Shown: positions 1 through 64,000 of the stretch, piece by piece
Position numbering within the stretch: position 1 is the stretch's first letter
How the letters are laid out: every line of letters begins with the position of its first letter
NCBI GenBank assembly: GCA_049513715.1
Contig: JBEKVV010000002.1
Location: 192,001 to 256,000 of the forward strand
Reading direction: 5' to 3'
Length of the DNA: 64,000 nucleotides
Origin: Candidatus Bathyarchaeia archaeon
GTDB taxonomy: Archaea > Thermoproteota > Bathyarchaeia > 40CM-2-53-6
The notes under the pieces: model-generated
What the model saw: the letters and a program-made list of their open reading frames with translations, nothing else
What the model was told of the DNA's origin: nothing
The model's database searches: none
Program-made: the position numbers and the translations under genes

Positions 1-1223
1 TGGTAACGCTATCTGACCGTGTTACCTCGCTCCATATCTCACCCATCCGCAAGGTCGCAGCCCTCGTCGCAGAAGCAACAACAAGAAAGGAACTGATCTC
101 CTTCGGAGGCGGCGCACCTAGTCTACCACCACCAAAGGAGGTTTCCGAAGAAATCGCAAAACGAATGACACAAGATCCGCAAGGGACCTGCGTGTACACG
201 GGAACCCGAGGCTACTTGAAGCTGAGAAAACTCGTCGCAGACGACTGGGTTAAGCATCAGGGTGAAGTGTACGACCCGGAGAAAGAGGTGATCATGACGG
301 ATGGTGCAACTGAAGGGATCTTCAGCGCCTTCATGTCGATCTTCAATAAGAACGACGAAATCATCGTGACAGACCCCACATACCTCGGCTACATTGAAGC
401 CGCTCAACTGGCCGGGGCTAGAGTGACCAAGTTCTCGGTTGACGTAGCGGACGGTTACCAGCCAAACCTCGAAGCCCTAAAGTCCCTCATAACCAGGCGA
501 ACAAAAGCCATAATCCTACTCAGCCCCGACAACCCCACAGGAAGGATAGTGCATTCGGATTTCGCGAAAGGCCTAATTGACCTCGCCGTCGACCATGAGT
601 TCTGGATTGTCAACGATGCCACTTACCGTGACATAATTTACGGCAGTGACATTCAACCCAAGATTACGTCTCTGCCTGCGGCCCATGAGAGAGTAATATC
701 GGTGGGAAGTTTTTCGAAGGAAGCCTCCGTTCCCGGATTGAGATTAGGTTACGCTCTTGGGCCTGCGGAGGTTGTTGATGGTATGGAGAAGGTGAAACAG
801 TACACGAGCCTAGCTCCTAACACAATCGCCCAACATGCAATGGTAAGGTTCCTGTCTGGAGGGGTCAAGGAAAGCTACTTGCGCGACTTCGTCATACCAA
901 CTTACCAGAAGCGCAGGGACTTCATGGAGAAAGCCATCAAGGAATACCTGCCCGAGGCCAAGACAGTAAGGCCTGATGGGGCCTTCTACTTCTTTCTCGA
1001 TGTCAAGCGATACTTGGCTGTTATGAACCGGGACGAACAGGAGTTCTGCAATCGCCTATTATATCATAAAGGCGTGATCGCCGTGCCGGGGTCGTATTTC
1101 GGGGAGAAAGGGGCGGGCCATGTGAGGCTTACATTCGTGAGCGAACCTGAACAACGAATTCAGCAGGGAATGAGACGGATGGGAGAGTACGTGTTTTCGT
1201 TTGCTTTCACCATGGCTGCCTAG
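1..1223 (+). CDS. PLP-dependent aminotransferase class I/II (aspartate aminotransferase-like), 5' end at window edge
   Basis: Motifs SPDNPTG, DATY and SFSKEASVPGLRLGY (PLP lysine). The frame is open upstream of the tracked start 165 to the window edge (VTLSDRV...LISFGGGAP). Confidence 0.9.
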   Translation, partial: VTLSDRVTSLHISPIRKVAALVAEATTRKELISFGGGAPSLPPPKEVSEEIAKRMTQDPQGTCVYTGTRGYLKLRKLVADDWVKHQGEVYDPEKEVIMTDGATEGIFSAFMSIFNKNDEIIVTDPTYLGYIEAAQLAGARVTKFSVDVADGYQPNLEALKSLITRRTKAIILLSPDNPTGRIVHSDFAKGLIDLAVDHEFWIVNDATYRDIIYGSDIQPKITSLPAAHERVISVGSFSKEASVPGLRLGYALGPAEVVDGMEKVKQYTSLAPNTIAQHAMVRFLSGGVKESYLRDFVIPTYQKRRDFMEKAIKEYLPEAKTVRPDGAFYFFLDVKRYLAVMNRDEQEFCNRLLYHKGVIAVPGSYFGEKGAGHVRLTFVSEPEQRIQQGMRRMGEYVFSFAFTMAA

Positions 1224-1242
1224 CCTGAATAAGAGTAAAGCC

Positions 1243-1329
1243 GTCTAAACTGCACTATATGGTACATAGTTACATGTATAGAGAAAAAAACGTAAAAAAT
1301 CTCTATACGAAAAGTATGTTAGTTTAGAC
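1243..1329. promoter_or_regulatory. Nested inverted repeats upstream of the PhoU/AbrB regulator
   Basis: GTCTAAACT (1243-1251) / AGTTTAGAC (1321-1329) and GTATAGAGA (1276-1284) / TCTCTATAC (1300-1308) in an AT-rich intergenic region. Confidence 0.45.
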
Positions 1330-1392
1330 TCTGGGAAACAGTACGGAAGTCTATATTCTAGTCGTTACCTTATATTCGATTCGTGCACGTGG

Positions 1393-2457
1393 TTGGAAGC
1401 TAGAAAAGTTCAGAGGGTTGGATACTCAACCCTGACCGTGTCCCTGCCAAGGGATTGGGTCGAGGATGTTAAACTGAAAGCCGGCGACATTGTCTCAATC
1501 AAACGGGAAGATGACGGGACCCTAAAACTGATCCCAGGAACGGAGCATAAGCGGGACGAGGTCAAGAACTGCATCGTCAATGCGGACATGTGTAACTCCG
1601 ATCACCTTCTCACCCGAGTCATAACCGCCAATTACATTCTCGGGCACGACACAATTCAAGTCCTCGCCAAGGACGAATTGAAGAAACATCATCTGGAAGA
1701 AGTGCGAACGACGACGCAACGTTTGACGGGGTTAAGCATTGTCGAGCAAACCCTCAAATCGGTGACCCTTCAGAGTTTTGTTGACCCGACTCGTTTTCCG
1801 ATTTATGGACTCATGCGCCGCCTACACATTATCATCACATCCATGCTAGATGCGTCAATGAAGGCATTACTTGAGAGGCGTCCTGAACTTGCCGGCGAAG
1901 TCGCTCATATGGAGGAGGAGTCTGATAGGATTTATTGGTTGATTGTTCGGCAGCTACTTCTCGCAATACGCGACCGCAGCGTAGGATCTAAGATTGGCAT
2001 CGAATCGCCAATCCACATACCCGGTAACAGGGTCGTGGCGAAGACGCTGGAGGAGATGGCGGATTCAGCCGAGAGCATTGCTAACGAGGTCTTGGTACTG
2101 AAGGACAAGGAAATTGTGAGCGAGGCCATTATACATGATGTTACAAGGTTCTGTGCGCAGGTCGTCAAGATTTCTGAACAGAGCATGAAAGCGCTACTAA
2201 CCTCGGACATTATTCTTTCGAACGAGGCTGTTGAGTTGGTGGAGACTGCGGAGAACGATGAAAGGAAACTCACGCAGAAGATTCTCACTTTGAAGGATGT
2301 TGGCGTGGCCACCAGCTTACGAATAATAGTCTGGAACCTCGGCCAGATCAGCAAGTACTGCAGAATAATCGGTGAGATCACTATAAACAGGATAATGGAG
2401 AGGCCCTCACAAATCTGCGAATACCTCCCAATCCCAGAAGGCAGAGCAGCAAGCTAG
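1393..2457 (+). CDS. phoU: Archaeal phosphate uptake regulator, AbrB/SpoVT DNA-binding domain plus PhoU domains
   Basis: N-terminal RKVQRVGYSTLTVSLPRDW AbrB-type motif followed by PhoU-like helical repeats (EEESDRIYWL, LEEMAD). Confidence 0.85.
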   Translation: MEARKVQRVGYSTLTVSLPRDWVEDVKLKAGDIVSIKREDDGTLKLIPGTEHKRDEVKNCIVNADMCNSDHLLTRVITANYILGHDTIQVLAKDELKKHHLEEVRTTTQRLTGLSIVEQTLKSVTLQSFVDPTRFPIYGLMRRLHIIITSMLDASMKALLERRPELAGEVAHMEEESDRIYWLIVRQLLLAIRDRSVGSKIGIESPIHIPGNRVVAKTLEEMADSAESIANEVLVLKDKEIVSEAIIHDVTRFCAQVVKISEQSMKALLTSDIILSNEAVELVETAENDERKLTQKILTLKDVGVATSLRIIVWNLGQISKYCRIIGEITINRIMERPSQICEYLPIPEGRAAS

Positions 2458-2498
2458 CCACGTACAGACGCGCCTAACAGAGAAGTAAGAGCCTACTA

Positions 2499-2918
2499 CT
2501 ACTCGCGTGGCAGAATTTTACCAATCATGATGAGGTCTGCGTGGACCTCGTAGCCAACCGCCTTGAAGAACTCGATTGACTTAGTGTTCGACTTGTAGAT
2601 CTGCGCATTCACTTTCTTTGCTCCTTTCTTCTTCAGCCGTATCTCCAGTTCTGCAATCAGGAGCTTGCCGATTCCTTTTCGTTGATGTTCGGGTTTTACG
2701 GCTAGGTGGTTGATCCAGCCGCGGCGGCCGTCCCAAGCACCCATAACAACTCCTATGATCTCCTCATGATCTGTCGCCACAATGAATAAGTCAGGGTCGC
2801 GCCGAAGTTTCAGCTCGACTCCTTCTAGTTCGTCGCCGGGCCTGATGATTAGCCCAGCATTTTTCCACAGTCGGGTCACCCTCTCGTGGTCACTGATCTT
2901 GAATTCTCGGATACGCAT
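2499..2918 (-). CDS. GNAT family N-acetyltransferase
   Basis: LAVKPEHQRKGIGKLL acetyl-CoA binding motif; GAWDGRRGWINH resembles YpeA-like GNATs. Confidence 0.9.
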   Translation of the reverse strand: MRIREFKISDHERVTRLWKNAGLIIRPGDELEGVELKLRRDPDLFIVATDHEEIIGVVMGAWDGRRGWINHLAVKPEHQRKGIGKLLIAELEIRLKKKGAKKVNAQIYKSNTKSIEFFKAVGYEVHADLIMIGKILPRE

Positions 2919-3037
2919 TGCAGGAACGCCCTTTGTTACGGCATAAGGGAAAAGCAGAAAGATGGACGTTTCGGCACAGATTCTCGAAGAGGGGTTTGGA
3001 GCTTCCTAGAGCGCCCCGGTCAAAGAGGCGTGAATGT

Positions 3038-3178
3038 TGGCGCCGCCGGCAGGGTTCGAACCTGCGACCAACGGGTCACTGTGTTCTGGCAGCTTAACAG
3101 CTTCAGCCCCCACTGGCTTGGTAGGGTCCGCTGCTCTAACCACTGAGCTGGCGTCTACGCGGTTGCGTATACGGCGGC
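3038..3178 (-). tRNA. tRNA-Asn(GUU) with three BHB introns (8/9: 3170-3150; 30/31: 3127-3102; 37/38: 3094-3077)
   Basis: Removing 21+26+18 nt gives the 76-nt cloverleaf GCCGCCG-TA-GCTC-AGTGGTTA-GAGC-A-GCGGG-CTGTTAA-CCCGT-TGGTC-GCAGG-TTCGAAC-CCTGC-CGGCGGC-G-CCA, with encoded CCA and G73. Each insert forms a BHB-type motif. Confidence 0.92.
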
Positions 3179-3220
3179 TCGTGCCTTTCGGCGGCGTTCG
3201 AGCCATTTCCCTTTCAGCGC

Positions 3221-3228
3221 TTTATTAA
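3221..3228 (-). promoter_or_regulatory. Putative TATA box of tRNA-Asn
   Basis: TTAATAAA on the minus strand, starting 33 nt upstream of the leader acceptor copy at 3195. Confidence 0.55.
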
Positions 3229-3261
3229 TGATTGGTCAACTTCCCGAATCAAACATTCCGT

Positions 3262-3471
3262 TCATTCCTTCTTTTGGGCAGCTCCACAGAAAGCACACTT
3301 GCGAACGCCCTCGGGAATCAGCGAACTGCATGACTTGCAATTTACAAGCTTCTCAAGCTCAATAAATGGCTCCGCTGAGCTCAACTGTCTGCTCCTCCTG
3401 AGCCAGAGAGACAGAAGGATTAGAACCAGCACAGCGGCAGCCGCAGTGACTGCAACAATCGTCTCGTCCAT
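3262..3471 (-). CDS. Small membrane protein with C-terminal zinc ribbon
   Basis: N-terminal TM helix (IVAVTAAAAVLVLILLSLWL) and CKSC...CAFC; likely ATG start at 3471. Confidence 0.7.
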   Translation of the reverse strand: MDETIVAVTAAAAVLVLILLSLWLRRSRQLSSAEPFIELEKLVNCKSCSSLIPEGVRKCAFCGAAQKKE

Positions 3472-3552
3472 GAAGGCCACCAGTGAAGGTTGAATTGTAG
3501 GTCTACATATCTCTTGCAAACGCAAGAACGAAGCAGGCCTGAGTGGAAACTG

Positions 3553-4818
3553 ATGGGTCATCTTGAAACCGAGGGCTTCCAAAGGGTAAGCACCGTCGAC
3601 GAGGGACTCCGAGTCTTCCTTGATGCAGTGGGCAACCCAAGAATTAGGGTCGAGACTGTTGCACTGGCTCGAGCTATTGGGCGGGTTCTGGGTGAAGATG
3701 TTATCTCAGACCGGTATCTGCCTGGAGTCGATCGCTCAGTTGTCGACGGATACGCGGTGCGTTCAGCGGACCTTCAAAACACTTCGAAGGAAAAACCCGC
3801 TACACTGAAGGTAGTCGGTGAAAGCCGACTCGGCAAGCCATGCAAACTCGCCTTGATTTCGGGAGAGGCTGTAGCGATGGCTACGGGCAGCATGATGCCA
3901 TCTGGGGCCGACTCAGTTGTCATGGTCGAAGAAACCACTGCCTTGCCAGATCACCGAATAAAAGTTCGGGCTTCCGCATTGCCAGGTCAGCATATTTCCC
4001 GGAAAGGCGAAGACGCCGAACCAGGAAAGCAAATCCTACGGAAAGGTAGGCGCCTTCGGCCACAGGACATCGGCATCATGAAGGCTTTAGGCCACACAAA
4101 ATCGCGGGTTGCGAAGAAACCGAGAATCGGCATCATCTCGACCGGTGATGAGCTGGTAGACTCCCCTGCCAGGTTGAGACTGGGAAAGATAGTGGATCTG
4201 AATCGTCCCATCCTTTCAGGCCTCGCTGAAGAATTGGGGGCTGTGCCAGTTGACATAGGAATTGCAAAGGACAACGAAGGAGAAATCATGAATGCTCTTC
4301 GGAGGGCGTTGAAGGTTTCTGATGCGGTCTTGATCAGCGCTGGGTCGTCGGTAGGGAAGAGGGATTTGATCCCGAAATGCATCAATCAGCTCGGAAAGCC
4401 GGGAATCCTCATCCACGGGGTGGCAATGCGTCCAGCTCTGCCAACAGGCCTTGCAGTAGTCAAAGGCAAGCCCGTAGTATCGCTGCCAGGCTTCCCAGTG
4501 TCAGCAATGATCGCCTTCCGCGCCTTCTGCCGACCACTAATCGAACGGCTCTCTGGAGGTCAAATGCAGAATGAGCTCACTGTCAAAGCCGTACTGAAAG
4601 GTTCGATTAACGGAATCCAGGGCAACAGAACCTACGTCAGGGTCTCGCTCAGTCATTCACCGGACGGGCTACTGGCAGAGCCATTGAAGATCCAACGCTC
4701 TTCAGCGTTAATGAGTATGGTCGACGCGAACGGAATCGTCACAATCCCAGAAGGCGTTGCCTCAGTTGAGGCAGGGCAGGTGGTTGATGTGGCAGTAATT
4801 GGGGAAATACAAATGTAG
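3553..4818 (+). CDS. moeA: Molybdopterin molybdenumtransferase MoeA
   Basis: RSVVDGYAV, ATGSMMPSGADSVVMVE, STGDEL, SAGSSVG and LPGFPVSA motifs; ATG at 3553 is preferred over TTG at 3490. Confidence 0.93.
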   Translation: MGHLETEGFQRVSTVDEGLRVFLDAVGNPRIRVETVALARAIGRVLGEDVISDRYLPGVDRSVVDGYAVRSADLQNTSKEKPATLKVVGESRLGKPCKLALISGEAVAMATGSMMPSGADSVVMVEETTALPDHRIKVRASALPGQHISRKGEDAEPGKQILRKGRRLRPQDIGIMKALGHTKSRVAKKPRIGIISTGDELVDSPARLRLGKIVDLNRPILSGLAEELGAVPVDIGIAKDNEGEIMNALRRALKVSDAVLISAGSSVGKRDLIPKCINQLGKPGILIHGVAMRPALPTGLAVVKGKPVVSLPGFPVSAMIAFRAFCRPLIERLSGGQMQNELTVKAVLKGSINGIQGNRTYVRVSLSHSPDGLLAEPLKIQRSSALMSMVDANGIVTIPEGVASVEAGQVVDVAVIGEIQM

Positions 4819-4827
4819 AAAAGCAGA

Positions 4828-5133
4828 TTACTTCTCATGCTCACTTTTCTGGCTTCGAACCTTCCTCACTTCGTTAGCCAGCGCTCGTAGGAGTTGAGTC
4901 TTTGTCTTTCCTTTCGGAAGAATGAGGTAGCCGCCTCTTTCCCACCACGTGCGCGGCCGTGACTTCGCCGGCACCACTTCAGCTTCTAGGGATAGCCTTT
5001 TCGCGGCTTCATTCATCTCATCAAGTCGAGGGGTTTGCACCGACGAACTCTTAGTGAGTTTGCGGCCTTCTTTTCGTGATTTCGTAGAATCGAAATTCGC
5101 GGGCCAAATGACGCGCTTTCCATGAAGCTTCAA
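4828..5133 (-). CDS. srp19: Signal recognition particle protein SRP19
   Basis: IWPANFDSTKSRKEGRK and PRTWWERGG motifs. Confidence 0.9.
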   Translation of the reverse strand: MKLHGKRVIWPANFDSTKSRKEGRKLTKSSSVQTPRLDEMNEAAKRLSLEAEVVPAKSRPRTWWERGGYLILPKGKTKTQLLRALANEVRKVRSQKSEHEK

Positions 5134-5186
5134 TTCACAATTCCCTCTCCGCTGGGTACGCTCCTAGCGGACACCCGTGCAGCGCG

Positions 5187-5582
5187 TCACTTTGCGGTTC
5201 CTTGAACTAGAACCGCATTTACAACGCCATGCTGTCCAGGTCGGGAGGTGACTACTGCCTGTCCCAATGGCGTTTCAAGAATGGCGCCTTTCGTTATGAC
5301 GCCCCGTCTTTGGTAGTCAACATTGGCAGGATTCTTCACTACTGAACGGATTTCAGTTTTTTGGCTCTTTCCGGTTGCTGGGTCGGTGACGTTCGCATAA
5401 TTCATGGCCAAAGTGCGCAGCTTCGGCGTTCCTCCGCGGCCACGGTTCTTCGTAACCCTAGGCTCTCCAACAATAGTTTCAGCAGGGTCGCTGCCCATTT
5501 CGAAGGCGCGTTTACCTCTGAAAATGTGCTTCTTACCGCCGGTCTTCTTGCGTTTGTGCTGGTTTCCGTGCCATTGGGGCAT
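5187..5582 (-). CDS. rps8e: 30S ribosomal protein S8e
   Basis: KRKKTGG, RGRGG, NPANVDYQRRGVITKGAI and VTSRPGQHGVVNAV. Confidence 0.97.
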   Translation of the reverse strand: MPQWHGNQHKRKKTGGKKHIFRGKRAFEMGSDPAETIVGEPRVTKNRGRGGTPKLRTLAMNYANVTDPATGKSQKTEIRSVVKNPANVDYQRRGVITKGAILETPLGQAVVTSRPGQHGVVNAVLVQGTAK

Positions 5583-6006
5583 TGTGCAACCTTACTCCAA
5601 TCTCAGATTTTGGTGAGAGGCAATCGGCGATTCTTTTAAGGGTTGTTGTAAACTTGTTCTGATAGTTCCTCGTCTGGTAGGGCCGACTGTGGCTTTCGTT
5701 TGTTTGCTTGCGTTTTATGTAAGGAGACAATAGGGCAAGATGGGCAAGTAATTACACAAGAGATTAGGATTCTGATCTCTGCTTCTGTTGGTGTTCTGAG
5801 TTTGTTGCCGCGTGCAGCACATGTAGTTGCATTGTATCTGATCGCATGGTGAACCTGGCGCAGAAAAAGTTGCGCCAAATCATAATTATGCATACAAAAC
5901 CCCGTAAATGAATACAGAAACCCCTTGGCTATTCTCAAGCCAGGACGGCGGGTGACCGTAGAGAGTTGTGCCGTGTCAAGACTGAGACTGCTGTGTTCAT
6001 CGACAG

Positions 6007-6606
6007 CTAATCCGCTTTGGGTTGAGGTTTCTTAGGTTCCTTTTCCGCTTTGATGTTCTGGAAGAGTTTTTCGAGTTGTTTCTTCATTGCGGGCATGTCG
6101 TGGCTGAGGTTGAAGTAGTCAGCGAAGTTTGGGGTTGTGCGAAGAACTTTCGTGCGTCCTAGTCGCTCTTCGGATATTAAGCCGATTTCTCTGAGCTGTT
6201 TCACATGTCCATAAGCGAGGTTCCCTCTAACTTTGGCGAGGTAGGATTGGGTTACTGGTTGCCGGTATGCGATGAACGAGAGTGTTTTCATGGGGCCGTA
6301 CGTCAACAACTGCCTTGACGCAAGGCGCTTAACGTCCCGAACGTATTGTGGTTTGAGTTGCATTACGAATCTTCCGTCGCTCAACTCTAGAACCTCGAGC
6401 GCGCTGCCGTCGCTTCCGTATTTGCTCTTGAGGAACCTAGCGACTTCTCGGACCTTGTCCTCGGACCTGAACTTGACAACCGAGCCGAGTGTCTTGATGT
6501 CGATGGGTCGGCCGGTTACGTAGAGGGCGGCCTCGATTAGGGCAACCTTGTTTTTCATTTTGGCCGGAGTTTCTGCAGGGAGGCTCGGGCTGGGCGTTTC
6601 AGACAA
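6007..6606 (-). CDS. scpB: Segregation and condensation protein B
   Basis: IEAALYVTGRP, TLSFIAYRQPVTQ, TTPNFADYFNL; lies downstream of smc and scpA. Confidence 0.93.
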   Translation of the reverse strand: MSETPSPSLPAETPAKMKNKVALIEAALYVTGRPIDIKTLGSVVKFRSEDKVREVARFLKSKYGSDGSALEVLELSDGRFVMQLKPQYVRDVKRLASRQLLTYGPMKTLSFIAYRQPVTQSYLAKVRGNLAYGHVKQLREIGLISEERLGRTKVLRTTPNFADYFNLSHDMPAMKKQLEKLFQNIKAEKEPKKPQPKAD

Positions 6607-7267
6607 TTGGCGGTGACACCTGGCCTAAGCGTATGAGAATGTCGAGGCTTTCATCCTGCTCAAGCAGAATCTTCTTCTGATTAGCAAGGAAGAGAAGCAT
6701 AATGAAAACGCGAACCATCTCAATAAGCGACTGGCCCTTCACAAGCTTACGGAATGACAACGGAACTCCGTGTATGCTCTGGTTGATGATTTTTCCATAG
6801 AACTCCTCAATGTTTTCCTCAATATGTGCCAGAAACTCGTCCATCTGCTCGAAAACTGAGGGCGGGGAGAGGACGAATGGTTTCTTGGCGAGGATCGTCT
6901 TTTCGTTCATTAGAACTTCTTGAAGTGTGCGAAGAATTTCTGCGACTGAGGTTGAGGTGTACTCGAATCTCAATGGAAATGGCAGGGGTGGTGGTACTTC
7001 TTCTGTTGGCCTCGGCGTCGGGGGTTTCGGTGGCTCTTCCATCTTCAGTACCAGCTCGGATTTCATTCGGTGCACTACCGACGAGGAGAGAAGTGCGGTT
7101 CCTGAGGCTGAGAAATCTACGTAGCCAGTCTTCTTCATCTCTGCGAGGAAGGAGTTGAGGAGGAAGGCTATGTCAATGTCCCAAGGCTTCACTCTATGAA
7201 GCCTGAGGAGGTCGAAGAGGATCAGGTATGGGGGCCTGAGCCAGAACGGTTTACCTAGCTCTTCCAA
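6599..7267 (-). CDS. scpA: Segregation and condensation protein A (kleisin)
   Basis: PWDIDI N-terminal motif and VFIMLLFLA...LEQDE C-terminal winged helix; likely TTG start at 7267 with upstream GGAGG. Confidence 0.9.
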   Translation of the reverse strand: MEELGKPFWLRPPYLILFDLLRLHRVKPWDIDIAFLLNSFLAEMKKTGYVDFSASGTALLSSSVVHRMKSELVLKMEEPPKPPTPRPTEEVPPPLPFPLRFEYTSTSVAEILRTLQEVLMNEKTILAKKPFVLSPPSVFEQMDEFLAHIEENIEEFYGKIINQSIHGVPLSFRKLVKGQSLIEMVRVFIMLLFLANQKKILLEQDESLDILIRLGQVSPPIV

Positions 7268-10200
7268 CCGCCTTGGCCTCCTGCATTGGCAAAGCAACTA
7301 CCTGCGACGTTCCCTCTTGAATGAACACGCCGTACACTACGTCGCCCCGGGAGATAGTTACGTCCTTCAAGGACACGATTATGAATTGAGACCCTTTCGA
7401 TTTTGATTTGAGAAGCTCCGCAAGCCGCTGGGCGTTCACGATGTCAAGGTGGGCGTCGATTTCGTCCATCATGTAGAACGGCATCGGGTGGATTGCTTGC
7501 AGGGCAAGAATGAAGCAGACCGTTCCGACCGACTTTTCTCCGCCGCTGGCGGCTCCAATCGTCATCTCAGTCTTTCCTGGAAATTGAAGCCTGATGTCGG
7601 CACCTGCTTCGAACGGGGTCTCAGGTTTCTCGAGGAAGAGCCTTCCGGCTCCGCTGGTGACCGTTGAGAAAATTTCGTTGAAGGATTGGCTGACCTGGTT
7701 GAAGGCTTTCATGAATGTTTCCATTTTCTGCTGGTCCAATTCGTTCATGAATTGAACGATTGAGAGCTTCTCCTTCTCTAGGTCGTAGATCCTTGAGGCA
7801 AGGTGCTTGTAGTTCTCCTTCACTTCCTCGTATTGCGAGGCCGCAAGTTCATTGATGGCACCGATAGAGGTAAGTTCCTTCTTGAGTATGGGCAGTTCGT
7901 GTTCGGCTCGCTCGATTTCCTCGTCAGATACTTCAGGCGTCTCTGTGTAATTCAGTTCTTTTAGTTCGTTTATGTGGAAGTCAACCTGCATTTCCAAGTG
8001 CTTTTGTGACGCCGTTTCCTCGGCAATTTTCTCGTTCAATGGGTCCAAATCGTCGAGGGTTTCGCTGATTTCTGTGTCCATCTTCTTCAATTGAGCGTCG
8101 TATACTGCACGCTTCACTTTGGCACCGGAAAGTTCCTCGCTGAGTTGGTCGCGGTCGGTTTCCAGCCGTTTCAGCTGCTCGTCGGCAATGGGGAGGTCAG
8201 CATGAAGGGTCGAGAGTTCCGTGCTCAGTTGTTCGAGTTGTCTGTCGATGCTTGAGGTTTGAGATTTTGTTTGTTCGCCTGATGGTTCGATGACTGTCAT
8301 AGTGGAGGTTAAGGACTCAACTCTGCTCTCGGCTTCGATTTTCTGTCGGACGAGGTCGTTCAATTCGGTGCGCAATTTGGCTTGTTCGTTCTCTTTCTCG
8401 AGCAAGGCTGCGGATCGGGTGCGAAGCTTCAGGGCGTCCCGCATGCGCTCGTGCTCAGTGAGTGGTTCCTGGAGCTTTGCCTTTTGGGCTACGCTAGCCT
8501 CCAATATTGCCTGCTCTGTCCCAATTTCATGCACGATTCCTTCGATCCGGTGGTCAGTGTCTTCGATTATTCTCTCTGCGTGATCTAGGTTTTCTTTGAC
8601 CGCTGAGATTTCTCGCTCGGTGGAACGTATCAGGTTCTGGCTTTGCGTTTTGTTCTTTGTTTGGTCCAATATCTCCTGTTCCAGTCGAGCGATGTCCTCT
8701 TCGGTTTTTGTTGCCAGCTTTTCCAAGGAGGAGAGAGTATTCTTCAACTGGCCGACCGTTTGGCTGCTGAGGAGGAGCTTTGACATATCGAACGGCTGCC
8801 TAAAGTACCCAGTCTCCATCGCACCTTCAGGCTCGTATAGATCGCCTGTAGTCGCAACGGCTCGAACTCCTCTCAACGATGCGACGAATGCTGACTTTTG
8901 GTTCCGTGTAAGAATCGTGTCGCCGAACACATACTCAACTGCAGGCCTGAAACGTTCTTGGAAGTTCAACTGTTCTGTGATTGGGCCGATGATCTCCTGC
9001 AAATCTTTGGTGGTGTGTGTCTTCTTTGGCGGTGTTAGGTCTTGAAGCGGTATGAGCTTTACGCGTCCTGCCTTGGTTTTCTTGAGGACTTCTATGCATG
9101 AGATTGCGGTTTCGGTGTTCTTTACGACGATGGCTTTCATCCATCCAGCTGCCGCGGCCTCCATAGCTTTTCCATAAGCGTCTTTGGCCTTGACGAGTGA
9201 CGATAATCGCCCATAGATTCCCAACACTACCCCTGCCTTCGCCATTTCCTCGATCAGTTTGAGCGCTTTGTCGTCGGAGGCAAGGTTCTCTGCCATGCTA
9301 TTCTGTGTCTCAATCTCGACTAATGCGGAGCCTGCTCGTTTTGCCACTTCATTTGCGTGCTGTATCTCCTTAGCCCGCTGTATCTTGAGGTCGTTGTATT
9401 CGGCGATTTTCTTGTCAGTCTCAGTAATTCTGGCACTTTGATCTCGCTTTATGGCGTCCAATTCTTGAGGGCGCTTGGTGACGTTTTGCACCAGTGTTTC
9501 GTACTCTTCCTTTCGCGATTTGAGCGTGCGAAGGTGGCCTTCGAGGATGTCAATTTTTGTGGCGCTGGCCTTGACTTGCGCGTTGAATTTGATTACCCTG
9601 TGCGTGAGATTGTTGATGGTGCGTTCAATGTCTTCCGCGTCTTTGCTGTTTTCACCCAGCTTGCTCCTGAACTCCATGAGTGCTTTCGATGATTCGTCAA
9701 CAATCGCCTGCTTTTCCTCAATTGCCTTAAGCAGTTTACTGTGCTGGTCTCGGAGTTCAACGAGTTCTTTCTTTGAGTTGACTATCTTCTGTATGATCTC
9801 TACCGAATTTCGTTGAAGGTCATCTTTCTGCTGTCGGAGCGACTTGATGTTCGCTTCAATGCCGGTTTTCCGTGCTTGGAGAGTGGCGATGGTGGCGCTG
9901 ACGTCCCCAATTGCGCGCTGAACTTCGAGTAGCTTGCTGCTCCCTTTCTCGCTGACCGAGTCCTCATATTCTCTCTTTTCTGTCTCGAGTTGAGATTTCT
10001 GGTGGATTAGCTGGTCTCTTTTGGCCTTGAGTTCCTGGAGCTGCTTCTGGTGCGCTGCCAGCTCGGACTCTAGGGTGCTTGCTTCTTCTCGGGCTTTCTT
10101 GATCTTATGTGATATCGATTTGGCTTGAAGTTCGTTAATCTCTTTGCGAATCTGCTGGTACTTGAGGTAGGCGTTTCGCTCCCTCTCGAGTTGCTCGACT

Positions 10201-10802
10201 CGAAGTCGCACTTCCTCGATCTTGGCGGACGCGACCTGCAGGTTCAGGTCAGCTTGTTGCAGCTCAGCTTGCGCAGACGTCTTCTTGGTGTCGTATACGG
10301 CTATGCCGACCATGTCCTCGATTATTCTGCGACGTTCTTCAGCCGTGACTTCAGCGAGTCTGGTTATGGAATGTTGCGGTACTATATTGTAGCTTGAGAC
10401 ATCTACGTCAGCTGAGGAGAGTATATCGGTGAGTTGTTTTCTGGAGATTCTGCGCCCGTTTAGCCTATAGATGCCTTCCCCGCCACGTCGAAATTCCCTG
10501 GAAATTGTGACGGCTTCGGAATCCACCGGAATTCGCCGGTCGTGGTTGTCGAATTGTACGGCGACGTAAGCGGAATGAGCGGATGTTGATTGGGCGCCCT
10601 TGTGGATTAGGTCGCCAATCGTTTCTCCACGCAATTCCTTGGGGCTGAGTTCGCCTAGCGCGAATTTCACTGAATCGAGAATGTTTGATTTCCCGGATCC
10701 GTTTGGGCCGGTTATGATGGTGAGGCCGCGGCCCAGCTGAACGCTCGCCTTCTTCCCGAAGGTCTTGAAACCCCTCAGGTCAATTCTTTTGATATATACC
10801 AA
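7251..10802 (-). CDS. smc: Chromosome segregation protein SMC
   Basis: Walker A GPNGSGKSN, long coiled coils, hinge, SGGEKS signature, DEIDAHLD Walker B. Confidence 0.97.
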   Translation of the reverse strand: MVYIKRIDLRGFKTFGKKASVQLGRGLTIITGPNGSGKSNILDSVKFALGELSPKELRGETIGDLIHKGAQSTSAHSAYVAVQFDNHDRRIPVDSEAVTISREFRRGGEGIYRLNGRRISRKQLTDILSSADVDVSSYNIVPQHSITRLAEVTAEERRRIIEDMVGIAVYDTKKTSAQAELQQADLNLQVASAKIEEVRLRVEQLERERNAYLKYQQIRKEINELQAKSISHKIKKAREEASTLESELAAHQKQLQELKAKRDQLIHQKSQLETEKREYEDSVSEKGSSKLLEVQRAIGDVSATIATLQARKTGIEANIKSLRQQKDDLQRNSVEIIQKIVNSKKELVELRDQHSKLLKAIEEKQAIVDESSKALMEFRSKLGENSKDAEDIERTINNLTHRVIKFNAQVKASATKIDILEGHLRTLKSRKEEYETLVQNVTKRPQELDAIKRDQSARITETDKKIAEYNDLKIQRAKEIQHANEVAKRAGSALVEIETQNSMAENLASDDKALKLIEEMAKAGVVLGIYGRLSSLVKAKDAYGKAMEAAAAGWMKAIVVKNTETAISCIEVLKKTKAGRVKLIPLQDLTPPKKTHTTKDLQEIIGPITEQLNFQERFRPAVEYVFGDTILTRNQKSAFVASLRGVRAVATTGDLYEPEGAMETGYFRQPFDMSKLLLSSQTVGQLKNTLSSLEKLATKTEEDIARLEQEILDQTKNKTQSQNLIRSTEREISAVKENLDHAERIIEDTDHRIEGIVHEIGTEQAILEASVAQKAKLQEPLTEHERMRDALKLRTRSAALLEKENEQAKLRTELNDLVRQKIEAESRVESLTSTMTVIEPSGEQTKSQTSSIDRQLEQLSTELSTLHADLPIADEQLKRLETDRDQLSEELSGAKVKRAVYDAQLKKMDTEISETLDDLDPLNEKIAEETASQKHLEMQVDFHINELKELNYTETPEVSDEEIERAEHELPILKKELTSIGAINELAASQYEEVKENYKHLASRIYDLEKEKLSIVQFMNELDQQKMETFMKAFNQVSQSFNEIFSTVTSGAGRLFLEKPETPFEAGADIRLQFPGKTEMTIGAASGGEKSVGTVCFILALQAIHPMPFYMMDEIDAHLDIVNAQRLAELLKSKSKGSQFIIVSLKDVTISRGDVVYGVFIQEGTSQVVALPMQEAKAVGRAR

Positions 10803-11070
10803 TCCTTGATCAGGCCGCCGCGGTCAATATGCAGGTTTTTGTAACTTTAGTGACTCCCGTGGGTTAGGGGATGCTCCAAAGTAGCGAAGATAAGTCTTGG
10901 TTACATCTTCATGATGATTTGTCTGGATTCACCCATGTCAAATTTGGCATAGCGCTGCTTTTCGTGCTTGCTCAAGTATGACAACTTTAGGTATACGACG
11001 TGGAGAAACGTGACTAGGAAGAGGCCGGGATGGCCTTTGCGTAGCTATATGCAGGCATGGTTGCTTCGTT

Positions 11071-11853
11071 CTACTTTCCGTACCTGCGTTTTCTGCCTTG
11101 GTAGGTTCTGATGGCTCGTAGGAGGTCTATGCGCCGAAATTCAGGCCAGTAAACATCTAGGAAAATGAATTCGCTGTACGCGGCTTGCCAGATCAGGAAG
11201 CCGCTGAGCCGTTCTTCGCCGGATGTGCGGATGATTAGTTCAGGGTAGGGGTTTGGAAGGTGGGAGGTGTATAGGTATTTTCTGAACACGTCCTCATCAA
11301 CCGAGTCCGCCTCTAAGGTTCCGCTCTGCACTTCGTCGATGATGCGTTTCGCGGCGTCAACAATTTCTGCCCTACCACCATATGCCACGGCAATGTTCAG
11401 GTAGCGTTTATCGTAGTTCACCGTCGCCCTCTCAGCCTCGGCCAGTGCGGCTCTCAGAGACTCTGGCAGCATTTCTAGGCGGCCGATAGCTTTCACGTGC
11501 ACTTGGTTGCTGTGTATTCGAGGGTCGGTTACCAGTTTCTTGGCTTCTTCTTCTATTATTCCAAGAATAGCTGCAACTTCGGCTTGTGGTCGCAGGAAAT
11601 TTTCCGTGGAGAACACGTAGAGCGTTACAGTCTTAATGCCTAAGTCTAGGCACCATTCGAGGAAGTTTTCGCCAATCTTCGCCCCGTAGTGATGGCCCTT
11701 CAGCTTATCCACGTAAAGTGCGAATCCCCATCTTCTATTACCATCCAGGATTACGCCAACATGTTCGGGCATTTCTGATGAAGTGACCGTCTCTTCAAGC
11801 CATCTCTCGTAAAACCTGTAGGCCCCAACGGCCTTGAGCAGGGTTGGTAGCAA
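11071..11853 (-). CDS. uppS: cis-prenyltransferase (polyprenyl diphosphate synthase)
   Basis: ILDGNRRW, FSTENFLRP, AYGGRAEI and IRTSGEERLSGFLIWQ. Confidence 0.95.
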   Translation of the reverse strand: MLPTLLKAVGAYRFYERWLEETVTSSEMPEHVGVILDGNRRWGFALYVDKLKGHHYGAKIGENFLEWCLDLGIKTVTLYVFSTENFLRPQAEVAAILGIIEEEAKKLVTDPRIHSNQVHVKAIGRLEMLPESLRAALAEAERATVNYDKRYLNIAVAYGGRAEIVDAAKRIIDEVQSGTLEADSVDEDVFRKYLYTSHLPNPYPELIIRTSGEERLSGFLIWQAAYSEFIFLDVYWPEFRRIDLLRAIRTYQGRKRRYGK

Positions 11854-11857
11854 TGCT

Positions 11858-12631
11858 TCACACTTGGCCCTGATCTATTGCTTTAGCGCAGGGACAACTC
11901 CGTTTCATAGGAATGATTCCTATGGACTTCCGTATGATCGCCGTTACCTCGGGCATGACTCTCTTTCCCATCTCGACTACCTCGATATGGGATAGTTTAT
12001 CCTGCTGCCCAGCTGCGCGATTTGAAATGAAGCAGACGGTTGAATAGCAAATTTCAAGCTCGCGAGCTAGGAAAGTTTCCGGGGCTCCAGTCATCCCGAC
12101 TATGTCTCCGCCGAGCGTTCGTAGCATGCGAATTTCTGCTGGTGTCTCATAGCGCGGGCCTTCTGTGGTCACCATGACGGAGTTCCCCCAAGCCTTTAAC
12201 CTGCTCCCCTTTGTACAGTCGATCAGTATCTTCCGAAGTTCTGGGCAGTAAGGTTGGGACACATCGATGTGCGTGACCGGTGAACCTTCGAAGAATGTGC
12301 TTGTTCGGGACTTGGTCATGTCGATGATGTCTTCGGGGATCGCTAGGTCTCCTGGGTTGTAGGAGGTGTTTATCGAGCCAACGGCGTTAGTGGCTATTAT
12401 GCGCTCTATGCCAAGCTGCTTGAGGGCTCGCATGTTGGCTCTGTAATTGACTTTGTGTGGTGGGAGGTCGTGTTTCGGGCCATGCCGGGGCAGAAAGGCA
12501 ACTTCTTCTTTCCCAACGAGACCTACAGTGATGAGTGGAACGGGCCCGTTGGGCGTGCCGATCCGAAGGGCGCGGCTGCCTTGGAGGAGACTCTCGAACC
12601 CACTTCCACCTATTACCGCGATCCTTGGCAT
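11858..12631 (-). CDS. mtnP: S-methyl-5'-thioadenosine/thioinosine phosphorylase (PNP/MTAP family)
   Basis: IGGSG, FLPRHG, PPHKVNYRAN, EGPRYETPAEI and VGMTGAPE. Confidence 0.9.
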   Translation of the reverse strand: MPRIAVIGGSGFESLLQGSRALRIGTPNGPVPLITVGLVGKEEVAFLPRHGPKHDLPPHKVNYRANMRALKQLGIERIIATNAVGSINTSYNPGDLAIPEDIIDMTKSRTSTFFEGSPVTHIDVSQPYCPELRKILIDCTKGSRLKAWGNSVMVTTEGPRYETPAEIRMLRTLGGDIVGMTGAPETFLARELEICYSTVCFISNRAAGQQDKLSHIEVVEMGKRVMPEVTAIIRKSIGIIPMKRSCPCAKAIDQGQV

Positions 12632-12654
12632 GTTCTTTGACTACATCCTTTACC

Positions 12655-13578
12655 TCACTCATCATCGCTCCCCGAAAGCGTGTCACCCATTAGAGCCCTG
12701 AATTCGTCCAAGGACAATTTCCTGCCGGTCCGAAGTTTTTCGTTCGCGGCTTCTTTATACTTCAACTTGAGTTTCTCTGCCTTGTCGACTTTCGAGCTCA
12801 CCTTAACCTCTCCGATCTGTGAGTGGATCTCGTCTATTCGTGCCATGTTTCGCCTCAGCGCCGTTATCGTCTCGTGCCGTAGATTATTCTGGTCTAAGTA
12901 GAGTGCGTGTTTTGCGTCCGCCTCATTCTTCTTCTCCGCTAGAATACGAACTTGCTCCTGCATCGCAGTATGTGTTTTTTCGCTCTCTTCGGCTTTTTGC
13001 GTGAGTTCTTGGTGGACTGCTTGAGCTTGTCTCCTTAATCCAGGGACTTCGATTTTGAGTTGGAGGAGCTTGTCCCGTAACTTCCTGAGGCCTCTATGCT
13101 TAGCTAAGTTTGCCTCCAGCGCGCTGATCTTGGCCACGATTTCCCTTTCAGTTTTCGGGGCAAGTGGGTTTGTTTGGATATACCATTCAAGGCTTTTTAC
13201 TTCCCTAGAAAGTTCTGACATGTTTCCGTGGAGCTCTTCCGAAGACTCTTGTGCCTGCTGGAGCAGTTTTGCCAGGGCCTCGCGTTTCTTGGCGGCAGCG
13301 GCTTGAAATTCGTCGCGTTTCTGCTTCAGTTCCCTAACCTTGGCGTTAAGGGAGTCCCGCTCTGTCTTGAGCTTCCTAACGGTGTCTGAAACACGCTTTA
13401 CTTCAGAGTTGAGGGCGTCTCGCTCGTTGACGATTTGTTCGACCCTTTCTCGCAGACGTCTGATCTCTGTTCTTTTCTCTACATTCTTCTGTTTAAGGTC
13501 GTCGAGTTCACGGTAGAGGTCGTCGACAGGGTTCTGGACCGTGTTCGAATCCATTGATTCACTCTCCAAACCGTTCAC
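12655..13578 (-). CDS. Archaeal coiled-coil protein (COG1340-like)
   Basis: Continuous heptad-rich sequence with LEWYIQT...EREIV and a C-terminal GRKLSLDEF motif. Confidence 0.7.
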   Translation of the reverse strand: MNGLESESMDSNTVQNPVDDLYRELDDLKQKNVEKRTEIRRLRERVEQIVNERDALNSEVKRVSDTVRKLKTERDSLNAKVRELKQKRDEFQAAAAKKREALAKLLQQAQESSEELHGNMSELSREVKSLEWYIQTNPLAPKTEREIVAKISALEANLAKHRGLRKLRDKLLQLKIEVPGLRRQAQAVHQELTQKAEESEKTHTAMQEQVRILAEKKNEADAKHALYLDQNNLRHETITALRRNMARIDEIHSQIGEVKVSSKVDKAEKLKLKYKEAANEKLRTGRKLSLDEFRALMGDTLSGSDDE

Positions 13579-15458
13579 CTTCCTTTGGTTACCTCTCGCG
13601 AATATTTCCTCATGGCGATAAAGATGAGCGATGAGCCTACTACGATGCCAATGATCAGAAATAGAAACGCAATTGCGATGGCATCGTTCGTGGAGGTTGC
13701 GGCATCTGCCAGAGCGTTGTTTGCGGTTTGTGATGCCAAAGATGCGATCTCTACTGCGTCAACATATTTCATGGAATTGTAACTCGCGAGGGCCTGGTCT
13801 AGTAGAGCGTTTGCTGTGGCCACCTCATTTCGGCTTGGGCCATAGTTGGATTTGCTGTCAAGTTCATTCTGGGCCAGTGTGAGTGTGGATGATGTTGAGA
13901 GGATGAGTTGGTCTGCGTGTGCTCGGTTGATTGCGTCCTTGTCGAATTGGCTAAACTTGTAGTCCCATCCCCAGTAGCTCATAGGTGATGCCTCAAAGTC
14001 TTCGAGTGAACCGAACTGGTGCGGGTGCATGAGACCCACCGAATGGCCCGTTTCATGGATCACAGTTTGCGTGAAACCTACCCCTTTGCCAATTTGGGGT
14101 GTTGTGGAGTGGGTTCCTTCCTGCAAGATGTACTGTGCTAAGCCTATGATCGACATATCTCCTAAAGATATGCCGAGGAAGTTACCATTGAAAGTGTCAG
14201 GCTCAGCGACATACCACTTGTACGAATATCCGAAGTATATCGATGAACTGAATGCAAAAGCAAAGACGGGAAGCGTAAATTCTGTGGAATCCCTACTGTC
14301 GGTCCCAACAAAATCTGAGAGGTGCTGTTGTAGGTATATGTACATCTGCCGCAGGTCAACGTAGCTAAGGATGCCTATGTCACCTGGAGGAGTGACCGTG
14401 CTTCGTACTATTGCGGCTTGCAGCGGGGGGTTGTCGCTCGCTAAAATCACCTTGGTGTCCACTTGGATACTCGCGTATGGCATCAGGTCAGCGAATGCAG
14501 CCCGCACTAGCTCCGGGTGAAATGTGTCTTCAATATGCACTGTGTTTCTTTCCTTTGTCGTTCTGTTGTCGATTATGTTGACAACAATTCGATACGCATG
14601 GCTATACACAGGTTGGTAAGCGAAGACTGGTATCGCCAGATTTTGCACAACCTCGCTGACGTAATCTGCAACAAACTGTGTCAGCCACTGCTTTCCGGCC
14701 GGAGTATGAATATCCACCCTGAAGAGATTCAATGCCAACTGCATTGGGATGTGGGGCGCCGTGTCTGAGCTTGTCCATGTCCAGTATTCGGGACCGGCGG
14801 CCATGTCCAAGAACCATAGCCTACTATCACCGCCCCACGCAACGGTGAACTGCCTATACGGCAGAGTATAACCAAGGTCCTTGTCACTGTAGGCTGTTAA
14901 GTAGTAGTGAGGAGTCGCTGCAAGTGCTGCCTCGGTATCCAGCTGAGTTTCCGTTATGGAGGGTAGAGAGGTGAGGTTGGCTAGAATGAAAGCGTCACCG
15001 CGAGTGGGAAAGCCGCCGAAGCTGGCATTGTTGGCTGCCAGCCAATCCTGGACCTTGTTGGCATCATAAAGGTAGTTGTGGGTCACTGCCCTGAACCAAG
15101 GATTGTATAACAACTTCTCCTGCTCGATGGAACCTAGGTAACTGGTCAGCAGCTTTCCGAATCTGGGTGATGCGTAAACGTAGTCGTAACTTAGGTCGTA
15201 GGTTACGCCCGTGATGTTTCCACTATCCAACAAGTTGTTAATGGACGTCTGAATCTCATTTCCTTTCCACTCCAAGTAGGATTGGTCGATAGTGGCCGGG
15301 TCAAAGCCGACCAGGACTACTTTGATCGTTAGGGGGACGCTCCGTGTGGGAATGAAGTTCACTTGGGTGGGTTCGGTCGAGGAGAAACCAGCGGGAATCG
15401 GTACCAGCATTATGATGAGTGCTACAAGAGCACAAGTTTTTGTGTGCTTCAAAGGCAA
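13575..15458 (-). CDS. Secreted, C-terminally membrane-anchored metzincin-type metallopeptidase
   Basis: Signal peptide, HETGHSVGLMH (HExxHxxGxxH) zinc motif, SPMSY Met-turn, C-terminal TM with basic tail. Confidence 0.75.
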   Translation of the reverse strand: MPLKHTKTCALVALIIMLVPIPAGFSSTEPTQVNFIPTRSVPLTIKVVLVGFDPATIDQSYLEWKGNEIQTSINNLLDSGNITGVTYDLSYDYVYASPRFGKLLTSYLGSIEQEKLLYNPWFRAVTHNYLYDANKVQDWLAANNASFGGFPTRGDAFILANLTSLPSITETQLDTEAALAATPHYYLTAYSDKDLGYTLPYRQFTVAWGGDSRLWFLDMAAGPEYWTWTSSDTAPHIPMQLALNLFRVDIHTPAGKQWLTQFVADYVSEVVQNLAIPVFAYQPVYSHAYRIVVNIIDNRTTKERNTVHIEDTFHPELVRAAFADLMPYASIQVDTKVILASDNPPLQAAIVRSTVTPPGDIGILSYVDLRQMYIYLQQHLSDFVGTDSRDSTEFTLPVFAFAFSSSIYFGYSYKWYVAEPDTFNGNFLGISLGDMSIIGLAQYILQEGTHSTTPQIGKGVGFTQTVIHETGHSVGLMHPHQFGSLEDFEASPMSYWGWDYKFSQFDKDAINRAHADQLILSTSSTLTLAQNELDSKSNYGPSRNEVATANALLDQALASYNSMKYVDAVEIASLASQTANNALADAATSTNDAIAIAFLFLIIGIVVGSSLIFIAMRKYSREVTKGR

Positions 15459-15533
15459 CCCGCGGTCTAACAGATGCCGCTGAAAAGTCGAGTCGCCCTA
15501 TATAATAAGTTGCTCAGAATTCCAACAGGTCCA

Positions 15534-16253
15534 TCATGCCTGTTCACCCAGAATGATCCTGGCATCAACTATGCTTGCGCCATGCGCGTAGGCCATCACA
15601 GGGTTCAAGTCTACTTGGCTGATTATGGAATTTTCCGTTATCATGCGTGAAGTCCCACAGAGAATTACGTTGATTGCGTCTTGGTCGGCCGGTGGCCGAC
15701 CCCTGAATTCCTCTAAGGCTGCGTATGAATGGATTTCACGTATCATGTCACGGGCATCAAGTTCGGTTATGGGGGCCACTCTGAAGGAAGCATCCTTCAG
15801 AACCTCAACGAAGATTCCGCCCAAACCGAACAGAACAGTAGCGCCGAATTGACTGTCCCTTATGCCCCCCACAATGACTTCAAGACCCTGTTCGGCCATA
15901 TGCTGCACAAGAACTCCGTCGATGCGTGCATTCGGCTTGTATGTCTTAGCCGAAGAAACAACATGCTCGAAACCGTCCTCAACTTCTGGTCGAGACCTCA
16001 GGTTTAGCAGTACACCACCTGCCTCCGTCTTGTGAAGAATGTCTTGCGAAACGATTTTGAGGACCACTGGGAACCCCAGCTTCTCTGCCATTTCCGCGGC
16101 ATCAGATGAGTTCGTGGAAACATCGAACTCAGGCATCGGCATCCCGTACGCCTGGCAGACCATTTTGGCTTCAGGCTCAAGCAGCGCGCTTCTTTTCTCT
16201 TCGACAGCTTTCTGAATGATGCGCTCGACGATAGTAGGCAATTCAGTCAACAT
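15534..16253 (-). CDS. acdB: Acetate--CoA ligase (ADP-forming) beta subunit, ATP-grasp
   Basis: GFPVVLKIVSQDILHKTEAGGV, FGLGGIFVEVLKD and DLNPV. Confidence 0.9.
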   Translation of the reverse strand: MLTELPTIVERIIQKAVEEKRSALLEPEAKMVCQAYGMPMPEFDVSTNSSDAAEMAEKLGFPVVLKIVSQDILHKTEAGGVLLNLRSRPEVEDGFEHVVSSAKTYKPNARIDGVLVQHMAEQGLEVIVGGIRDSQFGATVLFGLGGIFVEVLKDASFRVAPITELDARDMIREIHSYAALEEFRGRPPADQDAINVILCGTSRMITENSIISQVDLNPVMAYAHGASIVDARIILGEQA

Positions 16254-16389
16254 TCACCAGGAGAGGGCGTCATGTATAACGTCACCGCTCAAACTGAAGA
16301 TGATTCGCATCCGCGTGAATCTATGCGCCGGCGAATACATTCAACTTTGACGGAAGTTTCCTACGGCGTGTGAAGTTCCGAGATTATGA

Positions 16390-17154
16390 TTATGACGAGA
16401 CTTCTTCTCCGCCGGTTAGAATTCTTGTGACGGCGCCGTTCAGTTCCACGAATCCTGCATTGGTGCTTGAGGATACGGGGATGGGTTCGGATAGTAGTCC
16501 TGTGGAGAATATTGAGTCCGCCAGGTTTCTTGTGATTAGGGAGAGGTTCTTTTCCTCTACTTCTCGAAGGGATGATTCGAAAGACTCGGGCTCGGTTACC
16601 CATGAGACTATCCTTTGTATCTCATGTTCTTGGATGAGGTCGGTTTTCGAGAGGACGTAGACTTGTGGGTGGTTGATTCGGCTGTATATGGCGGCGGCTA
16701 GGAAGATGTTGGAGACGAAGTTTAGTGGGTGTCGTGTGAAGGGTGCATCCATAAGGTAAATGATCGCGTGATTCTCATCGCCCAGCCCCTTTGTTATGAA
16801 GCGCCCGCCTTCTCTGAAAGCGAACAGCTCGATCTGCCCTGGTGTGTCGACTAGGAGGATGTCTGGGTCGGCGGCTTCAATCTCATCCCGCATATCCTCC
16901 AAGTTGTCGGCGATCAAATCCGACGCCATGATTAACGCCCCATTCGGGCCAAGCTGATATTCCTCCATTAGCTTCTGTATGTCCACGTACTTGCGGGCGT
17001 CAATGTCAGGATTGTACGGTAGTGCAGTTGCGCCCGGATCTAAGTTCGCGACGAGAACATCTTGATCGCTATTCCTCAACCATTCCGAGTAAGCAGCGGT
17101 TAGGGAGGATTTCCCGGAACCCGCCATTCCAACAACGAACACAGCATGCGTCAT
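16390..17154 (-). CDS. GPN-loop GTPase (PAB0955/XAB1 family)
   Basis: GMAGSGKS, NLDPG, LGPNGAL (GPN loop) and DTPGQIELF. Confidence 0.93.
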   Translation of the reverse strand: MTHAVFVVGMAGSGKSSLTAAYSEWLRNSDQDVLVANLDPGATALPYNPDIDARKYVDIQKLMEEYQLGPNGALIMASDLIADNLEDMRDEIEAADPDILLVDTPGQIELFAFREGGRFITKGLGDENHAIIYLMDAPFTRHPLNFVSNIFLAAAIYSRINHPQVYVLSKTDLIQEHEIQRIVSWVTEPESFESSLREVEEKNLSLITRNLADSIFSTGLLSEPIPVSSSTNAGFVELNGAVTRILTGGEEVSS

Positions 17155-17342
17155 CTGCAGTCAGGCAGGATAACGTGGATGCGATGTATGAAGCCTGCTG
17201 ATACAAGCCGCCGCTAATGGATGAACCTTCGATGCGCAATTAGCAATTCCCATCGCAACTGCGCAAAGAATCCGGCCTCTCACGCTCACACCGGGAGCTG
17301 TGAGTCGCCTGCGTCGGAGACAAATACAACTTAGTCAATTGG

Positions 17343-17476
17343 TTTTTTTGGGCCAAACCCCACATAACCGCGCCCAAACACCCAACCAGCTCCAAAACAA
17401 AACGAGCCACAACGCCCCCCCAAGCCGATTACCCGTCCCCACAAAAGTCAGTCCCCCACCCGCCCTCCTCTCAAGC
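17343..17476. repeat. Dispersed intergenic element, copy 1 (core TTACCCGTCCCCACAAAAGTCAG)
   Basis: The 23-bp core at 17429-17451 is identical to 59503-59525. Both copies also share a T7-8 run plus GG(C/A)CAAACCC on the left and a C-run plus TCAAGC on the right. Confidence 0.75.
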
Positions 17477-17510
17477 AGGCGCGTACGGCCACCAAAACCC
17501 GGCCAGGCAT

Positions 17511-18317
17511 CTATCGTTGAGTGAGCTTTGCGTGTGAACTTCTCAGGGCCTTCGAAAGGTTCGAGGCTGCACTTTGAACATCTCGCTCTGCCCTCATCGC
17601 GTTCTCCGATGTGGTTGAGAAGTGTAATTCAATGAACGGCTTACCAGCCTCCACCCCCCGCGGGTGGGACTTAATGTAGACCCGTGGCCAACGTTCCATC
17701 ACGCGGTCTATCATTGGCGCCAACGCGGACTCCATGATCCCTTGAACAAGAATCCATTTCTCCAAGAACACCGTCCCCGCTGCCTTCGACCTCACTGCCT
17801 TCGCCACTGAGCCCCTGAAAATACCCTTCGCCTCCTTAGGTACACCGGGCAACACAAACACCTCAATCCTATGAACCGTCAGCCTCACACCTGGAGCCGT
17901 ACCCGCAGGGTTTCGCAACGGAACGCTCCCCTTCGGGATCACCGCCATCTTCACCCGCGGCTTCGTCAGCTGCATCGTCTCCCCCGGAAACCGGCGCGCG
18001 TAATGCGCACGAACCATCGCCAAAGCGTTCACGTCAAGCCTCAAGCGCAACCGAAAAGCTGCAGCAACGCCTTTCAAAGTCATATCATCGAACGTGGGCC
18101 CAATCCCACCCGTCGTAATCAGGAAGCTCGGTTTTCTTCGAACCGCCTCCCGAACGGCATCAACTATCTCCCTTAGGTCATCGGCAACGGTCGTGATCCG
18201 AGTAACTTTCCCACCGAGCGAAGTAACTTGGGCCGCAATCCAGGACGCGTTGGTGTTGACCGTGTTCCCAAGTAGGAGCTCGTTTCCTATGGATAATATT
18301 TCAACGGCGCATGGCAA
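17511..18317 (-). CDS. CinA-like molybdopterin-binding domain protein (competence/damage-inducible, N-terminal type)
   Basis: IGNELLLGNTVNTNA, TGGIGPTFDDMT, NPAGTAPG, LPGVPKE and YIKSHP. Confidence 0.88.
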   Translation of the reverse strand: MPCAVEILSIGNELLLGNTVNTNASWIAAQVTSLGGKVTRITTVADDLREIVDAVREAVRRKPSFLITTGGIGPTFDDMTLKGVAAAFRLRLRLDVNALAMVRAHYARRFPGETMQLTKPRVKMAVIPKGSVPLRNPAGTAPGVRLTVHRIEVFVLPGVPKEAKGIFRGSVAKAVRSKAAGTVFLEKWILVQGIMESALAPMIDRVMERWPRVYIKSHPRGVEAGKPFIELHFSTTSENAMRAERDVQSAASNLSKALRSSHAKLTQR

Positions 18318-18433
18318 TTCTGAACAGCCTCAACCAAGGCCGTCACATTCGAATGCCGACGGTTAAACAGTATTCTCTACTAGGATAAGGGTAGCAGGGA
18401 ACGTTTTTCTCAGAATGTGGGGTCCTGAGGGTT

Positions 18434-18646
18434 TCAATCGCCTTTTTTCGAGAGCCACCATTTCAGGTAGTCGTTCTGGCGTCGTTTCCTTTGCTCTTCA
18501 GGGCTCTCTCTTTCCCGAATTTTCATTCTGCCTTCCATCAACTGTTGGGAGTTCACGGTGAGCCCACAGCTTTTGCACGTGTACTGCTTCAGGGCGCTGT
18601 CGTAACTTAGGACGCCGCCACACTCTAGACAATAGTTAGTGGTCAC
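18434..18646 (-). CDS. Small zinc-ribbon protein
   Basis: CLECGG...YTCKSCG followed by a charged helix and YLKWWLS; co-oriented downstream of ABCE1. Confidence 0.75.
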   Translation of the reverse strand: MTTNYCLECGGVLSYDSALKQYTCKSCGLTVNSQQLMEGRMKIRERESPEEQRKRRQNDYLKWWLSKKGD

Positions 18647-18704
18647 TTTGAACTGTTTCTCCGAGTTTGTAACTGAAACTCGCGGTAGTTAAACCTGTAG
18701 CAGC

Positions 18705-20483
18705 TTATTCAGTCGCAGAAACGTAATAGAATTCCCCGGAACTTTTCTGTTCTTTATCCAACTTGCTATCCAGCTTATTTATTCGCGGCCGCTTCGTTTC
18801 CGGATCTCGCCTGAACGTTGTCCCCATGTCAGCGAGGAAGAGGTTCATGGCCTCGCGTAGTGGCAGCGGCTTCGAGCCATGCCCATTCTTGCTTGCAACA
18901 CCGCTGAAAACCATCATGCGGTCGGCGAGGAAATCCTGCGCCACAATATCATGCTCCACAACGAAAGCGAAAGCCTGACGCGAGTCGACCAAATGCCTCA
19001 ACGCTCTCGCCACGTTCAACCTCTCCTCAACATCGAGAAAAGCGCTCGGCTCGTCTATGAGGTAGACTTGCGCCTTCTTTCCTAAGCATGAAGCAATTGC
19101 CACACGTTGAAGCTCCCCACCACTAAGTTTCTTAATCTCCCGTTCCAGCAATTTATTGATTGATAGGGGCCGAATTACCTCATCCGTGAACAGGGCGGAG
19201 GAGTAGTCGTCCGCGGTTGCGGTTAGAAGTTGCTCCACCGACCCTTCATAATCCGATGAGATATACTGAGGTTTGTAACTGACCAGGAATTCATTCATGC
19301 TGGTCCTGTTGTAGTACTCCAAGAGTTCTTTGACGAACGTGGTCTTCCCAATCCCGTTTGGCCCAACAATTCCTACAATATCGCCCGCATTCATGTAGCC
19401 CGCGTCCACCTCAACACTGAAGTTGCCTAGCGTTTTCGAAATCTTCGGCCATTCCAGCCTAGCCTCTGTCTCGACACTGGTTTCGCGGGGGGGCCTTACG
19501 TGGAACCGAATCGGCTCGTCTCTGAAACGCATGTTTTCGTCTGGGAGGAATCCAGTCAGGTAATCGTTGATTCCACCTCTTGTGGGGTGTCCGTGGGATA
19601 CGACGCCGTACGAGCTTGGTTGGCCATAAACCAGGTAGATCTCATCCGAAAGGTAATCCAACATTGCCAAGTCGTGTTCTGCAACGAGCACAGACTTGCC
19701 TTCATCGACCAATGTTCGAATGGTTCTGGCGGTTCGAATTCTTTGGTAAATGTCCAGGTGGCTTGAGGGTTCATCGAAAACGTACACATCCGCCGCCCTC
19801 GACATGGCCGCGGCTATGGCGACGCGCTGCAGTTCGCCGCCACTGAGAACCTTCACATCCCGATCAAGAAGTGGCTTCAGCTCCAGTTCCTCTATCAGTG
19901 CCGGAAGTTTTCCTCGCTCATCCGCCCTCTTCAGTATCCCGCCAATTTTCCCCTCAAGCAGCGACCCGATTTTGTCGACGTGTTGGGGCTTATGGATGAC
20001 TTTGAGTTTCTTCTCTGAAACCTTCCCAAAGTATTCGTAAAGTAATGTTCCCCGGTACCTTGAAAGAACGTTCTCCCAACTCGTCTTGGTTTCGAGTTCA
20101 CCGAAGTTGGGGGTCAGTTCTCCAGCTAAGATGTTGAGTGCTGTGCTCTTTCCAGTTCCATTTCTGCCGATCAAGCCGATGACGGTTCCGCTGCGTGGAA
20201 CTGGAAGCCTGAAAAGTTTGAACTCGTTCACGCCGTAGCTGTGAATGCACTCCCCGTCGAGTTCTTGTGGCAGTTTGACGATGCTTATGGCGTCGAAGGG
20301 GCACTTTTTGATGCAAATCCCACAACCGGTACAGAGCTCTTCGTCGATGATCGGCTTCTTCTCGCCGGCGACGAATTTTATCGCGTATCGTCTATTCAGA
20401 ACCTCGGGGCAGAACCTGTAGCAAGGGATTCCGCAGTCATCCGGTTTGCAATGTTCCTTGTCAAGTGTGGCTACACGTATCAT
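18705..20483 (-). CDS. rli: Ribosome recycling ATPase ABCE1/Rli1
   Basis: N-terminal Fe-S cysteines (CTGCGICIKKCPF) and two ABC domains with LSGGELQR. Confidence 0.96.
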   Translation of the reverse strand: MIRVATLDKEHCKPDDCGIPCYRFCPEVLNRRYAIKFVAGEKKPIIDEELCTGCGICIKKCPFDAISIVKLPQELDGECIHSYGVNEFKLFRLPVPRSGTVIGLIGRNGTGKSTALNILAGELTPNFGELETKTSWENVLSRYRGTLLYEYFGKVSEKKLKVIHKPQHVDKIGSLLEGKIGGILKRADERGKLPALIEELELKPLLDRDVKVLSGGELQRVAIAAAMSRAADVYVFDEPSSHLDIYQRIRTARTIRTLVDEGKSVLVAEHDLAMLDYLSDEIYLVYGQPSSYGVVSHGHPTRGGINDYLTGFLPDENMRFRDEPIRFHVRPPRETSVETEARLEWPKISKTLGNFSVEVDAGYMNAGDIVGIVGPNGIGKTTFVKELLEYYNRTSMNEFLVSYKPQYISSDYEGSVEQLLTATADDYSSALFTDEVIRPLSINKLLEREIKKLSGGELQRVAIASCLGKKAQVYLIDEPSAFLDVEERLNVARALRHLVDSRQAFAFVVEHDIVAQDFLADRMMVFSGVASKNGHGSKPLPLREAMNLFLADMGTTFRRDPETKRPRINKLDSKLDKEQKSSGEFYYVSATE

Positions 20484-20564
20484 GGATTAACCTCCGTTGA
20501 AAGGGAAAGTTGAATTCTCGCTAATGATTCGATAAAACAGACGGAGTCTTGAGGCTGTGTTCAG

Positions 20565-20663
20565 TTACCACTCCTCTTCTTCTCCCCATCCCTCTTCTTC
20601 TCCCCACTCATCGTCTGTCCAGTCATCTTCTTCGCCATTGTCCCAGTTATCTTCTTCACTCAC
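20565..20663 (-). CDS. Acidic Trp-repeat microprotein, 32 aa (MSEEDNWDNGEEDDWTDDEWGEEEGWGEEEEW)
   Basis: Read manually: GTG at 20663, TAA at 20565-20567, GGAG about 10-13 nt upstream, TATA-like TCTTAAAG at 20720-20713; below the ORF-track size cutoff. Confidence 0.65.
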   Translation of the reverse strand: MSEEDNWDNGEEDDWTDDEWGEEEGWGEEEEW

Positions 20664-20805
20664 GAGAAAAATCTCCGAGGCGAAAGCACGCCTACCCCCC
20701 CTAGGGGGGGGTCTTTAAGATTTTTGGCTGATTTTGGGACATTTCCTGTTCTCAGATCAGTACACCTTCAATCAACTTTGCGCAATGGAGTTCAGGTCGG
20801 ACAAG

Positions 20806-21762
20806 CTAGTTTAGGGCTGCGACAATCTTCCCACGAGCCTTTGCAACATGATCCTTTGAGTTCGCGTGGGCCAGTGCCCATGGCATGTATGGGGTGTTGT
20901 GGACAGCGGCTACTCTGCCCTTTCGGTCGATTGCGATTACTCCGGCTGCGCCGTTTAGGCGTTGTGACGCAGATCTCACAGCCTGCGTAGCGGCTTTCTC
21001 GGCAGCAAGCCCTTGCTCCATCAGGAGGCAGACGGTCTTCGACAGGGTCAATCTGATGGCTATCTCGCCTACGCCTGTTACGGTTGCGGCGCCGGCAAGG
21101 TTGTCCGCATAGAGCCCGGACCCAATTTGGGGGGTATCCCCTATCCTCCCAGGCAGTTTCATCATCACTCCGCCCGTCGATGATGCAGCAGCAAAATTGG
21201 CCTCGGAGTCCACGGCAACAGCGCCTACAGTGTCACCTAGGATTTCCGGGTGAGCCTTCAGCAATTCCGGGTTATTCTTCACCCAACGAACCCTCTGTTT
21301 TCTGGTTCCACTCCTCAGTTGCCTCAGCATCTTTTGCCTCTCTTTGGTGACGGGGTTTCGTCTTGGTAGGTGAAAGGCGTCAGCCAGTTTCTCAGCCACA
21401 GCGCCCGAGAGTACAACATGGTCGGTTTTCTCCATCACGAGGCGGGCTAGTTGAACAGGGTTCTTGACTGTCCGGACCAGGGCGACGGCGCCTGCGGAGA
21501 GGTCTCTGCCGTCCATTATGGAGGCGTCCAGCTCCGCTGTTCCCGTGACCGTCAGGGATGCTCCAAGTCCTGCGTTGAAGACAGGGTTATCCTCCATGAC
21601 CTTGACTGCTGCCATTACGGCATCCAGTGCAGACCCACCTTTCGATAGAATCTCCGCGCCACATGAGGCAGCGTTTCCCACTCCCACCACTCCTTTGCGT
21701 ATCGCCTTCCCCCAGAACCCAGCACCGCCATGAACAAGGATCGTTCCTCTCACCATGATCAC
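20806..21762 (-). CDS. iaaA: Isoaspartyl peptidase/L-asparaginase (Ntn hydrolase)
   Basis: VHGGAG, FNAGLG, ELDASIMDG, DTVGAVA (catalytic Thr), STGG and GRIGDTP. Confidence 0.93.
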   Translation of the reverse strand: MIMVRGTILVHGGAGFWGKAIRKGVVGVGNAASCGAEILSKGGSALDAVMAAVKVMEDNPVFNAGLGASLTVTGTAELDASIMDGRDLSAGAVALVRTVKNPVQLARLVMEKTDHVVLSGAVAEKLADAFHLPRRNPVTKERQKMLRQLRSGTRKQRVRWVKNNPELLKAHPEILGDTVGAVAVDSEANFAAASSTGGVMMKLPGRIGDTPQIGSGLYADNLAGAATVTGVGEIAIRLTLSKTVCLLMEQGLAAEKAATQAVRSASQRLNGAAGVIAIDRKGRVAAVHNTPYMPWALAHANSKDHVAKARGKIVAALN

Positions 21763-21853
21763 CGATTATTGTAGAGTAGTTATCCGTCAGAATGAAGCCA
21801 TTCCGTGTACCGGACTAATCTTTAAGCAATTTGCGCATTTGTTGAGGTAAGAG

Positions 21854-22495
21854 TTGGTTAGCTGTTTGGTCCGTGTGCTGAAAGCTGACATGGACGGGTT
21901 AGCGGCAGCCGCTGCTGTTGTCTCTAACGGGGGAATCATATGCTATCCAACAGACACAGTGTACGGGTTGGGTTGCAACCCACTCAACACCCTGGCAATT
22001 GAGAAAGTCATCAAAGCGAAAGGCTCCAGAACAAAAACGATGCCAGTCCTTGTTGGAGGACTTGAGGACGCGGAAAGGATTGCTCATTTCTCAGGCGGCG
22101 CGAGGAGGCTTGCCAAGAAATTCTGGCCTGGTCCACTAACGATTGTGCTGCCCGCGAAGGAGGCCGTTCCTCAACTTCTTGCGCCGGAACGAACGGTTGG
22201 GGTCAGGTCGCCTAAACACCCCATTTGCCTAGACCTACTGGGGCTATGTTCTGGAAAGTTGGTGGGGACCAGCGCTAACCTGAATGGAAAGCCTCCCGCA
22301 ATCGAAGCGGGGGATGCTGTAATATCTCTCGGCGATAGTGTCGACCTAGTGCTTGACGGCGGTAAATCTCCGATCGGAGTTTCCTCCACGGTAGCCGACC
22401 TAACCAAGGACCGGCTCATAATTCTTCGGGAGGGGCCAATTGCTAAGCGAGAGATTATGCAGTGCTTGAAAAGTCGAGGCCAAGATAGCTATTAA
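21854..22495 (+). CDS. sua5: L-threonylcarbamoyladenylate synthase (Sua5/TsaC)
   Basis: YPTDTVYGLGC, FWPGPLT, TSANLNG and SSTV. Confidence 0.93.
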   Translation: MVSCLVRVLKADMDGLAAAAAVVSNGGIICYPTDTVYGLGCNPLNTLAIEKVIKAKGSRTKTMPVLVGGLEDAERIAHFSGGARRLAKKFWPGPLTIVLPAKEAVPQLLAPERTVGVRSPKHPICLDLLGLCSGKLVGTSANLNGKPPAIEAGDAVISLGDSVDLVLDGGKSPIGVSSTVADLTKDRLIILREGPIAKREIMQCLKSRGQDSY

Positions 22496-22525
22496 CGTGA
22501 AAAGCGTACATCACGCCATTTCCCG

Positions 22526-23062
22526 GTGCCACGTTTGCTAAGCGATTTCAACCTAGTAATCTCCACAAGCAGAGGCAATGAACAGAACACCTGCAGCGAG
22601 ATGTGGTACCTACTCGGTGAGGTCGGAGACCGCGGCTCGTTCATCGAGACCACAGGAGTGATCGGGTTGGTCGTTGCGAAAACAAAACTCGACCCAGTTA
22701 AGGCGATCAGGGATTTGAGGAGTTTGCTGAAGGAGCGACCCTGGGAGTTCAAGTATACACTCAAACTGGTTCCAATCCAAAAAGTGGTCGAAGCCCAGTT
22801 GCCACAACTTCAAGAGGCTGCCGTGGCGCTTGCGAGTGGAATTGCGCCGAAAGAGAAATTCCGGATCACAGTCGAGAAGCGGCACACCGACCTTTCCAGC
22901 AAAACAATAATCGATACAGTGGCCAAGAAAATAGAGCGAACAGTCAACCTCGATTCACCTGACAAGATTGTTCTGATTGAGATTATTAGTCAGCGGGCGG
23001 GTTTAGCTCTAATAACGCAGGACGATATTCTTTCAATCGAAAAGGCCAAGCGGGCAGCTTGA
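22526..23062 (+). CDS. THUMP domain RNA-binding protein
   Basis: FRITVEKR...VNLDSPDKIVLIEII THUMP signature. Confidence 0.88.
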   Translation: MPRLLSDFNLVISTSRGNEQNTCSEMWYLLGEVGDRGSFIETTGVIGLVVAKTKLDPVKAIRDLRSLLKERPWEFKYTLKLVPIQKVVEAQLPQLQEAAVALASGIAPKEKFRITVEKRHTDLSSKTIIDTVAKKIERTVNLDSPDKIVLIEIISQRAGLALITQDDILSIEKAKRAA

Positions 23063-23066
23063 TCGA

Positions 23067-23633
23067 TTACTTCTTTATTGTTAACATCGCGGATCTTTCG
23101 GTCGCGAGCTTTTCAACGGCAACCTCAACCCTCTCGTCTTTTCGGAGTGCGGCTTTCAGCTCCAGCTCTCCAATGCCAAAGGTTGACCGAACAGACTCAA
23201 TTCGAGGCTGCGTCCACTGGTTGACCAGTTCGTCGTTGCTCGGTTGCTTGAGAAGTTGGCTCAAGAATTCCCCCGCATCTGCCACTTCTTGCGGTTTAGC
23301 ACCCACGGCAAGCGCAGCGATTTTGCCTGTTTTGCCAGCCACTCCTACTCGTTTGATTGCTTCGCTGATTTGTCTACTGGCAGCAACGTACAGTAGGATC
23401 TCCATGCTCAGGGTCTTGGCTATTGGCTGCTTAGATTGAAATGATTTGACGGCGTTGAGGATCGCGAGTAGCAGATATCGCGAGCCAGCAACTCGGTTCA
23501 GGTCTACTAGCTGCACGCACACTTCGGGAAATCGCTTTCCAACCCCGCCGAGCACTTCGTCTACGTTGTCTAGGTCAATGTTGAACCCTGATATCCAGAC
23601 GTGTTTGGACACTTCGGGCAGTTCTAGGATCAA
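23067..23633 (-). CDS. cgi121: KEOPS complex subunit Cgi121
   Basis: IAKTLSMEILLYVAASRQISEAIKRVG motif. Confidence 0.88.
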   Translation of the reverse strand: MILELPEVSKHVWISGFNIDLDNVDEVLGGVGKRFPEVCVQLVDLNRVAGSRYLLLAILNAVKSFQSKQPIAKTLSMEILLYVAASRQISEAIKRVGVAGKTGKIAALAVGAKPQEVADAGEFLSQLLKQPSNDELVNQWTQPRIESVRSTFGIGELELKAALRKDERVEVAVEKLATERSAMLTIKK

Positions 23634-23636
23634 ATG

Positions 23637-24233
23637 TTATGACCCGTCGCCGGTAAGCTGAATCAACGATTCTATGGTCTTGCTATCGAACCCACATCGG
23701 TCGAGGATTCGGCGAACAGACTCGAGGTCACGCCCCTCTGCCTTCGCCTCTTGGATGAGAAGCTTGGTCACCTCCAGTCTCTCCCAAGGGAAAATGATCC
23801 AATTGGCTGTGGAGTCGGCGAAATAATCGGGTTTGAAAGTACTGTGGGGCTTGAAATAGATGGTAGCCGTCTTGACCCCTGCAGCCCCTTTTTCGAGCAT
23901 GTGCTCCATAGCTACCTTCAGGCTTTTTCCAGTGTCAGAAACGTCATCCACCACCAACACACGCTTCCCCGAAATGTCTTCACCAATTGGTTGCGTGACA
24001 ATTGGTTTGCCCGCGGTCTTGCCTATGCCCACATAGAATTCAATTTTCACATTGACAGTGTGCGTGTTCTCGAGCAGGTCCGATAGAATTCGGCCGGGCG
24101 CCCAACCTCCCCTCGAAACACCGACAATTATGTGGGGGTTGAACCCTGATTTCCGAATCTGGAGCGCCATGTCCATGAGCATTTCGTAGACTCTATCCCA
24201 GCTTGGGGCAACATACGCCCGCGTCTCTGACAT
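23637..24233 (-). CDS. Type I phosphoribosyltransferase (purine PRTase-like)
   Basis: VLVVDDVSDTGKSL PRPP loop, VGVSRGG and WIIFPWE. Confidence 0.9.
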   Translation of the reverse strand: MSETRAYVAPSWDRVYEMLMDMALQIRKSGFNPHIIVGVSRGGWAPGRILSDLLENTHTVNVKIEFYVGIGKTAGKPIVTQPIGEDISGKRVLVVDDVSDTGKSLKVAMEHMLEKGAAGVKTATIYFKPHSTFKPDYFADSTANWIIFPWERLEVTKLLIQEAKAEGRDLESVRRILDRCGFDSKTIESLIQLTGDGS

Positions 24234-24591
24234 CAGGGCACCATTGCTACCGCAGAGATTCCGTTGTTAGTATAAGTGTTGTTGCGGTCAGCGGAGATGC
24301 ATCTCCTCATCTGGCGTGAGGGGCCTCGGTGCAGGTCAGTTAATCCACGTCATGCCGCACTTGAACTAACGCGAACTCTCTTAACAAGCATTCGCAGCGA
24401 CAACCGACAGAGATTGCGAGACAAGTTCGTGAATTTCAGAGTTCAGAAACCTTTTCTGCACCACTCTCCAACCGAATCACAAACTAGAAGCCGGAGAGCG
24501 CGTAAACATCGCAACAGCACTAAAGAAAACTCCAGCTTGGCTGGCAATTCTGCTTCTTATTCTGGTAGTTGGGTCTGGATTTGTACTACAC

Positions 24592-25935
24592 GTGCATGCG
24601 AGCAATACTGAGACACCATTAAGCCACATTTTTGTGATCATGCAGGAGAATCACAGTTTCGACAATTACTTCGGAACATATCCGACCGGAAACGGAACCA
24701 TTGAGAATGATTTCACATTGCGGCTGCAGAACGTCACCGGTTTTCCCAAAGGGATGTGCCTTCCCTTGGACGCAGGTTGCGTGTCACCTTACTGGGTGAA
24801 TGGAAGCAGCACAGCAAATCCTGTTGAGGGCCAGCTGACATACGAGAATGATTTTGACGGCGGTAGAATGGATGGGTACGGTCGTTATTCTGGAGTTCAG
24901 TCGTTAGCTTACTTCGACTACCATCAAGTAGCAGCGTACTGGAACTATGCCGAGGAATATGGCTTAGCGAATGACTATTTCGCGTCAGCGCTAACAACTA
25001 CGACGCCGAACAGACTCCTGTTGCTTACAGGGGATTCGCCAGTTTCCCAAAACTATGGCCCACCACCCTTTATTCAGTACAATAATACGATAGTCGGACA
25101 ACTTTCCGCCCACAGCGTCTCTTGGGGTTACTATGATTTTCTCAGCGCGTACGGCACTGTGGGAAATGTGTATCCGATCAACTTCACCCTGGGCATGACC
25201 CCGGACGACCTGAATAGGGTCCGAGATGTTTCAGCACTCTTCAGCGATTTATCCGATGGGAGTGGATTGCCTTCCGTGAATTTTGTTATGGCTCTTGGTT
25301 CTGATAGTTTGGATGAACATCCACCACAGAATGTTACTGCGGGCGAGCTGTGGGCCGTGTCAGTCGTCAACGCCATCATGAAGAGTAGCTATTGGCCGTC
25401 GTCCGCAATCTTCGTAACCTGGGACGAAGGAGGAGGCTACTATGACCATGTACCCCCACCGCAAGTTTTCAAAATAGACCACGGTTTCGACCATGAGTTG
25501 ATTGGGTATGGGCAAAGAGTGCCTTTTCTCGTCATTTCGCCCTACGCAAAAGAAAACTACATATCCACAACCATCCTGAACCACATGTCCATCGACAGAT
25601 TCATAGAATACAACTGGCGCCCTCCACCACTAACGAAAAACATAGCCGACTCAAACAACCTGCTGGACTTCTTCTACTTCAGCGGCCCACCTCGGTCACC
25701 GATAATCCTCCAGCCAATTGGACCATACTCGTACGCTTCCTATCCAATACCAATTCAAACTCCATTCGCTAACCTGCCATATGCGAGAACTGGCCCTTCG
25801 CGCACGCCACCTTCGGAGTCGAATGCAACACCATTATTCCTAGAAGCAATTTCCGTGGCTGTGGTGGCGGCCGTGTTGTTGATCACATTAAGGAAGTCTT
25901 GGAGTCGACGCCGTCGGACTTCTTATATGACTTGA
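24592..25935 (+). CDS. Membrane-anchored phosphoesterase (phospholipase C/acid phosphatase AcpA family)
   Basis: MQENHSFDNYFG, TPNRL, DEHPP, TWDEGGGYYDHVPPP, GQRVP and a C-terminal TM. A signal-peptide-like stretch lies in frame upstream of the tracked start. Confidence 0.88.
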   Translation: MHASNTETPLSHIFVIMQENHSFDNYFGTYPTGNGTIENDFTLRLQNVTGFPKGMCLPLDAGCVSPYWVNGSSTANPVEGQLTYENDFDGGRMDGYGRYSGVQSLAYFDYHQVAAYWNYAEEYGLANDYFASALTTTTPNRLLLLTGDSPVSQNYGPPPFIQYNNTIVGQLSAHSVSWGYYDFLSAYGTVGNVYPINFTLGMTPDDLNRVRDVSALFSDLSDGSGLPSVNFVMALGSDSLDEHPPQNVTAGELWAVSVVNAIMKSSYWPSSAIFVTWDEGGGYYDHVPPPQVFKIDHGFDHELIGYGQRVPFLVISPYAKENYISTTILNHMSIDRFIEYNWRPPPLTKNIADSNNLLDFFYFSGPPRSPIILQPIGPYSYASYPIPIQTPFANLPYARTGPSRTPPSESNATPLFLEAISVAVVAAVLLITLRKSWSRRRRTSYMT

Positions 25936-26923
25936 GTTTGAAAACCGCAATGATTGCTAACCCGGCAAGCACGATGCCGAGGTAGTACATTTGGAATGGT
26001 GGGGATTCGCCAGTTTGTTGGGCGCCTCCTTTTGACATTACGAAGAACGAGTAGAGGGTTGATCTCCAAACGAAGTTGTAACCTTCCACGTTGAGGTAAA
26101 CATAGGATATGACTGGTGGCTGCTGGCTAGGAGTCGTCAGGTTGAGAACTCGCAACGTATTCTCGAGGTAAGGTGAAATGTTCAACATAATTGTCTGGTT
26201 ACCGTTGGCGTTGAGCTGGAGCAGACTGTAGACAACAACTTGTGGGCTAACTATCAGGAAGCCATCAGATCCTGTGGCTGACTTGGCCAGAACTCTTGAG
26301 CTGTTCCCGTCCATCCAGAAATTGAGAACAGTGTAGATGAGTTTGTGAGGGGCGTTTGGAACGTATTCGGTTATTGAGATGCCTATTGCGGCCCACTCAT
26401 TCGTGGAACTCAGCAACTTCGGTGGTCCCCAATCGAGGGAGACGCTTACGGTCCATTGCCAATCTGTTCGCAGCCCTACGTATGCGGGAGCTGTGAAATC
26501 GCTTGTGAAGTTTGCCTCGTTTACGGCGGGAGGATGGAATCCGCCCTTCACGGTGTAGTAGTCGCCCCATTCGACACGTCTGAATTGCTGGGTTCTAGGC
26601 ACCTCCTTGAAGTTGCAGCATTGCGGACCTACGGCCAAATGCGGCATTCCAACATGCAAATCCTGCCAGGGACCAACAGAGTATCCTATGCGCCCATAAC
26701 CTGGCCCCGAGTCCCAAGTGATCGAGATGTTAGTCAACCCAACCTCAAAACCGGGGATGAAGTTTGCGTCGTAAATGGGGCCGATGTCTGTGGAATTTAG
26801 GGTCGGGTCAATGTTGTAGGCTTGATAACCCTCGGGCGGGTTGAGGAGGACACCCGGGGTCACCACTACGTTTCCGGTTGAGGAGCCGACCAGTAGCGCA
26901 CATATGAGAAGAGCGATGAGCAT
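25883..26923 (-). CDS. Secreted, membrane-anchored hypothetical protein
   Basis: Signal peptide, beta-rich body with N-x-S/T sequons, C-terminal TM. Confidence 0.7.
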   Translation of the reverse strand: MLIALLICALLVGSSTGNVVVTPGVLLNPPEGYQAYNIDPTLNSTDIGPIYDANFIPGFEVGLTNISITWDSGPGYGRIGYSVGPWQDLHVGMPHLAVGPQCCNFKEVPRTQQFRRVEWGDYYTVKGGFHPPAVNEANFTSDFTAPAYVGLRTDWQWTVSVSLDWGPPKLLSSTNEWAAIGISITEYVPNAPHKLIYTVLNFWMDGNSSRVLAKSATGSDGFLIVSPQVVVYSLLQLNANGNQTIMLNISPYLENTLRVLNLTTPSQQPPVISYVYLNVEGYNFVWRSTLYSFFVMSKGGAQQTGESPPFQMYYLGIVLAGLAIIAVFKLKSYKKSDGVDSKTSLM

Positions 26924-26929
26924 GAAAGC

Positions 26930-27619
26930 TCAGCTTTTCACGTTAATGTTCGCTACTGTAATAATGACGCTTCCACCAGTGAACGCTGATCCGCGCAACC
27001 CGTAGATGTAGAGCGACGACAAACTGGCCCAGGCTATTGGGAAATCAGCGAGGACGACTGTATTGCCGACTGTTATTGTCAGGTTTCCGTTTGGTCTCGA
27101 GGCGAGTTGCGGATTCACGGGTGATGGTGGGCCATAGTTAACATACTGCAATGTCACATTATTGGCGCTAATCCAGCTGGGTGAAGTTGAATTGTACAAC
27201 ACCAACCCGTAGGTGTTGTTCCAGTTCTGGGAGAAGTACTCGATTCGAAGCAACCCATCGCCTCTCATCTGCACGATGATGGTTGGGATGGATAGATTCT
27301 CGCTTGGATATTCAGGCGCTAAGGCGAACTGAGCCTCTGAGCCTGCAGCGCCATTCGCTGGAGGTACTAGTTGGCTCTGGATACTCATTTTCCAAGAGCC
27401 GGCATAGGTCGTATTGAATTTGTATTCGGTGTCGTTTGATATTGGTTGATTGAATTTGCCGTAGGGAACTGAAAAGGAGACCATCTTATCATAAACGAAT
27501 TCCCTGGGGGCGCCTCTTTGCAGGTTGACTTGATTATAGAGGATGATGATTGTAGCGGATTCGGCAACTAGGACAACGAGCAAAACCGCAACGAGAATCT
27601 TGAGTTTATTCAACGACAC
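26930..27619 (-). CDS. N-terminally anchored extracellular hypothetical protein
   Basis: N-terminal TM and a beta-rich, N-x-S/T-rich domain; co-oriented in the operon. Confidence 0.7.
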   Translation of the reverse strand: MSLNKLKILVAVLLVVLVAESATIIILYNQVNLQRGAPREFVYDKMVSFSVPYGKFNQPISNDTEYKFNTTYAGSWKMSIQSQLVPPANGAAGSEAQFALAPEYPSENLSIPTIIVQMRGDGLLRIEYFSQNWNNTYGLVLYNSTSPSWISANNVTLQYVNYGPPSPVNPQLASRPNGNLTITVGNTVVLADFPIAWASLSSLYIYGLRGSAFTGGSVIITVANINVKS

Positions 27620-27627
27620 ATTTCCTT

Positions 27628-28908
27628 CTATTGAGTTGCATGAATCTGGCTATTACCCTGTCTCAATAATACTATCAGGTACGCTATGTTGAGGCCGGTG
27701 AATACGGTTCCCAAGATGAAGTTGGTTCCCAACCTTATTGACCCTATCGACTGGCCTAGTTGAGCTTCGATTTGGATTACCTGAGGATATGTGGGCGAGG
27801 CGAACCTCAACAAGAAATAGTTGTTTGAAACAAGAAAGGCTAAAGCAGTTGCCGTAGAGAGTTTGAACAATTTGTTGCGTTGCGGGTTCCAGAGACTAAC
27901 ATCAAGGATTGAGAGTGCTAGGAGGTAGATTGCGTATTGTTCCGTTACCCGACCTTTGAAGATCAAAAATGCCAAGGTCACGACAAGAAGAGACTGCAGA
28001 ACTCCGTAGTCAGTCTCGAACCTGAACTTCCTGGCAGCGATGATTGTGAAGATGAGTATTGCGGGAATCCAGATTGCGCCTAGGATTTCGGTCGTCCGCG
28101 GCTCTAATGGCGGTATGATTCCTAAGTTTACGAGGTAGGCGAGGCCGTCCCACACTGACATGGAATCGCCACCTTTGTCAATCGTCGACCCGAGCGTCCT
28201 GTCCGCAATTGAAAGAGGCCAACCCATCACGGTGAAAGTCACTAGCGATGCAATCGTGGGTAAAGCGATTGCAACAAGGAGCCCCCGTAGGTTCCTGGAT
28301 TGGCCAACGTTGAGCGGTATCGAGTAGATCGCCGGAATGGACTTGGCGAAGCTTCCAAGTCCAGCCCAGAAGCCCTTCTTGATCTGGCTGGTCGAGGTCA
28401 ATGCGATCATTATGAAACTCATGGCTATTGAGTCAAACATCCCCCAGATTCCTGAGATTATTATCGTGAAAGGGCAGAATGTCCAGAAGCGCAGAACCCA
28501 GATGGAACCACTTGCTTTTCTGGATTTGACGTATGAGTAGAGAAGGTAGGCTAGAGTTATGTCTCCCGCTATTACCGGTTGCTTGAGCAGGAAATAGTAG
28601 ACGAACCTGTTTCCGAACCCCACCACTGAATACATCAGGTAAACCGTCCCAGTAATGATGGGCCAGAAGGGAAGATAGGCGATCGTGGGAGTGTTGTTGA
28701 TGGAGAATGAAGAAGCAAAGCTCAGTCCAGGGGCAGGTGGCAGAGAGCTGTACGGATCTCCCCCGTGGATCATCGCGTAACCTAACCTAACCCACAACTC
28801 AAAATCCGTAGGATGCCCAGTCCAAAACGAAAATGCTTCACGGATGAGTACCCCGAGAAGCAAGCTCAGAAGAACTTCACGTTGGGCAAATCGGCTGCGA
28901 ATATTCAT
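27628..28908 (-). CDS. Multi-pass GT-C-type glycosyltransferase (GT87/PIG-M-like)
   Basis: GHPTDF first loop, AYLPFWP, LKQPVIAGD, WGMFDSI; about 10 TM segments. Confidence 0.7.
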   Translation of the reverse strand: MNIRSRFAQREVLLSLLLGVLIREAFSFWTGHPTDFELWVRLGYAMIHGGDPYSSLPPAPGLSFASSFSINNTPTIAYLPFWPIITGTVYLMYSVVGFGNRFVYYFLLKQPVIAGDITLAYLLYSYVKSRKASGSIWVLRFWTFCPFTIIISGIWGMFDSIAMSFIMIALTSTSQIKKGFWAGLGSFAKSIPAIYSIPLNVGQSRNLRGLLVAIALPTIASLVTFTVMGWPLSIADRTLGSTIDKGGDSMSVWDGLAYLVNLGIIPPLEPRTTEILGAIWIPAILIFTIIAARKFRFETDYGVLQSLLVVTLAFLIFKGRVTEQYAIYLLALSILDVSLWNPQRNKLFKLSTATALAFLVSNNYFLLRFASPTYPQVIQIEAQLGQSIGSIRLGTNFILGTVFTGLNIAYLIVLLRQGNSQIHATQ

Positions 28909-30176
28909 TCAGCAGTAGCCATCCGATGAGCCGAAGCTAGCTTCTGAAACACGAACAAAGACTGGTCGCCGAACCTGTTGAATGGGAAATGGTCGGCTAG
29001 GATTTCTTCCATCTTCTCAAGCGGCAGTCCAACTTTTCTGAATTTCAGATAGTGGTCGCTGAGGTAGGCCGGAGGAAGGAAAGCCGGTAGGCCAATCAGC
29101 GTTTTCAGCTTGAAATGACGCTCAAAATGCTCCGCAAACTCTTTGGGTGGATAGTAGAATGCGGGGATGTCCATTCCGCCCACAGAAACCATTACGGGTT
29201 GATTCTTTCTTGGGGTCATCTTGTCGAATTGTAGGACGGCGGCATGCGAGATGGCTTCACTTAGACAGAACGAATTCCTAACTGAGCAAACGAAATATCC
29301 GCCATCCACTAGCAGCGAGGAAAGTTCCGTAACGAACTTGTCCAGTTCCGGTTCGCAGTTGAGTGCGCCATTGAACGAGTAAACCACGTTCACATTTCGC
29401 TCTCCCAAGAAGTCAGCAACTTGTGATATTTCGGCTGCCCTAACCTTGAATGGTATTATACTTTCAGAGAGTCGTTTCGCTTTTATTTTGAGCTTCAGAA
29501 TGTCTATCATTTTTTCTGAAATGTCCGTTGCCACTATTCTTGCGGCGTGCTTTGATATTTCAACGGTCTCCGCCCCAGTGCCACAGCCGACCTCAACCAA
29601 TGTATCGTCTGGATCGACGTGTTTGAGCAATTCAGTGATTGAGCGTTTTCTAATCCATGTGTTTATGAAGTTATGACCGATTGTGAAATCATATTCTTCC
29701 GAGGCCGAATCGAATGCTTCAACGACTCCTCGGAAGTAGTCCTTATGCTCTACGGACCATTCTGCGAAGGTTGTTGTTGCCTCTCCTTCACCCTTGACTG
29801 CTCCTCTAGTATACGGAGGGGCGTCAGGAGTCATACGTAGACAGATGCCTGGATTCGAGTACCATCCGCGGACGGTCCCTGCGCCGTACTTGGTTGTGAA
29901 TGCTCGGACAGTCTGGGCTCTCTCTTCGAGGCTGGCTTCTCTTGCTCTCACATTGAACATGAAAGAATGTGTCCTCACCTTCGCCTTTCCGTTCTTGAGA
30001 GCGTTCAGGACCCAGTCGCTTCGAGCCGCCCCGCCTATGAGATAGAATGAGCCATCTACGAATGCAAATCGGACTCTCGCTATATGCGGCAGCCGCGTCG
30101 TCCGTCCTTCAGTCAGCACCTTGATTGTCTGCTCTGCAAGTATGGATTGATAGATTTGTGAAACCTGAGTTGCCAT
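28905..30176 (-). CDS. Fusion of an N-terminal deazaflavin-dependent nitroreductase-like (DUF385) domain and a class I SAM methyltransferase
   Basis: N-terminal TEGRTTRLPH...SDWVLNAL...FTTKYG; C-terminal VEVGCGTG, TDISEKMI, YSFNGALN. Confidence 0.72.
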   Translation of the reverse strand: MATQVSQIYQSILAEQTIKVLTEGRTTRLPHIARVRFAFVDGSFYLIGGAARSDWVLNALKNGKAKVRTHSFMFNVRAREASLEERAQTVRAFTTKYGAGTVRGWYSNPGICLRMTPDAPPYTRGAVKGEGEATTTFAEWSVEHKDYFRGVVEAFDSASEEYDFTIGHNFINTWIRKRSITELLKHVDPDDTLVEVGCGTGAETVEISKHAARIVATDISEKMIDILKLKIKAKRLSESIIPFKVRAAEISQVADFLGERNVNVVYSFNGALNCEPELDKFVTELSSLLVDGGYFVCSVRNSFCLSEAISHAAVLQFDKMTPRKNQPVMVSVGGMDIPAFYYPPKEFAEHFERHFKLKTLIGLPAFLPPAYLSDHYLKFRKVGLPLEKMEEILADHFPFNRFGDQSLFVFQKLASAHRMATAE

Positions 30177-30218
30177 TTCAACTCATCTCCATCCGAACTG
30201 GATCAATTCGAGAGAGCA

Positions 30219-31181
30219 TCAAGACTTGCTCCCAAACCTGGTCCACAGCTTGTGGCGATTCGTTGAATTCAATGTATCAACTAACGCTAGAAATGTTGAA
30301 ACTGCCTCACTCATTATTGCCGCTGGCAAAGCCAGCACCAATTCGGGAGAACGCGCCAGTGTTCTGATCAAGATGGAGAGACTAAGAAGAGGATTTGTGA
30401 TGAGCATGGATTCCAGTGTTCTTGGTGGTTGTCCGACGGATTCCCAGATTTGGCGATGACCAAACAATATTCTTCTTCGCTGCTCTATCACGTCAACCAT
30501 GTGTTGGGGTACATCGATGTGGACCTTAGCAGATTCGCAGAACTTCACTGAGTATCCACCACGCGTTGAAATCGCCGCCATGTATGCCCCATCATTAACG
30601 GTTTCTGCTGGTAGCTTCTGAAGCGCTTCAGACCGAATTACGAGAAGTTCATCACAGCAATGATTGTTCGTGTTGTCGCGTGTGAGCTCTTCGAGACATT
30701 GATTGTGTGCCGCCCACATCAACCGTAGCACTCCTTGGGTTAGGCCACCCTTCGGGGTGACCAATGGAGAAGCTGAAATCATGCCCGCCGTAACGTCTTT
30801 CCCAATACTAGTCAACAGCTTTGAAATCGCTCCTTGCTCCGGCAGCGCGTCTGAATTTACAAGGACGAGAAATGAACCCTCAAAGGAGTCGATAATTCGA
30901 TTGATAGCCTCAGCCTTGCCGCGCCTCTCCGGTTCCTCAATAATCGTGAAGCGACCATCTCCCTCGGCCAATTCACGAGCGAGCATGAGCGAATTCGGGT
31001 CGCAGCCGCTGGCGACAAGAATGATTTTTCTGAGATTGTATCCCTCTGGGATCGGCTCACGCATTATTGCCGCCAGCAGATTGTTAAGGTTAGTCGCTTG
31101 GTCCGCGGCGCATATTCCTATTGAGAAGTCATTTCGTGACTCGGTGCTAGACTTTGTTGGCACGGTTAGGAGGGTCGCCAT
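30219..31181 (-). CDS. Family 2 glycosyltransferase
   Basis: RRGKAEAIN, VNSDA (DxD-like), NDG and QRRRI (QxxRW-like) motifs. Confidence 0.85.
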   Translation of the reverse strand: MATLLTVPTKSSTESRNDFSIGICAADQATNLNNLLAAIMREPIPEGYNLRKIILVASGCDPNSLMLARELAEGDGRFTIIEEPERRGKAEAINRIIDSFEGSFLVLVNSDALPEQGAISKLLTSIGKDVTAGMISASPLVTPKGGLTQGVLRLMWAAHNQCLEELTRDNTNNHCCDELLVIRSEALQKLPAETVNDGAYMAAISTRGGYSVKFCESAKVHIDVPQHMVDVIEQRRRILFGHRQIWESVGQPPRTLESMLITNPLLSLSILIRTLARSPELVLALPAAIMSEAVSTFLALVDTLNSTNRHKLWTRFGSKS

Positions 31182-31217
31182 TTTCTTGCTAGCACCACGC
31201 CTTGTCGTGTTTCATGG

Positions 31218-32186
31218 TTATTGGCCCCAGAGGGAATACAGCCATTCGTAAAAGTTGGAGGTGTATACGCATGATATTCGACTGAGCTTAGGTTTGAAGA
31301 CTCGATTGTTTCGGCCTTCCGACTTCAGTCTTAGGTTGGTCAAGTATGCTCGGAGGTGAAGGTAGCGGCTTAGGAACGTGAATGCAAGTCCCTCTGCCCA
31401 GTCCAGAAGGATCTCAAGTCCTGTGTAGCCTCCTTCCCTGTGGGACACTCCATCGATGCCATTTTTCTCGAATTCTGACAGTTTCTCATAGTACGGTGCT
31501 GTATAGATTCTCTTGATCCAAGCGTATTGCAGAAGTAGTCTTCTGTAATGGTCCTTTCCGGCGACTGGTTTGGCTTTGAGTACTTCTCGCGCGAAGAGCG
31601 GGCTGTACATGTTTCTTGACTCCTCTCCTGCGATTCCGAGTTCATCGTGAACATAGCTCAAGCAGAATTGTGATAGGTATGCTGGCCGAAGGCGGAACAG
31701 CTTGGTCAGCCTAACGTAGACGAGCATCATGAGCGCCGAGATCCAAAGTCGTTTTCGCTTTGTGACGATGAAAAGGTCTATGTCGTCCCATTTCTCAGCG
31801 CTTCCGTAGGCAACGCTGCCTGTCACGGCGATGGTCTCTATGAAGGGAATCCCTTTAGACAGGATTGCTGCGAAGTTCTTGGCGGAGTTGAGCTTTGCCG
31901 AGGACATTCGTTCTCTCTCCACCCGTTCCAACAATGACTGGCCATGGTGTGTAAGCAGGTACCCACCACTGGCTTGGAACGGGATGTTCGCGAATCTTTT
32001 CAAAGTCAGCAATTGTTGGAGTTGCGAACCTGAGATATTCATTGCGGGGAGAAAATAGTCTGCGACCTCGTTCGCCGTGAAGGGGAAGTCGAGATATGAG
32101 GAGACCTGGTAGACTTTCCTAAGGTCTGAGTGCAGTTTCTCCATATCGACGCGTTCAGGCATCGATAATGTTCTCTGCAACTCCAC
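31218..32186 (-). CDS. Pol-beta-superfamily nucleotidyltransferase domain protein
   Basis: AVTGSVAYGSAEKWDDIDLFIV (GS...DxD) motif. Confidence 0.78.
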   Translation of the reverse strand: MELQRTLSMPERVDMEKLHSDLRKVYQVSSYLDFPFTANEVADYFLPAMNISGSQLQQLLTLKRFANIPFQASGGYLLTHHGQSLLERVERERMSSAKLNSAKNFAAILSKGIPFIETIAVTGSVAYGSAEKWDDIDLFIVTKRKRLWISALMMLVYVRLTKLFRLRPAYLSQFCLSYVHDELGIAGEESRNMYSPLFAREVLKAKPVAGKDHYRRLLLQYAWIKRIYTAPYYEKLSEFEKNGIDGVSHREGGYTGLEILLDWAEGLAFTFLSRYLHLRAYLTNLRLKSEGRNNRVFKPKLSRISCVYTSNFYEWLYSLWGQ

Positions 32187-32350
32187 TAATCCCTCTCATT
32201 GGCCAAGTCGGTTGCGGCTACCCTGTTGCTACATAAAAAAGTTACTACAAACGTAGTAGCTACCAATGTTACTGCGGAAATACAAAAGCCGCCCACAGCA
32301 GGCATGGACGACTGTGTTAACGGGCAAGAGTATACTCATCTGGTTTGGTG

Positions 32351-33325
32351 TTACGGGCTTTCGTAGTAAACTCCGCAATGTTCGCAGTGCCAGTCAGCTC
32401 CTTTGGGTTCATAGATCATGGGCCGGAAACAGATCGGGCATATTGCGCCGTTTAGAACCCGTAAGGGGCGTAGGTGTGGCGGTGCTCGGCGTTTCAAAAT
32501 CTGGCCTAATGGAAGTTGGATTGGCGTTGCAGCATACTTGTAGACGAAGAACGCAGCAGCGAGAGACAAGGGGATCGTTATTACTCCGACAATGATCGAT
32601 CGATTCCAACCGACATCGACGGCAGAATTTGTCGTGACGATTGAGCTGGCGCTCCGTGAATCAATGTGGTTTCCGTCACCTTGCCAAGAAGCCGCCACAG
32701 TCCAAGTGCCCGTTTGGGATGGGAGTAGAAGGAACCTGAAGCTTCCATTCGAGTAGGCCTGTAAGGTGCTGATGGATCTTGTGAGGTTAGGTGAGGTTAT
32801 CGTGATGGTCACGATCGCCTCAGGCACGGCTGGTGAAATCGTCCCAATAAACGTGACAGCAGTGCCCACTGTGGAATTGACGCGTAGCGGGAAGAGTGAG
32901 ATTGTTGTACCTTCCTTTGCTACGACGATCTCAAGCGAGGAGGCTGCGGGGGCGTGGGTACCGTCGCCGTTCCAAACGACGGATACGTTGTAGGAGTCTG
33001 CCGCGGCAGGGATCCAAAGGTACGAGAACGTGCCGTTCTCTGCGGACACTGTTTGGTTGATGGTGGGGAATTGTGATTGGATCAAAATGAAGATGCTCAC
33101 CCGCGCTGTGATGTTGATGGTTCCGAAGAGTGTGACCGAATCGCCGAAGGCGGGGGTGGGTGCTGTGGCTTGTAATATGAGTCGTGTTCCTAGCTTCTTG
33201 GAAGGTTCTGAGTGAACAGTGACTTTGGCTGTGGTTGTAGGAACCGCGAAGCCCAGAACCACGAACGCGGAAATTAGTAGTAGAGCGAGTGACACCGCTC
33301 GTGCAGAGGGCACGGCGAACAACAT
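32351..33325 (-). CDS. Single-pass membrane protein with Ig-like extracellular repeats and a cytoplasmic zinc ribbon
   Basis: Signal peptide, two Ig-like repeats (WNGDGTH, WQGDGNH), TM, then CPIC...CEHC. Confidence 0.75.
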   Translation of the reverse strand: MLFAVPSARAVSLALLLISAFVVLGFAVPTTTAKVTVHSEPSKKLGTRLILQATAPTPAFGDSVTLFGTINITARVSIFILIQSQFPTINQTVSAENGTFSYLWIPAAADSYNVSVVWNGDGTHAPAASSLEIVVAKEGTTISLFPLRVNSTVGTAVTFIGTISPAVPEAIVTITITSPNLTRSISTLQAYSNGSFRFLLLPSQTGTWTVAASWQGDGNHIDSRSASSIVTTNSAVDVGWNRSIIVGVITIPLSLAAAFFVYKYAATPIQLPLGQILKRRAPPHLRPLRVLNGAICPICFRPMIYEPKGADWHCEHCGVYYESP

Positions 33326-33389
33326 CCAATTTGCTCATGAAAGCGGGACGAGTTTCTTAATGCTTTCCGAGGCTTTTCCAGTGGCGTTT

Positions 33390-34259
33390 CTACGTAGGCT
33401 TGAGGCAGGTGGGACACAACGCCAGAATTTGATACGCTGCGTACATGAAGGCCAACCCCAAAACAACTGCGAACGGGAGTCCTGGGAACATGTCACGGCC
33501 CTCGAGCATCTTGAATCCTAAGTAAGCTCCAAGAATGAGGCCGATTCCCGCGGCAACGAACGGGATCAAGCCGAAGCTGATCATTGCGTTGCTCGCCAAC
33601 ATAGAGTAGAAGACCATGTCCCCCATGCCAACGGTCAAGTCGCCGTATGTGAAGACGGCCCCTGTGAATTCCTCTAGGTCGGTTGATTGGGCCATTTTTC
33701 CGATGGGGCCTTTGTACACTGCGAATAGGTCGTACGCTGCCAGCGCCAGCAAGAGCGCGATCGCTGTAAGTGTTGGTATGGATACGCCGAGGAATGTTCC
33801 GGTCATGCCCCCGATGAGAACTATCGCGACTAGGTGCAATGGTCCTTTGGTTTTGTAGATTGCAAGACCTAGGGCGATGGCTCCGAGCAGGCTTATGAGG
33901 AGCCAGAGCCACCCCGTCGGATCCAAGACGGCAGGCAAGTAATCGGCGTATAGGCTTCCATACCAAGTGAAGAGGAAGAACAACAGCGCGAACATGGCGA
34001 TGTTGATGAGATACCGAACCACGCGTTTCAGTCCGAATCTTATGAGGAGGTACATCAGAGTCCCAGCGGCCGCCATCAATACGACAAAGATCCCTGCGTT
34101 CAACGTAATTCCACCAGGCGTTTCTGGGAACACCGTGATCGGTGTAATGGAGGCGTTAGAAGCACGAAGACTGAAAGTCAGCGCGCCAGCCAAAATGACC
34201 GCACATATTTCCGGGAGCAATTGCCCCGGCTTTGCTTTGAACTCTTTATCCTTACTCAT
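33390..34259 (-). CDS. Presenilin/signal peptide peptidase family intramembrane aspartyl protease
   Basis: AYDLFAV (YD), GMGD (GxGD) and PGLP (PAL-like) motifs; multiple TMs. Confidence 0.88.
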   Translation of the reverse strand: MSKDKEFKAKPGQLLPEICAVILAGALTFSLRASNASITPITVFPETPGGITLNAGIFVVLMAAAGTLMYLLIRFGLKRVVRYLINIAMFALLFFLFTWYGSLYADYLPAVLDPTGWLWLLISLLGAIALGLAIYKTKGPLHLVAIVLIGGMTGTFLGVSIPTLTAIALLLALAAYDLFAVYKGPIGKMAQSTDLEEFTGAVFTYGDLTVGMGDMVFYSMLASNAMISFGLIPFVAAGIGLILGAYLGFKMLEGRDMFPGLPFAVVLGLAFMYAAYQILALCPTCLKPT

Positions 34260-34800
34260 TCCTTAACTCCACCAATGCTTGCTGACATTTTCCGCATAGA
34301 CTAGAACCTTTCATGTCCGTGTCTTCCAAAGATTCAGACAAATGCATTACGCACAACTCATCTTGGCAGTGGTTTAGCCCTAGCGTGTGCCCTACCTCAT
34401 GGACAGCTTCCTTCACCATGCGTTCTGCATACAGACTATGCGTCTCCGAGCCTGTTGCCTTCAGTCTGTGAGTTGAAATCACACCCACGCGTCCGGCCAG
34501 TCTAGCTTCACCGAAAACGAAGTTCATCCCTGGGGCATAGATGTCATAATCAGTAATTGCCAATAAGCGACATACTTGGGTCGATTGGATATGTTTCTCA
34601 AGCAGTGCTAGAATTCTTGTGGAGTGATATTGAATTCTCCTTGAGTCGAAGGCTTCAGCGATATCCAAGAATGGCGGAAGTGTCTCCACTTCAAACCAGG
34701 GATACTTGGACTGTAGGGGATCCATGAGGGCATCTAGAGAATGGTCGGAGCTGTCACCTACTTGCAGTAGGCCCAGTGACTCAGACGTCGTAAGTTTCAC
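34252..34800 (-). CDS. amzA: Archaemetzincin zinc protease
   Basis: MNFVFGEA, KEAVHEVGHTLGLNHC...CVM...CGKC. Confidence 0.92.
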   Translation of the reverse strand: MKLTTSESLGLLQVGDSSDHSLDALMDPLQSKYPWFEVETLPPFLDIAEAFDSRRIQYHSTRILALLEKHIQSTQVCRLLAITDYDIYAPGMNFVFGEARLAGRVGVISTHRLKATGSETHSLYAERMVKEAVHEVGHTLGLNHCQDELCVMHLSESLEDTDMKGSSLCGKCQQALVELRNE

Positions 34801-36040
34801 CAGGCCGAGGAGTCGTTGTCTTCAACCCAAGCTCATTCGTCGCCCAGTCGGCCAGGAGCTTGCAGTTTGCTTCCTCGCCGTGGATTACGAACACGTGTGT
34901 TGTTTTGTCTAGCTCCTTCAGGGTCTCGTGGAGTTGGGTTTTTCCGCCGTGTGAGGAGAAATCGTATTTTTCGACTCTGGCTTTGACTTTCTGTGCTTTG
35001 CCGTGCAGTATGAAATGCCCTTCGTCCAGAAGGATTCTGCCTGGCGATCCTGGGACTTGGTAGCTGACCAAGAATATGCCATTGCCTTCATTGAGTGCTA
35101 TGTTTTCCATGTAGAAGACGGATGCTCCCCCCTTGAGCATTCCCGCTGGCGATACTATCACTCCTGCGGTGCGAGCTGCTCGCCTTCGGCCATGCCAGTT
35201 AGTTATTTGCTCGGCCTCCCGCATGGCCCTCTCGAACTGTTCGCCATTCCTCAGCGAGTTCGGATACTCCTCAAGCATTCTGATCGCATCCAACGCCATA
35301 CCGTCGACGAAGACAGGGTGAGCGAAGTTGTTGTCGGCGAGCATGCAAATGATTTCTTGTGAACGCCCTACACCGAAGGCTGGGACAAGCACAGTGCCTC
35401 CACGCTCGACCACCTCATTGCAGGCAAGAACGAAATTGTGCTCCGATGTCGCTCTATCAGGGTGGTCTTCTGCCGCATATGTGCTCTCGATGACTATTGC
35501 ATCCAGATTCTTGTAGGCCCTATCGGCGCCCGTAACTAGGTGTGTGGGAACGAGGTTGAAGTCGCCCGTATAGAGAGCACGTTTTCCATCAGACTCGACG
35601 ATTACCTGGGCGCTGCCCGGTATGTGGCCGGCGTTCACCAATGTGACTTTCATGTCGCCGACCTTGAACTCCGAATGGTAATCGGTCGGGACGACGTGGC
35701 TGAGCATGCTTTCGAGGTCGATGTATTCGAATGGCAGGTAGTAACCACTCAGTTTGATCATGTCGCGGATGAGGACTTTGGTAAGTGCGAAGGTGGGTTC
35801 AACACCGTAGAGGGGCAGCTTTGATGTGTGAACATAGAAGAGTGGAATCAGGCCGCTGTGGTCGAGGTGTGCATGTGTTAGCACAACCGCGTTCAAGTCT
35901 CTTGGTGAGATGTGAACGGGAAAACCTACGTCGTGATTTATCATCACGCCATAATCCATGAGGATTTGGGTGCGCTGAGTCTTTGCAGCGATGCCGGACC
36001 TACCGACCTCTTGACATGCTCCAAGGAACCGTAATTGCAT
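34781..36040 (-). CDS. beta-CASP metallo-beta-lactamase ribonuclease (aCPSF2-like, no KH domains)
   Basis: GACQEVGRS, THAHLDHSG, AGHIPGSA, YTGD, ESTY, FSSH and HGE. Confidence 0.9.
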   Translation of the reverse strand: MQLRFLGACQEVGRSGIAAKTQRTQILMDYGVMINHDVGFPVHISPRDLNAVVLTHAHLDHSGLIPLFYVHTSKLPLYGVEPTFALTKVLIRDMIKLSGYYLPFEYIDLESMLSHVVPTDYHSEFKVGDMKVTLVNAGHIPGSAQVIVESDGKRALYTGDFNLVPTHLVTGADRAYKNLDAIVIESTYAAEDHPDRATSEHNFVLACNEVVERGGTVLVPAFGVGRSQEIICMLADNNFAHPVFVDGMALDAIRMLEEYPNSLRNGEQFERAMREAEQITNWHGRRRAARTAGVIVSPAGMLKGGASVFYMENIALNEGNGIFLVSYQVPGSPGRILLDEGHFILHGKAQKVKARVEKYDFSSHGGKTQLHETLKELDKTTHVFVIHGEEANCKLLADWATNELGLKTTTPRPGETYDV

Positions 36041-36118
36041 CAGTAATCAGCTAATCTCTAATCTCTTTGTGTTTTGTTGCTGGGACCTTCCAGCTTCGAA
36101 AGAGGGACTGATCTAGGG

Positions 36119-36826
36119 TCAACCGTACATGCCGCGCAGTGAACGCGCAGTCTGCTGAAGCCGTTTGTCAATTTCCCCCTCAATATCCTTAGCGTCATAT
36201 TCCAAGTCTCTCACGTCAACCTTAAGCCCATAAGCTTTAGACACGGTTCTGATTGCAGTTGCAGCCGCTTTCGGATCAGCGTGATTCGCCGAGGCGTAGG
36301 GCAAAATAGCGACCGCTGGAAAGTTGCGCTTCTCGAATTCGCCAAGCATAACTGCGAGCGGTCCGTATACGAATAGGCCTGCCTCAAGCGTCGAATGTTT
36401 GATTTTCTTCTTTTTCACAGAGTAGACGCTGGTTGAGACAACTCTAACCCCATCCCGTCCTGATTGCAGGCTTGCGTCCAGGCCACCGATTAGAACGGCG
36501 TCTTTGAACTTGTTATCCATTACCCAATGGGCCACAGTCTTCGCAAATTCAGATTCCTCCGCTCTGTGTGGCGAGAATTCGAGTTTGAGCAAGACGAAAT
36601 TCTTTGCTTGGTAGACTTCGAATGGTGTTACCAATCCTTCTTCGGAGGTTGCAATGAAAGGGGGTGGGTGAGCTACATCAACGAATCCTATTCTTTTGGC
36701 ATTTAGGGAGTGTACGAGATATGAGACGGCGATATACCCTGTTTCACCAACGCCGTGAAAGCCTGTGATCAGCGTTGAGTTGCGCAGGTTGGTTGCGCGA
36801 ACTAGGAAGTTGACGGGCAAATGCAA
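36119..36826 (-). CDS. PAC2 family proteasome assembly chaperone
   Basis: LITGFHGVGETGYIA, LIGGLD, DPKAAA and a C-terminal MYG (HbYX-like) tail. Confidence 0.85.
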   Translation of the reverse strand: MHLPVNFLVRATNLRNSTLITGFHGVGETGYIAVSYLVHSLNAKRIGFVDVAHPPPFIATSEEGLVTPFEVYQAKNFVLLKLEFSPHRAEESEFAKTVAHWVMDNKFKDAVLIGGLDASLQSGRDGVRVVSTSVYSVKKKKIKHSTLEAGLFVYGPLAVMLGEFEKRNFPAVAILPYASANHADPKAAATAIRTVSKAYGLKVDVRDLEYDAKDIEGEIDKRLQQTARSLRGMYG

Positions 36827-37088
36827 TTTTCCTCAAGCTACTTTGGAGAAGTTCACAGAACTTGTGTCGCGGACGAATGGTTGGCGCAGTATAATAACTT
36901 CGCTAGGCCCATTCCAAACGAAACGTAATCTCTTGAACGCCGAAGGTGGATTATTTTAGACCGTGACATTCGTTTTTCCGCGATATAGAGGTCTTGTTCG
37001 CCGCAGGTGTCCTTTCCGGGCGCGCTTAGAATAATGCTTATTTAAGCGGCGGTTAGATGCAAAGGGAATTACTTGAGGTAACAAAAAA

Positions 37089-38717
37089 ATGTCCTATCTC
37101 ACTGGTCAACCTATTCTCATTTTGAAGGAAGGAGCGTCTCGAAACAGAGGCCGAGACGCGCAACATAGTAACATCACCGCTGCAATCATCGTATCTGAAG
37201 TCGTCAAAAGTACTTTGGGCCCACGAGGGATGGATAAGATGCTCGTGGACACTTTAGGCGACGTGACAGTTACTAACGATGGTGCCACAGTTCTCGACGA
37301 AATTGACGTTCAAAACCCCGCTGCCAAGATGATGGTTGAAGTCGCTAAGACTCAGGATGATGAGGTCGGCGATGGAACCACGACCGCGGTAATACTCGCT
37401 GGAGGTTTGCTCAAACGAGCACAGGACCTGTTGGACGACGATGTCCATCCAACAACTATCGTGGCGGGCTACAAGAAAGCAGCAGACAAAGCGGTTCAAG
37501 TTCTCGACTCGCTGTCCGAACCGATCAAAGTTGATGATAAGGTCGGCCTCAAAAAGGTCGCCATGACTGCGATGCACAGCAAAGGGCTCGGGGGAGCTCG
37601 CGAACACTTCGCCGATATTGCCCTCGAAGCGGTTCAACTGGTTAAGGAGAAGCGCGGAGATTCATGGTATGCGGATATCGACAACATTCAACTGGTCAAG
37701 AAAGAGGGCAAGAGCCTTCTCGACACGGAACTGGTGAAGGGCATCATCGTCGACAAAGAAGTCGTACATTCAGGAATGCCGAAGCAAATCAAGAACGCCA
37801 AGATCGCACTGCTTGACGCTGCCCTTGAAATCGAGAAGACTGAGATTTCGGCTGAGATTCGAATTAACGACCCAACACAGATGAAGGCCTTCTTGGATGA
37901 GGAAACTCATATGATGAAGGATATGGTGGACAAGATCAAAGCCTCTGGAGCCAACGTTGTGCTCTGCCAGAAGGGTATTGACGACACCACACAACACTAC
38001 CTATCCAAAGAGGGCATTCTAGGCGTTCGGAGAATCAAGAAATCAGACATGGAAAAGTTGGGGAGGGCGACTGGCGGCCGAATAATCACAAACCTCGACG
38101 ACCTCAAAGCCCCTGACCTTGGAAAGGCCGCGCTAGTTGAGGAACGAAAAATCGGTGACGACAAAATGGTTTTCATTGAAGGCTGCAAAGACCCGAGGGC
38201 CGTTAGCATATTGATCAGGGCTGGGCTCGAACGTTTGGTGGATGAAGCTGAAAGGGCGTTGAAGGATGCGATTTCAGTCTTGATCGATGTTGTGCAGAAA
38301 CCCAAAGTGGTCACTGGTGCTGGCGCAATTGAGGCAGAGCTTTCGAAGAAGCTCAGGGACTACGCTGCTAAGGTTGGCGGCCGCGAACAGCTGGCCATAG
38401 AGGCTTTTGCCGATACGCTTGAGATGATTCCCAAAACGCTCGCTGAGAACGCAGGCCTCGACCCAATCGACATAATGGTGGCCCTCCGCTCAGCACACGA
38501 CACGAAAACCGGTGTCACATTTGGCGTGGACGTGCTGAAGGGTGGGGTCAAGGACATGAAGAAGCAAGGCGTCGTCGAACCAGTTCGAGTCAAGGAGCAG
38601 GCAATCAAATCTGCAGCCGAAGCGGCATCGATGATTCTGAGGATTGACGACGTGATCGCTGCAGCGAAATCGGCACCCACACCGCCTCCTAGAGGCGGCG
38701 AAATGCCAGAATACTAA
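37089..38717 (+). CDS. ths: Thermosome (group II chaperonin) subunit
   Basis: [25 protein letters not shown] and LRIDDVIAA. Confidence 0.97.
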
Positions 38718-38718
38718 A

Positions 38719-38753
38719 CCCCCTTTCCACTCTTCCTTCTTCTATTCCTTTCC
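38719..38753 (+). terminator. Pyrimidine-rich tract after the thermosome gene (putative terminator)
   Basis: C/T-rich run immediately after the stop codon. Confidence 0.4.
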
Positions 38754-38767
38754 GCGTTTGCACACGG

Positions 38768-38775
38768 TTAAAATA
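38768..38775 (+). promoter_or_regulatory. Putative TATA box of tRNA-Glu
   Basis: TTAAAATA starting 32 nt upstream of the leader acceptor copy at 38800, flanked by the 7-bp inverted repeat GCACACG/CGTGTGC. Confidence 0.55.
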
Positions 38776-38816
38776 GCGTGTGCTCTCGATAGTCGGATTG
38801 CTCCGGGCAACTGTGG

Positions 38817-38967
38817 GCTCCGGTAGAAGCGTTCTGCTACCGAATATAGCCCGGTCAAGGCGATTAGTCGCCGAGAGTATGCTGGCCTCTCGAGCATGAC
38901 GGGGAGAGTCAGCGACGCGGGTTCAAAAGCGAGTGCTCAACCGCTGAAAATCCCGCCCGGAGCACCA
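38817..38967 (+). tRNA. tRNA-Glu(CUC) with four BHB introns (10/11: 38827-38844; 20b/21: 38858-38875; 37/38: 38893-38906; 59/60: 38928-38950)
   Basis: Removing 18+18+14+23 nt gives the 78-nt GCTCCGG-TA-GTAT-AGCCCGGTCAA-GTAT-G-CTGGC-CTCTCGA-GTCAG-CGAC-GCGGG-TTCAAAT-CCCGC-CCGGAGC-A-CCA, a typical archaeal tRNA-Glu with encoded CCA. Confidence 0.9.
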
Positions 38968-39057
38968 AACCTCAAACGAATTTTGGGGCCGTGCGCCGAT
39001 TTCTTGGACCCCATAGGGTGGGGAGGGTTAGTTTTTTGCCCACCAAGCAATAATGGC

Positions 39058-40770
39058 TCATCCCATGCCTAAGCGTCGATTGATGTAGGCTTCGATGATT
39101 TGTCGAAGGGTCCCCAGTGCTATCGCGCCGTTACCCAGCAGCACGTCGTGGAATTCTCGAATGTCAAAGTGGTTGCCTAGCCGTTGTTTTGCTTCTTCGC
39201 GTAGGCGGAGGATTTCAAGTTGCCCTGTCTTGTATGCGACCGCTTGACCGGGCCATGTGATGTACCGGTCTACTTCGTTCACGATATTGTTCTCCGCGAG
39301 GGCTGTGTTCTGAATCATGAAGTCGATTGCCTGTCGCCGGGTCCATTTGTTCGCATGCATGCCCGTGTCGACTACGAGTCGGCATGCTCGCCATGCGTCA
39401 TAGGATAAAACACCGATTCGGTCCAGTTCGCTGGAGTAGAGACCCATCTCATCCGCTAGCCTCTCAGTGTACAATCCCCAACCCTCAATGAAAGCGGTGA
39501 CGCCACTGTACTTTCGGAACGCTGGGAGGTTTTCCAGTTCCTGTGCGATGGCGAGTTGTAAGTGATGGCCGGGAATTGATTCATGGTATGCAAGCACTTC
39601 CGCCTCATAGAGAGGTCTGGTTTCGGGCGCAGACGTGTTAATGTAGTACCGCCCTGGCCGAGAACCGTCGGCAGCCGGTTGACGATAATAGGCTATTGTG
39701 GAATGCTTCTCCTCATGTTCCTCCATCCTTACGACTTCGCAGTCTGCCTTCGGAAGCCGTCCAAACCAATTCGGGATTGCAGCCTTCGCCCGCGCCAGCG
39801 CAGCCTCTGCCTTCGCGGCAACTTCAGCCCGCGTCTTGAAGTACAGTGATTGGTCCGTTCGGAGGCGCTGCAAGATCTGTTTCCGGTCTCGGATTCCGAA
39901 TACTTTCTCTCCGAGCGCTTCCATCTCATGGTTGATTCGGGCAACTTCGCGGAGGCCTGTGTCGTGGACCTCATCCGGGGAGAGGTTGAGTGATGTGTGG
40001 ACGCGGATAAGTTGACGGTAACTTTCAACGCCACCCGGAACGTAGACAATCCCTGGAAGTTGTTGCGGGCGGGATCGTGGTAGGATCTCAGATTCGAGGA
40101 ATGCGAGGTACCGCAGGAACGCCGGACGTACAAATTCGCGGGCAGCACTCGTGAGGGCATCCCTAAACTCAAGTCGTTCCGTTTCCGTCCAATCATCGTG
40201 AGGGACGGTGAGTGGACGCAAGAGGGCCCACTCCTGCTCCGATTTATCTTTCAACTCCCGAATTTCGTCAATGACTTTCTCGACACATACCTGGATGGCT
40301 ACCTTGTTGGCGGCTTGGCCGCGGCGGAGATTTGCGATGTGGTGATCAAGATATTGGCCCATCCTCTGCCAGCGTTTCACCATCGCGCGACTTTCAACGG
40401 GGATGCGCACGGGTTGGTATGACTCCAAGTTCAAGAACTCAACCTGCGGACCGCTAAGCGGGTCCACGGTCCATTCCTCAAGGTGGCACCGCATATCATC
40501 AAGCAGTGCTTCAACGTCAACGAGAAGCGCAGCCAGCGTCAGCTGGTCTTTGGCGGAAAGACTCTTTTCAGGAATCTCATGGGCCCGCTGGAAGATGGAT
40601 GCGTATTGTCCCTCCTTCTGTGTGAGCGCTTGCGGAGTGATCTGTGGTAGCTGGTCGTCATATCGTCTATCCCCCAGTGCCGTTGCGTAAAGCGGTTCAT
40701 TGATCATACGAATTTGCCAGTACTCGGCGGCAAGAGTTGCCAATTGCTTCGAAGCTGCGGTCTCAGGCAA
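39058..40770 (-). CDS. DUF885 family protein (metallopeptidase-like)
   Basis: YHESIPGHHLQ, FIEGWGLYTE, RACRLVVDTGMH and EVDRYITWPGQAVAYKTG. Confidence 0.9.
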   Translation of the reverse strand: MPETAASKQLATLAAEYWQIRMINEPLYATALGDRRYDDQLPQITPQALTQKEGQYASIFQRAHEIPEKSLSAKDQLTLAALLVDVEALLDDMRCHLEEWTVDPLSGPQVEFLNLESYQPVRIPVESRAMVKRWQRMGQYLDHHIANLRRGQAANKVAIQVCVEKVIDEIRELKDKSEQEWALLRPLTVPHDDWTETERLEFRDALTSAAREFVRPAFLRYLAFLESEILPRSRPQQLPGIVYVPGGVESYRQLIRVHTSLNLSPDEVHDTGLREVARINHEMEALGEKVFGIRDRKQILQRLRTDQSLYFKTRAEVAAKAEAALARAKAAIPNWFGRLPKADCEVVRMEEHEEKHSTIAYYRQPAADGSRPGRYYINTSAPETRPLYEAEVLAYHESIPGHHLQLAIAQELENLPAFRKYSGVTAFIEGWGLYTERLADEMGLYSSELDRIGVLSYDAWRACRLVVDTGMHANKWTRRQAIDFMIQNTALAENNIVNEVDRYITWPGQAVAYKTGQLEILRLREEAKQRLGNHFDIREFHDVLLGNGAIALGTLRQIIEAYINRRLGMG

Positions 40771-41227
40771 CGCGTTTCAGTTCCCCCACGGCTCGAACAA
40801 CTTGTCACAGGCTGAGGGTTCAAAGATATCATATATCCGAATAAAACCTGTGAGTTTCTCTGGTGTTACCGAACGACTTCAAGCCAAAGAAAGACGATTT
40901 CCGCGGCTGGATCGTCGCGAAAACCGCTTGGAGCACTCAGCTATCCAACCTCGAAGTCACAGTCAGGGTTGGGGGTTCTTCGTGATTTTGTGGCTGGAGC
41001 CAGCAAGGCTTTCAGGAAGGCTTGGGGCGCATGTCTAACAGGGTAGTCTCAACTGAGCAAGTGCGGTTAATGTGATGCAATTGTGAACGGTTTCAATCAG
41101 AATCCCAAACGCAATTGCCGAGCTCTGTAAATAGATTTCATTTGGTGGAATTTTCATCCAACGCCTTAATAATCCATTCAACTCACGAACAAGCCACATC
41201 AAAGTGAATGTTGAACGGTGAACTGGT

Positions 41228-41602
41228 TTGGATGTTCCTAGGTTTACCGATCTCGAATTGTTCCTTATGTCAGGTTGGATATCCTACATACTAGTCCGAA
41301 CTCTTGCCGACTCCGTCAAACTCCGGTTATACTTAGACTTCAAGGACTGGAAGATCAAGGTCGGAAGGCCGTTGCAGTCTCAGCCCAAGTCCGTGTTTGG
41401 CAAGGCCTCCCAGGCGATTGGCGGACAGAAGGATGTCCCGAACACGCATATTCATCACTTTGTGTTTGGGATGGGCCTCATGCCGTTCACTTTTATTGCC
41501 CTTTACTGGCGCTTCTGGTTTGGCCCAATACTGGCTGGCGTGGTCATGGCGCTAGTATTTTCCGAAATCAAAGAACTCGTTCTGATGAACTGGGGCCAAT
41601 AG
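41228..41602 (+). CDS. Small membrane hypothetical protein
   Basis: HIHHFVFG motif with 2-3 TM segments. Confidence 0.6.
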   Translation: MDVPRFTDLELFLMSGWISYILVRTLADSVKLRLYLDFKDWKIKVGRPLQSQPKSVFGKASQAIGGQKDVPNTHIHHFVFGMGLMPFTFIALYWRFWFGPILAGVVMALVFSEIKELVLMNWGQ

Positions 41603-41765
41603 ATCGTCCACACAATCCCAAGTCCTGGATATTTCAGGAGCAAATAATCCGGCGAATGCATCACGGCGGAGGCGGGCTGAACTCATCGACTAATGTGGTG
41701 AAACAGGGCGATGAGTAGAACACTGAGAAGCTTTTTGAGTTAAGAATAGGACCTGATAGCGCTTG

Positions 41766-41873
41766 GGGCCCGTAGCTCAGCTAGGTTAGAGCGACAGAAA
41801 ACCAAAGGTCGAAGCTCATAAGAAGAACGGAGAAACCTGCTGGTCGAGGGTTCGAATCCCTCCGGGCCCACCA
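41766..41873 (+). tRNA. tRNA with CAU anticodon, most likely Ile2, with two BHB introns (30/31: 41798-41813; 37/38: 41821-41834)
   Basis: Removing 16+14 nt gives the 78-nt GGGCCCG-TA-GCTC-AGCTAGGTTA-GAGC-G-ACAGG-CTCATAA-CCTGC-TGGTC-GAGGG-TTCGAAT-CCCTC-CGGGCCC-A-CCA. The GGGCCC acceptor is Ile-like rather than initiator or elongator Met. Confidence 0.88.
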
Positions 41874-41953
41874 TCAAAACCAATGCCTCTTCTCGTTCCT
41901 GCATGATGTGTTAGCGGGACAAGTGATATCGTGCGTATGGGTTCAGCTTGGCT

Positions 41954-43555
41954 TTAGATCCCAAGGGCTAATCCGTCTCTCCTAGGATCCGCGCCTCCTT
42001 CTAGTGTGTTATCAGGATTGATAATGGCTGCGTGGACACCGCCAAAGTACATGCCTCTGTCCTGCGAAATTGTCGGCCGCTTCACTTTGACATCATACCC
42101 CATCCCGCAAAGGCTCGCAGCAGAGTCCTTTCCTACACCGTTTTCCAACTGGACCTGGTTTTGCTGGATGTGCATTCTCGGTGCCGAAACGGCTTTTTTG
42201 ATGGACATTCCAAATTCGAGAACGTTGAGGATGGCCTGGAGTGTCGATGAAACGATTCTCGTCCCGCCCGCTGACCCGGCTGTCAAGAATGGTGTTCCGT
42301 TTTTCAGGATGATTGAGGGGCTCATGCTGCTCATGGGTATCTTCCATGGCGCGACGGAATTCGGCTGATTCGGGTTGGGGTCGAAGTCATGCATTGTATC
42401 ATTCAGAATGATTCCAGTATCCGGGACGACAATGCCGGAGCCGAAGTAGCATTCTATACTCTCTGTCACGGATGCAATGTTGTGTTCCGAGTCGACTGCC
42501 ACGAGGTGACTCGTACTAGAGGTGGGCATTGAGGAGAGGTCTGCAGGTCTGAGTGGCAGCGACGCCGCTCCTGGTTTGATTGTGGAAGAGAGTGCCTTCG
42601 CGACCTCTTTCGAAATCAATCGGTCTAGAGATGTTCGAGAGAAATCAGGATCGCATATGTGTGCTCGGCAGTTGAGGTAGCCTCGGCTCAGTGTCTCGGC
42701 TATGGTGTGCAGGGCTTGTCCTGAATTGTGGCCACAGCTTTGCAGTGGGTAATTCTCCAGCATGTTCAAGGTCTCTAGAATTATGGAACCCCCAGAGCTA
42801 GGAGGTGGTGCCGATATTATTTCGAAGTCTTTGTAGGTTCCGTGAACGGGGTCCCGTACGGTTGGATTGAAGCTCTCTAAATCCTCGCTAGACAATAGAC
42901 CCCCATTGGACTCCATGTCCTCAATGATTCGTTTGGCGATTCGGCCACTGTAGAACTCGCTAGGGCCCTCTTGGGCTATGGCTGAGTAGCTCTTGGCCAA
43001 TTCCTTGAGTGTGATCTTGTCTCCTTCACGGTACGGTTTGCCCTTCTTCAGGTAGATTGCATTGGACATCTTGAACCGTTTCAGTTTGGGCGCGCTCTGT
43101 TTCCACGCAAAGGCCAAGGCCTTGGTTACTTGCACTCCCTTGCGAGCGTAGGATACGGCTGGGGTGATTACCTCTCTTAGGCTCATTCTGCCATACTTCT
43201 CTAGCATCAACGAGTGTCCTGCAATGGCCCCTGGAACCGCGACGGCCTTGTATCCGGCAGAATTCTCATCGCGGACAACTTTACCTGTGCGAGTTACTCG
43301 GAACATGGCTTCCCTTGCAGAGTGAGGTGCTCGCTCCCGATAGTCCACGAACAACGCCTTGTCTTCTCTGGCTAACCAGATTAGCGCGAACCCACCGCCA
43401 CCAATGCCGGAGAAGGCCGGTGCTGCTACGCCGAGTCCCAACGCAGTAGCAACGGCCGCATCTACAGCGTTACCGCCTTTCTTGAGAATGCTCACTCCAA
43501 GTTTCGTTGCCAACGGGTGGGCCGAGACTACTATGCCCGATTTGAATTGGGGCAA
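41954..43555 (-). CDS. ggt: Gamma-glutamyltransferase
   Basis: GGNAVDAAVA, SGIGGGGF, DYRERAP, PPPSSGG, TSHL (Ntn Thr), SSMSP and GGADPRRDG. Confidence 0.95.
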   Translation of the reverse strand: MPQFKSGIVVSAHPLATKLGVSILKKGGNAVDAAVATALGLGVAAPAFSGIGGGGFALIWLAREDKALFVDYRERAPHSAREAMFRVTRTGKVVRDENSAGYKAVAVPGAIAGHSLMLEKYGRMSLREVITPAVSYARKGVQVTKALAFAWKQSAPKLKRFKMSNAIYLKKGKPYREGDKITLKELAKSYSAIAQEGPSEFYSGRIAKRIIEDMESNGGLLSSEDLESFNPTVRDPVHGTYKDFEIISAPPPSSGGSIILETLNMLENYPLQSCGHNSGQALHTIAETLSRGYLNCRAHICDPDFSRTSLDRLISKEVAKALSSTIKPGAASLPLRPADLSSMPTSSTSHLVAVDSEHNIASVTESIECYFGSGIVVPDTGIILNDTMHDFDPNPNQPNSVAPWKIPMSSMSPSIILKNGTPFLTAGSAGGTRIVSSTLQAILNVLEFGMSIKKAVSAPRMHIQQNQVQLENGVGKDSAASLCGMGYDVKVKRPTISQDRGMYFGGVHAAIINPDNTLEGGADPRRDGLALGI

Positions 43556-43629
43556 ATCGCACCTTTTGGGACTGTTCCGTTGGTATTATTAGAAGTTGAC
43601 GCGCTCACGTGCTTCGCTGATGCTGTGCC

Positions 43630-44823
43630 GTGATCGTTCTCTCCGACCTCCCAGTGATTGATGCCCACTGCCACTCTTACCTTGAATCGCCGAGAGTACT
43701 GAGCGCAAATGATTTTGCTCGGTACGCGAGCATTTTGTCTGTTCAACCTGATTTCCTTGCTGGGGAATTTGCCCCAAGCAAAGACCAGCTTGACCTGTCT
43801 CGCGCTAGGCTTGCGAGGATGTATCGAGAACAGCCCTTCTTCAATCACATGATCCGACTGCTCTCACGTTTCTTCCAATGCGAACCTGAACTTGAAGCGG
43901 TCGCGGCCGCGAGAAGCACGAGAGCCGCGAATTTCGAGGAGTATGTCAAGGGACTGTTCCTCGATGCGCGAATTCGTGGGTTGGTATTGGACGGTGGCTA
44001 CCCACCTTTGAAGGAGGAAGACCTAAGACGATTTCCGGCCAAAGTGGTCAGGGTTTTTCGACTTGAAACCTTCATCAAAGACCTCCTCGCCCGACACGAT
44101 TCCTTCAACGAATTCCATTCCGAATATGAACGGGGCATAAGGGACGCAATCAAGAAGCAGGGTTACGTTGGCCTGAAGTCCATCATCGCGTACCGAACAG
44201 GGCTCAAGATTCGACGGGTCGAACTGAAGGATGCGAAAAAAGACTTCCTTGCCGCAAAGAAGGGCCGCGCAGAGCTAGCATGGTACGGCCCAAAGGTGAA
44301 GAAGCTCCGCGATTTCCTAGTCGTCAGAGCACTGGAGCTGTCGATCGATCTGAATGTCCCAATGCAAATCCACACAGGGGTGGGCGATTATGAGATTGTG
44401 CTCGATGAATGCGACCCGAGCCTGATGTACGAGCTTCTGAAGGATGAGAAGCTTCGCCATGCTACGGTTGTGCTTGTTCATTCAGGTTTCCCGAATAATC
44501 AAAACGCATCATTCATGGCCTCAGCCCTACCAAACGTCTTCCTAGACTTCTCTCTGACAATTCCATTTCTGAACCCTGCGAGCCACGAGCGTTTACTGGA
44601 AATCCTCCAGATCGCACCGTCCTCTAAGATCATGTATGGTTCAGACGGGTTCAACATACCCGAACTGTTCTGGTTGAGCGTGAAGATTGGGAAACGGATT
44701 CTGGAACAATGCTTCACGAGGTTGATTCAGGAAGGAATCTTCGATGAGAATGAGAGTAACCAAAAAGCCAAGCAGATTCTTTTCACGAATGCAAACGAAC
44801 TGTACCACGTTGGACTTATGTGA
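43630..44823 (+). CDS. Amidohydrolase family protein (similar to FluG/NodGS N-terminal domain)
   Basis: IDAHCH, LKSIIAYRTGL, QIHTGVGD, VLVH, YGSDG...PELFW. Confidence 0.85.
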   Translation: MIVLSDLPVIDAHCHSYLESPRVLSANDFARYASILSVQPDFLAGEFAPSKDQLDLSRARLARMYREQPFFNHMIRLLSRFFQCEPELEAVAAARSTRAANFEEYVKGLFLDARIRGLVLDGGYPPLKEEDLRRFPAKVVRVFRLETFIKDLLARHDSFNEFHSEYERGIRDAIKKQGYVGLKSIIAYRTGLKIRRVELKDAKKDFLAAKKGRAELAWYGPKVKKLRDFLVVRALELSIDLNVPMQIHTGVGDYEIVLDECDPSLMYELLKDEKLRHATVVLVHSGFPNNQNASFMASALPNVFLDFSLTIPFLNPASHERLLEILQIAPSSKIMYGSDGFNIPELFWLSVKIGKRILEQCFTRLIQEGIFDENESNQKAKQILFTNANELYHVGLM

Positions 44824-44899
44824 AGCCCCAGATTTGTTCAGTAATTTAGTCTCAGTTCTTTTATACGCGAGCGAAACTCACTAAACATCCGGGATTTTC

Positions 44900-46264
44900 T
44901 TGTCACGCGACTCGGTCATCAAAGCCATACACGACAAACAGATTCGCTTACTAAGCGTTGAGTACGTGGATTTCGGAGGTATCTCCAGATCCAAAGCGAG
45001 AACCGTCGGAGACCTAGACGCGTTCCTTGAAAGTGGGGTCGGTTTCGCGAAAGGCAATTTTGGAATAACCGCGTTCGATACCATAGCGGCCGAACCAGGG
45101 TACACGGTTGCGTCCGGGGAAGCGAACCTTGTTCCAGACTTGGAAACGTTCGCCGTCCCACCATATGCAAACAAAGTTGCCCGATTCATGGGGGAACTGA
45201 AGAACTTCGATGGTTCGAGCTGGGAACTATGCCCACGCCACACCTACCGCAACTACTTGGAGCGAGTGGAAGGCTTAGGCTACAAGTACTTCGGCGGACC
45301 CGAAATGGAATTCAATGTAGTCAAACGAGATGGAACTTCTGTCCAACCATGGATTACGGCGGGAATGCAGTCGCAGCATGGGCTTGAGGTTGGAGCCGAG
45401 TTTCTGTCTGAGGTGGTTGAGAACGTTGAAGCAATGAATGTCAAGATCACAAAAGCACACGCCGAGGGTGGAGGAACCTATGGAGGCCACTTCGAAATTG
45501 ACATCCACCACCAACCAGGAGTCAAATGCGCAGACGACGTTGTCACCTTCAGAGATGCGGCGAAGGCCATTGCCCAACAAAAAGGCCTGGTCGCGACATT
45601 CCTCGCCAAAATCGGAGAACCATTCACAGGTAGTGGAATGCACCTCAACAGCAGCCTCAGCGACCCGAAGACTGGCCGGAACCTGTTTGCCGACCAAAAC
45701 GACAAACGAGGCCTGGGCCTCAGCCAAACATGTTACTACTTCATCGGAGGAGTTCTGGAACACACCCGCGGGCTCTGCGCAGCTGTCGCAGCGAATGTGA
45801 ACTCATACAAACGCCTAATTCACCCCGGCCACTGGGCCGCGGACGGCGTATTCTACGCAGTGGGACACAGAGGGGCTGCAGTCAGGGTTCCTCGCATCGC
45901 TGGCAAATCTGAGACAGCACATGTCGAATTCCGTGTTCCCGACCCAGCCTGCAACCCATACATCGCATTCACCTGCCTACTCGCCGCAGGCATGGATGGC
46001 ATCAAACGCAAGCTTGATCCAGGCGACCCAATAACCGACGATGTTAGCCGCTTGAGCAAGGCTGAACGTCAAAAGCGCGGAATTAAACCAATTCCGAAGA
46101 GCCTCTACGAGGCAGTCGAAGAATTCCGAAGGGACGAAGTATTCAAAGACGCTCTTGGCAAGGCGTTCTTTGACGAGTACGCTGAGATGAAACTCGCAGA
46201 GTGGGATGAGTACAGCGCTCGAGTCACTCCGTGGGAGACCGAACGGATGATCGACTTCCACTAG
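44900..46264 (+). CDS. Glutamine synthetase-like gamma-glutamyl ligase
   Basis: LVPDLET, PEMEF, GSGMHLNSSL, NSYKRL, AAVRVP and EFRVPDPACNPY; divergent HAEGGGTYGGHFEID segment. Confidence 0.88.
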   Translation: MSRDSVIKAIHDKQIRLLSVEYVDFGGISRSKARTVGDLDAFLESGVGFAKGNFGITAFDTIAAEPGYTVASGEANLVPDLETFAVPPYANKVARFMGELKNFDGSSWELCPRHTYRNYLERVEGLGYKYFGGPEMEFNVVKRDGTSVQPWITAGMQSQHGLEVGAEFLSEVVENVEAMNVKITKAHAEGGGTYGGHFEIDIHHQPGVKCADDVVTFRDAAKAIAQQKGLVATFLAKIGEPFTGSGMHLNSSLSDPKTGRNLFADQNDKRGLGLSQTCYYFIGGVLEHTRGLCAAVAANVNSYKRLIHPGHWAADGVFYAVGHRGAAVRVPRIAGKSETAHVEFRVPDPACNPYIAFTCLLAAGMDGIKRKLDPGDPITDDVSRLSKAERQKRGIKPIPKSLYEAVEEFRRDEVFKDALGKAFFDEYAEMKLAEWDEYSARVTPWETERMIDFH

Positions 46265-46325
46265 GCCTGGTCAAATGCAGGCAGGCCTCTGAAGAAAATG
46301 CGGTTGCGTTTGAGTTTCTCGTCTT

Positions 46326-47282
46326 TCAGCCCACTGTCAGGAGGTAACTTCTAACTTTCTTGTCGTCCAGTTCGACCACGACCCCTCGTAGCATGCCTTC
46401 CGTATATTCACTCCCAGGGTTCAGGCAGAGGGTTTGGCCGATCTTTATGAAACCTCTCGATTCGTGTATGTGGCCATGAAGCCCAAGGAGGGGTTGATAT
46501 TTTTCGATCGCGTTACGCACCGCTGTGCTTCCCGCCGATATCATCATGATTTCTGAGCCCGCGTAAACTGGCTTCAGGTTCTCGTCCAGCTTCGGACAGG
46601 TATCCAGCCCTGTGTCATAGGGTGGGACGTGAAGGTTGAAGATGCAATTGCTCATGTCCTGAACCTTACTTGTCATTGCATCGAGCTTTGCAGCCAGATC
46701 CTCCTCTGAGCATTCTCGCGGTGTCTTCCAGGGGGTCGGGTTGCTCCAACCGCTGCTCACCATCTCGTACCCCCCCTCAAGGGTTAGGAGTTCGCCTTCG
46801 GGGTCGACGACATAGTTTGAGCTTTTTAGGACATCTTCAATTTCTGGTCGGTCGTCGTTTCCACCAGTCATAAAGACTTTGATGCCCTTCCCTTTCAACC
46901 GCTCTTCCGCCATACCCATCCAGCGTCGCAGGGTTTCAATCATGACATCGGTGAAGACGGCGTCGACCTTCGTCGGGTCAGCCCTCATCTCTGACATTTC
47001 GTCCTCTGTTGTTCGGTATGGGTAGTATCCTGTGAATCGAATCTTCTTTTCGAGGTCTTCGACCTCTTTGTCGGATTTGAGAGTGTATTTACTGCTGAGA
47101 AACTCGGAAGTGTATGTTCCCTCAGCGGTTTTGACGATTGGAACAATCATCTTCCCTGTAACATCGCCGCCGAGGATCAGGGTATTGACTTTGTACGGTT
47201 GCGGTGTGTTCAGAAACTTCAGGAAGCATTTCTCTGAACCATGAACGTCCGTTGCGAAGAAGAGACGTATCTTCGTGGCCAC
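46326..47282 (-). CDS. Metallophosphoesterase (Icc-related)
   Basis: TDVHGS, GGDVTGK, GGNDD, HVPP, HGHIHE and NPGSEY. Confidence 0.88.
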   Translation of the reverse strand: MATKIRLFFATDVHGSEKCFLKFLNTPQPYKVNTLILGGDVTGKMIVPIVKTAEGTYTSEFLSSKYTLKSDKEVEDLEKKIRFTGYYPYRTTEDEMSEMRADPTKVDAVFTDVMIETLRRWMGMAEERLKGKGIKVFMTGGNDDRPEIEDVLKSSNYVVDPEGELLTLEGGYEMVSSGWSNPTPWKTPRECSEEDLAAKLDAMTSKVQDMSNCIFNLHVPPYDTGLDTCPKLDENLKPVYAGSEIMMISAGSTAVRNAIEKYQPLLGLHGHIHESRGFIKIGQTLCLNPGSEYTEGMLRGVVVELDDKKVRSYLLTVG

Positions 47283-47428
47283 TCTGCACGCGCCCTGGTA
47301 GGTGTCTTAGTGATTGAATATTAGTATTAAGAGTGGCCTCAGTACAAGTATTTACCCTACGTTCTATTGCGGAGCTCGTATCGTCAGTTTCTTATACGCT
47401 CAACCTTACCTATTACGGATGAAAAACC

Positions 47429-49033
47429 TTGGAATCAAAGTACTTCGTTAGAAAAGCTAGTGGCCTAGTCAGAGAATTCGGCGCAACGGATTTGATTCTC
47501 ATTGCTTCAGCGATGGTTTTCGGACTTGTGTTCACAACAACTCAATTTCCCTGGTTCTACGGTTTCAACCCGGGAGCCAACCTTGCACTCTCACTAACCA
47601 TTGCAGGGATCCCATTCGTCTTCCTAATGCTCGTCTACTGGGTGATCGGAGTCATCATGCCTAGATCTGGATCTGATTACGTCTGGGTCAGCCGTGTCTT
47701 TCACCCCTCTATCGGTTTCGCTTGGTCCTTCCTGTACATGTTCGCTGTCTTCATCACAGCGTACGTCGGAGGCTTGAGTGCTTTCTCGTACGCGTTGTCG
47801 ATAGCAGTCACCATGTGGGGCCTCCTGTTCCAGAACCCAGGATTGGTTACTATGGGGAACTTCCTCAGTTCACCCATAGGAGCATTCTACATCGCCGTAG
47901 GATTCACGTTGCTCTTCGCTGTATTCGCCATCTTCGGCGTTCGACTGATCAAAGGCCTACTCTACATATCTTGGGGAGCTGCCATTTTGGGCATCGTGCT
48001 GATGTGGTGGCTTCTAGGAACAACGAACCCAGCAATGTTCGCCGCCAAATGGAACGCAGTAATGACCAATTATCCGACCTACCAAGCCCTGCAACAGGCT
48101 GCGACACAAAACGGTTGGACACCCCCTGTGGGTGGCTTGGTCGCGGTAATGGGTGCACTCCCTCTAGCGTCCCTGTTCCTCTTTGGAGGAAACTTCGGAG
48201 GAAACGTGATTGCAGGCGAGATCAAAGACGTACGAAAAACAGTGCCCTTAGCTCTCTTCCTGTCACTAATTCTGGGAATTGTCTACTGGAGCGTTTCCGG
48301 GTTCTTGACACTGAACGCCGTTGGGGAGAATTGGTTCTACTCAATTGCGTACTTGTGGGACAATAACCCCGCCGCCTATGGCGCCTTGCTTCCTTTCCCA
48401 CCATCACAACCACTACTGCTTTCAGTAATTGCATACCCAAGCGCAGCATTGCTTGCGCTGATCTTCCTTACCTACTTCTTCGGGTCAGTGCAAATACTGT
48501 TCGTGTACTTCTGGGTCCCCAGCAGATACTTCTTCGCATGGTCGTTTGACAGGATCATCCCTACGAGATTCGCTGATGTAAGCAAGCGTTTCCACACACC
48601 GCATATAGCAGTGGGGGCTATGACAGTACTCTCAGTGATTTTACTTGGGCTCTACGCGTTCACGAGCTGGCCCACAGCTTTCACTATCGGAACATTTCTG
48701 TGGGGAGTAGCCTACATAGTGCCAGCGCTAGCGACCATCGTCTTTCCATTTACAAAGAAGGACCTGTTTGAACAAGCACCTGAATTCATGCGCAAGAAGA
48801 TCGGAAGCGTTCCCATCATAAGCATACTCGGCGTACTCGCCTCGGCTTCGTTCGCGTACATGGGCTACATTGCCTACACGAACCCACTGATCACTTCGCC
48901 AACACTATCCGGCATAGGCATAGCAGTAGGTATCCTCATCGCCTGCTTCATAGTCTACTTTGCGTCATTAGCTTACCATAAGAAGCGCGGCCTCGACATC
49001 GAAATGGCCTTCAAAGAACTACCGCCAGTCTAG
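47429..49033 (+). CDS. APC superfamily amino acid/polyamine permease
   Basis: FVRKASGLVRE, MPRSGSDYVWVSR, AGEIK and FAWSFDRIIP; about 12 TMs. Confidence 0.9.
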   Translation: MESKYFVRKASGLVREFGATDLILIASAMVFGLVFTTTQFPWFYGFNPGANLALSLTIAGIPFVFLMLVYWVIGVIMPRSGSDYVWVSRVFHPSIGFAWSFLYMFAVFITAYVGGLSAFSYALSIAVTMWGLLFQNPGLVTMGNFLSSPIGAFYIAVGFTLLFAVFAIFGVRLIKGLLYISWGAAILGIVLMWWLLGTTNPAMFAAKWNAVMTNYPTYQALQQAATQNGWTPPVGGLVAVMGALPLASLFLFGGNFGGNVIAGEIKDVRKTVPLALFLSLILGIVYWSVSGFLTLNAVGENWFYSIAYLWDNNPAAYGALLPFPPSQPLLLSVIAYPSAALLALIFLTYFFGSVQILFVYFWVPSRYFFAWSFDRIIPTRFADVSKRFHTPHIAVGAMTVLSVILLGLYAFTSWPTAFTIGTFLWGVAYIVPALATIVFPFTKKDLFEQAPEFMRKKIGSVPIISILGVLASASFAYMGYIAYTNPLITSPTLSGIGIAVGILIACFIVYFASLAYHKKRGLDIEMAFKELPPV

Positions 49034-49051
49034 AGCACAGACCACGAAACC

Positions 49052-49092
49052 AGTTTCCTTCCCACCTTCTCTCTTTTTCTCTTCTTCTCATA
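49052..49092 (+). terminator. Pyrimidine-rich tract after the permease gene (putative terminator)
   Basis: TTTCCTTCCCACCTTCTCTCTTTTTCTCTTCTTCTC after the stop codon. Confidence 0.4.
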
Positions 49093-49203
49093 TCCACTTA
49101 GAATCCAACCTGCAAACGACGAACCACATTCTGTCTGGCAAGGTTAAGACGTTTCGCAAAATCAATTCCTCAGTGTATCCGGAGGCGACCGTGAAAAGGC
49201 TAA

Positions 49204-50130
49204 ATGCCCTCCAACCACATTTTCCGCGACATGGCACCCATAAGCCGAGATTTCATTGGGTACGGAATGAACGTTCCCAAAATTAAATGGCCGAACAACG
49301 CGCGCCTCGCGCTCACCTTTGCAATAAACTACGAAGCTGGGTCCGAGCGAGCAGTCGGCTTCGGGGACCAAGGGGCCGAGACATTCGGAGAGTTCCCAGC
49401 TTATGGGGCTCCTCCGAAAAGGGACCTTGCCATTGAATCCATCTTCGAATACGAGACCCGTGTAGCCATCTGGAGAATACTCAGAACATTCGAAAAATAC
49501 AAAATCAAAACGACCTTCTTCGCCGCCGCGAAGACATTGGAGACTAATCCTGAGGCGGCCAAAGAAATTGTACGTAGGGGGCATGAGATTTGCAGTCATG
49601 GCTACCGGTGGATAGAGCACTTCACCTTGACGCGGGACGAGGAACGAGAAGTGATACGCAAAGCCGTAGCGTCCATTGAGAAAACAACAGGCCAACGACC
49701 CGTGGGATGGTACTGTAGAGAGCCCAGCGAAAACACCATTGAGCTCCTAGTTGAGGAAGGGGGGTTTCTCTACGATTCTGATGTTTACAATGACGATCTC
49801 CCACACTACGTGAAGGTAGGCGGAAAGAACTTCCTGCTAATCCCGTACACGCCGGACATCAATGACTTCCACTATTTCTCGAACAGGTTCAGCAATTCGG
49901 AGGAGTTCTACCAGTACCTCAAAGATTCGTTCGACTTGATGTACGAAGAAGGCCGCACGCAACCGAAAATGATGAACGTCGGCCTTCATGTCAGAATCTC
50001 CGGTCGTCCAGGGAGAACGGTTGCGGTGGAAAGATTCCTCAAGTATGTCAAAGCCAAACCAAAGGTATGGGTGGCCCGCAGAATCGACATTGCGAAATGG
50101 TGGCAGGACCATTACGAGCCCAAACAATGA
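49204..50130 (+). CDS. PuuE-like allantoinase / polysaccharide deacetylase family protein
   Basis: RDFIGYG, WPNNARLA...INYEAG, ESIFEY, HEICSHGYRW, YNDDLP and GLHVRISGRPGR. Confidence 0.88.
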   Translation: MPSNHIFRDMAPISRDFIGYGMNVPKIKWPNNARLALTFAINYEAGSERAVGFGDQGAETFGEFPAYGAPPKRDLAIESIFEYETRVAIWRILRTFEKYKIKTTFFAAAKTLETNPEAAKEIVRRGHEICSHGYRWIEHFTLTRDEEREVIRKAVASIEKTTGQRPVGWYCREPSENTIELLVEEGGFLYDSDVYNDDLPHYVKVGGKNFLLIPYTPDINDFHYFSNRFSNSEEFYQYLKDSFDLMYEEGRTQPKMMNVGLHVRISGRPGRTVAVERFLKYVKAKPKVWVARRIDIAKWWQDHYEPKQ

Positions 50131-50438
50131 TGCTGTGAATCAGACGTGCAATTCCTGCTTGTGGGTCTGATGGTGCGCACACACACGAAAAACCGCCCGA
50201 ATTGACGGTTCAAATTCGGATGCTGGCACCACACACAGAACCCAAACCCAGGCTTCTTGAGAGTTGAGAAGTACGGCTTAGCCGGCATGGAGAAAGGCAT
50301 ATTAATGTTTCGTGACTGAAACAGTGATGTACCGCCAATGTTCATGATCCATTTGCCTCAACGGCATGGAGGCAATGTCGTTCGTCCATCCGAACGTGTT
50401 CGGGATTCAACTTTCCCATTGATAGCTGGCACGGTTAG

Positions 50439-51014
50439 GTGGGAAGCTTGATGTCCGCGATTGTCAGTCTGAAGGAGGATCACCGAGCCATCCGCCATGT
50501 GCTTGACATATTGCATGTGATTACGGAAAGAATGGAGCTGGGCGATCCAGTGTCACCATCAGTCCTGCAAAGCATCTTGGACTTCATGGTCAACTTCAAA
50601 GAGATTACACATCGAGGAAGAGAAGACATAGTCTTCCTACCTCTTCTGAGCAGGCGTGAGGTCCAGAGGCCCAGCGCCGTTGACCTCGTGATGGCTGAGC
50701 ACGAGAAAGAGCGGAGGCTCATCCAGGAATTTCAGCAAGCCGTGAACAGATACGATGTCGACGATGCGTCCAGTAGGTTAAAGGTTGTTCAGGTTGCACG
50801 CAAGCTGAGAACTCTGCTTGATGCTCACGTGAGCAAAGAGGAAGACATCCTCCTTCCATGGGCTGAACGATTACTCACCCCACAAGTTGACATGGAGTTG
50901 ATACAGAAAATCGAAAAGATTGGCCCCAGCTTTGTTAGGGAAACATCCGCTTACGTTGATGATATCGCACGTAGAGCTTGGAACTCCTACCGACTTCTAC
51001 ACGTCCAAGCTTAA
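50439..51014 (+). CDS. Hemerythrin (HHE cation-binding) domain protein
   Basis: LKEDHRAI, HRGREDIVF, MAEHEKER and HVSKEEDILLP. Confidence 0.82.
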   Translation: MGSLMSAIVSLKEDHRAIRHVLDILHVITERMELGDPVSPSVLQSILDFMVNFKEITHRGREDIVFLPLLSRREVQRPSAVDLVMAEHEKERRLIQEFQQAVNRYDVDDASSRLKVVQVARKLRTLLDAHVSKEEDILLPWAERLLTPQVDMELIQKIEKIGPSFVRETSAYVDDIARRAWNSYRLLHVQA

Positions 51015-51197
51015 CTTCGACCGAGCGCATCTCTAATCCGACGGCTATGATGAGTGGCAAGCGGTCTTCTAGCTTAAGGTAAACCGCCGAGCCTAGAGAC
51101 TGTTTCTTGACTTTCGCGGATTGATTTCGGTGAGGTCCTTCGCGGGATTGGGCCGGGACGTTCGGATCGAACCAGCGGGTTCTCCGCGGCAAAGGCC

Positions 51198-52364
51198 TCA
51201 CGTTTTCAAAACGCGTCGGCGTAACATAATTATCGCAACAATCAACACAATCAGGGTTGTCAGCAGGATTTCCGGGGCGTATCTTTCTAGGGCGTTGGGG
51301 TTTGTCTGGGTGGTCGTTGCTGTTGGCGGTGATGATTCGTATGAGATTCGGTAGACTGTTCCGGTGCCATAGTCGGCGACGAGTAGGCCTCCCATGTGGT
51401 CTTCGATCACATCAATGGGATGGTTGAACCCGGTCGCGAACACTACTTCCTGCCCTTCGAATCCATCAGCTCCCTTGTCCAATGGGACTCTGACTATTCG
51501 CTGCCCAATGCTTGGGTCCCCGCCATTTGCCCCCCACTGGGCGATGAACGCATTCCCAACATACTCCGCAGGAAACTGCGTTCCATAATAGAAGGCGAAA
51601 CCATCGGAGGATGAATGGGTCTGAAGAAGGGCGACAGGACCCATGGTTCCACTTCCAGCAGGAGGGGTACCGAAATAGTTCGGAAACCCGTAATCCCCAC
51701 CCTTCACAATGTAATCTAGTTCGTCGGGTGCAGAAGGGTCGTCCGGCCCGTTATCTGTGGCGAATAGGTTTCCTTCGCTATCGAAGGCTAATCCGTAGGG
51801 GTTTCGAAGGCCCTTTGCGAACACTTCAAACTCGCTTCCATCCGGTTTGAATCTCACTATTGTCGCGCTTCTTGGATCACTGCCGTTCGTTCTGTCGCCC
51901 GTCGAGCCAATGCCCATGTAAAGGTATCCGTCTTTTCCGTAGATTATTTCGTCGTTTTGATGTCTCCCCGTTGGTAATCCGCTTAGGATGACCTGAGTTG
52001 AGTTAGAGGCTCCATTCTGGATTGACAGTCGCGCTACGTTCCCAGTATAGGAAATGAACAAAGAGTCGCCAACAATCACGAGGCCCAAGAGGTCTCCAGG
52101 CACCTTTCCGACAAGTAGCGATCCGCTAGGAAAGCCGTCAGACCCGATTGCGAGTTGGATGATTTCCCCGCCTTGTTGAGAAATGTAGAGGTTACCGTCA
52201 GGCCCCCACGTCATAGAGGTCGGGTTTGTGAGTCCGGGGTAGAAAACGTCAATCCTGAAGCCCGGAGGAACAACCAATCCTATTTGAGCGTGAATGGTTG
52301 GCGTCGAGGAGAAGGCTATGCTTAGCAATAGAAACGCCACGGCGCCATACTTGAGTATCCTCAT
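51198..52364 (-). CDS. Membrane-anchored PQQ-dependent sugar (glucose/sorbosone) dehydrogenase-like beta-propeller
   Basis: Signal peptide from ATG 52364, GLRNPYGLAFD, TDNG, DELD, GGDYGFP; C-terminal TM. Confidence 0.85.
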   Translation of the reverse strand: MRILKYGAVAFLLLSIAFSSTPTIHAQIGLVVPPGFRIDVFYPGLTNPTSMTWGPDGNLYISQQGGEIIQLAIGSDGFPSGSLLVGKVPGDLLGLVIVGDSLFISYTGNVARLSIQNGASNSTQVILSGLPTGRHQNDEIIYGKDGYLYMGIGSTGDRTNGSDPRSATIVRFKPDGSEFEVFAKGLRNPYGLAFDSEGNLFATDNGPDDPSAPDELDYIVKGGDYGFPNYFGTPPAGSGTMGPVALLQTHSSSDGFAFYYGTQFPAEYVGNAFIAQWGANGGDPSIGQRIVRVPLDKGADGFEGQEVVFATGFNHPIDVIEDHMGGLLVADYGTGTVYRISYESSPPTATTTQTNPNALERYAPEILLTTLIVLIVAIIMLRRRVLKT

Positions 52365-52467
52365 GCAATCCTCCCCGTCCAACTCTCCTATGGCTTTGCC
52401 TTTAGATTTGCGGAGGCAAAGAGCGGGCAAGTTGAGTTGATCACGCTGGGCTGCGGGCGATTATGTC

Positions 52468-52821
52468 TTAAACCCGGTTGCTTGTTCTGCGGGGTTTGCG
52501 AAGGAGCTGGAACGTGAAAGAGGCCGCTGCAATTGCCATGAGCAAGACAGCAACTAGGACCAAGAAAGGCACGAGTTGTGCGCAGGCAGCAGGAGGTTCT
52601 GTGGGCGCGTATGTGCTGCAACCACCGTAGGGAGAGTTGAGCTTGACCGATGAAAACGAGGTGGCTACGCTTACACCAACTGCAATTGAGAGGGTGATCA
52701 CTGCCAAGGTCCAAAACAGTAGGCGCAAGTGCGGCACAGAATCAGAATGGACAAAACGTGCAGATACGCATTGCGATTCCTCTTCAATGTGTCGTATCCA
52801 ACTCTCCACTTGTAAGCACAA
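52468..52821 (-). CDS. Possible small two-TM membrane protein (start uncertain)
   Basis: Two hydrophobic helices flanking a Cys-containing loop, with a basic C-terminal tail. Confidence 0.45.
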   Translation of the reverse strand: MCLQVESWIRHIEEESQCVSARFVHSDSVPHLRLLFWTLAVITLSIAVGVSVATSFSSVKLNSPYGGCSTYAPTEPPAACAQLVPFLVLVAVLLMAIAAASFTFQLLRKPRRTSNRV

Positions 52822-52940
52822 GTGCGGTGTCTGGCCGTCTGAGTTTTCTAAGATTGGATGGGGAAACTATTTGTTTAATATCCCTTCAGCGGTCAGTTGG
52901 ATAAGTCTAATTTGCAGGAAGTCTATCGGCGAGGAGAGAA

Positions 52941-54077
52941 TTGGTAATGTCGAGCAAGAAAGCAGACTTAGCTGGACCGGGCATCGGAAGCTACGAAGAA
53001 CTGGAAAAGATACTGCCGCAAGACTACATGTCCCTTCTGAATCCGAAGGAAACACAGAAGGCTCTTTTCGCTGCGAAGAACTACATCGAGGAGAATCTGT
53101 GCAAAGAACTCAATCTCATGATGGTTCAGGTCCCGCTGATTGTGGATGTCGAGAGCGGCGTCAACGACCTCCTAGATAGAGACGGGTCGAGAACTCCGGT
53201 TCAATTTCACATCTCGAACGATCACAACAAGCACCCGATTGAGGCACAAGTTGTTCAGGCTGCAACGAAATGGAAACGGGTGGCACTGAAGCAGTTCGGC
53301 ATGAAGGTTGGCGAGGGCCTCTGCACGGATATGCGTGCCGTTCGGAAGGACTACTTCCTTGACCACGACCACAGCGCATACGTCGACCAGTGGGACTGGG
53401 AGAAGGTGGTCAGCGCAGACCAACGCAACTTAGACAACTTGAAGGGCACTGTTAGGAGAATCTGGAAGGTCCTTACGGGGGCAGAGAAACATGTTCAGAA
53501 GCTGTACCCACAACTGAAGACCTCCAAGTTCCCGAGTCTGCCTGAGGAGCTCAGGTTCCTACACGCCGAAGACATCCTCGACATGTACCCAGACCTCCCG
53601 AGAAAGCAACGCGAAACAGCCGTTCTGCAGAAGTATCCAGCAATTTTCATCATCGGCGTGGGTTGGACTTTGAAAGATGGATATCCGCATGAACTTCGGG
53701 CGGCTGATTACGATGACTGGGTCACCGAAACCAAATCTGAGGACGGGCGACCCATGCATGGCCTCAACGGTGACATCTTAGTCTGGAATCCTGTCACAAA
53801 ACGTCGGCACGAACTGACCTCGATGGGTATACGAGTGAATGCGGACACACTCAAGAAGCAACTGGAAATCACGGGCCAACTTGATTTCCTGAAACTCCCA
53901 TACCACCAAGGCATTGTCAACAACACGCTTCCACTCAGCATTGGGGGCGGAATCGGTCAATCACGAACCTTTATGGCGCTTCTGAAGAAGGCACACTTGG
54001 GCGAAGTCAGCGTAACCGTTTGGCCAAAGATTCTCAAAGACCTGTGTAACAAGAAGAACATTCACGTCCTCGAATAG
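52941..54077 (+). CDS. asnA: Aspartate--ammonia ligase (asparagine synthetase A)
   Basis: KWKR, GEGLCTDMRAVR, HSAYVDQWDWEK, RAADYDDW, GLNGDI, ELTSMGIRV and SIGGGIGQSR. Confidence 0.93.
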   Translation: MVMSSKKADLAGPGIGSYEELEKILPQDYMSLLNPKETQKALFAAKNYIEENLCKELNLMMVQVPLIVDVESGVNDLLDRDGSRTPVQFHISNDHNKHPIEAQVVQAATKWKRVALKQFGMKVGEGLCTDMRAVRKDYFLDHDHSAYVDQWDWEKVVSADQRNLDNLKGTVRRIWKVLTGAEKHVQKLYPQLKTSKFPSLPEELRFLHAEDILDMYPDLPRKQRETAVLQKYPAIFIIGVGWTLKDGYPHELRAADYDDWVTETKSEDGRPMHGLNGDILVWNPVTKRRHELTSMGIRVNADTLKKQLEITGQLDFLKLPYHQGIVNNTLPLSIGGGIGQSRTFMALLKKAHLGEVSVTVWPKILKDLCNKKNIHVLE

Positions 54078-54092
54078 GCTGAGCTGTTCTGC

Positions 54093-54347
54093 ATGAGAAC
54101 AAGGGACGTAATCCTCGCCGCTATCATTGGAGTCGCAATTACAGTTATCACTGGACTGATTGACCACACCCCACCCAACTTGGTCGGCGCAAGCCACTAC
54201 GGATATCCCTTTCACTGGCTGTCGAGATTGATCATTGCGCCACAGTACTTCCCGTGGGCCGTCAACACAGGAAACCTTGTCATAGACATAGTCCTCTGGT
54301 CCATCCTTGCGGGAATCGTGCTCATCCTTCTGAAAAGAAAGCGCTGA
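54093..54347 (+). CDS. Small membrane protein (YGYP motif)
   Basis: Two TMs around HYGYPFHWL, with a basic tail. Confidence 0.65.
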   Translation: MRTRDVILAAIIGVAITVITGLIDHTPPNLVGASHYGYPFHWLSRLIIAPQYFPWAVNTGNLVIDIVLWSILAGIVLILLKRKR

Positions 54348-54367
54348 GCCCTCTACAAGGCTAGAAG

Positions 54368-56761
54368 CTACATCCCGAAAGCGTGGAATCGTTTACTCGT
54401 CTCCGCCATCTCGGTAAGTCGCTTATCAACGAGGTCGAACACTGAGTCCTTTTCAAACGTTCCGTCTGGCAGTCTTTTCCCTGCGGGTTTTCCTGTCAGG
54501 ACCTCTATTCCTTCGTCGATGGTTTTTACGGGGTAGATGTGAAATTTCCCTGCATTTACAGCCTCGACAACCTCTTTCTTGAGCATGAGATTCCGGACGT
54601 TGCTCTCCGGAATCATCGCGCCATGCTTCCCGTTTAGGCCTCTGGATTTGCAAACTTCGAAATATCCTTCCAGTTTTTCGTTGACCCCACCGATCGGTTG
54701 GACCTCACCCTTCTGGTTGACCGAGCCGGTGATAGCGAAGGTTTGCTTGATTGGAACCCCTGAAAGCTCGGAAAGTATTGCATACAGTTCGGTGCTGGAG
54801 GCGCTGTCTCCTTCTACGCCCTCGTAATTTTGCTCGAAAACGATTCGAGCGGACAAAGTAAGGGGCTTATCGCGGGCGAACTTCGAGGCCAGATATCCTG
54901 CAATTATCATCACGCCCTTCCCATGGATGGGCCCACTCATGTTCACTTCCCGTTGAACATCAATCAGCCCTTCCTTTCCCAGCCCAACAGCTACGGTAAT
55001 TCTAGAAGGAGCACCAAAGGAAAAGTCACCTAAACTCAGGACCGAGAGACCGTTGATTTGGCCTACTGCTTCGCCGTCTGTTGAGATGAAGATTATTCCG
55101 CGGTCAATGTACTCGCGCAATTTCTCCTGAATCAAGTTCGAACGGTAGATCTTGGCTTCAATTGCTTTCTCAACATGAGCTCCAGTAATGTACTTTGAGT
55201 TATCTTGAAGGGCATAGAAGTTGGCTTCACGTGCAACATCGGCGACTATCCCAAATTGGGTTGACAACTTGTCCTGGTCGTCGGCTAATCTGCAACTGTG
55301 TTCAAGCAGCCTAGAGATTGCGGTGGCGTCGGAGTGTTTGAGGTTCTCGTTCAAAGCCAACGTCGTGAAGAAGCCGGCGTAGTTTCGCAGGTTCGCATCA
55401 GTCCTATCCATTGTAGAGTCCCAATCGGCCTTTACCTTGAAAAGTTCCCTGAACTCAGGGTCGTACGCGAACAGCACCTGGTACGTGCGCGAATCTCCTA
55501 TTAGGACAACTTTCATATCCAAAGGAATTGGCTTGGGCGTGAGGCTCCTAATGCTCGCATATCCGACCCTCTGCGGCAAATCCTCAACAAGAATCTCCTG
55601 AGATTTCAGGGCACGCTTCAGGCCTTCGTAGACGTTCAAGTCCCGCAGTAGCTGCTCTGCACGTATGATGAGAAATCCTCCGTTAGCTCTATGTATGGAG
55701 CCACCGCGAATCAACGTGAAATCAGTGCTCAAAGTACCGAGCTGGCTCTCTTTCTCAATCCGGCCGAGAAGGTTATCGAAAGTGGGGTTCTGTTCTACAA
55801 CAACCGGGGCGCCTTTCAAGTTCGAATTGTCAGCGACCACGTTAACGTCGTAAACACGAAACGCCATTTCCTCAAGCCACGCGGACTGGGGCAATTCTTC
55901 CTTCTTCTCTCCGGTGCGGCCCCGAAACTTGTCGAAGTCGGCAACTATTTGGCTCTGGATTTCCTTCAAGAAATTCGTGATCTCCTCATGACCCTTGTAC
56001 TTCTCCAAAAGGCTTGACATCAGATGCTCGATGACATACAGGGCCACTTCCTTGTCGAATTTGGCGACTTCATCGTGGGCCTTCGTCTCCAAGTCCCGCA
56101 GCTCTCTGACAAACGGCGTGAGCTTGTCCTTCAAATCCTCTCGTTTCTGTGTGAGTTTCTGTTGCGTATCTTTGGGAAGTGCGAGGAACTCGTCTTCAGT
56201 CAGTGGATGGTCCTTGATGACTGGGACCAATGATATGCCGAAGGCCGTGAGTTGCATTGTGAAGCCCTCACTTTGGGCTGTGTGGGCCATTTGCGCAATG
56301 CTGTCCTGGCGTTTCTGGTTCACTTTCTTTAGGATTCCATCGCGCTTGGTTGTGTAATCGTCCCCCTCGAACAGCTGCGGAATGGCGATTCGGGCCGCCT
56401 GCACTACCTCGCGTAGGTCTTGTTTGAGTTGTCTTCCCAAACCGGCTGGGCAGCGAAGTGTCTTGGGCTCGTATTCATTCGCGAAATTGTGCACGTAGCA
56501 CCAGTCAGATGGTGTAGGCATCTTTCGAGCTATGTCCTCGAGGAAGTCCGTTGTGGTTGTTGTTTTACCCGTTCCTTGAGGGCCTGCCGCGAATATGTTG
56601 AATCCTTGCTCTTTCGTTTGGAAACCAAACATTAGGGCCTGGTAGGCTCGGGGTTGGCCGACCATTACCTCAAGAGGTTTCAGTTCCTCCGTGGTTTTCG
56701 CAGCAATAATCTTAGGATCGCACGTCCACCGCAGTTTCTCGGTTGAGAGTTCAGAGACCAA
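54368..56761 (-). CDS. Lon-like protease, LonC/AAA_32 type
   Basis: GPQGTGKT, SDWCYVHNF, GSIHRANGGFL, GQINGLSV, EGDSAS (catalytic Ser) and IGGVNEK (catalytic Lys). Confidence 0.92.
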   Translation of the reverse strand: MVSELSTEKLRWTCDPKIIAAKTTEELKPLEVMVGQPRAYQALMFGFQTKEQGFNIFAAGPQGTGKTTTTTDFLEDIARKMPTPSDWCYVHNFANEYEPKTLRCPAGLGRQLKQDLREVVQAARIAIPQLFEGDDYTTKRDGILKKVNQKRQDSIAQMAHTAQSEGFTMQLTAFGISLVPVIKDHPLTEDEFLALPKDTQQKLTQKREDLKDKLTPFVRELRDLETKAHDEVAKFDKEVALYVIEHLMSSLLEKYKGHEEITNFLKEIQSQIVADFDKFRGRTGEKKEELPQSAWLEEMAFRVYDVNVVADNSNLKGAPVVVEQNPTFDNLLGRIEKESQLGTLSTDFTLIRGGSIHRANGGFLIIRAEQLLRDLNVYEGLKRALKSQEILVEDLPQRVGYASIRSLTPKPIPLDMKVVLIGDSRTYQVLFAYDPEFRELFKVKADWDSTMDRTDANLRNYAGFFTTLALNENLKHSDATAISRLLEHSCRLADDQDKLSTQFGIVADVAREANFYALQDNSKYITGAHVEKAIEAKIYRSNLIQEKLREYIDRGIIFISTDGEAVGQINGLSVLSLGDFSFGAPSRITVAVGLGKEGLIDVQREVNMSGPIHGKGVMIIAGYLASKFARDKPLTLSARIVFEQNYEGVEGDSASSTELYAILSELSGVPIKQTFAITGSVNQKGEVQPIGGVNEKLEGYFEVCKSRGLNGKHGAMIPESNVRNLMLKKEVVEAVNAGKFHIYPVKTIDEGIEVLTGKPAGKRLPDGTFEKDSVFDLVDKRLTEMAETSKRFHAFGM

Positions 56762-56846
56762 TTGGGGTCGTCAAGCTTCCGACCAAGGAAGCTAATTACC
56801 TTTTCCCGTGGGAAAACCGGTTCGCCAGAAGCCTGAATTGTTCAGC

Positions 56847-57188
56847 TCAGGCCAGCGTCATTTGCTGGATGTCGTCGACCTTCACAGGTCTATGAGTCTT
56901 GGGGTTTATCCAGATGAATGGATCCTCCCAGCGGTCTGTAAGTTCTATTCTCACCGAGTGGTTGCATTGGGGGCATCGGGGCCCTCTTGCTTCGAAGATC
57001 GTGTGTGGGCATTGGCAATCGCAGTCTACTCGTTCGAGTACTAATCTTCGGCCTTCATACCTGCCGATTCGTGGTGGCGCGCAAGCCTCACACAAGAGTC
57101 CAACTTCCAGGTCGAAGCTGGGTCTCTTCGGCTTATACGCAGGAGAGATGAGTGAATGTGATTCGGTTGCAGTCTTAATGAGCTCCAC
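56847..57188 (-). CDS. Cys-rich hypothetical protein (putative zinc finger)
   Basis: CEAC, CDCQC and CPQC; overlaps the 3' end of the SNF2 gene, suggesting translational coupling. Confidence 0.6.
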   Translation of the reverse strand: MELIKTATESHSLISPAYKPKRPSFDLEVGLLCEACAPPRIGRYEGRRLVLERVDCDCQCPHTIFEARGPRCPQCNHSVRIELTDRWEDPFIWINPKTHRPVKVDDIQQMTLA

Positions 57189-59298
57189 TTTGGCTGGCGG
57201 TTGGGCCTTCCATGCGCAATCCGTAACGCTCCCGAATCTTGTCCGCCAACTTTCTCATGTCAAACCCGAAAACGTCTTTCAACTCATCTAAGTTGAGTTC
57301 TTCGCTCTCAGCAATGTCGCTTACCGTGATATCCTTGAAGAGTTTCCGTTTTCGTTCCAGTACATCGCGCACATGCTCTTCCACGGTACCCTTGACGATG
57401 AAATTTACTGCAAGGACTTTGTTGGGTTGTCCAATCCGGTGCAAACGAGCGATGCGCTGTTGAAGTCGGGCAGGATTCCAAGGTAAGTCGTAATTCACGA
57501 CGACATCGGCGGCCTGAAGGTTCAACCCGAACTGCCCTGCATCAGTGCTGGCTAGGACGCATGAGTCTGGCTGCTCAATGAACTGCTTCAAGTGCTTAGT
57601 ACGGTCGTCGCCGGAGAGTTGGCCGTGGTAGACCAACGTTTCAATGCCCTCGTTCATCAATTCGTCGTGGATCAGCTTCACTACTGGAACAAATTGGGAG
57701 AAGACCACTAACTTGTGGCCTTGCTCCGTGAAATCCTTCACCAACTCCTTCAATTCCACGAGCTTAGCGTTCTCGGGTTCTAGCTTGTCAATTACGCGCA
57801 TTAGGCGTTTGAAGATTCGAGATTCTCGTAGGGCAATCGCGTCTTCACTGTCCTCGCGTTGTTTGCGGTGGAGGTAACCTGCTATCATGCTGATGTCGGC
57901 GCATGCCTCGCGCAAAAGCGTGTAGAGCCTTATTCGGTTTCGAGTAAATGGGTTGGCTCCTCCTTTGTCGCTGGCGCTGAACGCATATTCCTCGACGATT
58001 GTTTCGCCGAGGCTTGCTTGGAGAATATCGTAGATCTTCTTCTGGTTTCGCGCTGGCTCCGTGTAAACGTACTGCATTGTCAACGACGGCAACTGCTTCA
58101 ATACCTGCGCTTTTGTCCGTCGTATGGATATGAGGCGAAGTTGCTTCCTAAGCTCGGGAAGAGTTTCCAAGTTTACGAAGGGACGGGACGCCTCCCAACC
58201 CTGCCCATGAAGTCTCAATGTGTACCGGGCAAGGAAATCCTCACTGTACCTGCCGAAGAAACCTGGCTTCACAATGTTGACGATGTTGTAGAGCTCGCCG
58301 AGATGGTTCTCCAACGGAGTTCCTGTGAGCGCAATGACATTCCTCACGATGAGTTTCTTTACTGCCTCGCTGGTTTGTGTGTCCCAATTCTTGACCCGGG
58401 TAACCTCGTCAAGGATCACGCTGTCGAAGTCTTTTTGAAGAATGAGCTCGAGGTCGGTACGCAGGAGTTCGTAGTTCATTACGACTAGCGGGTTGCTGTA
58501 GAGTCCCATCCGCTCTTTCAAGTGGGCTCTTGAGGTAACGAGGGTTGATTCCAGGTTGAACTTCTCCACCAACTCCTCACGCCACTGCTCAGTAACAGCG
58601 TTGGGGGCAACAATGAGCGCCCTGGAGGCTTTCTTTCTCCTGACCAGCTCCAGTAGGGCTGTTGTAGCTGTGATCGTCTTCCCCAGCCCCATTTCGTCGA
58701 ACAGGCAAGCCCGGCCGTCATTCTGTAGAATAAAATCAACTGCCTTCTGTTGAAACGGGTACAACGTGACATTGATTCTCCGCGGGGCGCGGATTTTGCT
58801 CAACGGCATGCGTCCATGTGGAAAGTTCCTGAGGTTGACTCGAAGTCCTTCTCGCTCGAACGCATCCTTGGCGAACCTGAACGACCCTGCTTGCCGAAGG
58901 CGGTAAGCGTCGTAGTAAGGGCTCCAAACAACATACGTTTTCAAAGTTCGCTCGTCAAGCATATCGCTCAACGAATCATTCCGAACCGTCCTAACCCAAA
59001 CGAAACCAGCCGGATCATACTCGAACTCGACAGCCCTATGCTCGCGAATCAGTTTCAGGGCTTGGGGTGAAAACTCCAGCCTAAGGCCTGCTTCCCGGTA
59101 GGTTTCCTCAGCCAACTTCGGATTGAGGGTTACCGGGTAGCGAAAGAAACCGTCTTTGAGAGGTGTAATGCTCGTGAGCGAACCAAAGCCCGGTTGGGGT
59201 ACATGTAGGTCAGGCGTTACCCTAAATGACGGGTCCACTGTGACGCGTCGCAGCCTCGCACGCCGCACCATGCCTTCCGGCTTTGTCCCTCTTTCCAA
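57175..59298 (-). CDS. SNF2-family (SWI2/SNF2) helicase-like ATPase
   Basis: LYPFQ, DEMGLGKT, ILDEVTRVKN, LTGTPLEN, GLNLQAAD and DLPWNPARLQQRIARLHRIGQ. Confidence 0.93.
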   Translation of the reverse strand: MERGTKPEGMVRRARLRRVTVDPSFRVTPDLHVPQPGFGSLTSITPLKDGFFRYPVTLNPKLAEETYREAGLRLEFSPQALKLIREHRAVEFEYDPAGFVWVRTVRNDSLSDMLDERTLKTYVVWSPYYDAYRLRQAGSFRFAKDAFEREGLRVNLRNFPHGRMPLSKIRAPRRINVTLYPFQQKAVDFILQNDGRACLFDEMGLGKTITATTALLELVRRKKASRALIVAPNAVTEQWREELVEKFNLESTLVTSRAHLKERMGLYSNPLVVMNYELLRTDLELILQKDFDSVILDEVTRVKNWDTQTSEAVKKLIVRNVIALTGTPLENHLGELYNIVNIVKPGFFGRYSEDFLARYTLRLHGQGWEASRPFVNLETLPELRKQLRLISIRRTKAQVLKQLPSLTMQYVYTEPARNQKKIYDILQASLGETIVEEYAFSASDKGGANPFTRNRIRLYTLLREACADISMIAGYLHRKQREDSEDAIALRESRIFKRLMRVIDKLEPENAKLVELKELVKDFTEQGHKLVVFSQFVPVVKLIHDELMNEGIETLVYHGQLSGDDRTKHLKQFIEQPDSCVLASTDAGQFGLNLQAADVVVNYDLPWNPARLQQRIARLHRIGQPNKVLAVNFIVKGTVEEHVRDVLERKRKLFKDITVSDIAESEELNLDELKDVFGFDMRKLADKIRERYGLRMEGPTASQSGAH

Positions 59299-59381
59299 CC
59301 CGTACCCTCAACTTGACCTTTCGGAAAACCCGGTGGTATTCAGGAACCAGAATATGAGCATCGCGAAAGCTACGTAACACC

Positions 59382-59545
59382 TTTTTTTTCACGGACAAAC
59401 CCAAAACCAACCCCAAACCTGAATTCAGCCAAGAAATCAAACGGTCCAGCGACCCAGCGTCCCGTCAACGTATGGGCAAATGGCCGACAACAACTCCGCG
59501 ACTTACCCGTCCCCACAAAAGTCAGCCCCCCGGCCCCCATCAAGC
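59382..59545. repeat. Dispersed intergenic element, copy 2
   Basis: The core 59503-59525 is identical to 17429-17451, with the same flanking motifs and orientation. Confidence 0.75.
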
Positions 59546-59583
59546 GTGCGGGCAAACGAAAACTGAGGGGGAAAAGTGGCAGG

Positions 59584-60804
59584 TCAAGAACTCTTCGTCT
59601 GTTCCTCAGGCGGCTTAACTTTCCGAAATACACCATAGACGAGGAAATCGTAAGCCAGCTTAAAAGTGCCCGCGAAAACAAACGGGCTTCCAACCCAAAT
59701 GCTCGCTATGGCGTATCCAGCAAATGATGGGCTTACGGAGGATGCGACGCTTCTGGAAACGTTTGTGAAACCCGCAGCCGCCGTTCTATCCGACTCATCA
59801 ACAATCGCCATCACGTACGACTGCCTCGCTGGAACATCCATCTGCGACAGCGAATGCCTGCACAGCAGAAGAGCAACTGCCCCGGCCGCGGACGGGGCGA
59901 ACGGGAGGGCGGTTAGGAAAATGTTTGATGGAATGTGGGTGAAGACCATGGTCTTCAGCAAACCAATGCGTCTCGCAATTCTCGGAGAGAGCAGGAAGGA
60001 CGCAGCCGTTACCAGCTGAGTTGAGGCTATAATCAGCCCGATTGACTCAAGCTGCAAGCCAAACCTCAAGAAAAAGAAGTAACCAATGATACTCGTGCCA
60101 ATGAATCCACCACCGAACGAGTCGATTGAAAAGATAGCAGACAACTTCGCAACAATTGACCTAGATTTTTCCGACAATACTTGACGTTTTGGCACGCGCG
60201 CCGCAACCGCGACCTCAACGCTCTTGGACAATTTGGAATAGACGACGCCGCCCACCAGACCTGAAGCCAAGTAGGCGAGGAAGAGTGGACGATAGGCTTC
60301 CAACCCGGATCCGAAGTATTGTGGTATCCCAACCAGCAATGCTCCTGCGGCAGAAGAGGCGTAACCAACTAGGTTGTATACGCTGAAGGCCAACGTTCTG
60401 TGTTTAGAATCGCAAGTCTGAGGGAGAATAGCCTGCTCTAGTGACAGGAAGGGCCCAACCTCGCCTGCGCCCACAGTCATGTTTCCCACGATTCCAGCGA
60501 TTATTGGTGACCACCAGGCACTGGATAGGAACAGCACACTTCCCGCAACGAAGTCCATCATCGCGAAGAAGATGAGGGTTTGCTTCCGCCCTATCCGGTC
60601 CGCAATGAAACTGATTATGAAGGTGTAGAATGAGCTAGTGAACACAGTTACCGTCAGAACAACTCCGATCGCGAAGACGCTGAGCCCTAACTTGTCCATG
60701 TAGACTGCGTACAAGGCTCCGAGAAAACCGTAGGGAACCGTTCGGACGCATTTCTCAGCAAACACAAGCTTGCCGTCACCGTTGATCCATTTGCCGTAAT
60801 CCAA
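59584..60804 (-). CDS. MFS transporter
   Basis: ADRIGRK, EVGPFLSLEQAIL, MVFTHIPSN and SQMDVPARQSY; about 12 TMs. Confidence 0.92.
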   Translation of the reverse strand: MDYGKWINGDGKLVFAEKCVRTVPYGFLGALYAVYMDKLGLSVFAIGVVLTVTVFTSSFYTFIISFIADRIGRKQTLIFFAMMDFVAGSVLFLSSAWWSPIIAGIVGNMTVGAGEVGPFLSLEQAILPQTCDSKHRTLAFSVYNLVGYASSAAGALLVGIPQYFGSGLEAYRPLFLAYLASGLVGGVVYSKLSKSVEVAVAARVPKRQVLSEKSRSIVAKLSAIFSIDSFGGGFIGTSIIGYFFFLRFGLQLESIGLIIASTQLVTAASFLLSPRIARRIGLLKTMVFTHIPSNIFLTALPFAPSAAGAVALLLCRHSLSQMDVPARQSYVMAIVDESDRTAAAGFTNVSRSVASSVSPSFAGYAIASIWVGSPFVFAGTFKLAYDFLVYGVFRKVKPPEEQTKSS

Positions 60805-60891
60805 ACTGGAGCTCCTCCCTCTAATCTAGGAAACCTGCGCCGAGCATTAATGCTACGAGGCCTGCCCTGCATGATTCCTAATCTGTTTTTC

Positions 60892-61362
60892 CTATTTTCT
60901 GACAGAGTGCTCTAGCGAACCTGCGTGCTCAAGTTTCCAGAGGCAGTAACTGTAAAGGGCATCGTAAAAGGGGAACTGGAGTCGCATATTCTCAAAGTCA
61001 TCCCTGGCCATTTGCCTGAAACCTAGGGCCGCAGCCTCAAGCCCGACTGATTTTGGTGGCGCATCCGCAATGTCAGCATCCGCTCCCCTAACAATCTCGG
61101 CCAACTCATCCAGTGCCTTGTCTCTGATTTTGTATTTCTTGATGATCGCGTCGAAGCTCACGCATTTCCTTCCATTCTCTTCGTAATGTGTCAGCTCAAC
61201 TCCAGGAGTATCGAAAGGCGTTGCGTTCTCTTTCTTCGCCATCTCCAGAACCTGTTCTTTCGGAACGAACAGGAATTCTGCGTCTTTGTCAACGAATTTC
61301 TTGATTAGCCATGGACAGGCGATTCGGTCAACTTGGGCTTTTTCGCGTGTAATCCATTTCAC
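60892..61362 (-). CDS. chrB: Chromate resistance protein ChrB-like domain
   Basis: KWITRE...VDRIACPWLIKKFVD, PFD...ELTH, SFDAII, IVRGAD and YDALY. Confidence 0.85.
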   Translation of the reverse strand: MKWITREKAQVDRIACPWLIKKFVDKDAEFLFVPKEQVLEMAKKENATPFDTPGVELTHYEENGRKCVSFDAIIKKYKIRDKALDELAEIVRGADADIADAPPKSVGLEAAALGFRQMARDDFENMRLQFPFYDALYSYCLWKLEHAGSLEHSVRK

Positions 61363-61418
61363 TGAGATTCCCTGAATGGAGATAATCAGGGATCATTGTA
61401 CTGATTTAAGTACGAGGC

Positions 61419-62093
61419 TTGAGGTTGGCTAATCAAAACCCCAGACTAGCGGAGCAAGATTATTCGGGAAGGTCAAATTTGAGCTCATTGCTGAAATCAA
61501 TCTCCTACATTCTCGCCGGCATAGAGCGCGGACAAATCTCCGACGTAGTGAAAGCCGTGAAGGAACTCAACCAAGTTGAGGAAGGCGCTCTGCTAATCGG
61601 AAGGTTCGACCTGCTCGTGCGAGTAGGGTTTTATGAACGTTCTGACCTGTATAGATCAGTTTCTGAAATCAGAGCGATGCCCGGCATCAGGGCAACGAGC
61701 ACACACATTCCCTTCGAAGGATTCACGAAGGACTACACCGTCGATGAAAACGACGCTCTTGCCATTTCCCTCCTCAGAGCGCAGGGGCCACTCCCGTACG
61801 TTTTGACCGGCCTGAGGAGCCTCGACCATGTCGTGGAAGGGTACATAATTCCGGGTGAATGGGACTTGCTCACCATCCTGCACAGCAAACACGTGGAACA
61901 GATTCTGGAAACTGCTGTGAACCAGTTTGAGGGGGTGCCAGGAATCGCCAAGACTGAAACGCTCATAGCGCACCAATACTTCCGAAAAACCCCTGAGGCC
62001 ATAGTCTCTGTTGGAACGTACGTTCCTCAATATGCGTCTGAGAGGTTGAAAGACCGAACAACCCTCGGCCCGCCGCAAAACGCTTCCTCATAG
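61419..62093 (+). CDS. Tandem Lrp/AsnC ligand-binding (RAM) domain protein
   Basis: Two repeats: GRFDLLV...IRAMPGIRATST and GEWDLL...VPGIAKTET; no HTH seen. Confidence 0.8.
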   Translation: MRLANQNPRLAEQDYSGRSNLSSLLKSISYILAGIERGQISDVVKAVKELNQVEEGALLIGRFDLLVRVGFYERSDLYRSVSEIRAMPGIRATSTHIPFEGFTKDYTVDENDALAISLLRAQGPLPYVLTGLRSLDHVVEGYIIPGEWDLLTILHSKHVEQILETAVNQFEGVPGIAKTETLIAHQYFRKTPEAIVSVGTYVPQYASERLKDRTTLGPPQNASS

Positions 62094-62207
62094 AGGCCTA
62101 TGGAAGTCATTCTGAACCCGTAGAACTTAACTTGACCAGGGATGTGCTGGGTGGATAGGCTAAGAAAGCATCCTTAAAACCAATTTCCGATTCTTGATCA
62201 ACAACTC

Positions 62208-62807
62208 GTGGTCGGCCTCAGAATGCCCCTAGAAGATGATGCCAAAGTGGAACCCTCGGAAAGCCAAGAGGATTCTCTTGAGGAATTACGTGCAAGAGTG
62301 GTAGAACTCGAGAAGGCCAAGAAAGCCAGTGAGCGAAAAGCAGCCGAGTACAAAGACAAATTGACAAGGCTACAGGCAGACATGGAGAATCTTCAAAAGA
62401 TCACCAAACGTCAAGTCGAGGCAGTGACCAAACAAGCCTCTGAAAGCCTGATAGTGAAACTTTTACCAATCCTCGACTCGCTCCACAAAGCCGAAGAAAT
62501 CGCCCATTCCGGCAAAGAGTTGCCGGCCGAAGAAATGGCGGTGGGTTTAGCTATGCTCCGCAAACAGTTGGCTGAAGTGCTAGAAGCCGAGGGATTGACA
62601 GAGATTCCAGCGGTCGGCCAAACCCTGGATCCGGAACTCCACGAAGCAGTCAGCTACGTCGAAACGGACGATGCCTCCGAAAACACTGTGGCCGAAGAAA
62701 TCAGGAAAGGGTACATTCTGAACGGCAAGGTGATTCGCGCAAGCTTGGTTGTTGTAAACAGGCGAAAGAATTCACAAGATGAACCGAAAAAACCTGAGAA
62801 CACCTAG
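62208..62807 (+). CDS. grpE: Nucleotide exchange factor GrpE
   Basis: RLQADMENL, LLPILDSL, DPELHEAV and KGYILNGKVIRASLV. Confidence 0.95.
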   Translation: MVGLRMPLEDDAKVEPSESQEDSLEELRARVVELEKAKKASERKAAEYKDKLTRLQADMENLQKITKRQVEAVTKQASESLIVKLLPILDSLHKAEEIAHSGKELPAEEMAVGLAMLRKQLAEVLEAEGLTEIPAVGQTLDPELHEAVSYVETDDASENTVAEEIRKGYILNGKVIRASLVVVNRRKNSQDEPKKPENT

Positions 62808-62975
62808 TTTCGGTTACTGAAAACTCCGAATCGAGCACCATGGTAATCGCAGGAAAGCGGTAACCAAAATCGTAATTGAGAGTCACAAAAACTGAAGTAG
62901 CAATAATAGCATTGATTGTAAGTGCATTAATGATAAGAGCTGCCGACTCACTGACTGTCACGCCGTGAGTTCTGT

Positions 62976-63323
62976 TTGCATGTCTCCATCACGGTGGAAA
63001 CAAGCGACCCAACTTTAGTCGAACGTTTGTTCAACCATCCTCGGGGATCGACTGACGCGGAAAGAAGGTTGGCCGCGGACTTGGTGGTCAGGTACGCAGG
63101 CGGTGCCGATCAATGGGATGCAAGGGTGCCTCACATTGTTACGCTGTCTGCAGAGGTTCGGAAATTATCTCAAGTCCCTCTCCTTTCAAATTGGCTTTGC
63201 GAGGCGTTGGGCAACGAAGTGGTTTCGCTCGTGATTGGTAGAGCTGTCGTGCTTAACATTGAAGAAGACGTAAGGCTCGCTTTGCTCGCGGAACTTGCAA
63301 GCACAGTCGAAATTAGCACTTAG
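62976..63323 (+). CDS. Hypothetical protein
   Basis: 115-aa ORF with globular composition; no motif recognised. Confidence 0.45.
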   Translation: MHVSITVETSDPTLVERLFNHPRGSTDAERRLAADLVVRYAGGADQWDARVPHIVTLSAEVRKLSQVPLLSNWLCEALGNEVVSLVIGRAVVLNIEEDVRLALLAELASTVEIST

Positions 63324-63472
63324 CGGGCGCGCTCAATCCCAGGGTTTCCCGTTCCTGAGCAGTAGTGACATTGATCAGAGTAGCTAACGTCTGGCTTCTG
63401 CTCTCTTACGATCTGCCAGTGAGCTCCTAAACCGTTGCAGTACGGGCAGCTCTGTTCAGCCCAACATCTCAC
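63320..63472 (-). CDS. 50-aa micro-ORF with two DnaJ-type CxxCxGxG repeats
   Basis: Manual translation MRCWAEQSCPYCNGLGAHWQIVREQKPDVSYSDQCHYCSGTGNPGIERAR; start uncertain. Confidence 0.55.
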   Translation of the reverse strand: MRCWAEQSCPYCNGLGAHWQIVREQKPDVSYSDQCHYCSGTGNPGIERAR

Positions 63473-63961
63473 CTGACTTTGAATAAACCCCCTCTGCGTA
63501 CCTTATACCATGTCAAACAGTGCCTACACCTGAACAGTTGGGATACCGGGTCTAACTGCAAATCTAGGAAACATATTGGCATCTAGCCATTCAGACCAAG
63601 TGCGATGCCTTTGGATATGGGGGGATATTCCATGATAGACCTTGACTTCTATGTGAGAGAGGCCAAAACTATCAAAGAATCAGTAGCGGTGGGCACATTC
63701 ATCAAGACCGGGAAGGGGAATGACCCTGCCACTCTGCAGGGGCATGTGGGTTGGGTGAGAGACGCAGGTTTGTGACCGCCTACGTCCGTCATCACGCCAA
63801 TAGGGCTCTCATTGTGGTCAGACCTATCTGACGCGTGGGCAGGCCCTAGAGGTTGCTGGCAATCAGGGAGAAGGGTCAGTATGTTGAGATGCTAAGGAGG
63901 GGGTATAGACGGGTCCGCAGCATATTTTATTTACCAGAAGTAACATGGAGGGGCGATTTAG

Positions 63962-64000
63962 TTGCCCAAGATAATCGGAATTGACCTAGGAACCAGTAAC
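63962..64000 (+). CDS. dnaK: Chaperone DnaK (Hsp70), 5' end only
   Basis: TTG start preceded by GGAGG; translates MPKIIGIDLGTSN (Hsp70 phosphate-1 motif); near grpE. Confidence 0.9.
   Translation, partial: MPKIIGIDLGTSN

What the first reader, a model, noticed from the sequence alone, without database searches (positions are those of the whole stretch)
3141..3195. Second, independent instance of the 7-nt acceptor copy plus 10-nt D-arm-complementary spacer, on tRNA-Asn
Seen on the minus strand: GCCGCCG (3195-3189), AAAGGCACGA (3188-3179), then GCCGCCG (3178-3172, tRNA nt 1-7). The 17-nt period matches tRNA-Glu but the sequence matches this tRNA's own acceptor. Spacer CACGA plus G1C2 pairs with GCUC(A)GUG of the D-arm (7 bp, A14 bulged), forming the outer helix of the 8/9 BHB. 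The central helix is C3G4C5C6 with intronic GACG (one C.A mismatch). A TATA-like TTAATAAA starts 33 nt upstream of the copy. Two sequence-distinct cases with the same geometry argue against chance or an assembly duplication.
Basis: partly seen in the sequence, partly recalled or inferred. Interest (0 to 1): 0.88.

Follow-up and report, generated by a model that had tools for sequence, protein, structure and literature searches.

The report
Spare acceptor strand in tRNA leader
Just upstream of this archaeal asparagine tRNA gene sits a conserved spare copy of the tRNA's first seven bases, which most likely holds the tRNA's 3' end while the real first strand folds into the cutting signal of an oddly placed intron; I found no paper describing this helper.

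Summary
On the minus strand, GCCGCCG (3195-3189), a 10-nt spacer and GCCGCCG (3178-3172, nt 1-7 of a three-intron tRNA-Asn(GUU)) are as described. The 8/9 intron forms the stated bulge-helix-bulge (BHB) with acceptor nt 3-6, G1C2 and the last leader bases.

It is not chance. Of 52 Asn genes with this intron, drawn from many families of the class, 51 carry a leader element that pairs with the 3' acceptor strand. Spacers vary (period 11-31). Internal substitutions are C-to-U opposite G. Complementarity often extends into G73-CCA.

Four other tRNAs of this genome whose intron uses the acceptor strand have their own matching element: Glu 10/11, Cys 8/9, Leu 8/9, Gly 3/4. None of 29 other tRNA genes has a 7/7 match. 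Distant intron-less Cys and Glu orthologs lack it. Four same-genus intron losses keep it or show decay. One Leu gene has the intron but no element.

Best reading (about 0.7): a surrogate acceptor strand that frees the real strand for the BHB and tethers the exons, followed by strand exchange and RNase P cleavage.

Folding controls give only weak support. There is no direct RNA evidence.

This scan noted the same device earlier in other genomes. My literature searches found no description.

The parts
3221..3228 (-). TATA-like box TTAATAAA, starting 33 nt upstream of the leader element
   Evidence: Sequence. TATA-like boxes lie about 32-33 nt before the element in the Glu and Cys genes too. In genes without an element they lie about 33-40 nt before the mature 5' end. 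Promoter function is inferred.
3189..3195 (-). Leader element GCCGCCG: surrogate acceptor 5' strand, complementary to the 3' acceptor strand at 3048-3042
   Evidence: Conserved or pairing-compatible in 51 of 52 Asn loci. Pairs with the 3' strand in the MFE.
3179..3188 (-). 10-nt spacer AAAGGCACGA. Its 3' part CACGA, with G1C2, forms outer helix h of the BHB with G10-G17.
   Evidence: Sequence. Leader position -1 is A or G (pairs U12) in 50 of 52 loci, and -2 is G (pairs C13) in 32 of 52. GAGC:GCUC is paired in the MFE.
3171..3178 (-). tRNA-Asn exon 1, G1-U8. C3-C6 is strand H_a of the central helix; G7 and U8 lie in bulge B1.
3150..3170 (-). Intron 1 (8/9), 21 nt. Inner hairpin UACGC-AACC-GCGUA; H_b GACG at 3155-3152; last two nt CC lie in bulge B2.
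   Evidence: H_b is GACG in 39, GGCG in 12 and GGTG in 1 of 52 loci, while the hairpin sequence and length vary (16-33 nt).
3128..3149 (-). Exon 2, A9-G30 (D-arm and 5' side of the anticodon stem)
3102..3127 (-). Intron 2 (30/31), 26 nt. H = CAGC:GCUG; bulges GG|A and AA|G.
   Evidence: Read from the sequence. The spliced product is accepted by ARAGORN.
3095..3101 (-). Exon 3, G31-A37, holding anticodon GUU
   Evidence: Orthologs without the third intron read CTGTTAACCCGT contiguously (L017-L019).
3077..3094 (-). Intron 3, 18 nt, canonical 37/38 (the boundary is ambiguous by one A)
3038..3076 (-). Exon 4, A38-A76. 3' acceptor strand CGGCGGC at 3048-3042, discriminator G at 3041, encoded CCA at 3040-3038.
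38800..38816 (+). Sister instance: leader element GCTCCGG (38800-38806) plus 10-nt spacer of tRNA-Glu(CUC)
   Evidence: 19 of 19 orthologs with the 10/11 intron carry it.
38817..38967 (+). tRNA-Glu(CUC) gene with four introns. The first is at 10/11: H = C5-U8:ACCG, bulges A9G10|A and AA|U11.
   Evidence: ARAGORN calls the in-script spliced product tRNA-Glu(ctc).

Best explanation
The upstream GCCGCCG is a cis-acting surrogate acceptor strand.

1. The pre-tRNA probably starts a few bases before the element (inferred).
2. The intron lies between nt 8 and 9. Its bulge-helix-bulge splice signal therefore has to be built from acceptor nt 3-6 (central helix, paired with intronic GACG) and from G1, C2 and the last leader bases (outer helix, paired with the 5' D-arm). 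This can only happen if the real 5' acceptor strand lets go of the 3' strand.
3. The leader element takes over the 3' strand, and in many relatives also the discriminator and CCA. Opening the acceptor stem then costs little, the 3' strand does not misfold, and after the two cuts the 5' exon (leader plus nt 1-8) stays tethered to the 3' exon for ligation.
4. After ligation the real strand displaces the element, the D-stem and L-shape form, and RNase P removes the element and spacer, which makes the exchange irreversible.

Shown here: the sequence anatomy, the conservation, the pairing-preserving variation, the link with introns that use the acceptor strand, and the presence of RNase P RNA and two splicing-endonuclease genes. 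Inferred: the transcription start, the order of events, the tethering and the strand exchange.
For: 1. Anatomy. The BHB parts are conserved in 52 Asn loci. H_b is GACG, GGCG or GGTG. Leader position -1 pairs with U12 in 50 of 52.
2. Conservation: the element is present in 30 of 30 order-level Asn loci and in 22 of 22 further loci from other families of the class. Overall 51 of 52 have at least 6 contiguous pairs. The remaining one, L144, has 6 of 7 with an internal mismatch. The period ranges from 11 to 31 nt.
3. Pairing rather than identity. Internal variants are C-to-U opposite G: GCCGCTG x4, GCCGTCG x1, GCCGTTG x2. Glu shows GCTCTGG and GTTCCGG.
4. Complementarity upstream of the element. 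In Asn it pairs with G73 in 42 of 51, C74 in 26, C75 in 22 and A76 in 15; one family reads tggcGCCGCCA. In Glu, U pairs A73 in 19 of 19. In Leu, GU pairs A73 and C74 in 15 of 15.
5. Each tRNA carries its own sequence: Glu GCTCCGG, Cys GCCGGGG, Leu GCGGGG, Gly GCGGTCG.
6. Association in this genome. All 5 tRNAs whose intron uses the acceptor strand (3/4, 8/9 x3, 10/11) have an element. None of 29 other tRNA genes has a 7/7 match within 50 nt upstream, including genes with introns at 12/13 or later.
7. Natural experiments. For Cys, 23 of 23 loci with the intron have the element and 6 of 6 without the intron lack a leader element. For Glu(CUC), 19 of 19 with the intron have it, and 6 of 6 intron-less orthologs from other families lack it. 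L102, which lost the intron, shows a decayed element.
8. Folding. The MFE of the full precursor pairs the element with the 3' strand and puts the real strand in a BHB-like fold. 5'-truncated transcripts fold back to the normal acceptor stem.
9. Machinery. RNase P RNA scores 188 bits. Two tRNA_int_endo genes are present.
10. One 178-nt contig from an RNA library covers 3035-3199 unspliced, including the element, and ends 4-6 nt upstream of it. This is a weak hint only.
Against: - Energy controls are weak. The ensemble preference for element pairing (median -7.6 kcal/mol, 30 of 30 negative) persists with shuffled introns (median -5.1). It also persists after in-script removal of the 8/9 intron (median -5.6; 0 of 30 at or above 0). 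The model therefore shows neither intron specificity nor a switch back.
- Forcing the canonical BHB costs about 7 kcal/mol even with the element. The element lowers that cost by a median of only 1.7 kcal/mol (range -0.8 to 5.7).
- The MFE uses a shifted register (C6G7U8:ACG) rather than the canonical central helix. That helix has a C.A mismatch in 39 of 52 loci.
- Three same-genus genes that lost the intron still keep the element (L051 and L052 for Glu, L110 for Leu).
- One Leu gene with an 8/9 intron (L114) has no element of 6/7 or better within 120 nt.
- In Cys the base before the element pairs with U73 in only 2 of 23 loci.
- Orthologs are related, so the counts are not independent.
- There are no data on the transcript start, intermediates or cleavage.
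Confidence: 0.7

Rival explanations
1. The element pairs with the 3' end, but its job is timing or protection rather than enabling the BHB. It would mask the encoded CCA end and block RNase P, aminoacylation or exonucleases until the heavily interrupted precursor has been spliced.
For: Complementarity runs into the discriminator and CCA in many Asn and all Leu loci. A bacterial study states in its abstract, which I saw only in a search listing, that 5' leader pairing with 3' RCCA inhibits RNase P binding (PMC9433436). The element-paired fold is favoured regardless of the intron sequence. The computed benefit for the BHB is small. The element persists in three intron-less genes.
Against: It does not explain why only tRNAs whose intron uses the acceptor 5' strand have the element (5 of 5 against 0 of 29). 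Nearly all tRNA genes here have introns and most encode CCA. It also does not explain why the spacer end is constrained to pair with the D-arm.
Confidence: 0.15
2. The copy is only a footprint of how the intron or a replacement 5' segment arrived. It would be the old 5' end of the gene or a target duplication, left behind by an insertion and without present function.
For: The element sits at the same distance from the TATA-like box as the mature 5' end does in genes without an element. Earlier notes of this scan, which I did not check, describe mobile cassettes in this genome that overwrite tRNA-Gly 5' ends and bring in introns. Elements outlast intron loss for a while.
Against: A neutral 7-mer would not stay intact in 51 of 52 loci across a class while its neighbouring spacer changes in length and sequence. 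Substitutions are restricted to pairing-compatible ones. Complementarity extends upstream into G73-CCA, which a duplicated acceptor strand does not predict. A duplication origin is compatible with the best explanation; only 'no function' is contradicted.
Confidence: 0.06
3. The upstream copy is the true mature acceptor strand, and the spacer plus the proximal copy is removed as one more intron.
For: The mature sequence would be identical for nt 1-7, so sequence alone cannot tell which copy survives.
Against: The base after the element is A or G in most loci, not the U8 the mature tRNA needs. Element variants such as GCCGCCA or GCCGTTG would change the acceptor stem, whereas the proximal copy was invariant in all loci fetched, though my search patterns required it to be exact. 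I could not draw a BHB that joins equivalent phases of the two copies: CCGC does not pair with CCGC.
Confidence: 0.02
4. Chance repeat or assembly duplication.
For: About four 7-mer repeats at a fixed period are expected by chance in 64 kb (my arithmetic).
Against: The same architecture occurs in independent assemblies of more than 50 genomes and for five tRNA species. An independent contig from an RNA library, carrying 5 differences, spans the element, spacer and gene.
Confidence: 0.01

Closest known systems
Non-canonical hBHBh' introns of archaeal tRNA genes. The Marck and Grosjean 2003 definition is taken as quoted in section 4.8 of bioRxiv 10.64898/2026.10.13.758758 (passages read). Reviews PMC4090602 and PMC4033280 (passages read).
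   Same: [quoted passage not shown] Same presumed enzymes (EndA, ligase). As in Thermoproteales, there are multiple introns per gene.
   Different: The passages I read describe the motif as built from exon and intron only. Here the outer helix needs the 5' leader, and a second leader element replaces the acceptor 5' strand. In the Asgard intron preprint a term search found 'leader' 0 times. The leader passages of the two reviews concern split and permuted tRNAs only.
Split tRNA genes of Nanoarchaeum equitans (passages of PMC4090602 and PMC4033280)
   Same: Sequences outside the mature tRNA (leader and trailer) are complementary, and they build the helix that presents a BHB to the splicing endonuclease and holds the two pieces together.
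   Different: There the extra helix joins two separate transcripts at the splice site and is itself cut off by the endonuclease. Here the extra element lies in cis, pairs with the mature 3' acceptor strand far from the splice site, and is presumably removed by RNase P.
5' leader pairing with 3' RCCA in bacterial pre-tRNAs, which inhibits RNase P binding (PMC9433436; abstract seen in the search listing only)
   Same: Leader bases pair with the discriminator and CCA and extend an acceptor-type helix. This may delay 5' processing.
   Different: In bacteria the leader extends the genuine acceptor stem by a few pairs. Here a full alternative 6-11-bp partner displaces the genuine 5' strand, and it is tied to an intron.
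Earlier notes of this scan on other genomes: 'surrogate/spare acceptor strand in pre-tRNA leader'
   Same: Same architecture and same proposed role, reported for Asn, Met, iMet, Ile and Gln tRNAs with introns at 4/5 to 10/11 in other archaea.
   Different: These are unchecked AI notes on other DNA, which I did not test. This report adds class-wide Asn data, the G.U-type variants, the extension into CCA, the intron-loss cases and the negative folding controls.

Membership tests
Archaeal BHB (hBHBh') tRNA intron | [quoted passage not shown] | tested here: inconclusive
   C3G4C5C6 against GACG gives 3 pairs plus a C.A mismatch in this gene and in 39 of 52 loci. Thirteen of 52 loci have 4 pairs (GGCG or GGTG). 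The definition quoted scores 3 of 4 pairs as 'relaxed'.
Archaeal BHB (hBHBh') tRNA intron | Two 3-nt bulges whose cut sites give the correct mature sequence | tested here: met
   Bulges G7U8|A and CC|A9. Joining at these sites, together with the other two introns, gives a 76-nt sequence that ARAGORN calls tRNA-Asn(gtt).
Archaeal BHB (hBHBh') tRNA intron | Flanking helices of at least 2 contiguous pairs (h from exon, h' from intron) | tested here: met
   h' is UACGC/GCGUA. h is C2-G10, G1-C11, A(-1)-U12, G(-2)-C13, then CAC:GUG across the bulged A14. Helix h draws on leader bases as well as exon bases, which departs from the definition.
Archaeal BHB (hBHBh') tRNA intron | Splicing endonuclease encoded by the genome | tested here: met
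   Two PF01974 matches over the cut-off (84.4 and 54.6 bits; open frames of 214 and 226 aa). The subunit type, likely a heterotetramer, is inferred and was not tested.
Archaeal BHB (hBHBh') tRNA intron | The intron is actually excised in RNA | not testable with these tools
   Only one unspliced contig from an RNA library was found, and no joints.
tRNA-Asn gene | Cloverleaf with anticodon GUU after intron removal | tested here: met
   ARAGORN on the in-script spliced sequence. Orthologs lacking the third intron read CUGUUAA next to CCCGU. An earlier first-stage label of tRNA-Phe(GAA) for this stretch is not supported.
Leader surrogate acceptor strand (device noted earlier by this scan; not a published family as far as my searches show) | Leader element able to pair with the 3' acceptor strand, 11-31 nt upstream of a tRNA whose intron's BHB uses the acceptor 5' strand | tested here: met
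   7 of 7 Watson-Crick pairs at -17. Conserved in 51 of 52 loci.
Leader surrogate acceptor strand (device noted earlier by this scan; not a published family as far as my searches show) | The element is needed for BHB formation or splicing | tested here: inconclusive
   The MFE switches on truncation, but the computed benefit is a median of only 1.7 kcal/mol, and the shuffled-intron and spliced controls stay negative.

The most novel reading that the evidence does not exclude
Across this archaeal class, introns can live at the acceptor/D-arm junction only because the pre-tRNA carries a built-in folding helper.

- Transcription starts at a surrogate acceptor strand, so the precursor first folds as a pseudo-tRNA whose acceptor stem uses the leader.
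- That fold exposes the real 5' strand as part of the splice signal and tethers the exons.
- Ligation then triggers a programmed strand exchange that creates the RNase P substrate.

Splicing would thus be structurally forced to precede 5' maturation. The element may be the ancestral 5' end of the gene, recruited after a duplication that accompanied intron gain. If so, this is a cis-acting RNA device that widens the positions open to protein-spliced introns.
Probability: 0.45. Interest if true: 0.85.

Novelty: new variant of a known kind. Interest (0 to 1): 0.74.

Why it matters
Protein-spliced tRNA introns are thought to need only a local BHB. How an intron can sit where the BHB must consume the acceptor stem has not been explained in the papers I could search.

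- A conserved leader strand that stands in for the acceptor strand would be a new cis-acting part of archaeal tRNA maturation.
- It would impose an order of events, with splicing before RNase P.
- It would explain which intron positions are tolerated.
- It gives gene finders a signature for hidden 5'-proximal introns. Standard tools missed this gene.
- It is directly testable with a short in vitro transcript and the two endonuclease subunits.

Tried and rejected
- ARAGORN without intron mode and Rfam at gathering threshold do not find the Asn or Glu genes. I used my own T-arm/acceptor scans instead.
- I first read the C1 gene as a Ser-like class II tRNA. It is tRNA-Cys(GCA).
- I first placed the Glu intron at 8/9 or 9/10, but no BHB fits there. 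The 10/11 reading gives a perfect central helix and a valid spliced tRNA.
- I first placed the first Leu intron wrongly. Orthologs showed H_b = CCCC and nt 9 = C.
- The class-wide pattern for an exact copy has an uninformative control, because GCCGCCG reads the same backwards. It also misses diverged elements and long spacers. I replaced it with an intron-based pattern plus fetched leaders.
- Three of five genomes from other families gave no Asn match by BLAST. Within the class I therefore have no Asn gene lacking the 8/9 intron to compare.
- Thermodynamic tests did not give the clean result I hoped for; see the evidence against the best explanation.
- RNA evidence: 7 runs were listed and 4 were laid. 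Only X1 gave one contig. X5-X7 gave nothing, which is no evidence of absence.
- Literature: six full-text searches and passages of four papers yielded no description of a leader copy of the acceptor strand. Subscription papers such as Sugahara et al. 2008 and Marck and Grosjean 2003 were not readable here, and supplements were not consulted.
- The idea that the upstream copy is an alternative exon, and the idea of a second BHB that removes the spacer, were both considered and rejected (see the rival explanations).

Full report
**Observation.** GCCGCCG lies at 3195-3189, the spacer AAAGGCACGA at 3188-3179, and GCCGCCG at 3178-3172. After these come U8, a 21-nt insert (3170-3150) and AGCUCAGUG (A9-G17).

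The gene continues to an encoded CCA at 3040-3038. It holds two more introns: 30/31 at 3127-3102 and the canonical 37/38 at 3094-3077. Joining the four exons inside a script gives 76 nt, which ARAGORN calls tRNA-Asn(gtt). Plain ARAGORN and Rfam at gathering threshold miss the gene. Rfam gives a partial 27.7-bit hit. An earlier first-stage label of tRNA-Phe(GAA) for this stretch does not hold.

**BHB geometry.** I used the definition quoted in a 2026 preprint (section 4.8). [quoted passage not shown] Applied to the 8/9 intron, this gives:
- Central helix H: C3-C6 with GACG (3155-3152), containing one C.A mismatch.
- Bulges: G7U8|A and CC|A9.
- Inner helix h': UACGC/GCGUA.
- Outer helix h: C2-G10, G1-C11, then leader A-U12 and G-C13, then CAC:GUG across a bulged A14.

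The splice signal therefore consumes six of the seven bases of the 5' acceptor strand and needs the leader.

**Chance.** In the window only two 7-mers repeat at a 17-nt period, and both are tRNA 5' acceptor strands: Asn, and Glu(CUC) at 38800. A repeated 7-mer is not rare in itself; by my arithmetic about 4 are expected. Its coincidence with tRNA 5' ends is rare.

I tabulated 33 tRNA genes of the genome. Four have their first intron at 8/9 or 10/11. These carry a leader match to their own acceptor strand:
- Asn: 7/7 at -17.
- Glu: 7/7 at -17.
- Cys: 7/7 at -12.
- Leu(CAG): 6/7 at -22.

None of the other 29 has a 7/7 match within 50 nt upstream, including genes with introns at 12/13, about 15/16 and about 17. 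It carries GCGGTCG 27 nt upstream, which pairs 7/7 with its 3' strand through one G.U. So 5 of 5 genes whose BHB uses the acceptor strand have an element.

**Relatives, Asn.** A search of 40 relatives (same order, 10 families) matched in 36 of 41 genomes including the own genome. All 30 loci fetched hold both the 8/9 intron and GCCGCCG in the leader. The period is 12-21 nt and the spacers are unrelated in sequence.

A class-wide pattern for the intron-bearing 5' part matched 93 of 301 genomes. I fetched leaders for 20 of these from other families, plus 2 found by BLAST. All 22 have an element.

Over the 52 loci, 51 have at least 6 contiguous pairs. L144 has 6 of 7 with an internal mismatch. 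Two extra rows in that call were artefacts of my regular expression, which matched the element itself. The variants are:
- GCCGCTG, GCCGTCG and GCCGTTG: C-to-U opposite G, so pairing is kept.
- Free variation at position 7 (A, C or T).

The bases before the element pair with G73 in 42 of 51 loci, C74 in 26, C75 in 22 and A76 in 15. One family reads tggcGCCGCCA, the full complement of GGCGGC-G-CCA. A mere copy of the acceptor strand does not predict this extension; pairing with the 3' end does.

The BHB parts are conserved as well. H_b is GACG in 39 loci, GGCG in 12 and GGTG in 1. Leader position -1 is A or G in 50 of 52. The hairpin h' varies in sequence and length.

**Relatives, other tRNAs.**
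- *Glu(CUC).* All 19 of 19 loci with the 10/11 intron have the element, 18 exact and one GCTCTGG, always preceded by U, which pairs with A73. Six intron-less orthologs from other families lack it. Two intron-less genes in the same genus keep it (L051 exact, L052 GTTCCGG).
- *Cys(GCA).* All 23 of 23 loci with the 8/9 intron have it. Six of 6 without the intron lack a leader element. L089 has only a G.U-type match 47 nt upstream, beyond its TATA-like box.
- *Leu(CAG).* All 15 of 15 with the 8/9 intron have GU-GCGGGG at -22 or -23, giving eight pairs with A73 and C74. Of two same-genus genes without that intron, L110 keeps the element and L102 has decayed to GCGGGA.
- *Exception.* Another Leu gene with an 8/9 intron (L114) has no element of 6/7 or better within 120 nt.

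These orthologs are related, so the counts overstate independence.

**Folding.** The MFE of the precursor from the element to CCA (-69.6 kcal/mol) pairs the element with the 3' strand and puts the real strand in a BHB-like fold. Transcripts that start after the element, or at G1, fold to the ordinary acceptor stem with the intron as a side hairpin.

Ensemble energies favour element pairing in 30 of 30 Asn loci (median -7.6), 21 of 21 Cys (-4.2) and 6 of 6 Glu tested (-7.3). The controls weaken this:
- With shuffled introns the median is still -5.1.
- After in-script removal of the 8/9 intron it is -5.6, and 0 of 30 loci are at or above 0.
- Forcing the canonical BHB costs about 7 kcal/mol with the element and 9.3 without it. 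The median benefit is 1.7, with a range of -0.8 to 5.7.
- The MFE uses a shifted register.

Nearest-neighbour energies ignore the enzyme and tRNA tertiary structure. They neither establish nor exclude the mechanism.

**Context.** RNase P RNA is present (188 bits), as are two tRNA_int_endo genes. Most tRNA genes encode CCA and nearly all have introns. TATA-like boxes start 32-33 nt before the element in the Asn, Glu and Cys genes, much as they stand before the mature 5' end in genes without an element. The base before the element is nearly always a pyrimidine. Transcription probably starts at the element or a few nt before it.

One 178-nt contig from an RNA library (run X1, 5 differences, hence another strain) covers 3035-3199 unspliced and stops 4-6 nt upstream of the element. 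Contigs cannot prove ends or rule out DNA, so this is a weak hint.

**Mechanism.** The best-supported reading is a surrogate acceptor strand. It holds the 3' strand, and often the CCA, so that the real 5' strand and the spacer can form H and h of the BHB. It also keeps the 5' exon tethered after cleavage. After ligation the real strand takes back the 3' strand, and RNase P removes the leader.
- Shown: the anatomy, the conservation, the pairing-type variation and the association with intron position.
- Inferred: the transcription start, the tethering, the exchange and the order of events.

The main rival is a timing or protection role for the same pairing. It fits the CCA extension, the persistence after intron loss, and a bacterial precedent for leader-RCCA pairing inhibiting RNase P (PMC9433436, abstract seen in the listing). 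It does not explain the restriction to introns that use the acceptor strand. A pure insertion footprint, an alternative exon, and chance are each contradicted by the data.

**Known or new.** BHB introns at non-canonical positions, multi-intron tRNAs and leader/trailer helices of split tRNAs are all known (passages of PMC4090602, PMC4033280, PMC3218864). Six full-text searches and the passages read, including a 2026 Asgard intron census in which 'leader' occurs 0 times, gave no description of a leader strand replacing the acceptor strand. Key subscription papers and supplements were not readable, so priority cannot be excluded.

This scan had already noted the same device in other genomes (eight notes). 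I saw those notes after recording my own reading and did not test them. Earlier notes also call this genome Bathyarchaeia, which I did not verify.

**Verdict.** This is a real, conserved feature. It is a new variant within BHB intron biology, with a plausible and testable mechanism that still lacks biochemical or transcript-level proof.

Noticed in passing
G000 C1:573300-573520 (L033, minus strand): tRNA-Gly(CCC) with a 3/4 intron has a leader element GCGGTCG 27 nt upstream of G1. It pairs 7/7 (one G.U) with the 3' strand CGGCCGC and is preceded by U, which would pair with A73.
   Followed up: partly
L114 (G017 C4, around locus position 1378): A Leu tRNA gene with an 8/9 intron (H_b CCCU) and a spacer CCUGG complementary to the D-loop, but with no leader element of 6/7 or better within 120 nt. 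This is the only exception seen. Whether the gene is functional is unknown.
   Followed up: partly
L051, L052, L102, L110 (same-genus relatives): Recent losses of the 5'-proximal intron in Glu(CUC) and Leu(CAG) leave the leader element intact (L051, L110), changed by one C-to-U (L052) or decayed (L102). These could be used to date relaxation of selection after intron loss.
   Followed up: partly
window 41766-41870 (+): The only tRNA in the window that Rfam finds at gathering score (49.9 bits). It has a CAU anticodon loop (CTCATAA), intervening sequences, no 5'-proximal intron and no leader element.
   Followed up: no
whole genome: Nearly every tRNA gene found carries one to four introns. Most encode the 3' CCA.
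   Followed up: no
G000 C1:841621-841866 and C4:134780-135019: Two separate genes with the tRNA-splicing endonuclease catalytic domain (open frames of 214 and 226 aa). This suggests a two-subunit enzyme of broad specificity. The subunit type was not analysed.
   Followed up: no
G000 C2:278848-278928 (+): A tRNA-like gene whose T-arm is followed by sequence that does not match the expected 3' acceptor strand. It may have an intron in or near the 3' acceptor strand, or be a split or disrupted gene.
   Followed up: no
G000 C5:206495-206568, C1:892281-892337, C3:166054, C3:181343: Several partial tRNA 3'-end copies (…GTGGGTTCAAATCCCACCGGCCCC…) without a matching 5' half. These resemble the tRNA-tail repeats described in earlier notes on this genome.
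   Followed up: no
window 3035-3199 against RNA run X1: The contig from an RNA library differs from the window at 5 positions, all inside introns 1 and 2 (3115, 3117, 3119, 3120, 3164). The exons, element and spacer are identical.
   Followed up: no

Follow-up and report, generated by a model that had tools for sequence, protein, structure and literature searches.

A leader copy of the acceptor strand accompanies a tRNA-Asn intron at position 8/9 in Bathyarchaeia

Described archaeal tRNA introns and the tRNA-Asn gene

The persistence of a tRNA intron in archaea is held to require a site at which a BHB motif can form, and for an intron at position 8/9 this is possible only if the tRNA's most stable stem is opened. 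In the portions consulted, a review of archaeal BHB introns (PMC4090602) lists positions 30/31 and 37/38 and mentions an acceptor-stem intron at 3/4 in Thermoproteales, and a second article (PMC12397907) places tRNA introns in acceptor-stem regions. The introns described here resemble the Thermoproteales type, as presented in the covered part of the review, in being short, bounded by BHB motifs and three to a gene. However, positions 8/9, 10/11 and 68/69 are absent from the position list in its text (a list ending in 'etc.', with figure 2 outside our coverage), and the covered text of neither source describes, for known archaeal BHB introns, a stem strand that is copied in the leader or trailer. 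Intron-rich tRNA genes also occur in Asgard archaea (PMC11291895; bioRxiv 10.64898/2026.10.13.758758), which are another lineage; the sections covered mention no flanking decoy, and 8/9 may be among the few Asgard inserts of the bioRxiv manuscript. Nothing on 8/9 was found in the covered parts of PMC8450103, PMC11291895, PMC3293823 and PMC7714728. The literature searched, from which some figures, supplements and primary papers were missing, yielded no 8/9 intron, no Bathyarchaeia tRNA introns and no leader copy. The intron described below is of an ordinary type, sits at a position that appears not to be listed and belongs to the sole tRNA-Asn gene detected; its coupling to a flanking stand-in strand was not found in print.

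Split and permuted tRNAs (Nanoarchaeum, Caldivirga, Aeropyrum, Thermofilum; PMC3218864, PMC4033280 and PMC4390854, each covered in part) share one feature with the Asn leader, in that sequence outside the tRNA pairs, holds the pieces for EndA and is later discarded. In those systems, as far as covered, the flanks pair with each other, form part of the BHB and join separate or permuted halves. The Asn gene, in contrast, is colinear, and its flank would pair with an exon strand distant from the cleavage site, replacing the strand borrowed by the BHB. A split tRNA was rejected because the four exons follow one another colinearly in 141 nt downstream of a single box. The leader-trailer BHB of a split tRNA was likewise rejected, since the predicted partner of the leader copy is exon positions 66-72 and the BHB consists of exon 1 and intron, as was a permuted tRNA, since the upstream element repeats the 5′ strand and not the 3′ half.

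The tRNA-Asn(GUU) gene of this Bathyarchaeia genome lies at 3178-3038 on the minus strand of the window (the whole 64-kb stretch of DNA analysed). Its exons are 8, 22, 7 and 39 nt long, the last including CCA, and its inserts 21, 26 and 18 nt. Exon 1 (3171-3178, tRNA positions 1-8), placed by sequence and BHB scoring, is followed by intron 1 at 8/9 (3150-3170), exon 2 (3128-3149, positions 9-30), intron 2 at 30/31 (3102-3127), exon 3 (3095-3101, positions 31-37, anticodon GUU), the canonical intron 3 at 37/38 (3077-3094, placed by BHB scoring) and exon 4 (3038-3076, positions 38-76, with G73 and encoded CCA). Upstream on the same strand are a 10-nt leader spacer (3179-3188), an exact copy of acceptor nucleotides 1-7 (GCCGCCG, 3189-3195) that starts 17 nt before G1 and is complementary to positions 66-72, and a TATA-like box, TTAATAAA (3221-3228), a putative promoter element 25 nt 5′ of the copy. 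The neighbouring reading frames, labelled by eye, are presumably an acetyltransferase-like protein downstream (2499-2918, minus strand), a small membrane protein with a Cys-rich end upstream (3262-3582, minus strand) and, beyond the latter, a molybdopterin-biosynthesis-like protein (3490-4818, plus strand).

Nine registers were tried per insert in BHB scoring. The optimum for insert 1 was 8/9, with three of four central pairs formed with acceptor nucleotides 3-6 (the single mismatch is C5-A), a 2-bp outer and a 5-bp inner helix (h and h′), and two 3-nt bulges between them. At 9/10 only two of four central pairs remained and the flanking helices were absent. In the predicted fold the final GA of the spacer pairs with C13 and U12 and lengthens the outer helix to 4 bp. 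Insert 2 forms a perfect hBHBh′ at 30/31 (central 4/4, outer 2, inner 6), and insert 3 scores 4/4, 1 and 1 at 37/38, its outer helix growing from one pair to three or more once insert 2 is out. The first-pass annotation had proposed three BHB-type introns and preferred 8/9 on geometry; every helix it quoted is present and each insert scores as a BHB, so the reading stands as far as it went, but the leader copy had gone unnoticed. By our own scoring, removal of all three inserts would give a canonical 76-nt tRNA-Asn(GUU) that matches intron-less orthologs. ARAGORN also called Asn(GTT), 76 nt, on a product whose insert 2 was one base off.

The unspliced gene was detected by neither ARAGORN nor Rfam in the 64-kb window; the Rfam match to tRNA-Asn covers only the part from position 9 onward and falls below the cut-off. 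Rfam does find another gene at 41766. This tRNA (41766-41873, plus strand) has a CAU anticodon and two likely introns, and is labelled Ser(CGA) in the ARAGORN scan of the genome. An ARAGORN 'tRNA-Asn(gtt)' at G000 C3:44654-44785 is a miscall, as two BHB removals give Arg(UCU). In this genome the tRNA-Asn exon sequences are present a single time, and no second Asn gene emerged when the genome was screened for further acceptor pairs, T-arms and GUU loops, in line with the single gene assumed in the first-pass annotation; the gene is probably essential, and its inserts are presumably excised. Three DNA sequencing runs span the stretch and show no difference from it. With the assembly 99.4% complete and 8.79% contaminated, and with no tRNA-His gene found by the genome searches, there is some room for a second Asn gene. 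The His gene may be unassembled or interrupted beyond the reach of the patterns; a candidate at C6:9568 was dropped as not a tRNA. Isolated 3′ tRNA fragments, comprising T-arm and acceptor strand, are numerous (G000 C1:892314, C3:166055, C3:181344, C4:149704, C4:150377, C5:206519 and others). Several are nearly identical, and they look like attachment-site remnants of integrated elements.

The 8/9 insert in relatives

Orthologs were collected by a DNA search of 61 relatives and by pattern searches of 301 members of the class and 401 of the phylum. Five rows that had been parsed from the leader copy were re-anchored before counting, and two intron-less pattern matches (L120, L142) were removed as not tRNAs. 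Of the 97 distinct sequences in the main set, 75 carry an insert behind U8 and 22 lack it; ten further distinct Asn genes with an 8/9 insert came from two more Bathyarchaeia families. All full Asn genes recovered from the order of the window carry the insert, and it is also found in families f14, f20 and f24 and in one genus of f31; in all it occurs in several Bathyarchaeia orders. It is absent from the genes of f17 and of three other f31 genera. Outside the class it was found in none of 325 genomes with a phylum pattern that demands Asn-type ends GCCGCCGT and AGCTCAG, and that divergent genes would escape; pattern matches in three of these genomes (L339-L341) have no tRNA 3′ end and were rejected. 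Two genomes have two Asn genes each. In G176 both (L121, L122) have intron and copy, and in G213 (L118, L119) one has both and the other neither, the latter being on a 4.5-kb contig that is perhaps contamination.

The register can be read from these genes. The first base of the insert is T, G or C in 51/75 orthologs, which excludes 9/10 as an equivalent cut, and U8-A9 is read in all 22 intron-less orthologs. The ambiguity between 8/9 and 9/10 that had been left by the sequence of this one gene is thereby settled, and in favour of the register that geometry had suggested. The central helix has four of four pairs in 37/75 orthologs and three of four in the other 38. The outer helix spans 2-7 bp, being at least 2 bp in 75/75 and at least 4 bp in 48/75; the same two spacer bases would pair in 10/22 intron-less genes. 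Pairs 1-4 of the inner helix form in 65, 62, 55 and 52 of 67 distinct introns, each with several pair types, and these counts were unmatched in 1000 permutations that do not correct for relatedness. Insert lengths, as first parsed, range over 18-42 nt while the exons are conserved. An insert at 30/31 is present in 75/75 genes bearing the 8/9 intron and one at 37/38 in 58/75. The spread, the register and the helix covariation together argue against a chance insertion, and on this comparative evidence the 8/9 insert is an old, selected intron.

That the 21-nt insert is instead retained, as a bulge or in a dead gene, or is cut at 9/10, seems to us barely credible. The central-helix mismatch in this genome could be taken to favour retention, as could the room left for a second Asn gene by contamination and the missing His isotype, and the one RNA contig available is unspliced. 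However, conserved exons around inserts that vary in length, an inner helix that covaries across the class and the failure to find another Asn gene in the genome speak against it, and a cut at 9/10 would leave U9 in 49/75 orthologs. The RNA contig comes from a metatranscriptome of a close relative. It is 178 nt long, has five differences, covers 3035-3199 and runs from the CCA end to four bases past the leader copy, and so fits a precursor that includes the copy. This is a weak hint, as neither transcript start nor strand is visible in a contig and the library may contain DNA. No spliced joint was present among the contigs of this single RNA run (the other 23 of 24 runs are DNA, flagged as possible sources and left out of the supporting evidence), and neither a circular intron nor a mapped start was seen for tRNA-Asn. 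The same run holds no near-identical contig over window positions 26000-45900, which include the tRNA-Glu gene described below, an absence that proves nothing.

Leader copies at strand-borrowing introns

Leader copies are not confined to tRNA-Asn. Genes whose introns borrow an acceptor strand were found by listing the tRNA genes of the genome on acceptor complementarity. A leader copy was present in 6/6 genes with an intron at 3/4, 8/9 or 10/11 as against 0/38 others (p = 1.4e-7, a test that was not blind because leaders and introns were viewed together); not all of the 44 genes parsed well, and several isotype labels among the 38 controls were assigned by eye. The six copies lie 12-27 nt upstream and form 6-7 Watson-Crick pairs with their own 3′ strand, against a background of 1-2% of random 37-mers. 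Moreover, each of the six leaders fits its own acceptor but only 0-2 of 21 other acceptor sequences.

The second such gene in the window, tRNA-Glu(CUC) (38817-38967, plus strand), has four introns and was missed by ARAGORN and Rfam. Its first intron, at 10/11 (38827-38844), pairs with acceptor nucleotides 5-8, and a perfect copy (GCTCCGG, 38800-38806) lies 17 nt upstream. The remaining four are on the minus strand elsewhere in the genome. tRNA-Leu(CAG) (L112; G000 C5:220321-220117) has four introns, one of them a perfect 8/9 intron, and a leader in which a 6-base copy is accompanied by another element, complementary to the D-loop. tRNA-Cys (L184; G000 C1:747087) has an 8/9 intron, tRNA-Trp (L186; G000 C1:372443) a 10/11 intron and tRNA-Gly(CCC) (L247; G000 C1:573481) a 3/4 intron, each with a leader copy. 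The Gly leader holds an extra element complementary to positions 9-15; the leaders of both Leu and Gly have a second element complementary to the D-arm. The 5′ end of another Gly locus, L296, looks rearranged.

In the main Asn set the copy is present in 75/75 intron-bearing genes versus 1/22 intron-less genes, and all ten Asn genes of the further families form a duplex of 7-10 bp. Orthologs of the Leu, Cys, Glu, Trp and Gly genes were taken from searches of the 61 relatives (at most 30 loci per search); the Leu set includes other Leu isoacceptors, and other Gly isoacceptors fell outside the pattern. Among the matches listed, the six loci give 236 distinct sequences, of which 179 have intron and copy, one the intron only, five the copy only and 51 neither; since orthologs are related, these counts are not independent events. 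The sole intron without a copy among these matches is a perfect 8/9 intron in a tRNA-Leu(GAG) gene (L176; G017 C4:953270-956312), which may reflect a recent transfer of the 5′ end between Leu genes. The G000 ortholog of L176 lacks the 8/9 intron and has a longer upstream stretch. Three of the five genes with only the copy (Glu L234 and L235, Leu L170) lie in the genus of the window, and as their sister genomes have the intron, recent intron loss is suggested. The intron-copy contrast rests on Watson-Crick pairs. With G-U freely allowed, 12/21 intron-less Asn leaders give duplexes of 6-8 nt, compared with 7-11 nt in 83/83 intron-bearing genes, and intron-less Asn genes retain long leaders (median 47 nt from box start); some of these G-U-tolerant duplexes may be decayed copies.

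Could the upstream copy be the true exon 1, and the stretch to the second copy a further intron inside the acceptor strand? The copy does sit at the likely transcript start, and among the matches listed a four-pair helix can be drawn for Cys at 7/8 (27/27) and for Gly at 5/6 (18/18), but these helices arise because the two strands are palindromic. In Asn, registers 1-7 give four pairs in at most 6/75 genes. Copy and proximal strand differ in, for example, L044, L022 and L125; a mismatch at position 7 is seen in some Asn copies whose proximal strand is intact, and the Leu(CAG) copy has just six matching bases in 15/15 of the genes listed. We consider an upstream exon 1 very unlikely. In L044 (G059), U5 of the proximal acceptor strand perfects the central helix of the BHB, and the leader copy retains C5.

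A mirror case was found at the other end of the molecule. tRNA-Asp(GUC) (L308; G000 C4:144551-144656, plus strand) has a perfect BHB intron at 68/69, on the side of the 3′ acceptor strand, that borrows the 3′ T-stem strand. The trailer directly after CCA complements the 5′ T-stem strand over 5-8 bp in 23/23 intron-bearing versus 0/5 intron-less genes, the former all from one genus and the latter from one other genus, with L337-L338 unparsed. In folding predictions the central helix of the Asp motif has a probability of 0.85-0.95 with the trailer and 0.03-0.09 without it in 21/23 genes. This is a single contrast, yet it is predicted by the rule that fits the leaders.

The copy might also be a neutral scar of real introns, if the event that brought the intron duplicated the 5′ end of the gene and the old start stayed. 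The geometry is compatible with this, as the copy occupies the place that G1 has in most of the genome's other tRNA genes; from box end to G1 is 22-30 nt in 25/26 control genes with a matched box, and from box start to copy 30-36 nt in 59 Asn orthologs with one. The Leu(CAG) leader looks like exon 1 followed by the opening bases of the intron, and five intron-less genes among the matches listed score as retaining the copy. However, the copy has been kept across several orders despite changes in the length and sequence of the spacer, the distance from Asn copy to G1 ranging over 11-24 nt. Moreover, where copies in intron-bearing genes have changed in register at positions 1-6 (23 cases), C has been replaced by T, keeping a G-U pair (four other changed rows, which are shifted 7-mers or L176, were set apart). 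The pairing reaches over N73-CCA, extending in 25/75 Asn genes to C74 or beyond, which is more than a copy of nucleotides 1-7 alone provides, and the Asp trailer complements bases outside the duplicated part. The extended duplex and the retention of wobble pairs indicate that the leader copy is more than a mere repeat, and a scar is in our view unlikely.

Predicted folding, splicing machinery and order of processing

The first-pass annotation had expected a broad-specificity EndA, (αβ)2 or ε2, and the genome does encode genes of the (αβ)2 type. Of its two EndA-domain genes, L001 (186 aa) passes the endA cut-off and aligns along its length with 3p1z/3ajv and 2cv8 (E 2.5e-41 to 8.7e-39), including a loop with KPK that matches the crenarchaeal loop. 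The alignment with 3p1z and 2cv8 also spans the triad motifs, which makes Tyr, His and Lys the putative triad. L002 (192 aa) is beta-like, in that it falls below the endA cut-off, matches beta-subunit models and is without the His motif. Of 28 loci with EndA protein matches, 26 are from Candidatus Bathyarchaeia or Bathyarchaeota (63-85% identity). The two proteins of this genome share the loop and the pairing of alpha and beta genes with the Aeropyrum pernix type, whose (αβ)2 EndA has the crenarchaea-specific loop K44-P45-R46 according to the covered part of PMC12397907. Judged by sequence, the enzyme is of the (αβ)2 type with a crenarchaeal loop, its assembly and activity being predicted. Genes for RtcB and RNase P RNA are also present.

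The 8/9 motif needs nucleotides 1-7 and therefore competes with the acceptor stem. In folding predictions the leaderless Asn precursor adopts the true acceptor stem and lacks the BHB. Once the leader is included, the 3′ strand is taken up by the copy and the 8/9 motif gains its outer and inner helices, with the central part slipped. Across the six loci (among the matches listed), the copy pairs with the 3′ strand at a mean predicted probability of 0.93-1.00 and the true acceptor stem forms at 0.00-0.05; with a 5-nt leader, the true acceptor is predicted at 0.84-0.98 in five loci and 0.44 in Gly. The central helix varies more, its probability with the copy being 0.85 for Glu, 0.58 for Trp, 0.29 for Leu, 0.26 for Gly and 0.01 for Cys among these matches, with a mean of 0.04 for Asn and 0.0 for Asn of this genome. 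Even when the leader is present, reaching the Asn BHB fold costs about 6.7 kcal/mol, and as the model also lacks the central helix, binding by protein must be assumed for Asn. Replacing the copy makes the BHB fold costlier in 64/75 Asn genes (median 2.8 kcal/mol) and, among the matches listed, in 26/27 Cys (5.8 kcal/mol), 17/18 Glu (2.9 kcal/mol) and 17/22 Trp genes (0.9 kcal/mol); in Leu and Gly the effect is about zero, the copy making the fold cheaper in 8/15 and 11/18 of the genes listed. A7 served as the control replacement, because GC-rich shuffled 7-mers still pair. The folding model supports release of the strand by the copy, and not spontaneous formation of the Asn motif.

Another use for the same pairing would be quality control, the copy masking the discriminator and CCA and diverting RNase P and tRNase Z until splicing is complete. 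In 64/75 Asn genes N73 is paired by the base preceding the copy, compared with 6/75 for the base preceding G1, and the duplexes that reach C74 or further in a third of the Asn set do so in 15/16 of the Leu genes listed; the near-zero folding gain for Leu and Gly also fits such a role. However, none of the 38 other tRNA genes of this genome, among them genes with many introns elsewhere, has a copy, so that the need for a copy tracks the borrowed strand and not the intron load. Among the matches listed, the base before the Cys copy pairs with N73 in only 1/27, the Asp trailer pairs with the T-stem and not the 3′ end, and a pyrimidine before the copy may merely be start-site context. We doubt that quality control is the main role.

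The reading that we consider probable is that the inserts are BHB introns and that the copy in the leader engages the 3′ acceptor strand by pairing, thereby freeing the true strand for the 8/9 motif and acting as a tether. From the promoter spacing, transcription would start at the copy or a few bases before it. The copy is predicted to pair with positions 66-72, and often with N73 and CCA too, to give a false acceptor stem, while nucleotides 3-6 would pair with the intron's 3′ end and nucleotides 1-2 with positions 10-11 to form the BHB, as sequence and covariation indicate. The (αβ)2 EndA would then cut, the false stem tethering the 8-nt exon 1 until ligation by RtcB. The 30/31 intron would leave before that at 37/38, because C32-U33 is shared by the two motifs and the canonical one acquires its outer helix only afterwards. 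Finally, the true strand would retake the acceptor stem and RNase P would remove the leader; with that sequence of events, splicing would precede 5′ maturation.

We also think it fairly likely that a general rule operates in Bathyarchaeia, by which introns that borrow a stem strand are provided with a surrogate strand in the leader (3/4, 8/9 and 10/11) or the trailer (68/69), with separate origins at seven or more loci, a sequence of its own at each, and with splicing before RNase P and tRNase Z. The standard finders miss these genes, and Bathyarchaeia assemblies will therefore seem to be without tRNA-Asn, -Cys or -Trp, while a finder may mistake the leader copy for the start of the gene. If the rule is true, introns could colonise the acceptor stem. 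With a stand-in strand built into the transcript, it would be understandable that such sites become habitable, leaders and trailers would have an active role in folding, and the order of processing would be set.

What the first reader, a model, noticed from the sequence alone, without database searches (positions are those of the whole stretch)
38800..38855. Leader-encoded decoy acceptor strand on tRNA-Glu: candidate RNA refolding device for splicing introns next to the acceptor stem
Seen: GCTCCGG (38800-38806) is an exact copy of tRNA nt 1-7 (38817-38823), with period 17 and a 10-nt spacer GCAACTGTGG. The 10/11 intron's central BHB helix is C5G6G7U8 paired with intronic ACCG, so the real acceptor stem must be open during splicing. 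Spacer UGG plus G1C2U3 can pair with D-loop AGCCCG, supplying the outer helix. A TATA box starts 32 nt upstream of the copy, so the copy is probably transcribed. The same design with a different sequence occurs at tRNA-Asn (3195-3189). tRNA-Ile2, which has no intron 5' of the D-stem, has no such copy. Inference: the leader copy holds the 3' acceptor strand (CCGGAGC) while nt 1-8 form the splice motif; after ligation the true strand displaces it and RNase P removes the leader. I do not know of this being described. An alternative is an extra 17-nt intron in the acceptor stem, but I found no BHB geometry for any cut from 1/2 to 7/8.
Basis: partly seen in the sequence, partly recalled or inferred. 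Interest (0 to 1): 0.92.

Follow-up and report, generated by a model that had tools for sequence, protein, structure and literature searches.

The report
Spare acceptor strand in tRNA leaders
In these uncultured soil archaea, every tRNA gene with an intron right next to the acceptor stem carries a second copy of the stem's first seven bases just upstream, most likely a stand-in pairing partner that lets the precursor fold for splicing.

Summary
GCTCCGG at 38800-38806 exactly copies nt 1-7 of a four-intron tRNA-Glu(CUC) gene (38817-38967), and tRNA-Asn has the same layout.

It is not chance. Of 41 tRNA genes I modelled in this genome, 4 of the 5 whose first intron lies at or before 10/11 have a second strand that can pair 7/7 with the 3' acceptor strand. 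The fifth has a 6/7 strand. None of the other 36 has a 7/7 strand.

In relatives, 101 of 101 intron-bearing orthologs (Glu, Asn, Cys, Trp) keep such a strand: 92 at 7/7 and 9 at 6/7. Of 26 intron-less orthologs, 19 have none. The spacer is unconserved and 3-24 nt long.

Variants of the copy are C-to-U changes (still G:U) or mismatches at positions 2 or 7, near the helix ends. The copy sits where a tRNA normally starts relative to the TATA box. Folding pairs it with the 3' strand in 86 of 88 precursors.

Excising spacer plus copy as a further intron has no splice motif in Glu, Asn or Leu.

It rests on computation only, and I found no description in print. A few intron-less genes keep the copy, and the Leu energy model shows no gain.

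The parts
38768..38775 (+). TATA-like box TTAAAATA of the tRNA-Glu gene
   Evidence: It ends 24 nt before the upstream copy. In tRNA genes without a copy, the AT-rich box ends 21-33 nt before tRNA nt 1.
38800..38806 (+). Upstream (leader) copy of acceptor nt 1-7, GCTCCGG; the proposed surrogate strand that pairs with CCGGAGC (38957-38963)
38807..38816 (+). Spacer, unconserved in sequence and length; its last bases plus nt 1-3 can pair with D-loop AGCCCG
38817..38967 (+). tRNA-Glu(CUC) gene with four introns and encoded CCA
38827..38844 (+). Intron 1 at 10/11 (18 nt); its BHB central helix uses tRNA nt 5-8
   Evidence: H 4/4, inner helix 4 bp, no outer helix.
38858..38875 (+). Intron 2 (18 nt) in the D-loop/D-stem region
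38893..38906 (+). Intron 3 (14 nt) at the canonical 37/38 position
38928..38950 (+). Intron 4 (23 nt) in the T-loop
38957..38963 (+). 3' acceptor strand CCGGAGC, partner of both copies
3189..3195 (-). Upstream copy GCCGCCG of the tRNA-Asn acceptor strand
3038..3178 (-). tRNA-Asn(GUU) gene with three introns; the first is at 8/9 (3170-3150), and its BHB uses nt 1-6 plus the last two spacer bases

Best explanation
The upstream heptamer is a functional part of the precursor tRNA: a surrogate, or decoy, 5' acceptor strand.

Introns at 8/9-10/11 are cut only when tRNA nt 3-8 (and nt 1-2 in Asn, Cys and Leu) pair with the 3' end of the intron and the start of the D arm to form the bulge-helix-bulge (BHB) motif. 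This excludes the normal 7-bp, G+C-rich acceptor stem, which would otherwise win the competition.

Transcription starts at about the upstream copy (inferred). The copy is free when the 3' acceptor strand is made, pairs with it (inferred), and so removes the competitor and stabilises the splicing-competent fold.

After EndA cleavage and ligation, nt 1-8 are released. The true strand, contiguous with U8 and the D arm, displaces the copy. RNase P then removes copy plus spacer, which makes the switch irreversible (inferred).

Shown here: the anatomy, the co-occurrence with the intron, the conservation pattern and the predicted folds. Not shown: any RNA species or any cleavage.
For: 1. Own genome. 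Of 41 modelled tRNA genes, 5 have their first intron at or before 10/11. Four of these have a second strand pairing 7/7 (Watson-Crick or G:U) with the 3' acceptor strand: Glu at -17, Asn at -17, Cys at -12, and Gly-CCC inside the intron. Leu-CAG has a 6/7 strand. None of the 36 others has a 7/7 strand (Fisher p 5e-5). A copy-first scan then found a tRNA-Trp-like gene with a copy at -25 and a 10/11 intron.

2. Orthologs (distinct loci).
- Intron-bearing: Glu 22 (20 at 7/7, 2 at 6/7), Asn 39 (36, 3), Cys 22 (22, 0), Trp 18 (14, 4). None scores 5 or fewer pairs.
- Intron-less: Glu 10 (8 with <=5 pairs), Asn 6 (4), Cys 4 (4), Trp 6 (3).
- Leu: all 15 intron-bearing orthologs have GCGGGGT, a 6/7 strand.
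- The Asn arrangement spans 10 families of the order and further families of the class.
- An unrelated tRNA in G479 shows the same design.

3. The spacer is unconserved, leaving 3-24 nt between the copies (offsets -10 to -31), while the heptamer is kept.

4. Variants of the copy fit a helix with the 3' strand. C-to-U changes give G:U (GCTCTGG, GTTCCGG, GGGGTCG). Mismatches occur only at position 7 or 2 (GCTCCGA, GCCGCCA, GGGGCCT, GCGGGGT, and GGCGCCG in L208). The strand next to U8 is always the perfect complement.

5. The AT-rich box ends 23-30 nt before the upstream strand, against 21-33 nt before nt 1 in ordinary tRNA genes.

6. Folding. The minimum-energy fold pairs the copy with the 3' strand in Glu, Asn, Cys and Leu. 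This holds in 86 of 88 BHB-constrained folds. Median cost of the BHB fold, in kcal/mol, for native / no leader / copy replaced by A7: Glu 2.0/5.5/5.1, Cys 6.9/12.8/12.5, Asn 7.0/13.0/9.3.

7. tRNAs with the first intron at 12/13 or later, whose central helix does not touch nt 1-7, have no copy.

8. RNase P RNA scores 188 bits, and there are two EndA-domain genes.
Against: - There is no transcript evidence of any kind. No RNA run was listed.
- A copy persists without the intron in Glu L018 and L019, in Leu L100 and in Asn L201, where it lies at -35.
- Three intron-less Trp genes have 6/7 strands.
- For Leu the modelled cost is the same with the copy as with A7 (6.3 against 6.4). For Asn most of the gain comes from the spacer rather than the copy.
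- The BHB fold still costs 2-7 kcal/mol in the model.
- Energies are computed for 37 C and ignore proteins.
- Orthologs are kin, not independent samples.
- My tRNA list is home-made and incomplete. It has 41 genes and lacks, among others, Phe, Tyr and His.
- The Trp gene was found through its copy.
- In Cys the two copies can themselves form a BHB-like hairpin through the CCGG palindrome, so a 12-nt excision is not excluded there.
Confidence: 0.6

Rival explanations
1. The copy does pair with the 3' acceptor strand in the precursor, but the purpose lies elsewhere. It might order the processing steps by blocking RNase P, CCA checking or aminoacylation until splicing is done. It might instead shield the 3' end from exonucleases.
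For: The same pairing evidence applies. The Leu model shows no gain for the BHB fold. Copies are kept in a few intron-less genes.
Against: This does not explain why only tRNAs whose BHB uses nt 1-8 carry the copy, while the 36 other intron-rich tRNAs do not. It also does not explain why the copy is absent where the intron is absent.
Confidence: 0.17
2. Spacer plus one copy is a further small intron in or next to the acceptor stem, so the mature 5' strand comes from the upstream copy.
For: In Cys, a cut after nt 7 of the upstream copy that removes 12 nt has a 4/4 central helix (CCGG:CCGG) and an outer helix of 4 pairs. Gly-CCC in this genome does seem to have an intron inside the acceptor stem. 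The copy sits where nt 1 normally lies relative to the promoter.
Against: No BHB fits an exact excision in Glu, Asn or Leu. In Glu the only 4/4 helix would replace U8-A9 by G-C. The upstream strand carries mismatches to the 3' strand in many genes (all 15 intron-bearing Leu, 4 Trp, 2 Glu, 3 Asn), while the downstream strand never does. The base after the upstream copy is not a conserved U. The exon between the two introns would be only 1-3 nt long.
Confidence: 0.08
3. The copy is a neutral by-product of how the intron arrived, for example a local duplication or a mobile cassette overwriting the 5' part of the gene, and it has no role in the RNA.
For: Earlier notes of this scan report cassettes that overwrite tRNA 5' ends and bring in introns in this genome (not tested here). 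In Leu the upstream element also copies the first intron bases, with two 1-nt indels.
Against: The heptamer is kept across an order and beyond, while the spacer and flanks are fully diverged. The arrangement arose with six different acceptor sequences. The changes seen are G:U-compatible or lie at positions 2 or 7, near the helix ends. Where the intron is absent the copy is absent, or looks partly changed in a few genes (L092, L236, L238, L239), which may be decay.
Confidence: 0.07
4. The copy acts on DNA, as an initiator or promoter-proximal element that had to be duplicated when a leader was inserted.
For: The copy lies at the predicted start site.
Against: Initiator elements (as I recall them) are not gene-specific heptamers. 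Here the sequence always equals the gene's own acceptor strand and tolerates exactly those changes that preserve RNA pairing.
Confidence: 0.03

Closest known systems
Complementary leader/trailer sequences of split tRNA genes (Nanoarchaeum equitans, Caldivirga maquilingensis); passages read in PMC4090602, PMC4033280 and PMC4390854
   Same: These are non-tRNA sequences in the precursor, removed during maturation, whose base pairing creates the fold that the splicing endonuclease needs.
   Different: There, the extra sequences pair with each other, form the BHB themselves and are cut by EndA. Here, the extra strand copies tRNA nt 1-7, pairs with the tRNA's own 3' acceptor strand, forms no bulges, and would be removed by RNase P.
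Leader-trailer BHB of circularly permuted tRNA genes (Cyanidioschyzon merolae; passages read in PMC4090602) and of archaeal rRNA processing stems (recalled)
   Same: Flanking sequence is recruited to build a processing structure.
   Different: Those helices carry the cleavage sites. The element here carries none and works, if at all, by competing for a strand.
Alternative-pairing switches such as anti-terminator/terminator hairpins of attenuators and riboswitches (recalled)
   Same: Two mutually exclusive partners exist for one strand, and the choice of partner decides the outcome.
   Different: Those control transcription or translation. Here the switch would serve splicing of a tRNA and be resolved by an irreversible RNase P cut.
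Multi-intron tRNA genes of Thermoproteales with non-canonical intron positions (recalled; mentioned in PMC4090602 and in bioRxiv 10.64898/2026.10.13.758758, passages only)
   Same: Small BHB introns lie at many positions, and EndA is of the two-gene (alpha-beta) kind.
   Different: In the passages and search listings I saw, I found no report of a leader copy of the acceptor strand tied to acceptor-proximal introns.

Membership tests
Archaeal BHB intron (is spacer plus one copy an intron?) | A 4-bp central helix between the 4 exon bases before the 5' bulge and the 4 intron bases before the 3' bulge, with two 3-nt bulges | tested here: not met
   For exact removal of the repeat unit, no cut position from -3 to +8 of the copy gives 4 pairs in Glu, Asn or Leu. 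In Glu the only 4/4 register (cut after spacer nt 2) would change nt 8-9. Cys is the exception: cut at 7/8, 4/4 pairs via the CCGG palindrome.
Archaeal BHB intron (the 10/11 intron of tRNA-Glu and the 8/9 introns of Asn, Cys and Leu) | Central helix of at least 3 of 4 pairs plus at least one flanking helix, with excision restoring a cloverleaf | tested here: met
   Glu H 4/4; Leu 4/4; Asn and Cys 3/4 with flanking helices. The mature sequences fold as cloverleaves in my model.
Split or permuted tRNA leader-trailer helix | Leader pairs with a trailer or second transcript and forms the BHB at the exon border | tested here: not met
   The copy pairs with nt 66-72 of the same tRNA as a plain 7-bp helix. 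The gene is contiguous and collinear.
tRNA fragment left at the border of an integrated element (att-site repeat) | A repeat of a longer tRNA segment that flanks a kb-scale insert with mobile-element genes | tested here: not met
   The repeat is 7 nt and the insert is 3-24 nt. It is conserved across families.
Ordinary RNase P-removed 5' leader | Transcribed sequence between the start site and nt 1, with RNase P present in the genome | tested here: inconclusive
   RNase P RNA found. Promoter spacing places the start at the copy. No RNA ends are available.
tRNA gene (Glu, anticodon CUC) | Cloverleaf with a 7-bp acceptor stem, D, anticodon and T arms, conserved U8, G18G19 and T-loop after intron removal | tested here: met
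   model. Orthologs are aligned. ARAGORN and the Rfam gathering threshold miss it because of the introns.

The most novel reading that the evidence does not exclude
This is a general rule of archaeal tRNA gene architecture. An intron can settle next to the acceptor stem only if the precursor carries a cis-encoded surrogate acceptor strand, in the leader or in the intron itself, that takes over the 3' strand. The element acts as a built-in RNA chaperone and enforces the order 'splice first, then RNase P'. It would be a previously unrecognised class of cis-acting RNA folding device. It would also explain where non-canonical introns can and cannot persist.
Probability: 0.4. Interest if true: 0.85.

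Novelty: new variant of a known kind. Interest (0 to 1): 0.8.

Why it matters
Why archaeal tRNA introns persist at some positions and not others, and how precursors whose splice motif conflicts with the cloverleaf get spliced at all, are open questions. A conserved, gene-specific stand-in strand gives a concrete and testable answer for acceptor-proximal introns. It predicts an order of processing steps. It offers a simple sequence signature that gene finders could use both to set correct 5' ends and to flag hidden introns. It also shows that tRNA leaders in these archaea are not junk.

Tried and rejected
- RNA evidence: the look-up of sequencing runs listed no RNA holder.
- tRNA finding: ARAGORN found 0 tRNAs in the window. 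Rfam found only Ile2 above threshold.
- The raw scan for X7..X7 repeats over all acceptor-like pairs was swamped by noise.
- The phylum-wide pattern scan for the Asn repeat was uninformative. The reversed-pattern control matched about as often in G+C-rich genomes.
- Folding controls that reversed or permuted the copy were flawed, because G+C-only heptamers still pair. The automatic intron choice also picked wrong introns for Cys and some others. Both were replaced by exon-motif-defined introns and an A7 control.
- Extra-intron geometry was tested for all cuts and rejected for Glu, Asn and Leu.
- A hairpin between the two copies through a palindromic tetramer exists in Glu, Cys and Gly-CCC but not in Asn or Leu, so it is not general.
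- Leader pairing with the D-loop is present in Glu and Leu but not in Asn or in L189, so it is not general either.
- A mirror-image device, a second 3' strand for introns near nt 66-72, gave no clear case.
- Literature: four searches and passages of five papers gave no description of such an element. Subscription papers and supplements were not seen.

Full report
**What is there.**
The window lies in an uncultured Bathyarchaeia genome. The name comes from earlier notes of this scan; I did not verify it. The genome has 2.79 Mb in 11 contigs.

At 38817-38967 there is a tRNA-Glu(CUC) gene with encoded CCA. It is cut by four small introns, after nt 10, in the D region, at 37/38 and in the T-loop. 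My intron-aware model placed all four, each with a 4/4 central helix. ARAGORN and the Rfam gathering threshold miss the gene.

TTAAAATA starts 32 nt before the copy. tRNA-Asn on the minus strand has GCCGCCG at 3195-3189, a 10-nt spacer and GCCGCCG at 3178-3172.

**Is it more than chance?**
I laid the genome and wrote a finder. It anchors on T arm, 3' acceptor strand and NCCA, finds 5' strands, and walks the cloverleaf while jumping over BHB (bulge-helix-bulge splice motif) candidates. With nine genes added by eye this gives 41 tRNA genes. The set is incomplete.

- Five genes have their first intron at or before 10/11: Glu-CUC, Asn, Cys, Leu-CAG and Gly-CCC.
- Four of the five have a second heptamer that can pair 7/7 (Watson-Crick or G:U) with the 3' acceptor strand. 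The positions are Glu -17, Asn -17, Cys -12, and Gly-CCC just inside the intron.
- Leu-CAG has GCGGGGT at -22, a 6/7 match.
- None of the other 36 has a 7/7 strand (Fisher p 5e-5). Matches of 6/7 are common by chance, occurring in 14 of the 36.
- A scan that started from the repeat then found one more gene. It is tRNA-Trp-like, with GGGGCCG at -25 and a 28-nt intron at 10/11. It was found through its copy, so I count it separately.

**Relatives.**
DNA searches of 40 relatives, plus 80 genomes of the class for Asn, gave orthologous loci. The counts below are over distinct loci that my scripts could parse. Unparsed loci are listed in those calls.

| tRNA | Intron-bearing loci | 7/7 | 6/7 | Intron-less loci | <=5 pairs | 6/7 | 7/7 |
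|---|---|---|---|---|---|---|---|
| Glu | 22 | 20 | 2 (GCTCCGA) | 10 | 8 | 1 (looks like chance) | 1 (L018) |
| Asn | 39 | 36 | 3 | 6 | 4 | 1 | 1 (L201, at -35) |
| Cys | 22 | 22 | 0 | 4 | 4 | 0 | 0 |
| Trp | 18 | 14 | 4 (GGGGCCT) | 6 | 3 | 3 | 0 |

- L019 (Glu) has N in its 3' part and was not parsed. It also lacks the intron and has GTTCCGG.
- Leu: all 15 intron-bearing loci have GCGGGGT. Of the two without the 8/9 intron, L100 keeps the strand and L092 has GCGGGAA.
- The Asn arrangement spans all ten families of the order sampled and further families of the class.
- A different tRNA in G479 (L207) shows GGGACCG-gaa-GGGACCG plus a 10/11 intron.
- Orthologs are kin, so these counts are not independent trials. 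The independent units are the six or seven tRNA families, each with its own heptamer.

**What kind of constraint?**
The spacer is free in sequence and length, leaving 3-24 nt between the copies (offsets -10 to -31), while the heptamer is kept.

The variants seen fall into two groups:
- C-to-U changes, which leave G:U pairs with the 3' strand: GCTCTGG, GTTCCGG, GGGGTCG.
- Mismatches at position 7 or 2: GCTCCGA, GCCGCCA, GGGGCCT, GCGGGGT, and GGCGCCG in L208.

No variant has a mismatch in the middle of the helix. The heptamer next to U8 is always the perfect complement. This pattern fits selection on an RNA helix with nt 66-72. It does not fit selection on sequence identity, and it does not fit an upstream strand that ends up in the mature tRNA.

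**Why these tRNAs?**
In each case the BHB of the first intron uses acceptor-stem bases:
- Glu: central helix nt 5-8.
- Asn, Cys, Leu: central helix nt 3-6 and outer helix nt 1-2. Asn also uses the last two spacer bases.

The normal acceptor stem and the splice motif therefore exclude each other. Genes whose first intron lies at 12/13 or later do not touch nt 1-7 with the central helix, and they have no copy.

**Is the copy transcribed?**
There are no RNA data. However, the AT-rich box ends 23-30 nt before the upstream strand. In ordinary tRNA genes of this genome it ends 21-33 nt before nt 1. The start site therefore probably lies at about the copy. This is an inference.

**Folding.**
With the leader, the minimum-energy fold pairs the copy with the 3' strand in Glu, Asn, Cys and Leu.

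Over 88 precursors with introns defined by exon motifs, the copy is paired (>=6 bp) with the 3' strand in 86 of the BHB-constrained folds. The median cost of the BHB fold, in kcal/mol at 37 C, is as follows:

| tRNA | n | Native | No leader | Copy replaced by A7 |
|---|---|---|---|---|
| Glu | 23 | 2.0 | 5.5 | 5.1 |
| Cys | 21 | 6.9 | 12.8 | 12.5 |
| Asn | 30 | 7.0 | 13.0 | 9.3 |
| Leu | 14 | 6.3 | 9.2 | 6.4 |

The model therefore supports a copy-specific gain for Glu and Cys, a partial gain for Asn and none for Leu. Earlier controls that reversed or permuted the copy were flawed.

**Rival: a further intron.**
- Exact excision of the repeat unit has no BHB in Glu, Asn or Leu.
- In Glu the only good register would put G-C at positions 8-9.
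- Cys has a good motif, but only because CCGG is a palindrome.
- The upstream strand carries mismatches that a mature acceptor stem should not have.
- The exon left between the two introns would be 1-3 nt.
- Gly-CCC is different. Its true GGCCG-U8 lies about 45 nt downstream and lacks nt 1-2 or 1-3, so it does have an intron within the acceptor stem. The best BHB in my hands is in the 8/9 register, yet several orthologs have A rather than U after the first strand. I leave that gene unresolved.

**Other rivals.**
A neutral relic, a promoter element, or pairing that serves another purpose are weighed in their own sections.

**Enzymes.**
A full-length archaeal RNase P RNA (188 bits) and two EndA-domain genes are present. 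The two-gene set-up, as I recall it, marks the broad-specificity alpha-beta enzyme.

**Known or new?**
Four full-text searches and passages of five papers describe leader-trailer pairing in split and permuted tRNAs. None describes a leader copy of the acceptor strand. I saw only listings and passages, and subscription literature was not covered.

**Verdict.**
A leader-encoded surrogate acceptor strand is the best-supported mechanism, at about 0.6. Direct RNA evidence is still needed.

Noticed in passing
window 38817-38967; also G000 C1, C2, C4, C5 (one search list): My model gives four BHB introns each to several tRNA genes of this genome: Glu-CUC, initiator Met, Pro-CGG, Pro-GGG, Lys-UUU, Gln-CUG and Leu-CAG. 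As I recall, three per gene is the most reported for Thermoproteales.
   Followed up: partly
G000:C1:573300-573600 (locus L053/L114), minus strand: tRNA-Gly(CCC): the first strand GCGG[TC][CT]G (both G:U variants pair with CGGCCGC) is followed about 45 nt later by an invariant GGCCG-T8. The intron register is ambiguous: 3/4 by conservation, 8/9 by BHB. In several orthologs the base after the first strand is A.
   Followed up: partly
L084-L100 (Leu-CAG leaders); L215-L230 (Trp leaders); window 38803-38808: The leaders hold further conserved complementarity to downstream parts of the precursor. In Leu, CCTGGC matches the D-loop GCCAGG. In Trp, CCCTGTC matches GACAGGG after the D arm. In Glu, CCGGGC matches the D-loop GCCCGG.
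   Followed up: no
G000:C1:372200-372510 (L214), minus strand: A 226-nt tRNA-Trp(CCA)-like gene with several introns. My first tRNA pass missed it.
   Followed up: partly
G000:C2, plus strand, 0-based 278841-278986: The tRNA-Val(UAC) gene has a 48-nt intron at about 65/66, flanked by a repeated CCGGTC. It is a possible 3'-side counterpart of the design studied here.
   Followed up: no
G000, many places (anchors without a 5' strand): Free-standing tRNA 3' ends (T arm + acceptor strand + CCA) occur with no 5' half nearby. This is in line with earlier notes of this scan on tRNA-derived attachment sites.
   Followed up: no
L236, L238, L239 (Trp), L092 (Leu): Intron-less orthologs carry an upstream heptamer with one or two changes (GGAGTCG, GGGGTTC, GGAGCCG, GCGGGAA). 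These may be decaying copies left after intron loss.
   Followed up: no

Follow-up and report, generated by a model that had tools for sequence, protein, structure and literature searches.

The window analysed here, the whole stretch of 64,000 nt from a Bathyarchaeia genome, carries on its plus strand a tRNA-Glu(CUC) gene in which five exons alternate with four introns. The gene lies 100 nt beyond the end of a 542-aa ORF, which we take to be related to thermosome subunits, and it is preceded by a promoter-like element and by a leader with a second copy of the gene's own acceptor 5′ strand. The features are as follows:

38768–38775, plus strand: TATA-box-like element (own weight scan), kept in orthologs, starting 32 nt upstream of the copy in the leader and 49 nt upstream of G1
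38800–38807, plus strand: leader copy of the acceptor 5′ strand, 8 nt, complementary to nt 65–72 (38956–38963), at the inferred transcript start
38815–38816, plus strand: leader G-2 and G-1, which with G1–U3 can pair with A14–C17a in a predicted fold, closing the 10/11 motif on its exon side
38817–38967, plus strand: tRNA-Glu(CUC) gene, 151 nt
38817–38826, plus strand: exon 1 (nt 1–10), in which nt 5–8 are a central helix strand of the first splice motif
38827–38844, plus strand: intron 1 at 10/11, 18 nt, HBh′ type, missing in 10 of 29 parsed orthologs
38845–38857, plus strand: exon 2 (nt 11–20b)
38858–38875, plus strand: intron 2 at 20b/21, 18 nt, HBh′ type, missing in 3 of 29 parsed orthologs
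38876–38892, plus strand: exon 3 (nt 21–37), with the anticodon CUC at 38889–38891
38893–38906, plus strand: intron 3 at the canonical 37/38 site, 14 nt, hBH type, missing in 1 of 29 (L022)
38907–38927, plus strand: exon 4 (nt 38–59)
38928–38950, plus strand: intron 4 at 59/60, 23 nt, full hBHBh′, missing in 4 of 29 (L016–L019)
38951–38967, plus strand: exon 5 (nt 60–76), including the encoded CCA

A first-pass annotation, made from the letters of the window, had read inserts of BHB-type geometry at 10/11, 20b/21, 37/38 and 59/60 that make up 73 of the 151 nt, and its central helices, bulges and intron share all agree with our own parse. Each of the four central helices has 4 of 4 pairs and is flanked by at least one helix (h or h′), the inner helices of inserts 1–4 having 4, 3, 1 and 3 bp and the outer ones 0, 1, 7 and 5 bp. 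In the shuffled gene a 4-bp central helix arises at 1.7% of random cut pairs, which gives a chance of about 8e-8 for all four if they are independent. Spliced in silico, the gene yields a 78-nt product that ARAGORN without its intron mode recognizes as a Glu(CTC) cloverleaf, and the unspliced gene is called by neither ARAGORN nor Rfam, as had been foreseen for standard finders. Across the 16 combinations of insert removal ARAGORN made calls in four, and a Glu(CTC) starting at G1 appeared only with all four inserts removed (two of the other three calls had a wrong anticodon and one was a Glu starting inside the 10/11 insert).

In each of the four DNA runs that could be its source, the stretch is found unbroken and identical in the contigs, and no joined, intron-less form of the gene was found there. 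A split or permuted tRNA is ruled out by the five exons, which are colinear within 151 nt, and by the absence of a second exon set in the genome. Recent transposition of the introns, as in the Thermoproteales model, was also considered and rejected: they are not near-identical to other introns of the genome, the best normalized global alignments against the other parsed introns (those of Trp aside) scoring 0.17–0.29. A check for another Glu(CUC) gene, suggested with the first-pass annotation, turned up none in the genome, where three intron-free look-alikes of the CUC arm lack a tRNA body.

Orthologs were sought by BLAST in 61 related genomes; the 30 best loci were kept, a choice that favours look-alikes, and 29 of them parse, each to a 78-nt Glu(CTC) (L021 is incomplete). 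All four introns are present in 14 of the 29, this gene included, and among these is a locus from another family (L027); the others lack the 59/60 intron (four loci), the 10/11 intron (eight), those at 20b/21 and 37/38 (one) or those at 10/11 and 20b/21 (two), such that each of the four introns is cleanly missing, at its exact site, in some relative. In 13 four-intron orthologs, 97.7% of alignment cells are paired (slid controls, 35–48%), and changes on both sides of a helix occur at five pairs, all within intron helices (shuffles, 1.6±0.7; 1/500). In contigs of co-occurring relatives the variation likewise falls almost entirely in the introns, which hold 13 of 14 substitution sites and all seven indels. 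We regard this locus as confirmed to be a real multi-intron tRNA-Glu(CUC) gene.

Splicing machinery and tRNA set of the host

The genome encodes two EndA genes, RtcB and RNase P RNA. One EndA aligns to that of Aeropyrum pernix (E 3e-41), and its Y122, H130, K161 and K38 (query numbering) fall on the published Y125, H133, K164 and loop lysine K44, the last being the residue of a specific loop that A. pernix EndA needs for broad specificity. The second EndA is divergent and probably a structural subunit, and the pair would form an (αβ)2 heterotetramer. Relatives of the catalytic EndA are titled Bathyarchaeia or Bathyarchaeota in 15 of 17 cases (two titles are bacterial), and the host is of Bathyarchaeia type, not one of the Thermoproteales with which the gene had earlier been compared.

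A BHB-aware parser located 41 tRNA loci in the genome, with 5.6 Mb searched over both strands, and none in 2.8 Mb (half that length) of Markov-3 random sequence, and targeted parses for Asp, Cys and Trp brought the set to 44 genes. Introns interrupt 43 of them: seven genes have one, 21 have two, nine have three, five have four and Trp has five, a total of at least 101 introns, or 2.3 per gene. This total is a lower bound, as inspection by eye suggests one extra intron in each of Lys(TTT), Arg(CCT) and Cys. Rfam models exceeded their cut-off at just 18 places in the genome, against the 44 genes parsed. Genes for His and Gln(CUG) were not found in the genome, and may be unassembled, split or more interrupted still.

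Several members of this set deserve mention in their own right. Other four-intron genes are Leu(CAG), initiator Met, Pro(CGG), Pro(GGG) and probably Lys(TTT). The five-intron gene is tRNA-Trp(CCA) (L050/L056; G000:C1, minus strand, about 372190–372420), which also has a leader copy; its introns lie at 10/11, 28/29, 37/38, 45/46 and 59/60, and all eight orthologs parsed, of 28, have five. A second segment of the Trp leader could pair with nt 26–28 and the next intron, and the 59-nt intron at 37/38 contains what we take to be box C/D-like words. Within the window, a tRNA-Asn(GTT) gene (3038–3178, minus strand) has introns at 8/9, 30/31 and 37/38 and a leader copy of its own acceptor strand at 3195–3189, and a tRNA with a CAT anticodon (41766–41873, plus strand), whose body is presumably Ile2-like, has introns at 30/31 and 37/38 and is found by Rfam but missed by ARAGORN without intron mode. 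Elsewhere, introns at 8/9 in Leu(CAG), 3/4 in Gly(CCC) and 8/9 in Cys come with leader copies (L052, L053 and L054, with G000:C1 172880, C1 168876, C2 373349 and C4 148380), and tRNA-Asp(GTC) (L055; G000:C4 144552–144657) has a single 30-nt intron with a clean motif at 68/69, within the 3′ strand of the acceptor stem, and no leader copy. Position 33, usually U, seems to be C in Arg(TCT) and, by eye, in Arg(CCT) (G000:C3 44785, minus strand; C4 128581, plus strand). The genome is strewn with isolated tRNA ends, many of them 3′ and some 5′, as at integration sites. In other families, the Glu(TTC) genes L101, L102, L107 and L108 parse with inserts at further odd sites (34/35 and 53/54), and with less certain ones in the 3′ strand of the acceptor stem.

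The leader copy and its link to early introns

The most unusual part of the gene is the leader copy, which the earlier sequence-only reading did not register. Its distance from the TATA-box-like element is 30–32 nt in 20 of 20 sequences, while the distance from that element to G1 varies from 42 to 49 nt. With archaeal promoter spacing a transcript would start at the copy, given how far it lies from the TATA box, and this together with the fixed distance suggests that the transcript would begin with the copy. (A scan for sigma-70 promoters, a model not suited to archaea, gave nothing.) Nine bases at the copy are invariant in 13 of 13 orthologs, whose flanking leader is variable. The helix that the copy would form shows no covariation in this 13-sequence alignment because it never varies there; changes of C to T within the copy keep G·U pairs, yet C to T is also the commonest mutation.

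Within the genome, leader copies follow the position of the first intron. Six tRNAs (Gly, Asn, Leu, Cys, Glu and Trp) have an intron at or before 10/11, that is, at 3/4, 8/9 or 10/11, and they hold the six strongest duplexes between leader and 3′ strand among the 44, with energies of −14.4 to −18.5 kcal/mol and no overlap with the other 38, which are at −11.8 or weaker. In five of the six the best duplex is with the tRNA's own tail. The copy accordingly goes with introns at these three sites in six tRNA species, and with no later intron.

Related genomes give the same picture, with the limit that they are kin and not independent and that the counts do not polarize gains and losses. Among the Glu(CTC) orthologs the copy is present in 19 of 19 that have the 10/11 intron and in one of 10 that lack it. 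The 28 Trp orthologs, of which eight were fully parsed and the remainder scored for their 10/11 state only, divide into 22 with the intron, all at −14.4 kcal/mol or stronger, and six without, which range from −5.8 to −15.6; three of these six retain 7–9 paired bases. A class-wide search of 301 genomes with a pattern that ignored the leader found Glu 10/11 inserts at 44 places in 39 genomes and 14 families (reversed control, 0), and 42 of the 43 distinct inserts have the full 4-bp central helix. A preset 7-mer, with wobble allowed, occurs upstream of 29 of these 43 genes versus eight of 332 intron-free 5′ ends. GCTCCG, read by eye and picked as a pattern after the 7-mer result was known, occurs upstream of 41 versus two of 332. 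Of the two genes without the 6-mer, one (L115) is at a contig end and the other (L111) has the insert that lacks a full central helix. Taken as anatomy and correlation, the copy is strongly linked with early introns.

Copies or remnants also persist at Glu loci that have no intron (L020, L157 and L159–L164). The last six, all of one family, are intron-free 5′ ends with an altered copy like that of their intron-bearing kin L113 and L114; the altered copy could reflect either erosion once the intron was lost or a presence older than the intron.

A possible helper role in splicing

The 10/11 motif needs nt 5–8, which are normally held by the acceptor stem, and a copy that occupied the opposite strand would free them and let the motif form. 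Folding with ViennaRNA agrees with such a role: the 10/11 central helix has a probability of 0.97–0.98 when the leader is included; in its absence the probability is no higher than 0.001, and the cost rises from 0.0 to 4.4 kcal/mol. Replacing the copy in the folding model made the helix costlier in all 19 Glu orthologs (median, from 0.0 to 3.7 kcal/mol). In the tRNA-Trp orthologs replacing the copy alone had a median cost of just 1.0 kcal/mol, since leader bases outside the copy can contribute. The central helices of the remaining three introns have probabilities of at most 0.05 and cost 1.9–7.2 kcal/mol, and the 20b/21, 37/38 and 59/60 motifs are not lowest-energy folds; their formation probably takes place on the enzyme or one after another.

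On these grounds we propose the following course for the transcript. Transcription would begin at the copy, which by the folding models would pair with nt 65–72; the freed nt 5–8 are predicted to pair with the 10/11 intron, and G-2 to U3 with nt 14–17a. An (αβ)2-type EndA would then cut the inserts of BHB geometry, the copy helix would tether the 10-nt first exon, and RtcB would ligate. Finally the true strand may displace its identical copy by strand exchange, with RNase P trimming at G1, a cut that would make the step one-way. The other three introns would need no helper. In the ViennaRNA model the copy is still bound to the 3′ strand once splicing is complete (P 1.0), and its release is therefore not explained by secondary structure and would call for tertiary folding or the irreversible RNase P cut. 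We think it likely that the four inserts are cut out by the genome's (αβ)2-type endonuclease and that the copy frees nt 5–8 for splicing at 10/11, and we hold the helper role itself with a similar, reasonable degree of confidence.

An alternative is that the gene is real and the copy mainly delays RNase P, keeping 5′ trimming from locking the acceptor stem ahead of splicing, with the release of nt 5–8 as a side effect. In Methanopyrus kandleri, so far as the accessible text describes it, the ends are trimmed before intron removal; a copy at the inferred transcript start would resemble a mature 5′ end; and at 3/4 and 8/9 introns, read by eye, leader bases join the motif. We nevertheless consider delay as the main role unlikely, since the 10/11 helix fails even with a short unpaired leader (P ≤0.001) and delay alone would not expose the motif, although the two roles are not mutually exclusive.

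The copy might also be a neutral leftover of a duplication that accompanied intron insertion or the integration of an element at the 5′ end of the gene, but we doubt it. Its place relative to the TATA box is that of a leaderless G1, remnants linger in some intron-free genes, and partial tRNA ends are scattered through the genome, all as a relic might leave them, but a relic fits poorly with nine invariant bases amid variable flanks, with the restriction of copies to tRNAs with early introns in six species, and with the recurrence of copy and Glu intron in 14 families.

Were the locus a decayed or non-spliced pseudogene, GAG, which is common in the long ORFs (14,539 codons, against 16,626 of GAA), would be read by tRNA-Glu(UUC). 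A Glu(TTC) gene is indeed present, and three of the four motifs are not favoured folds. We find a pseudogene very improbable because the introns are absent at exact sites in relatives, changes in the intron helices are two-sided and compensatory, variation falls almost entirely in introns while the exons are kept, and no second Glu(CUC) gene was found; the promoter and the CCA are also intact. From these sequence comparisons the four-intron gene is very probably functional.

A reading in which exon 1 is really the upstream copy, followed by a fifth intron of 17 nt, is barely credible: the copy does match nt 1–7 and sits at the inferred start, but by hand check no cut after positions 1–7 yields a paired central helix, the sole palindromic register would put G8–C9 in place of U8, the BHB-aware parser favours four introns, and Trp copies drift from the true acceptor.

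The helper role that we prefer may extend beyond Glu. We lean, with somewhat less assurance than for this gene alone, towards a general cis device in Bathyarchaeia, fitted to at least six tRNA species, in which an acceptor-strand copy at the transcript start would misfold the precursor, allowing splicing in or next to the acceptor stem, reversing the order of trimming then splicing, and opening 8/9 and 10/11 sites that would otherwise be closed to BHB introns.

Relation to known multi-intron tRNAs

Four introns in one tRNA had seemed to the first-pass annotation to go beyond what was known, and in reviews up to 2014 three are given as the maximum in the accessible text (PMC4033280, PMC3239211, PMC3218864, PMC4390854). 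That claim does not hold, since a preprint on Asgard archaea gives up to five per gene (Goswami et al., 2026). As far as its text was available, nearly all tRNA genes in that lineage are interrupted, with 2.20 insertions per gene, and acceptor-stem and junction inserts are grouped as ‘other’; an earlier paper counts 228 introns in three Asgard genomes in the part available (PMC11291895). The intron load is like that seen here (2.3 per gene, with one five-intron gene), as are the inserts in the D-arm that standard tools miss, but the lineage is another one, and the available text of the preprint contains neither ‘Bathyarchae’ nor ‘leader’.

The 10/11 site, which had likewise been thought to lie beyond what is known, fared differently. 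It does not appear in the texts searched, a set that does not extend to the Asgard intron tables, and its novelty in print is not established. The open-ended list of intron positions in the accessible text of PMC4090602 is without it, and neither a 10/11 intron, a leader helper nor a survey of tRNA introns in Bathyarchaeia was found in the accessible literature searched (including PMC3728597, PMC7714728 and PMC3695527), with most subscription papers outside its scope.

Other systems resemble the present one in part, judged from the portions of the sources at hand. Thermoproteales such as Pyrobaculum islandicum, in tRNA-Pro(UGG), and P. calidifontis, in tRNA-Glu(UUC), share BHB and relaxed HBh′/hBH introns at 20/21, 37/38 and 59/60 and an (αβ)2 EndA, and have a known acceptor-stem intron at 3/4, but they have at most three introns and no leader copy is described in those portions. 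In the split and permuted tRNAs of Nanoarchaeum, Caldivirga and Thermofilum a leader or trailer RNA likewise pairs with a partner, building the BHB; there, as the accessible accounts have it, EndA cuts the leader, which forms part of the motif, whereas here the copy lies outside the motif and would occupy the competing strand in cis. The multi-intron tRNAs of Cyanidioschyzon merolae also have D-stem introns, whose ordered removal, followed by RT-PCR, tracks motif stability, but this is a eukaryote with three introns at most, and a leader helper is not mentioned in the accessible text. The gene described here belongs to a known class of tRNA and comes from a lineage whose intron richness is not yet described in the literature searched, with the 10/11 site and a well-correlated candidate leader helper as its distinguishing features.

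The tRNA sets of Bathyarchaeia are under-called, and look as intron-rich as those of the Asgard record holders. BHB introns persist only where the exon permits the motif, and sites adjacent to the acceptor are blocked by the strongest helix of the tRNA. If the mechanism proposed here is true, the 10/11 intron would reverse the trim-before-splice order of M. kandleri, and a spare strand encoded in the leader would offer an easy escape from that limit, as well as a role for tRNA leaders as helpers of folding that was not found in the literature searched.
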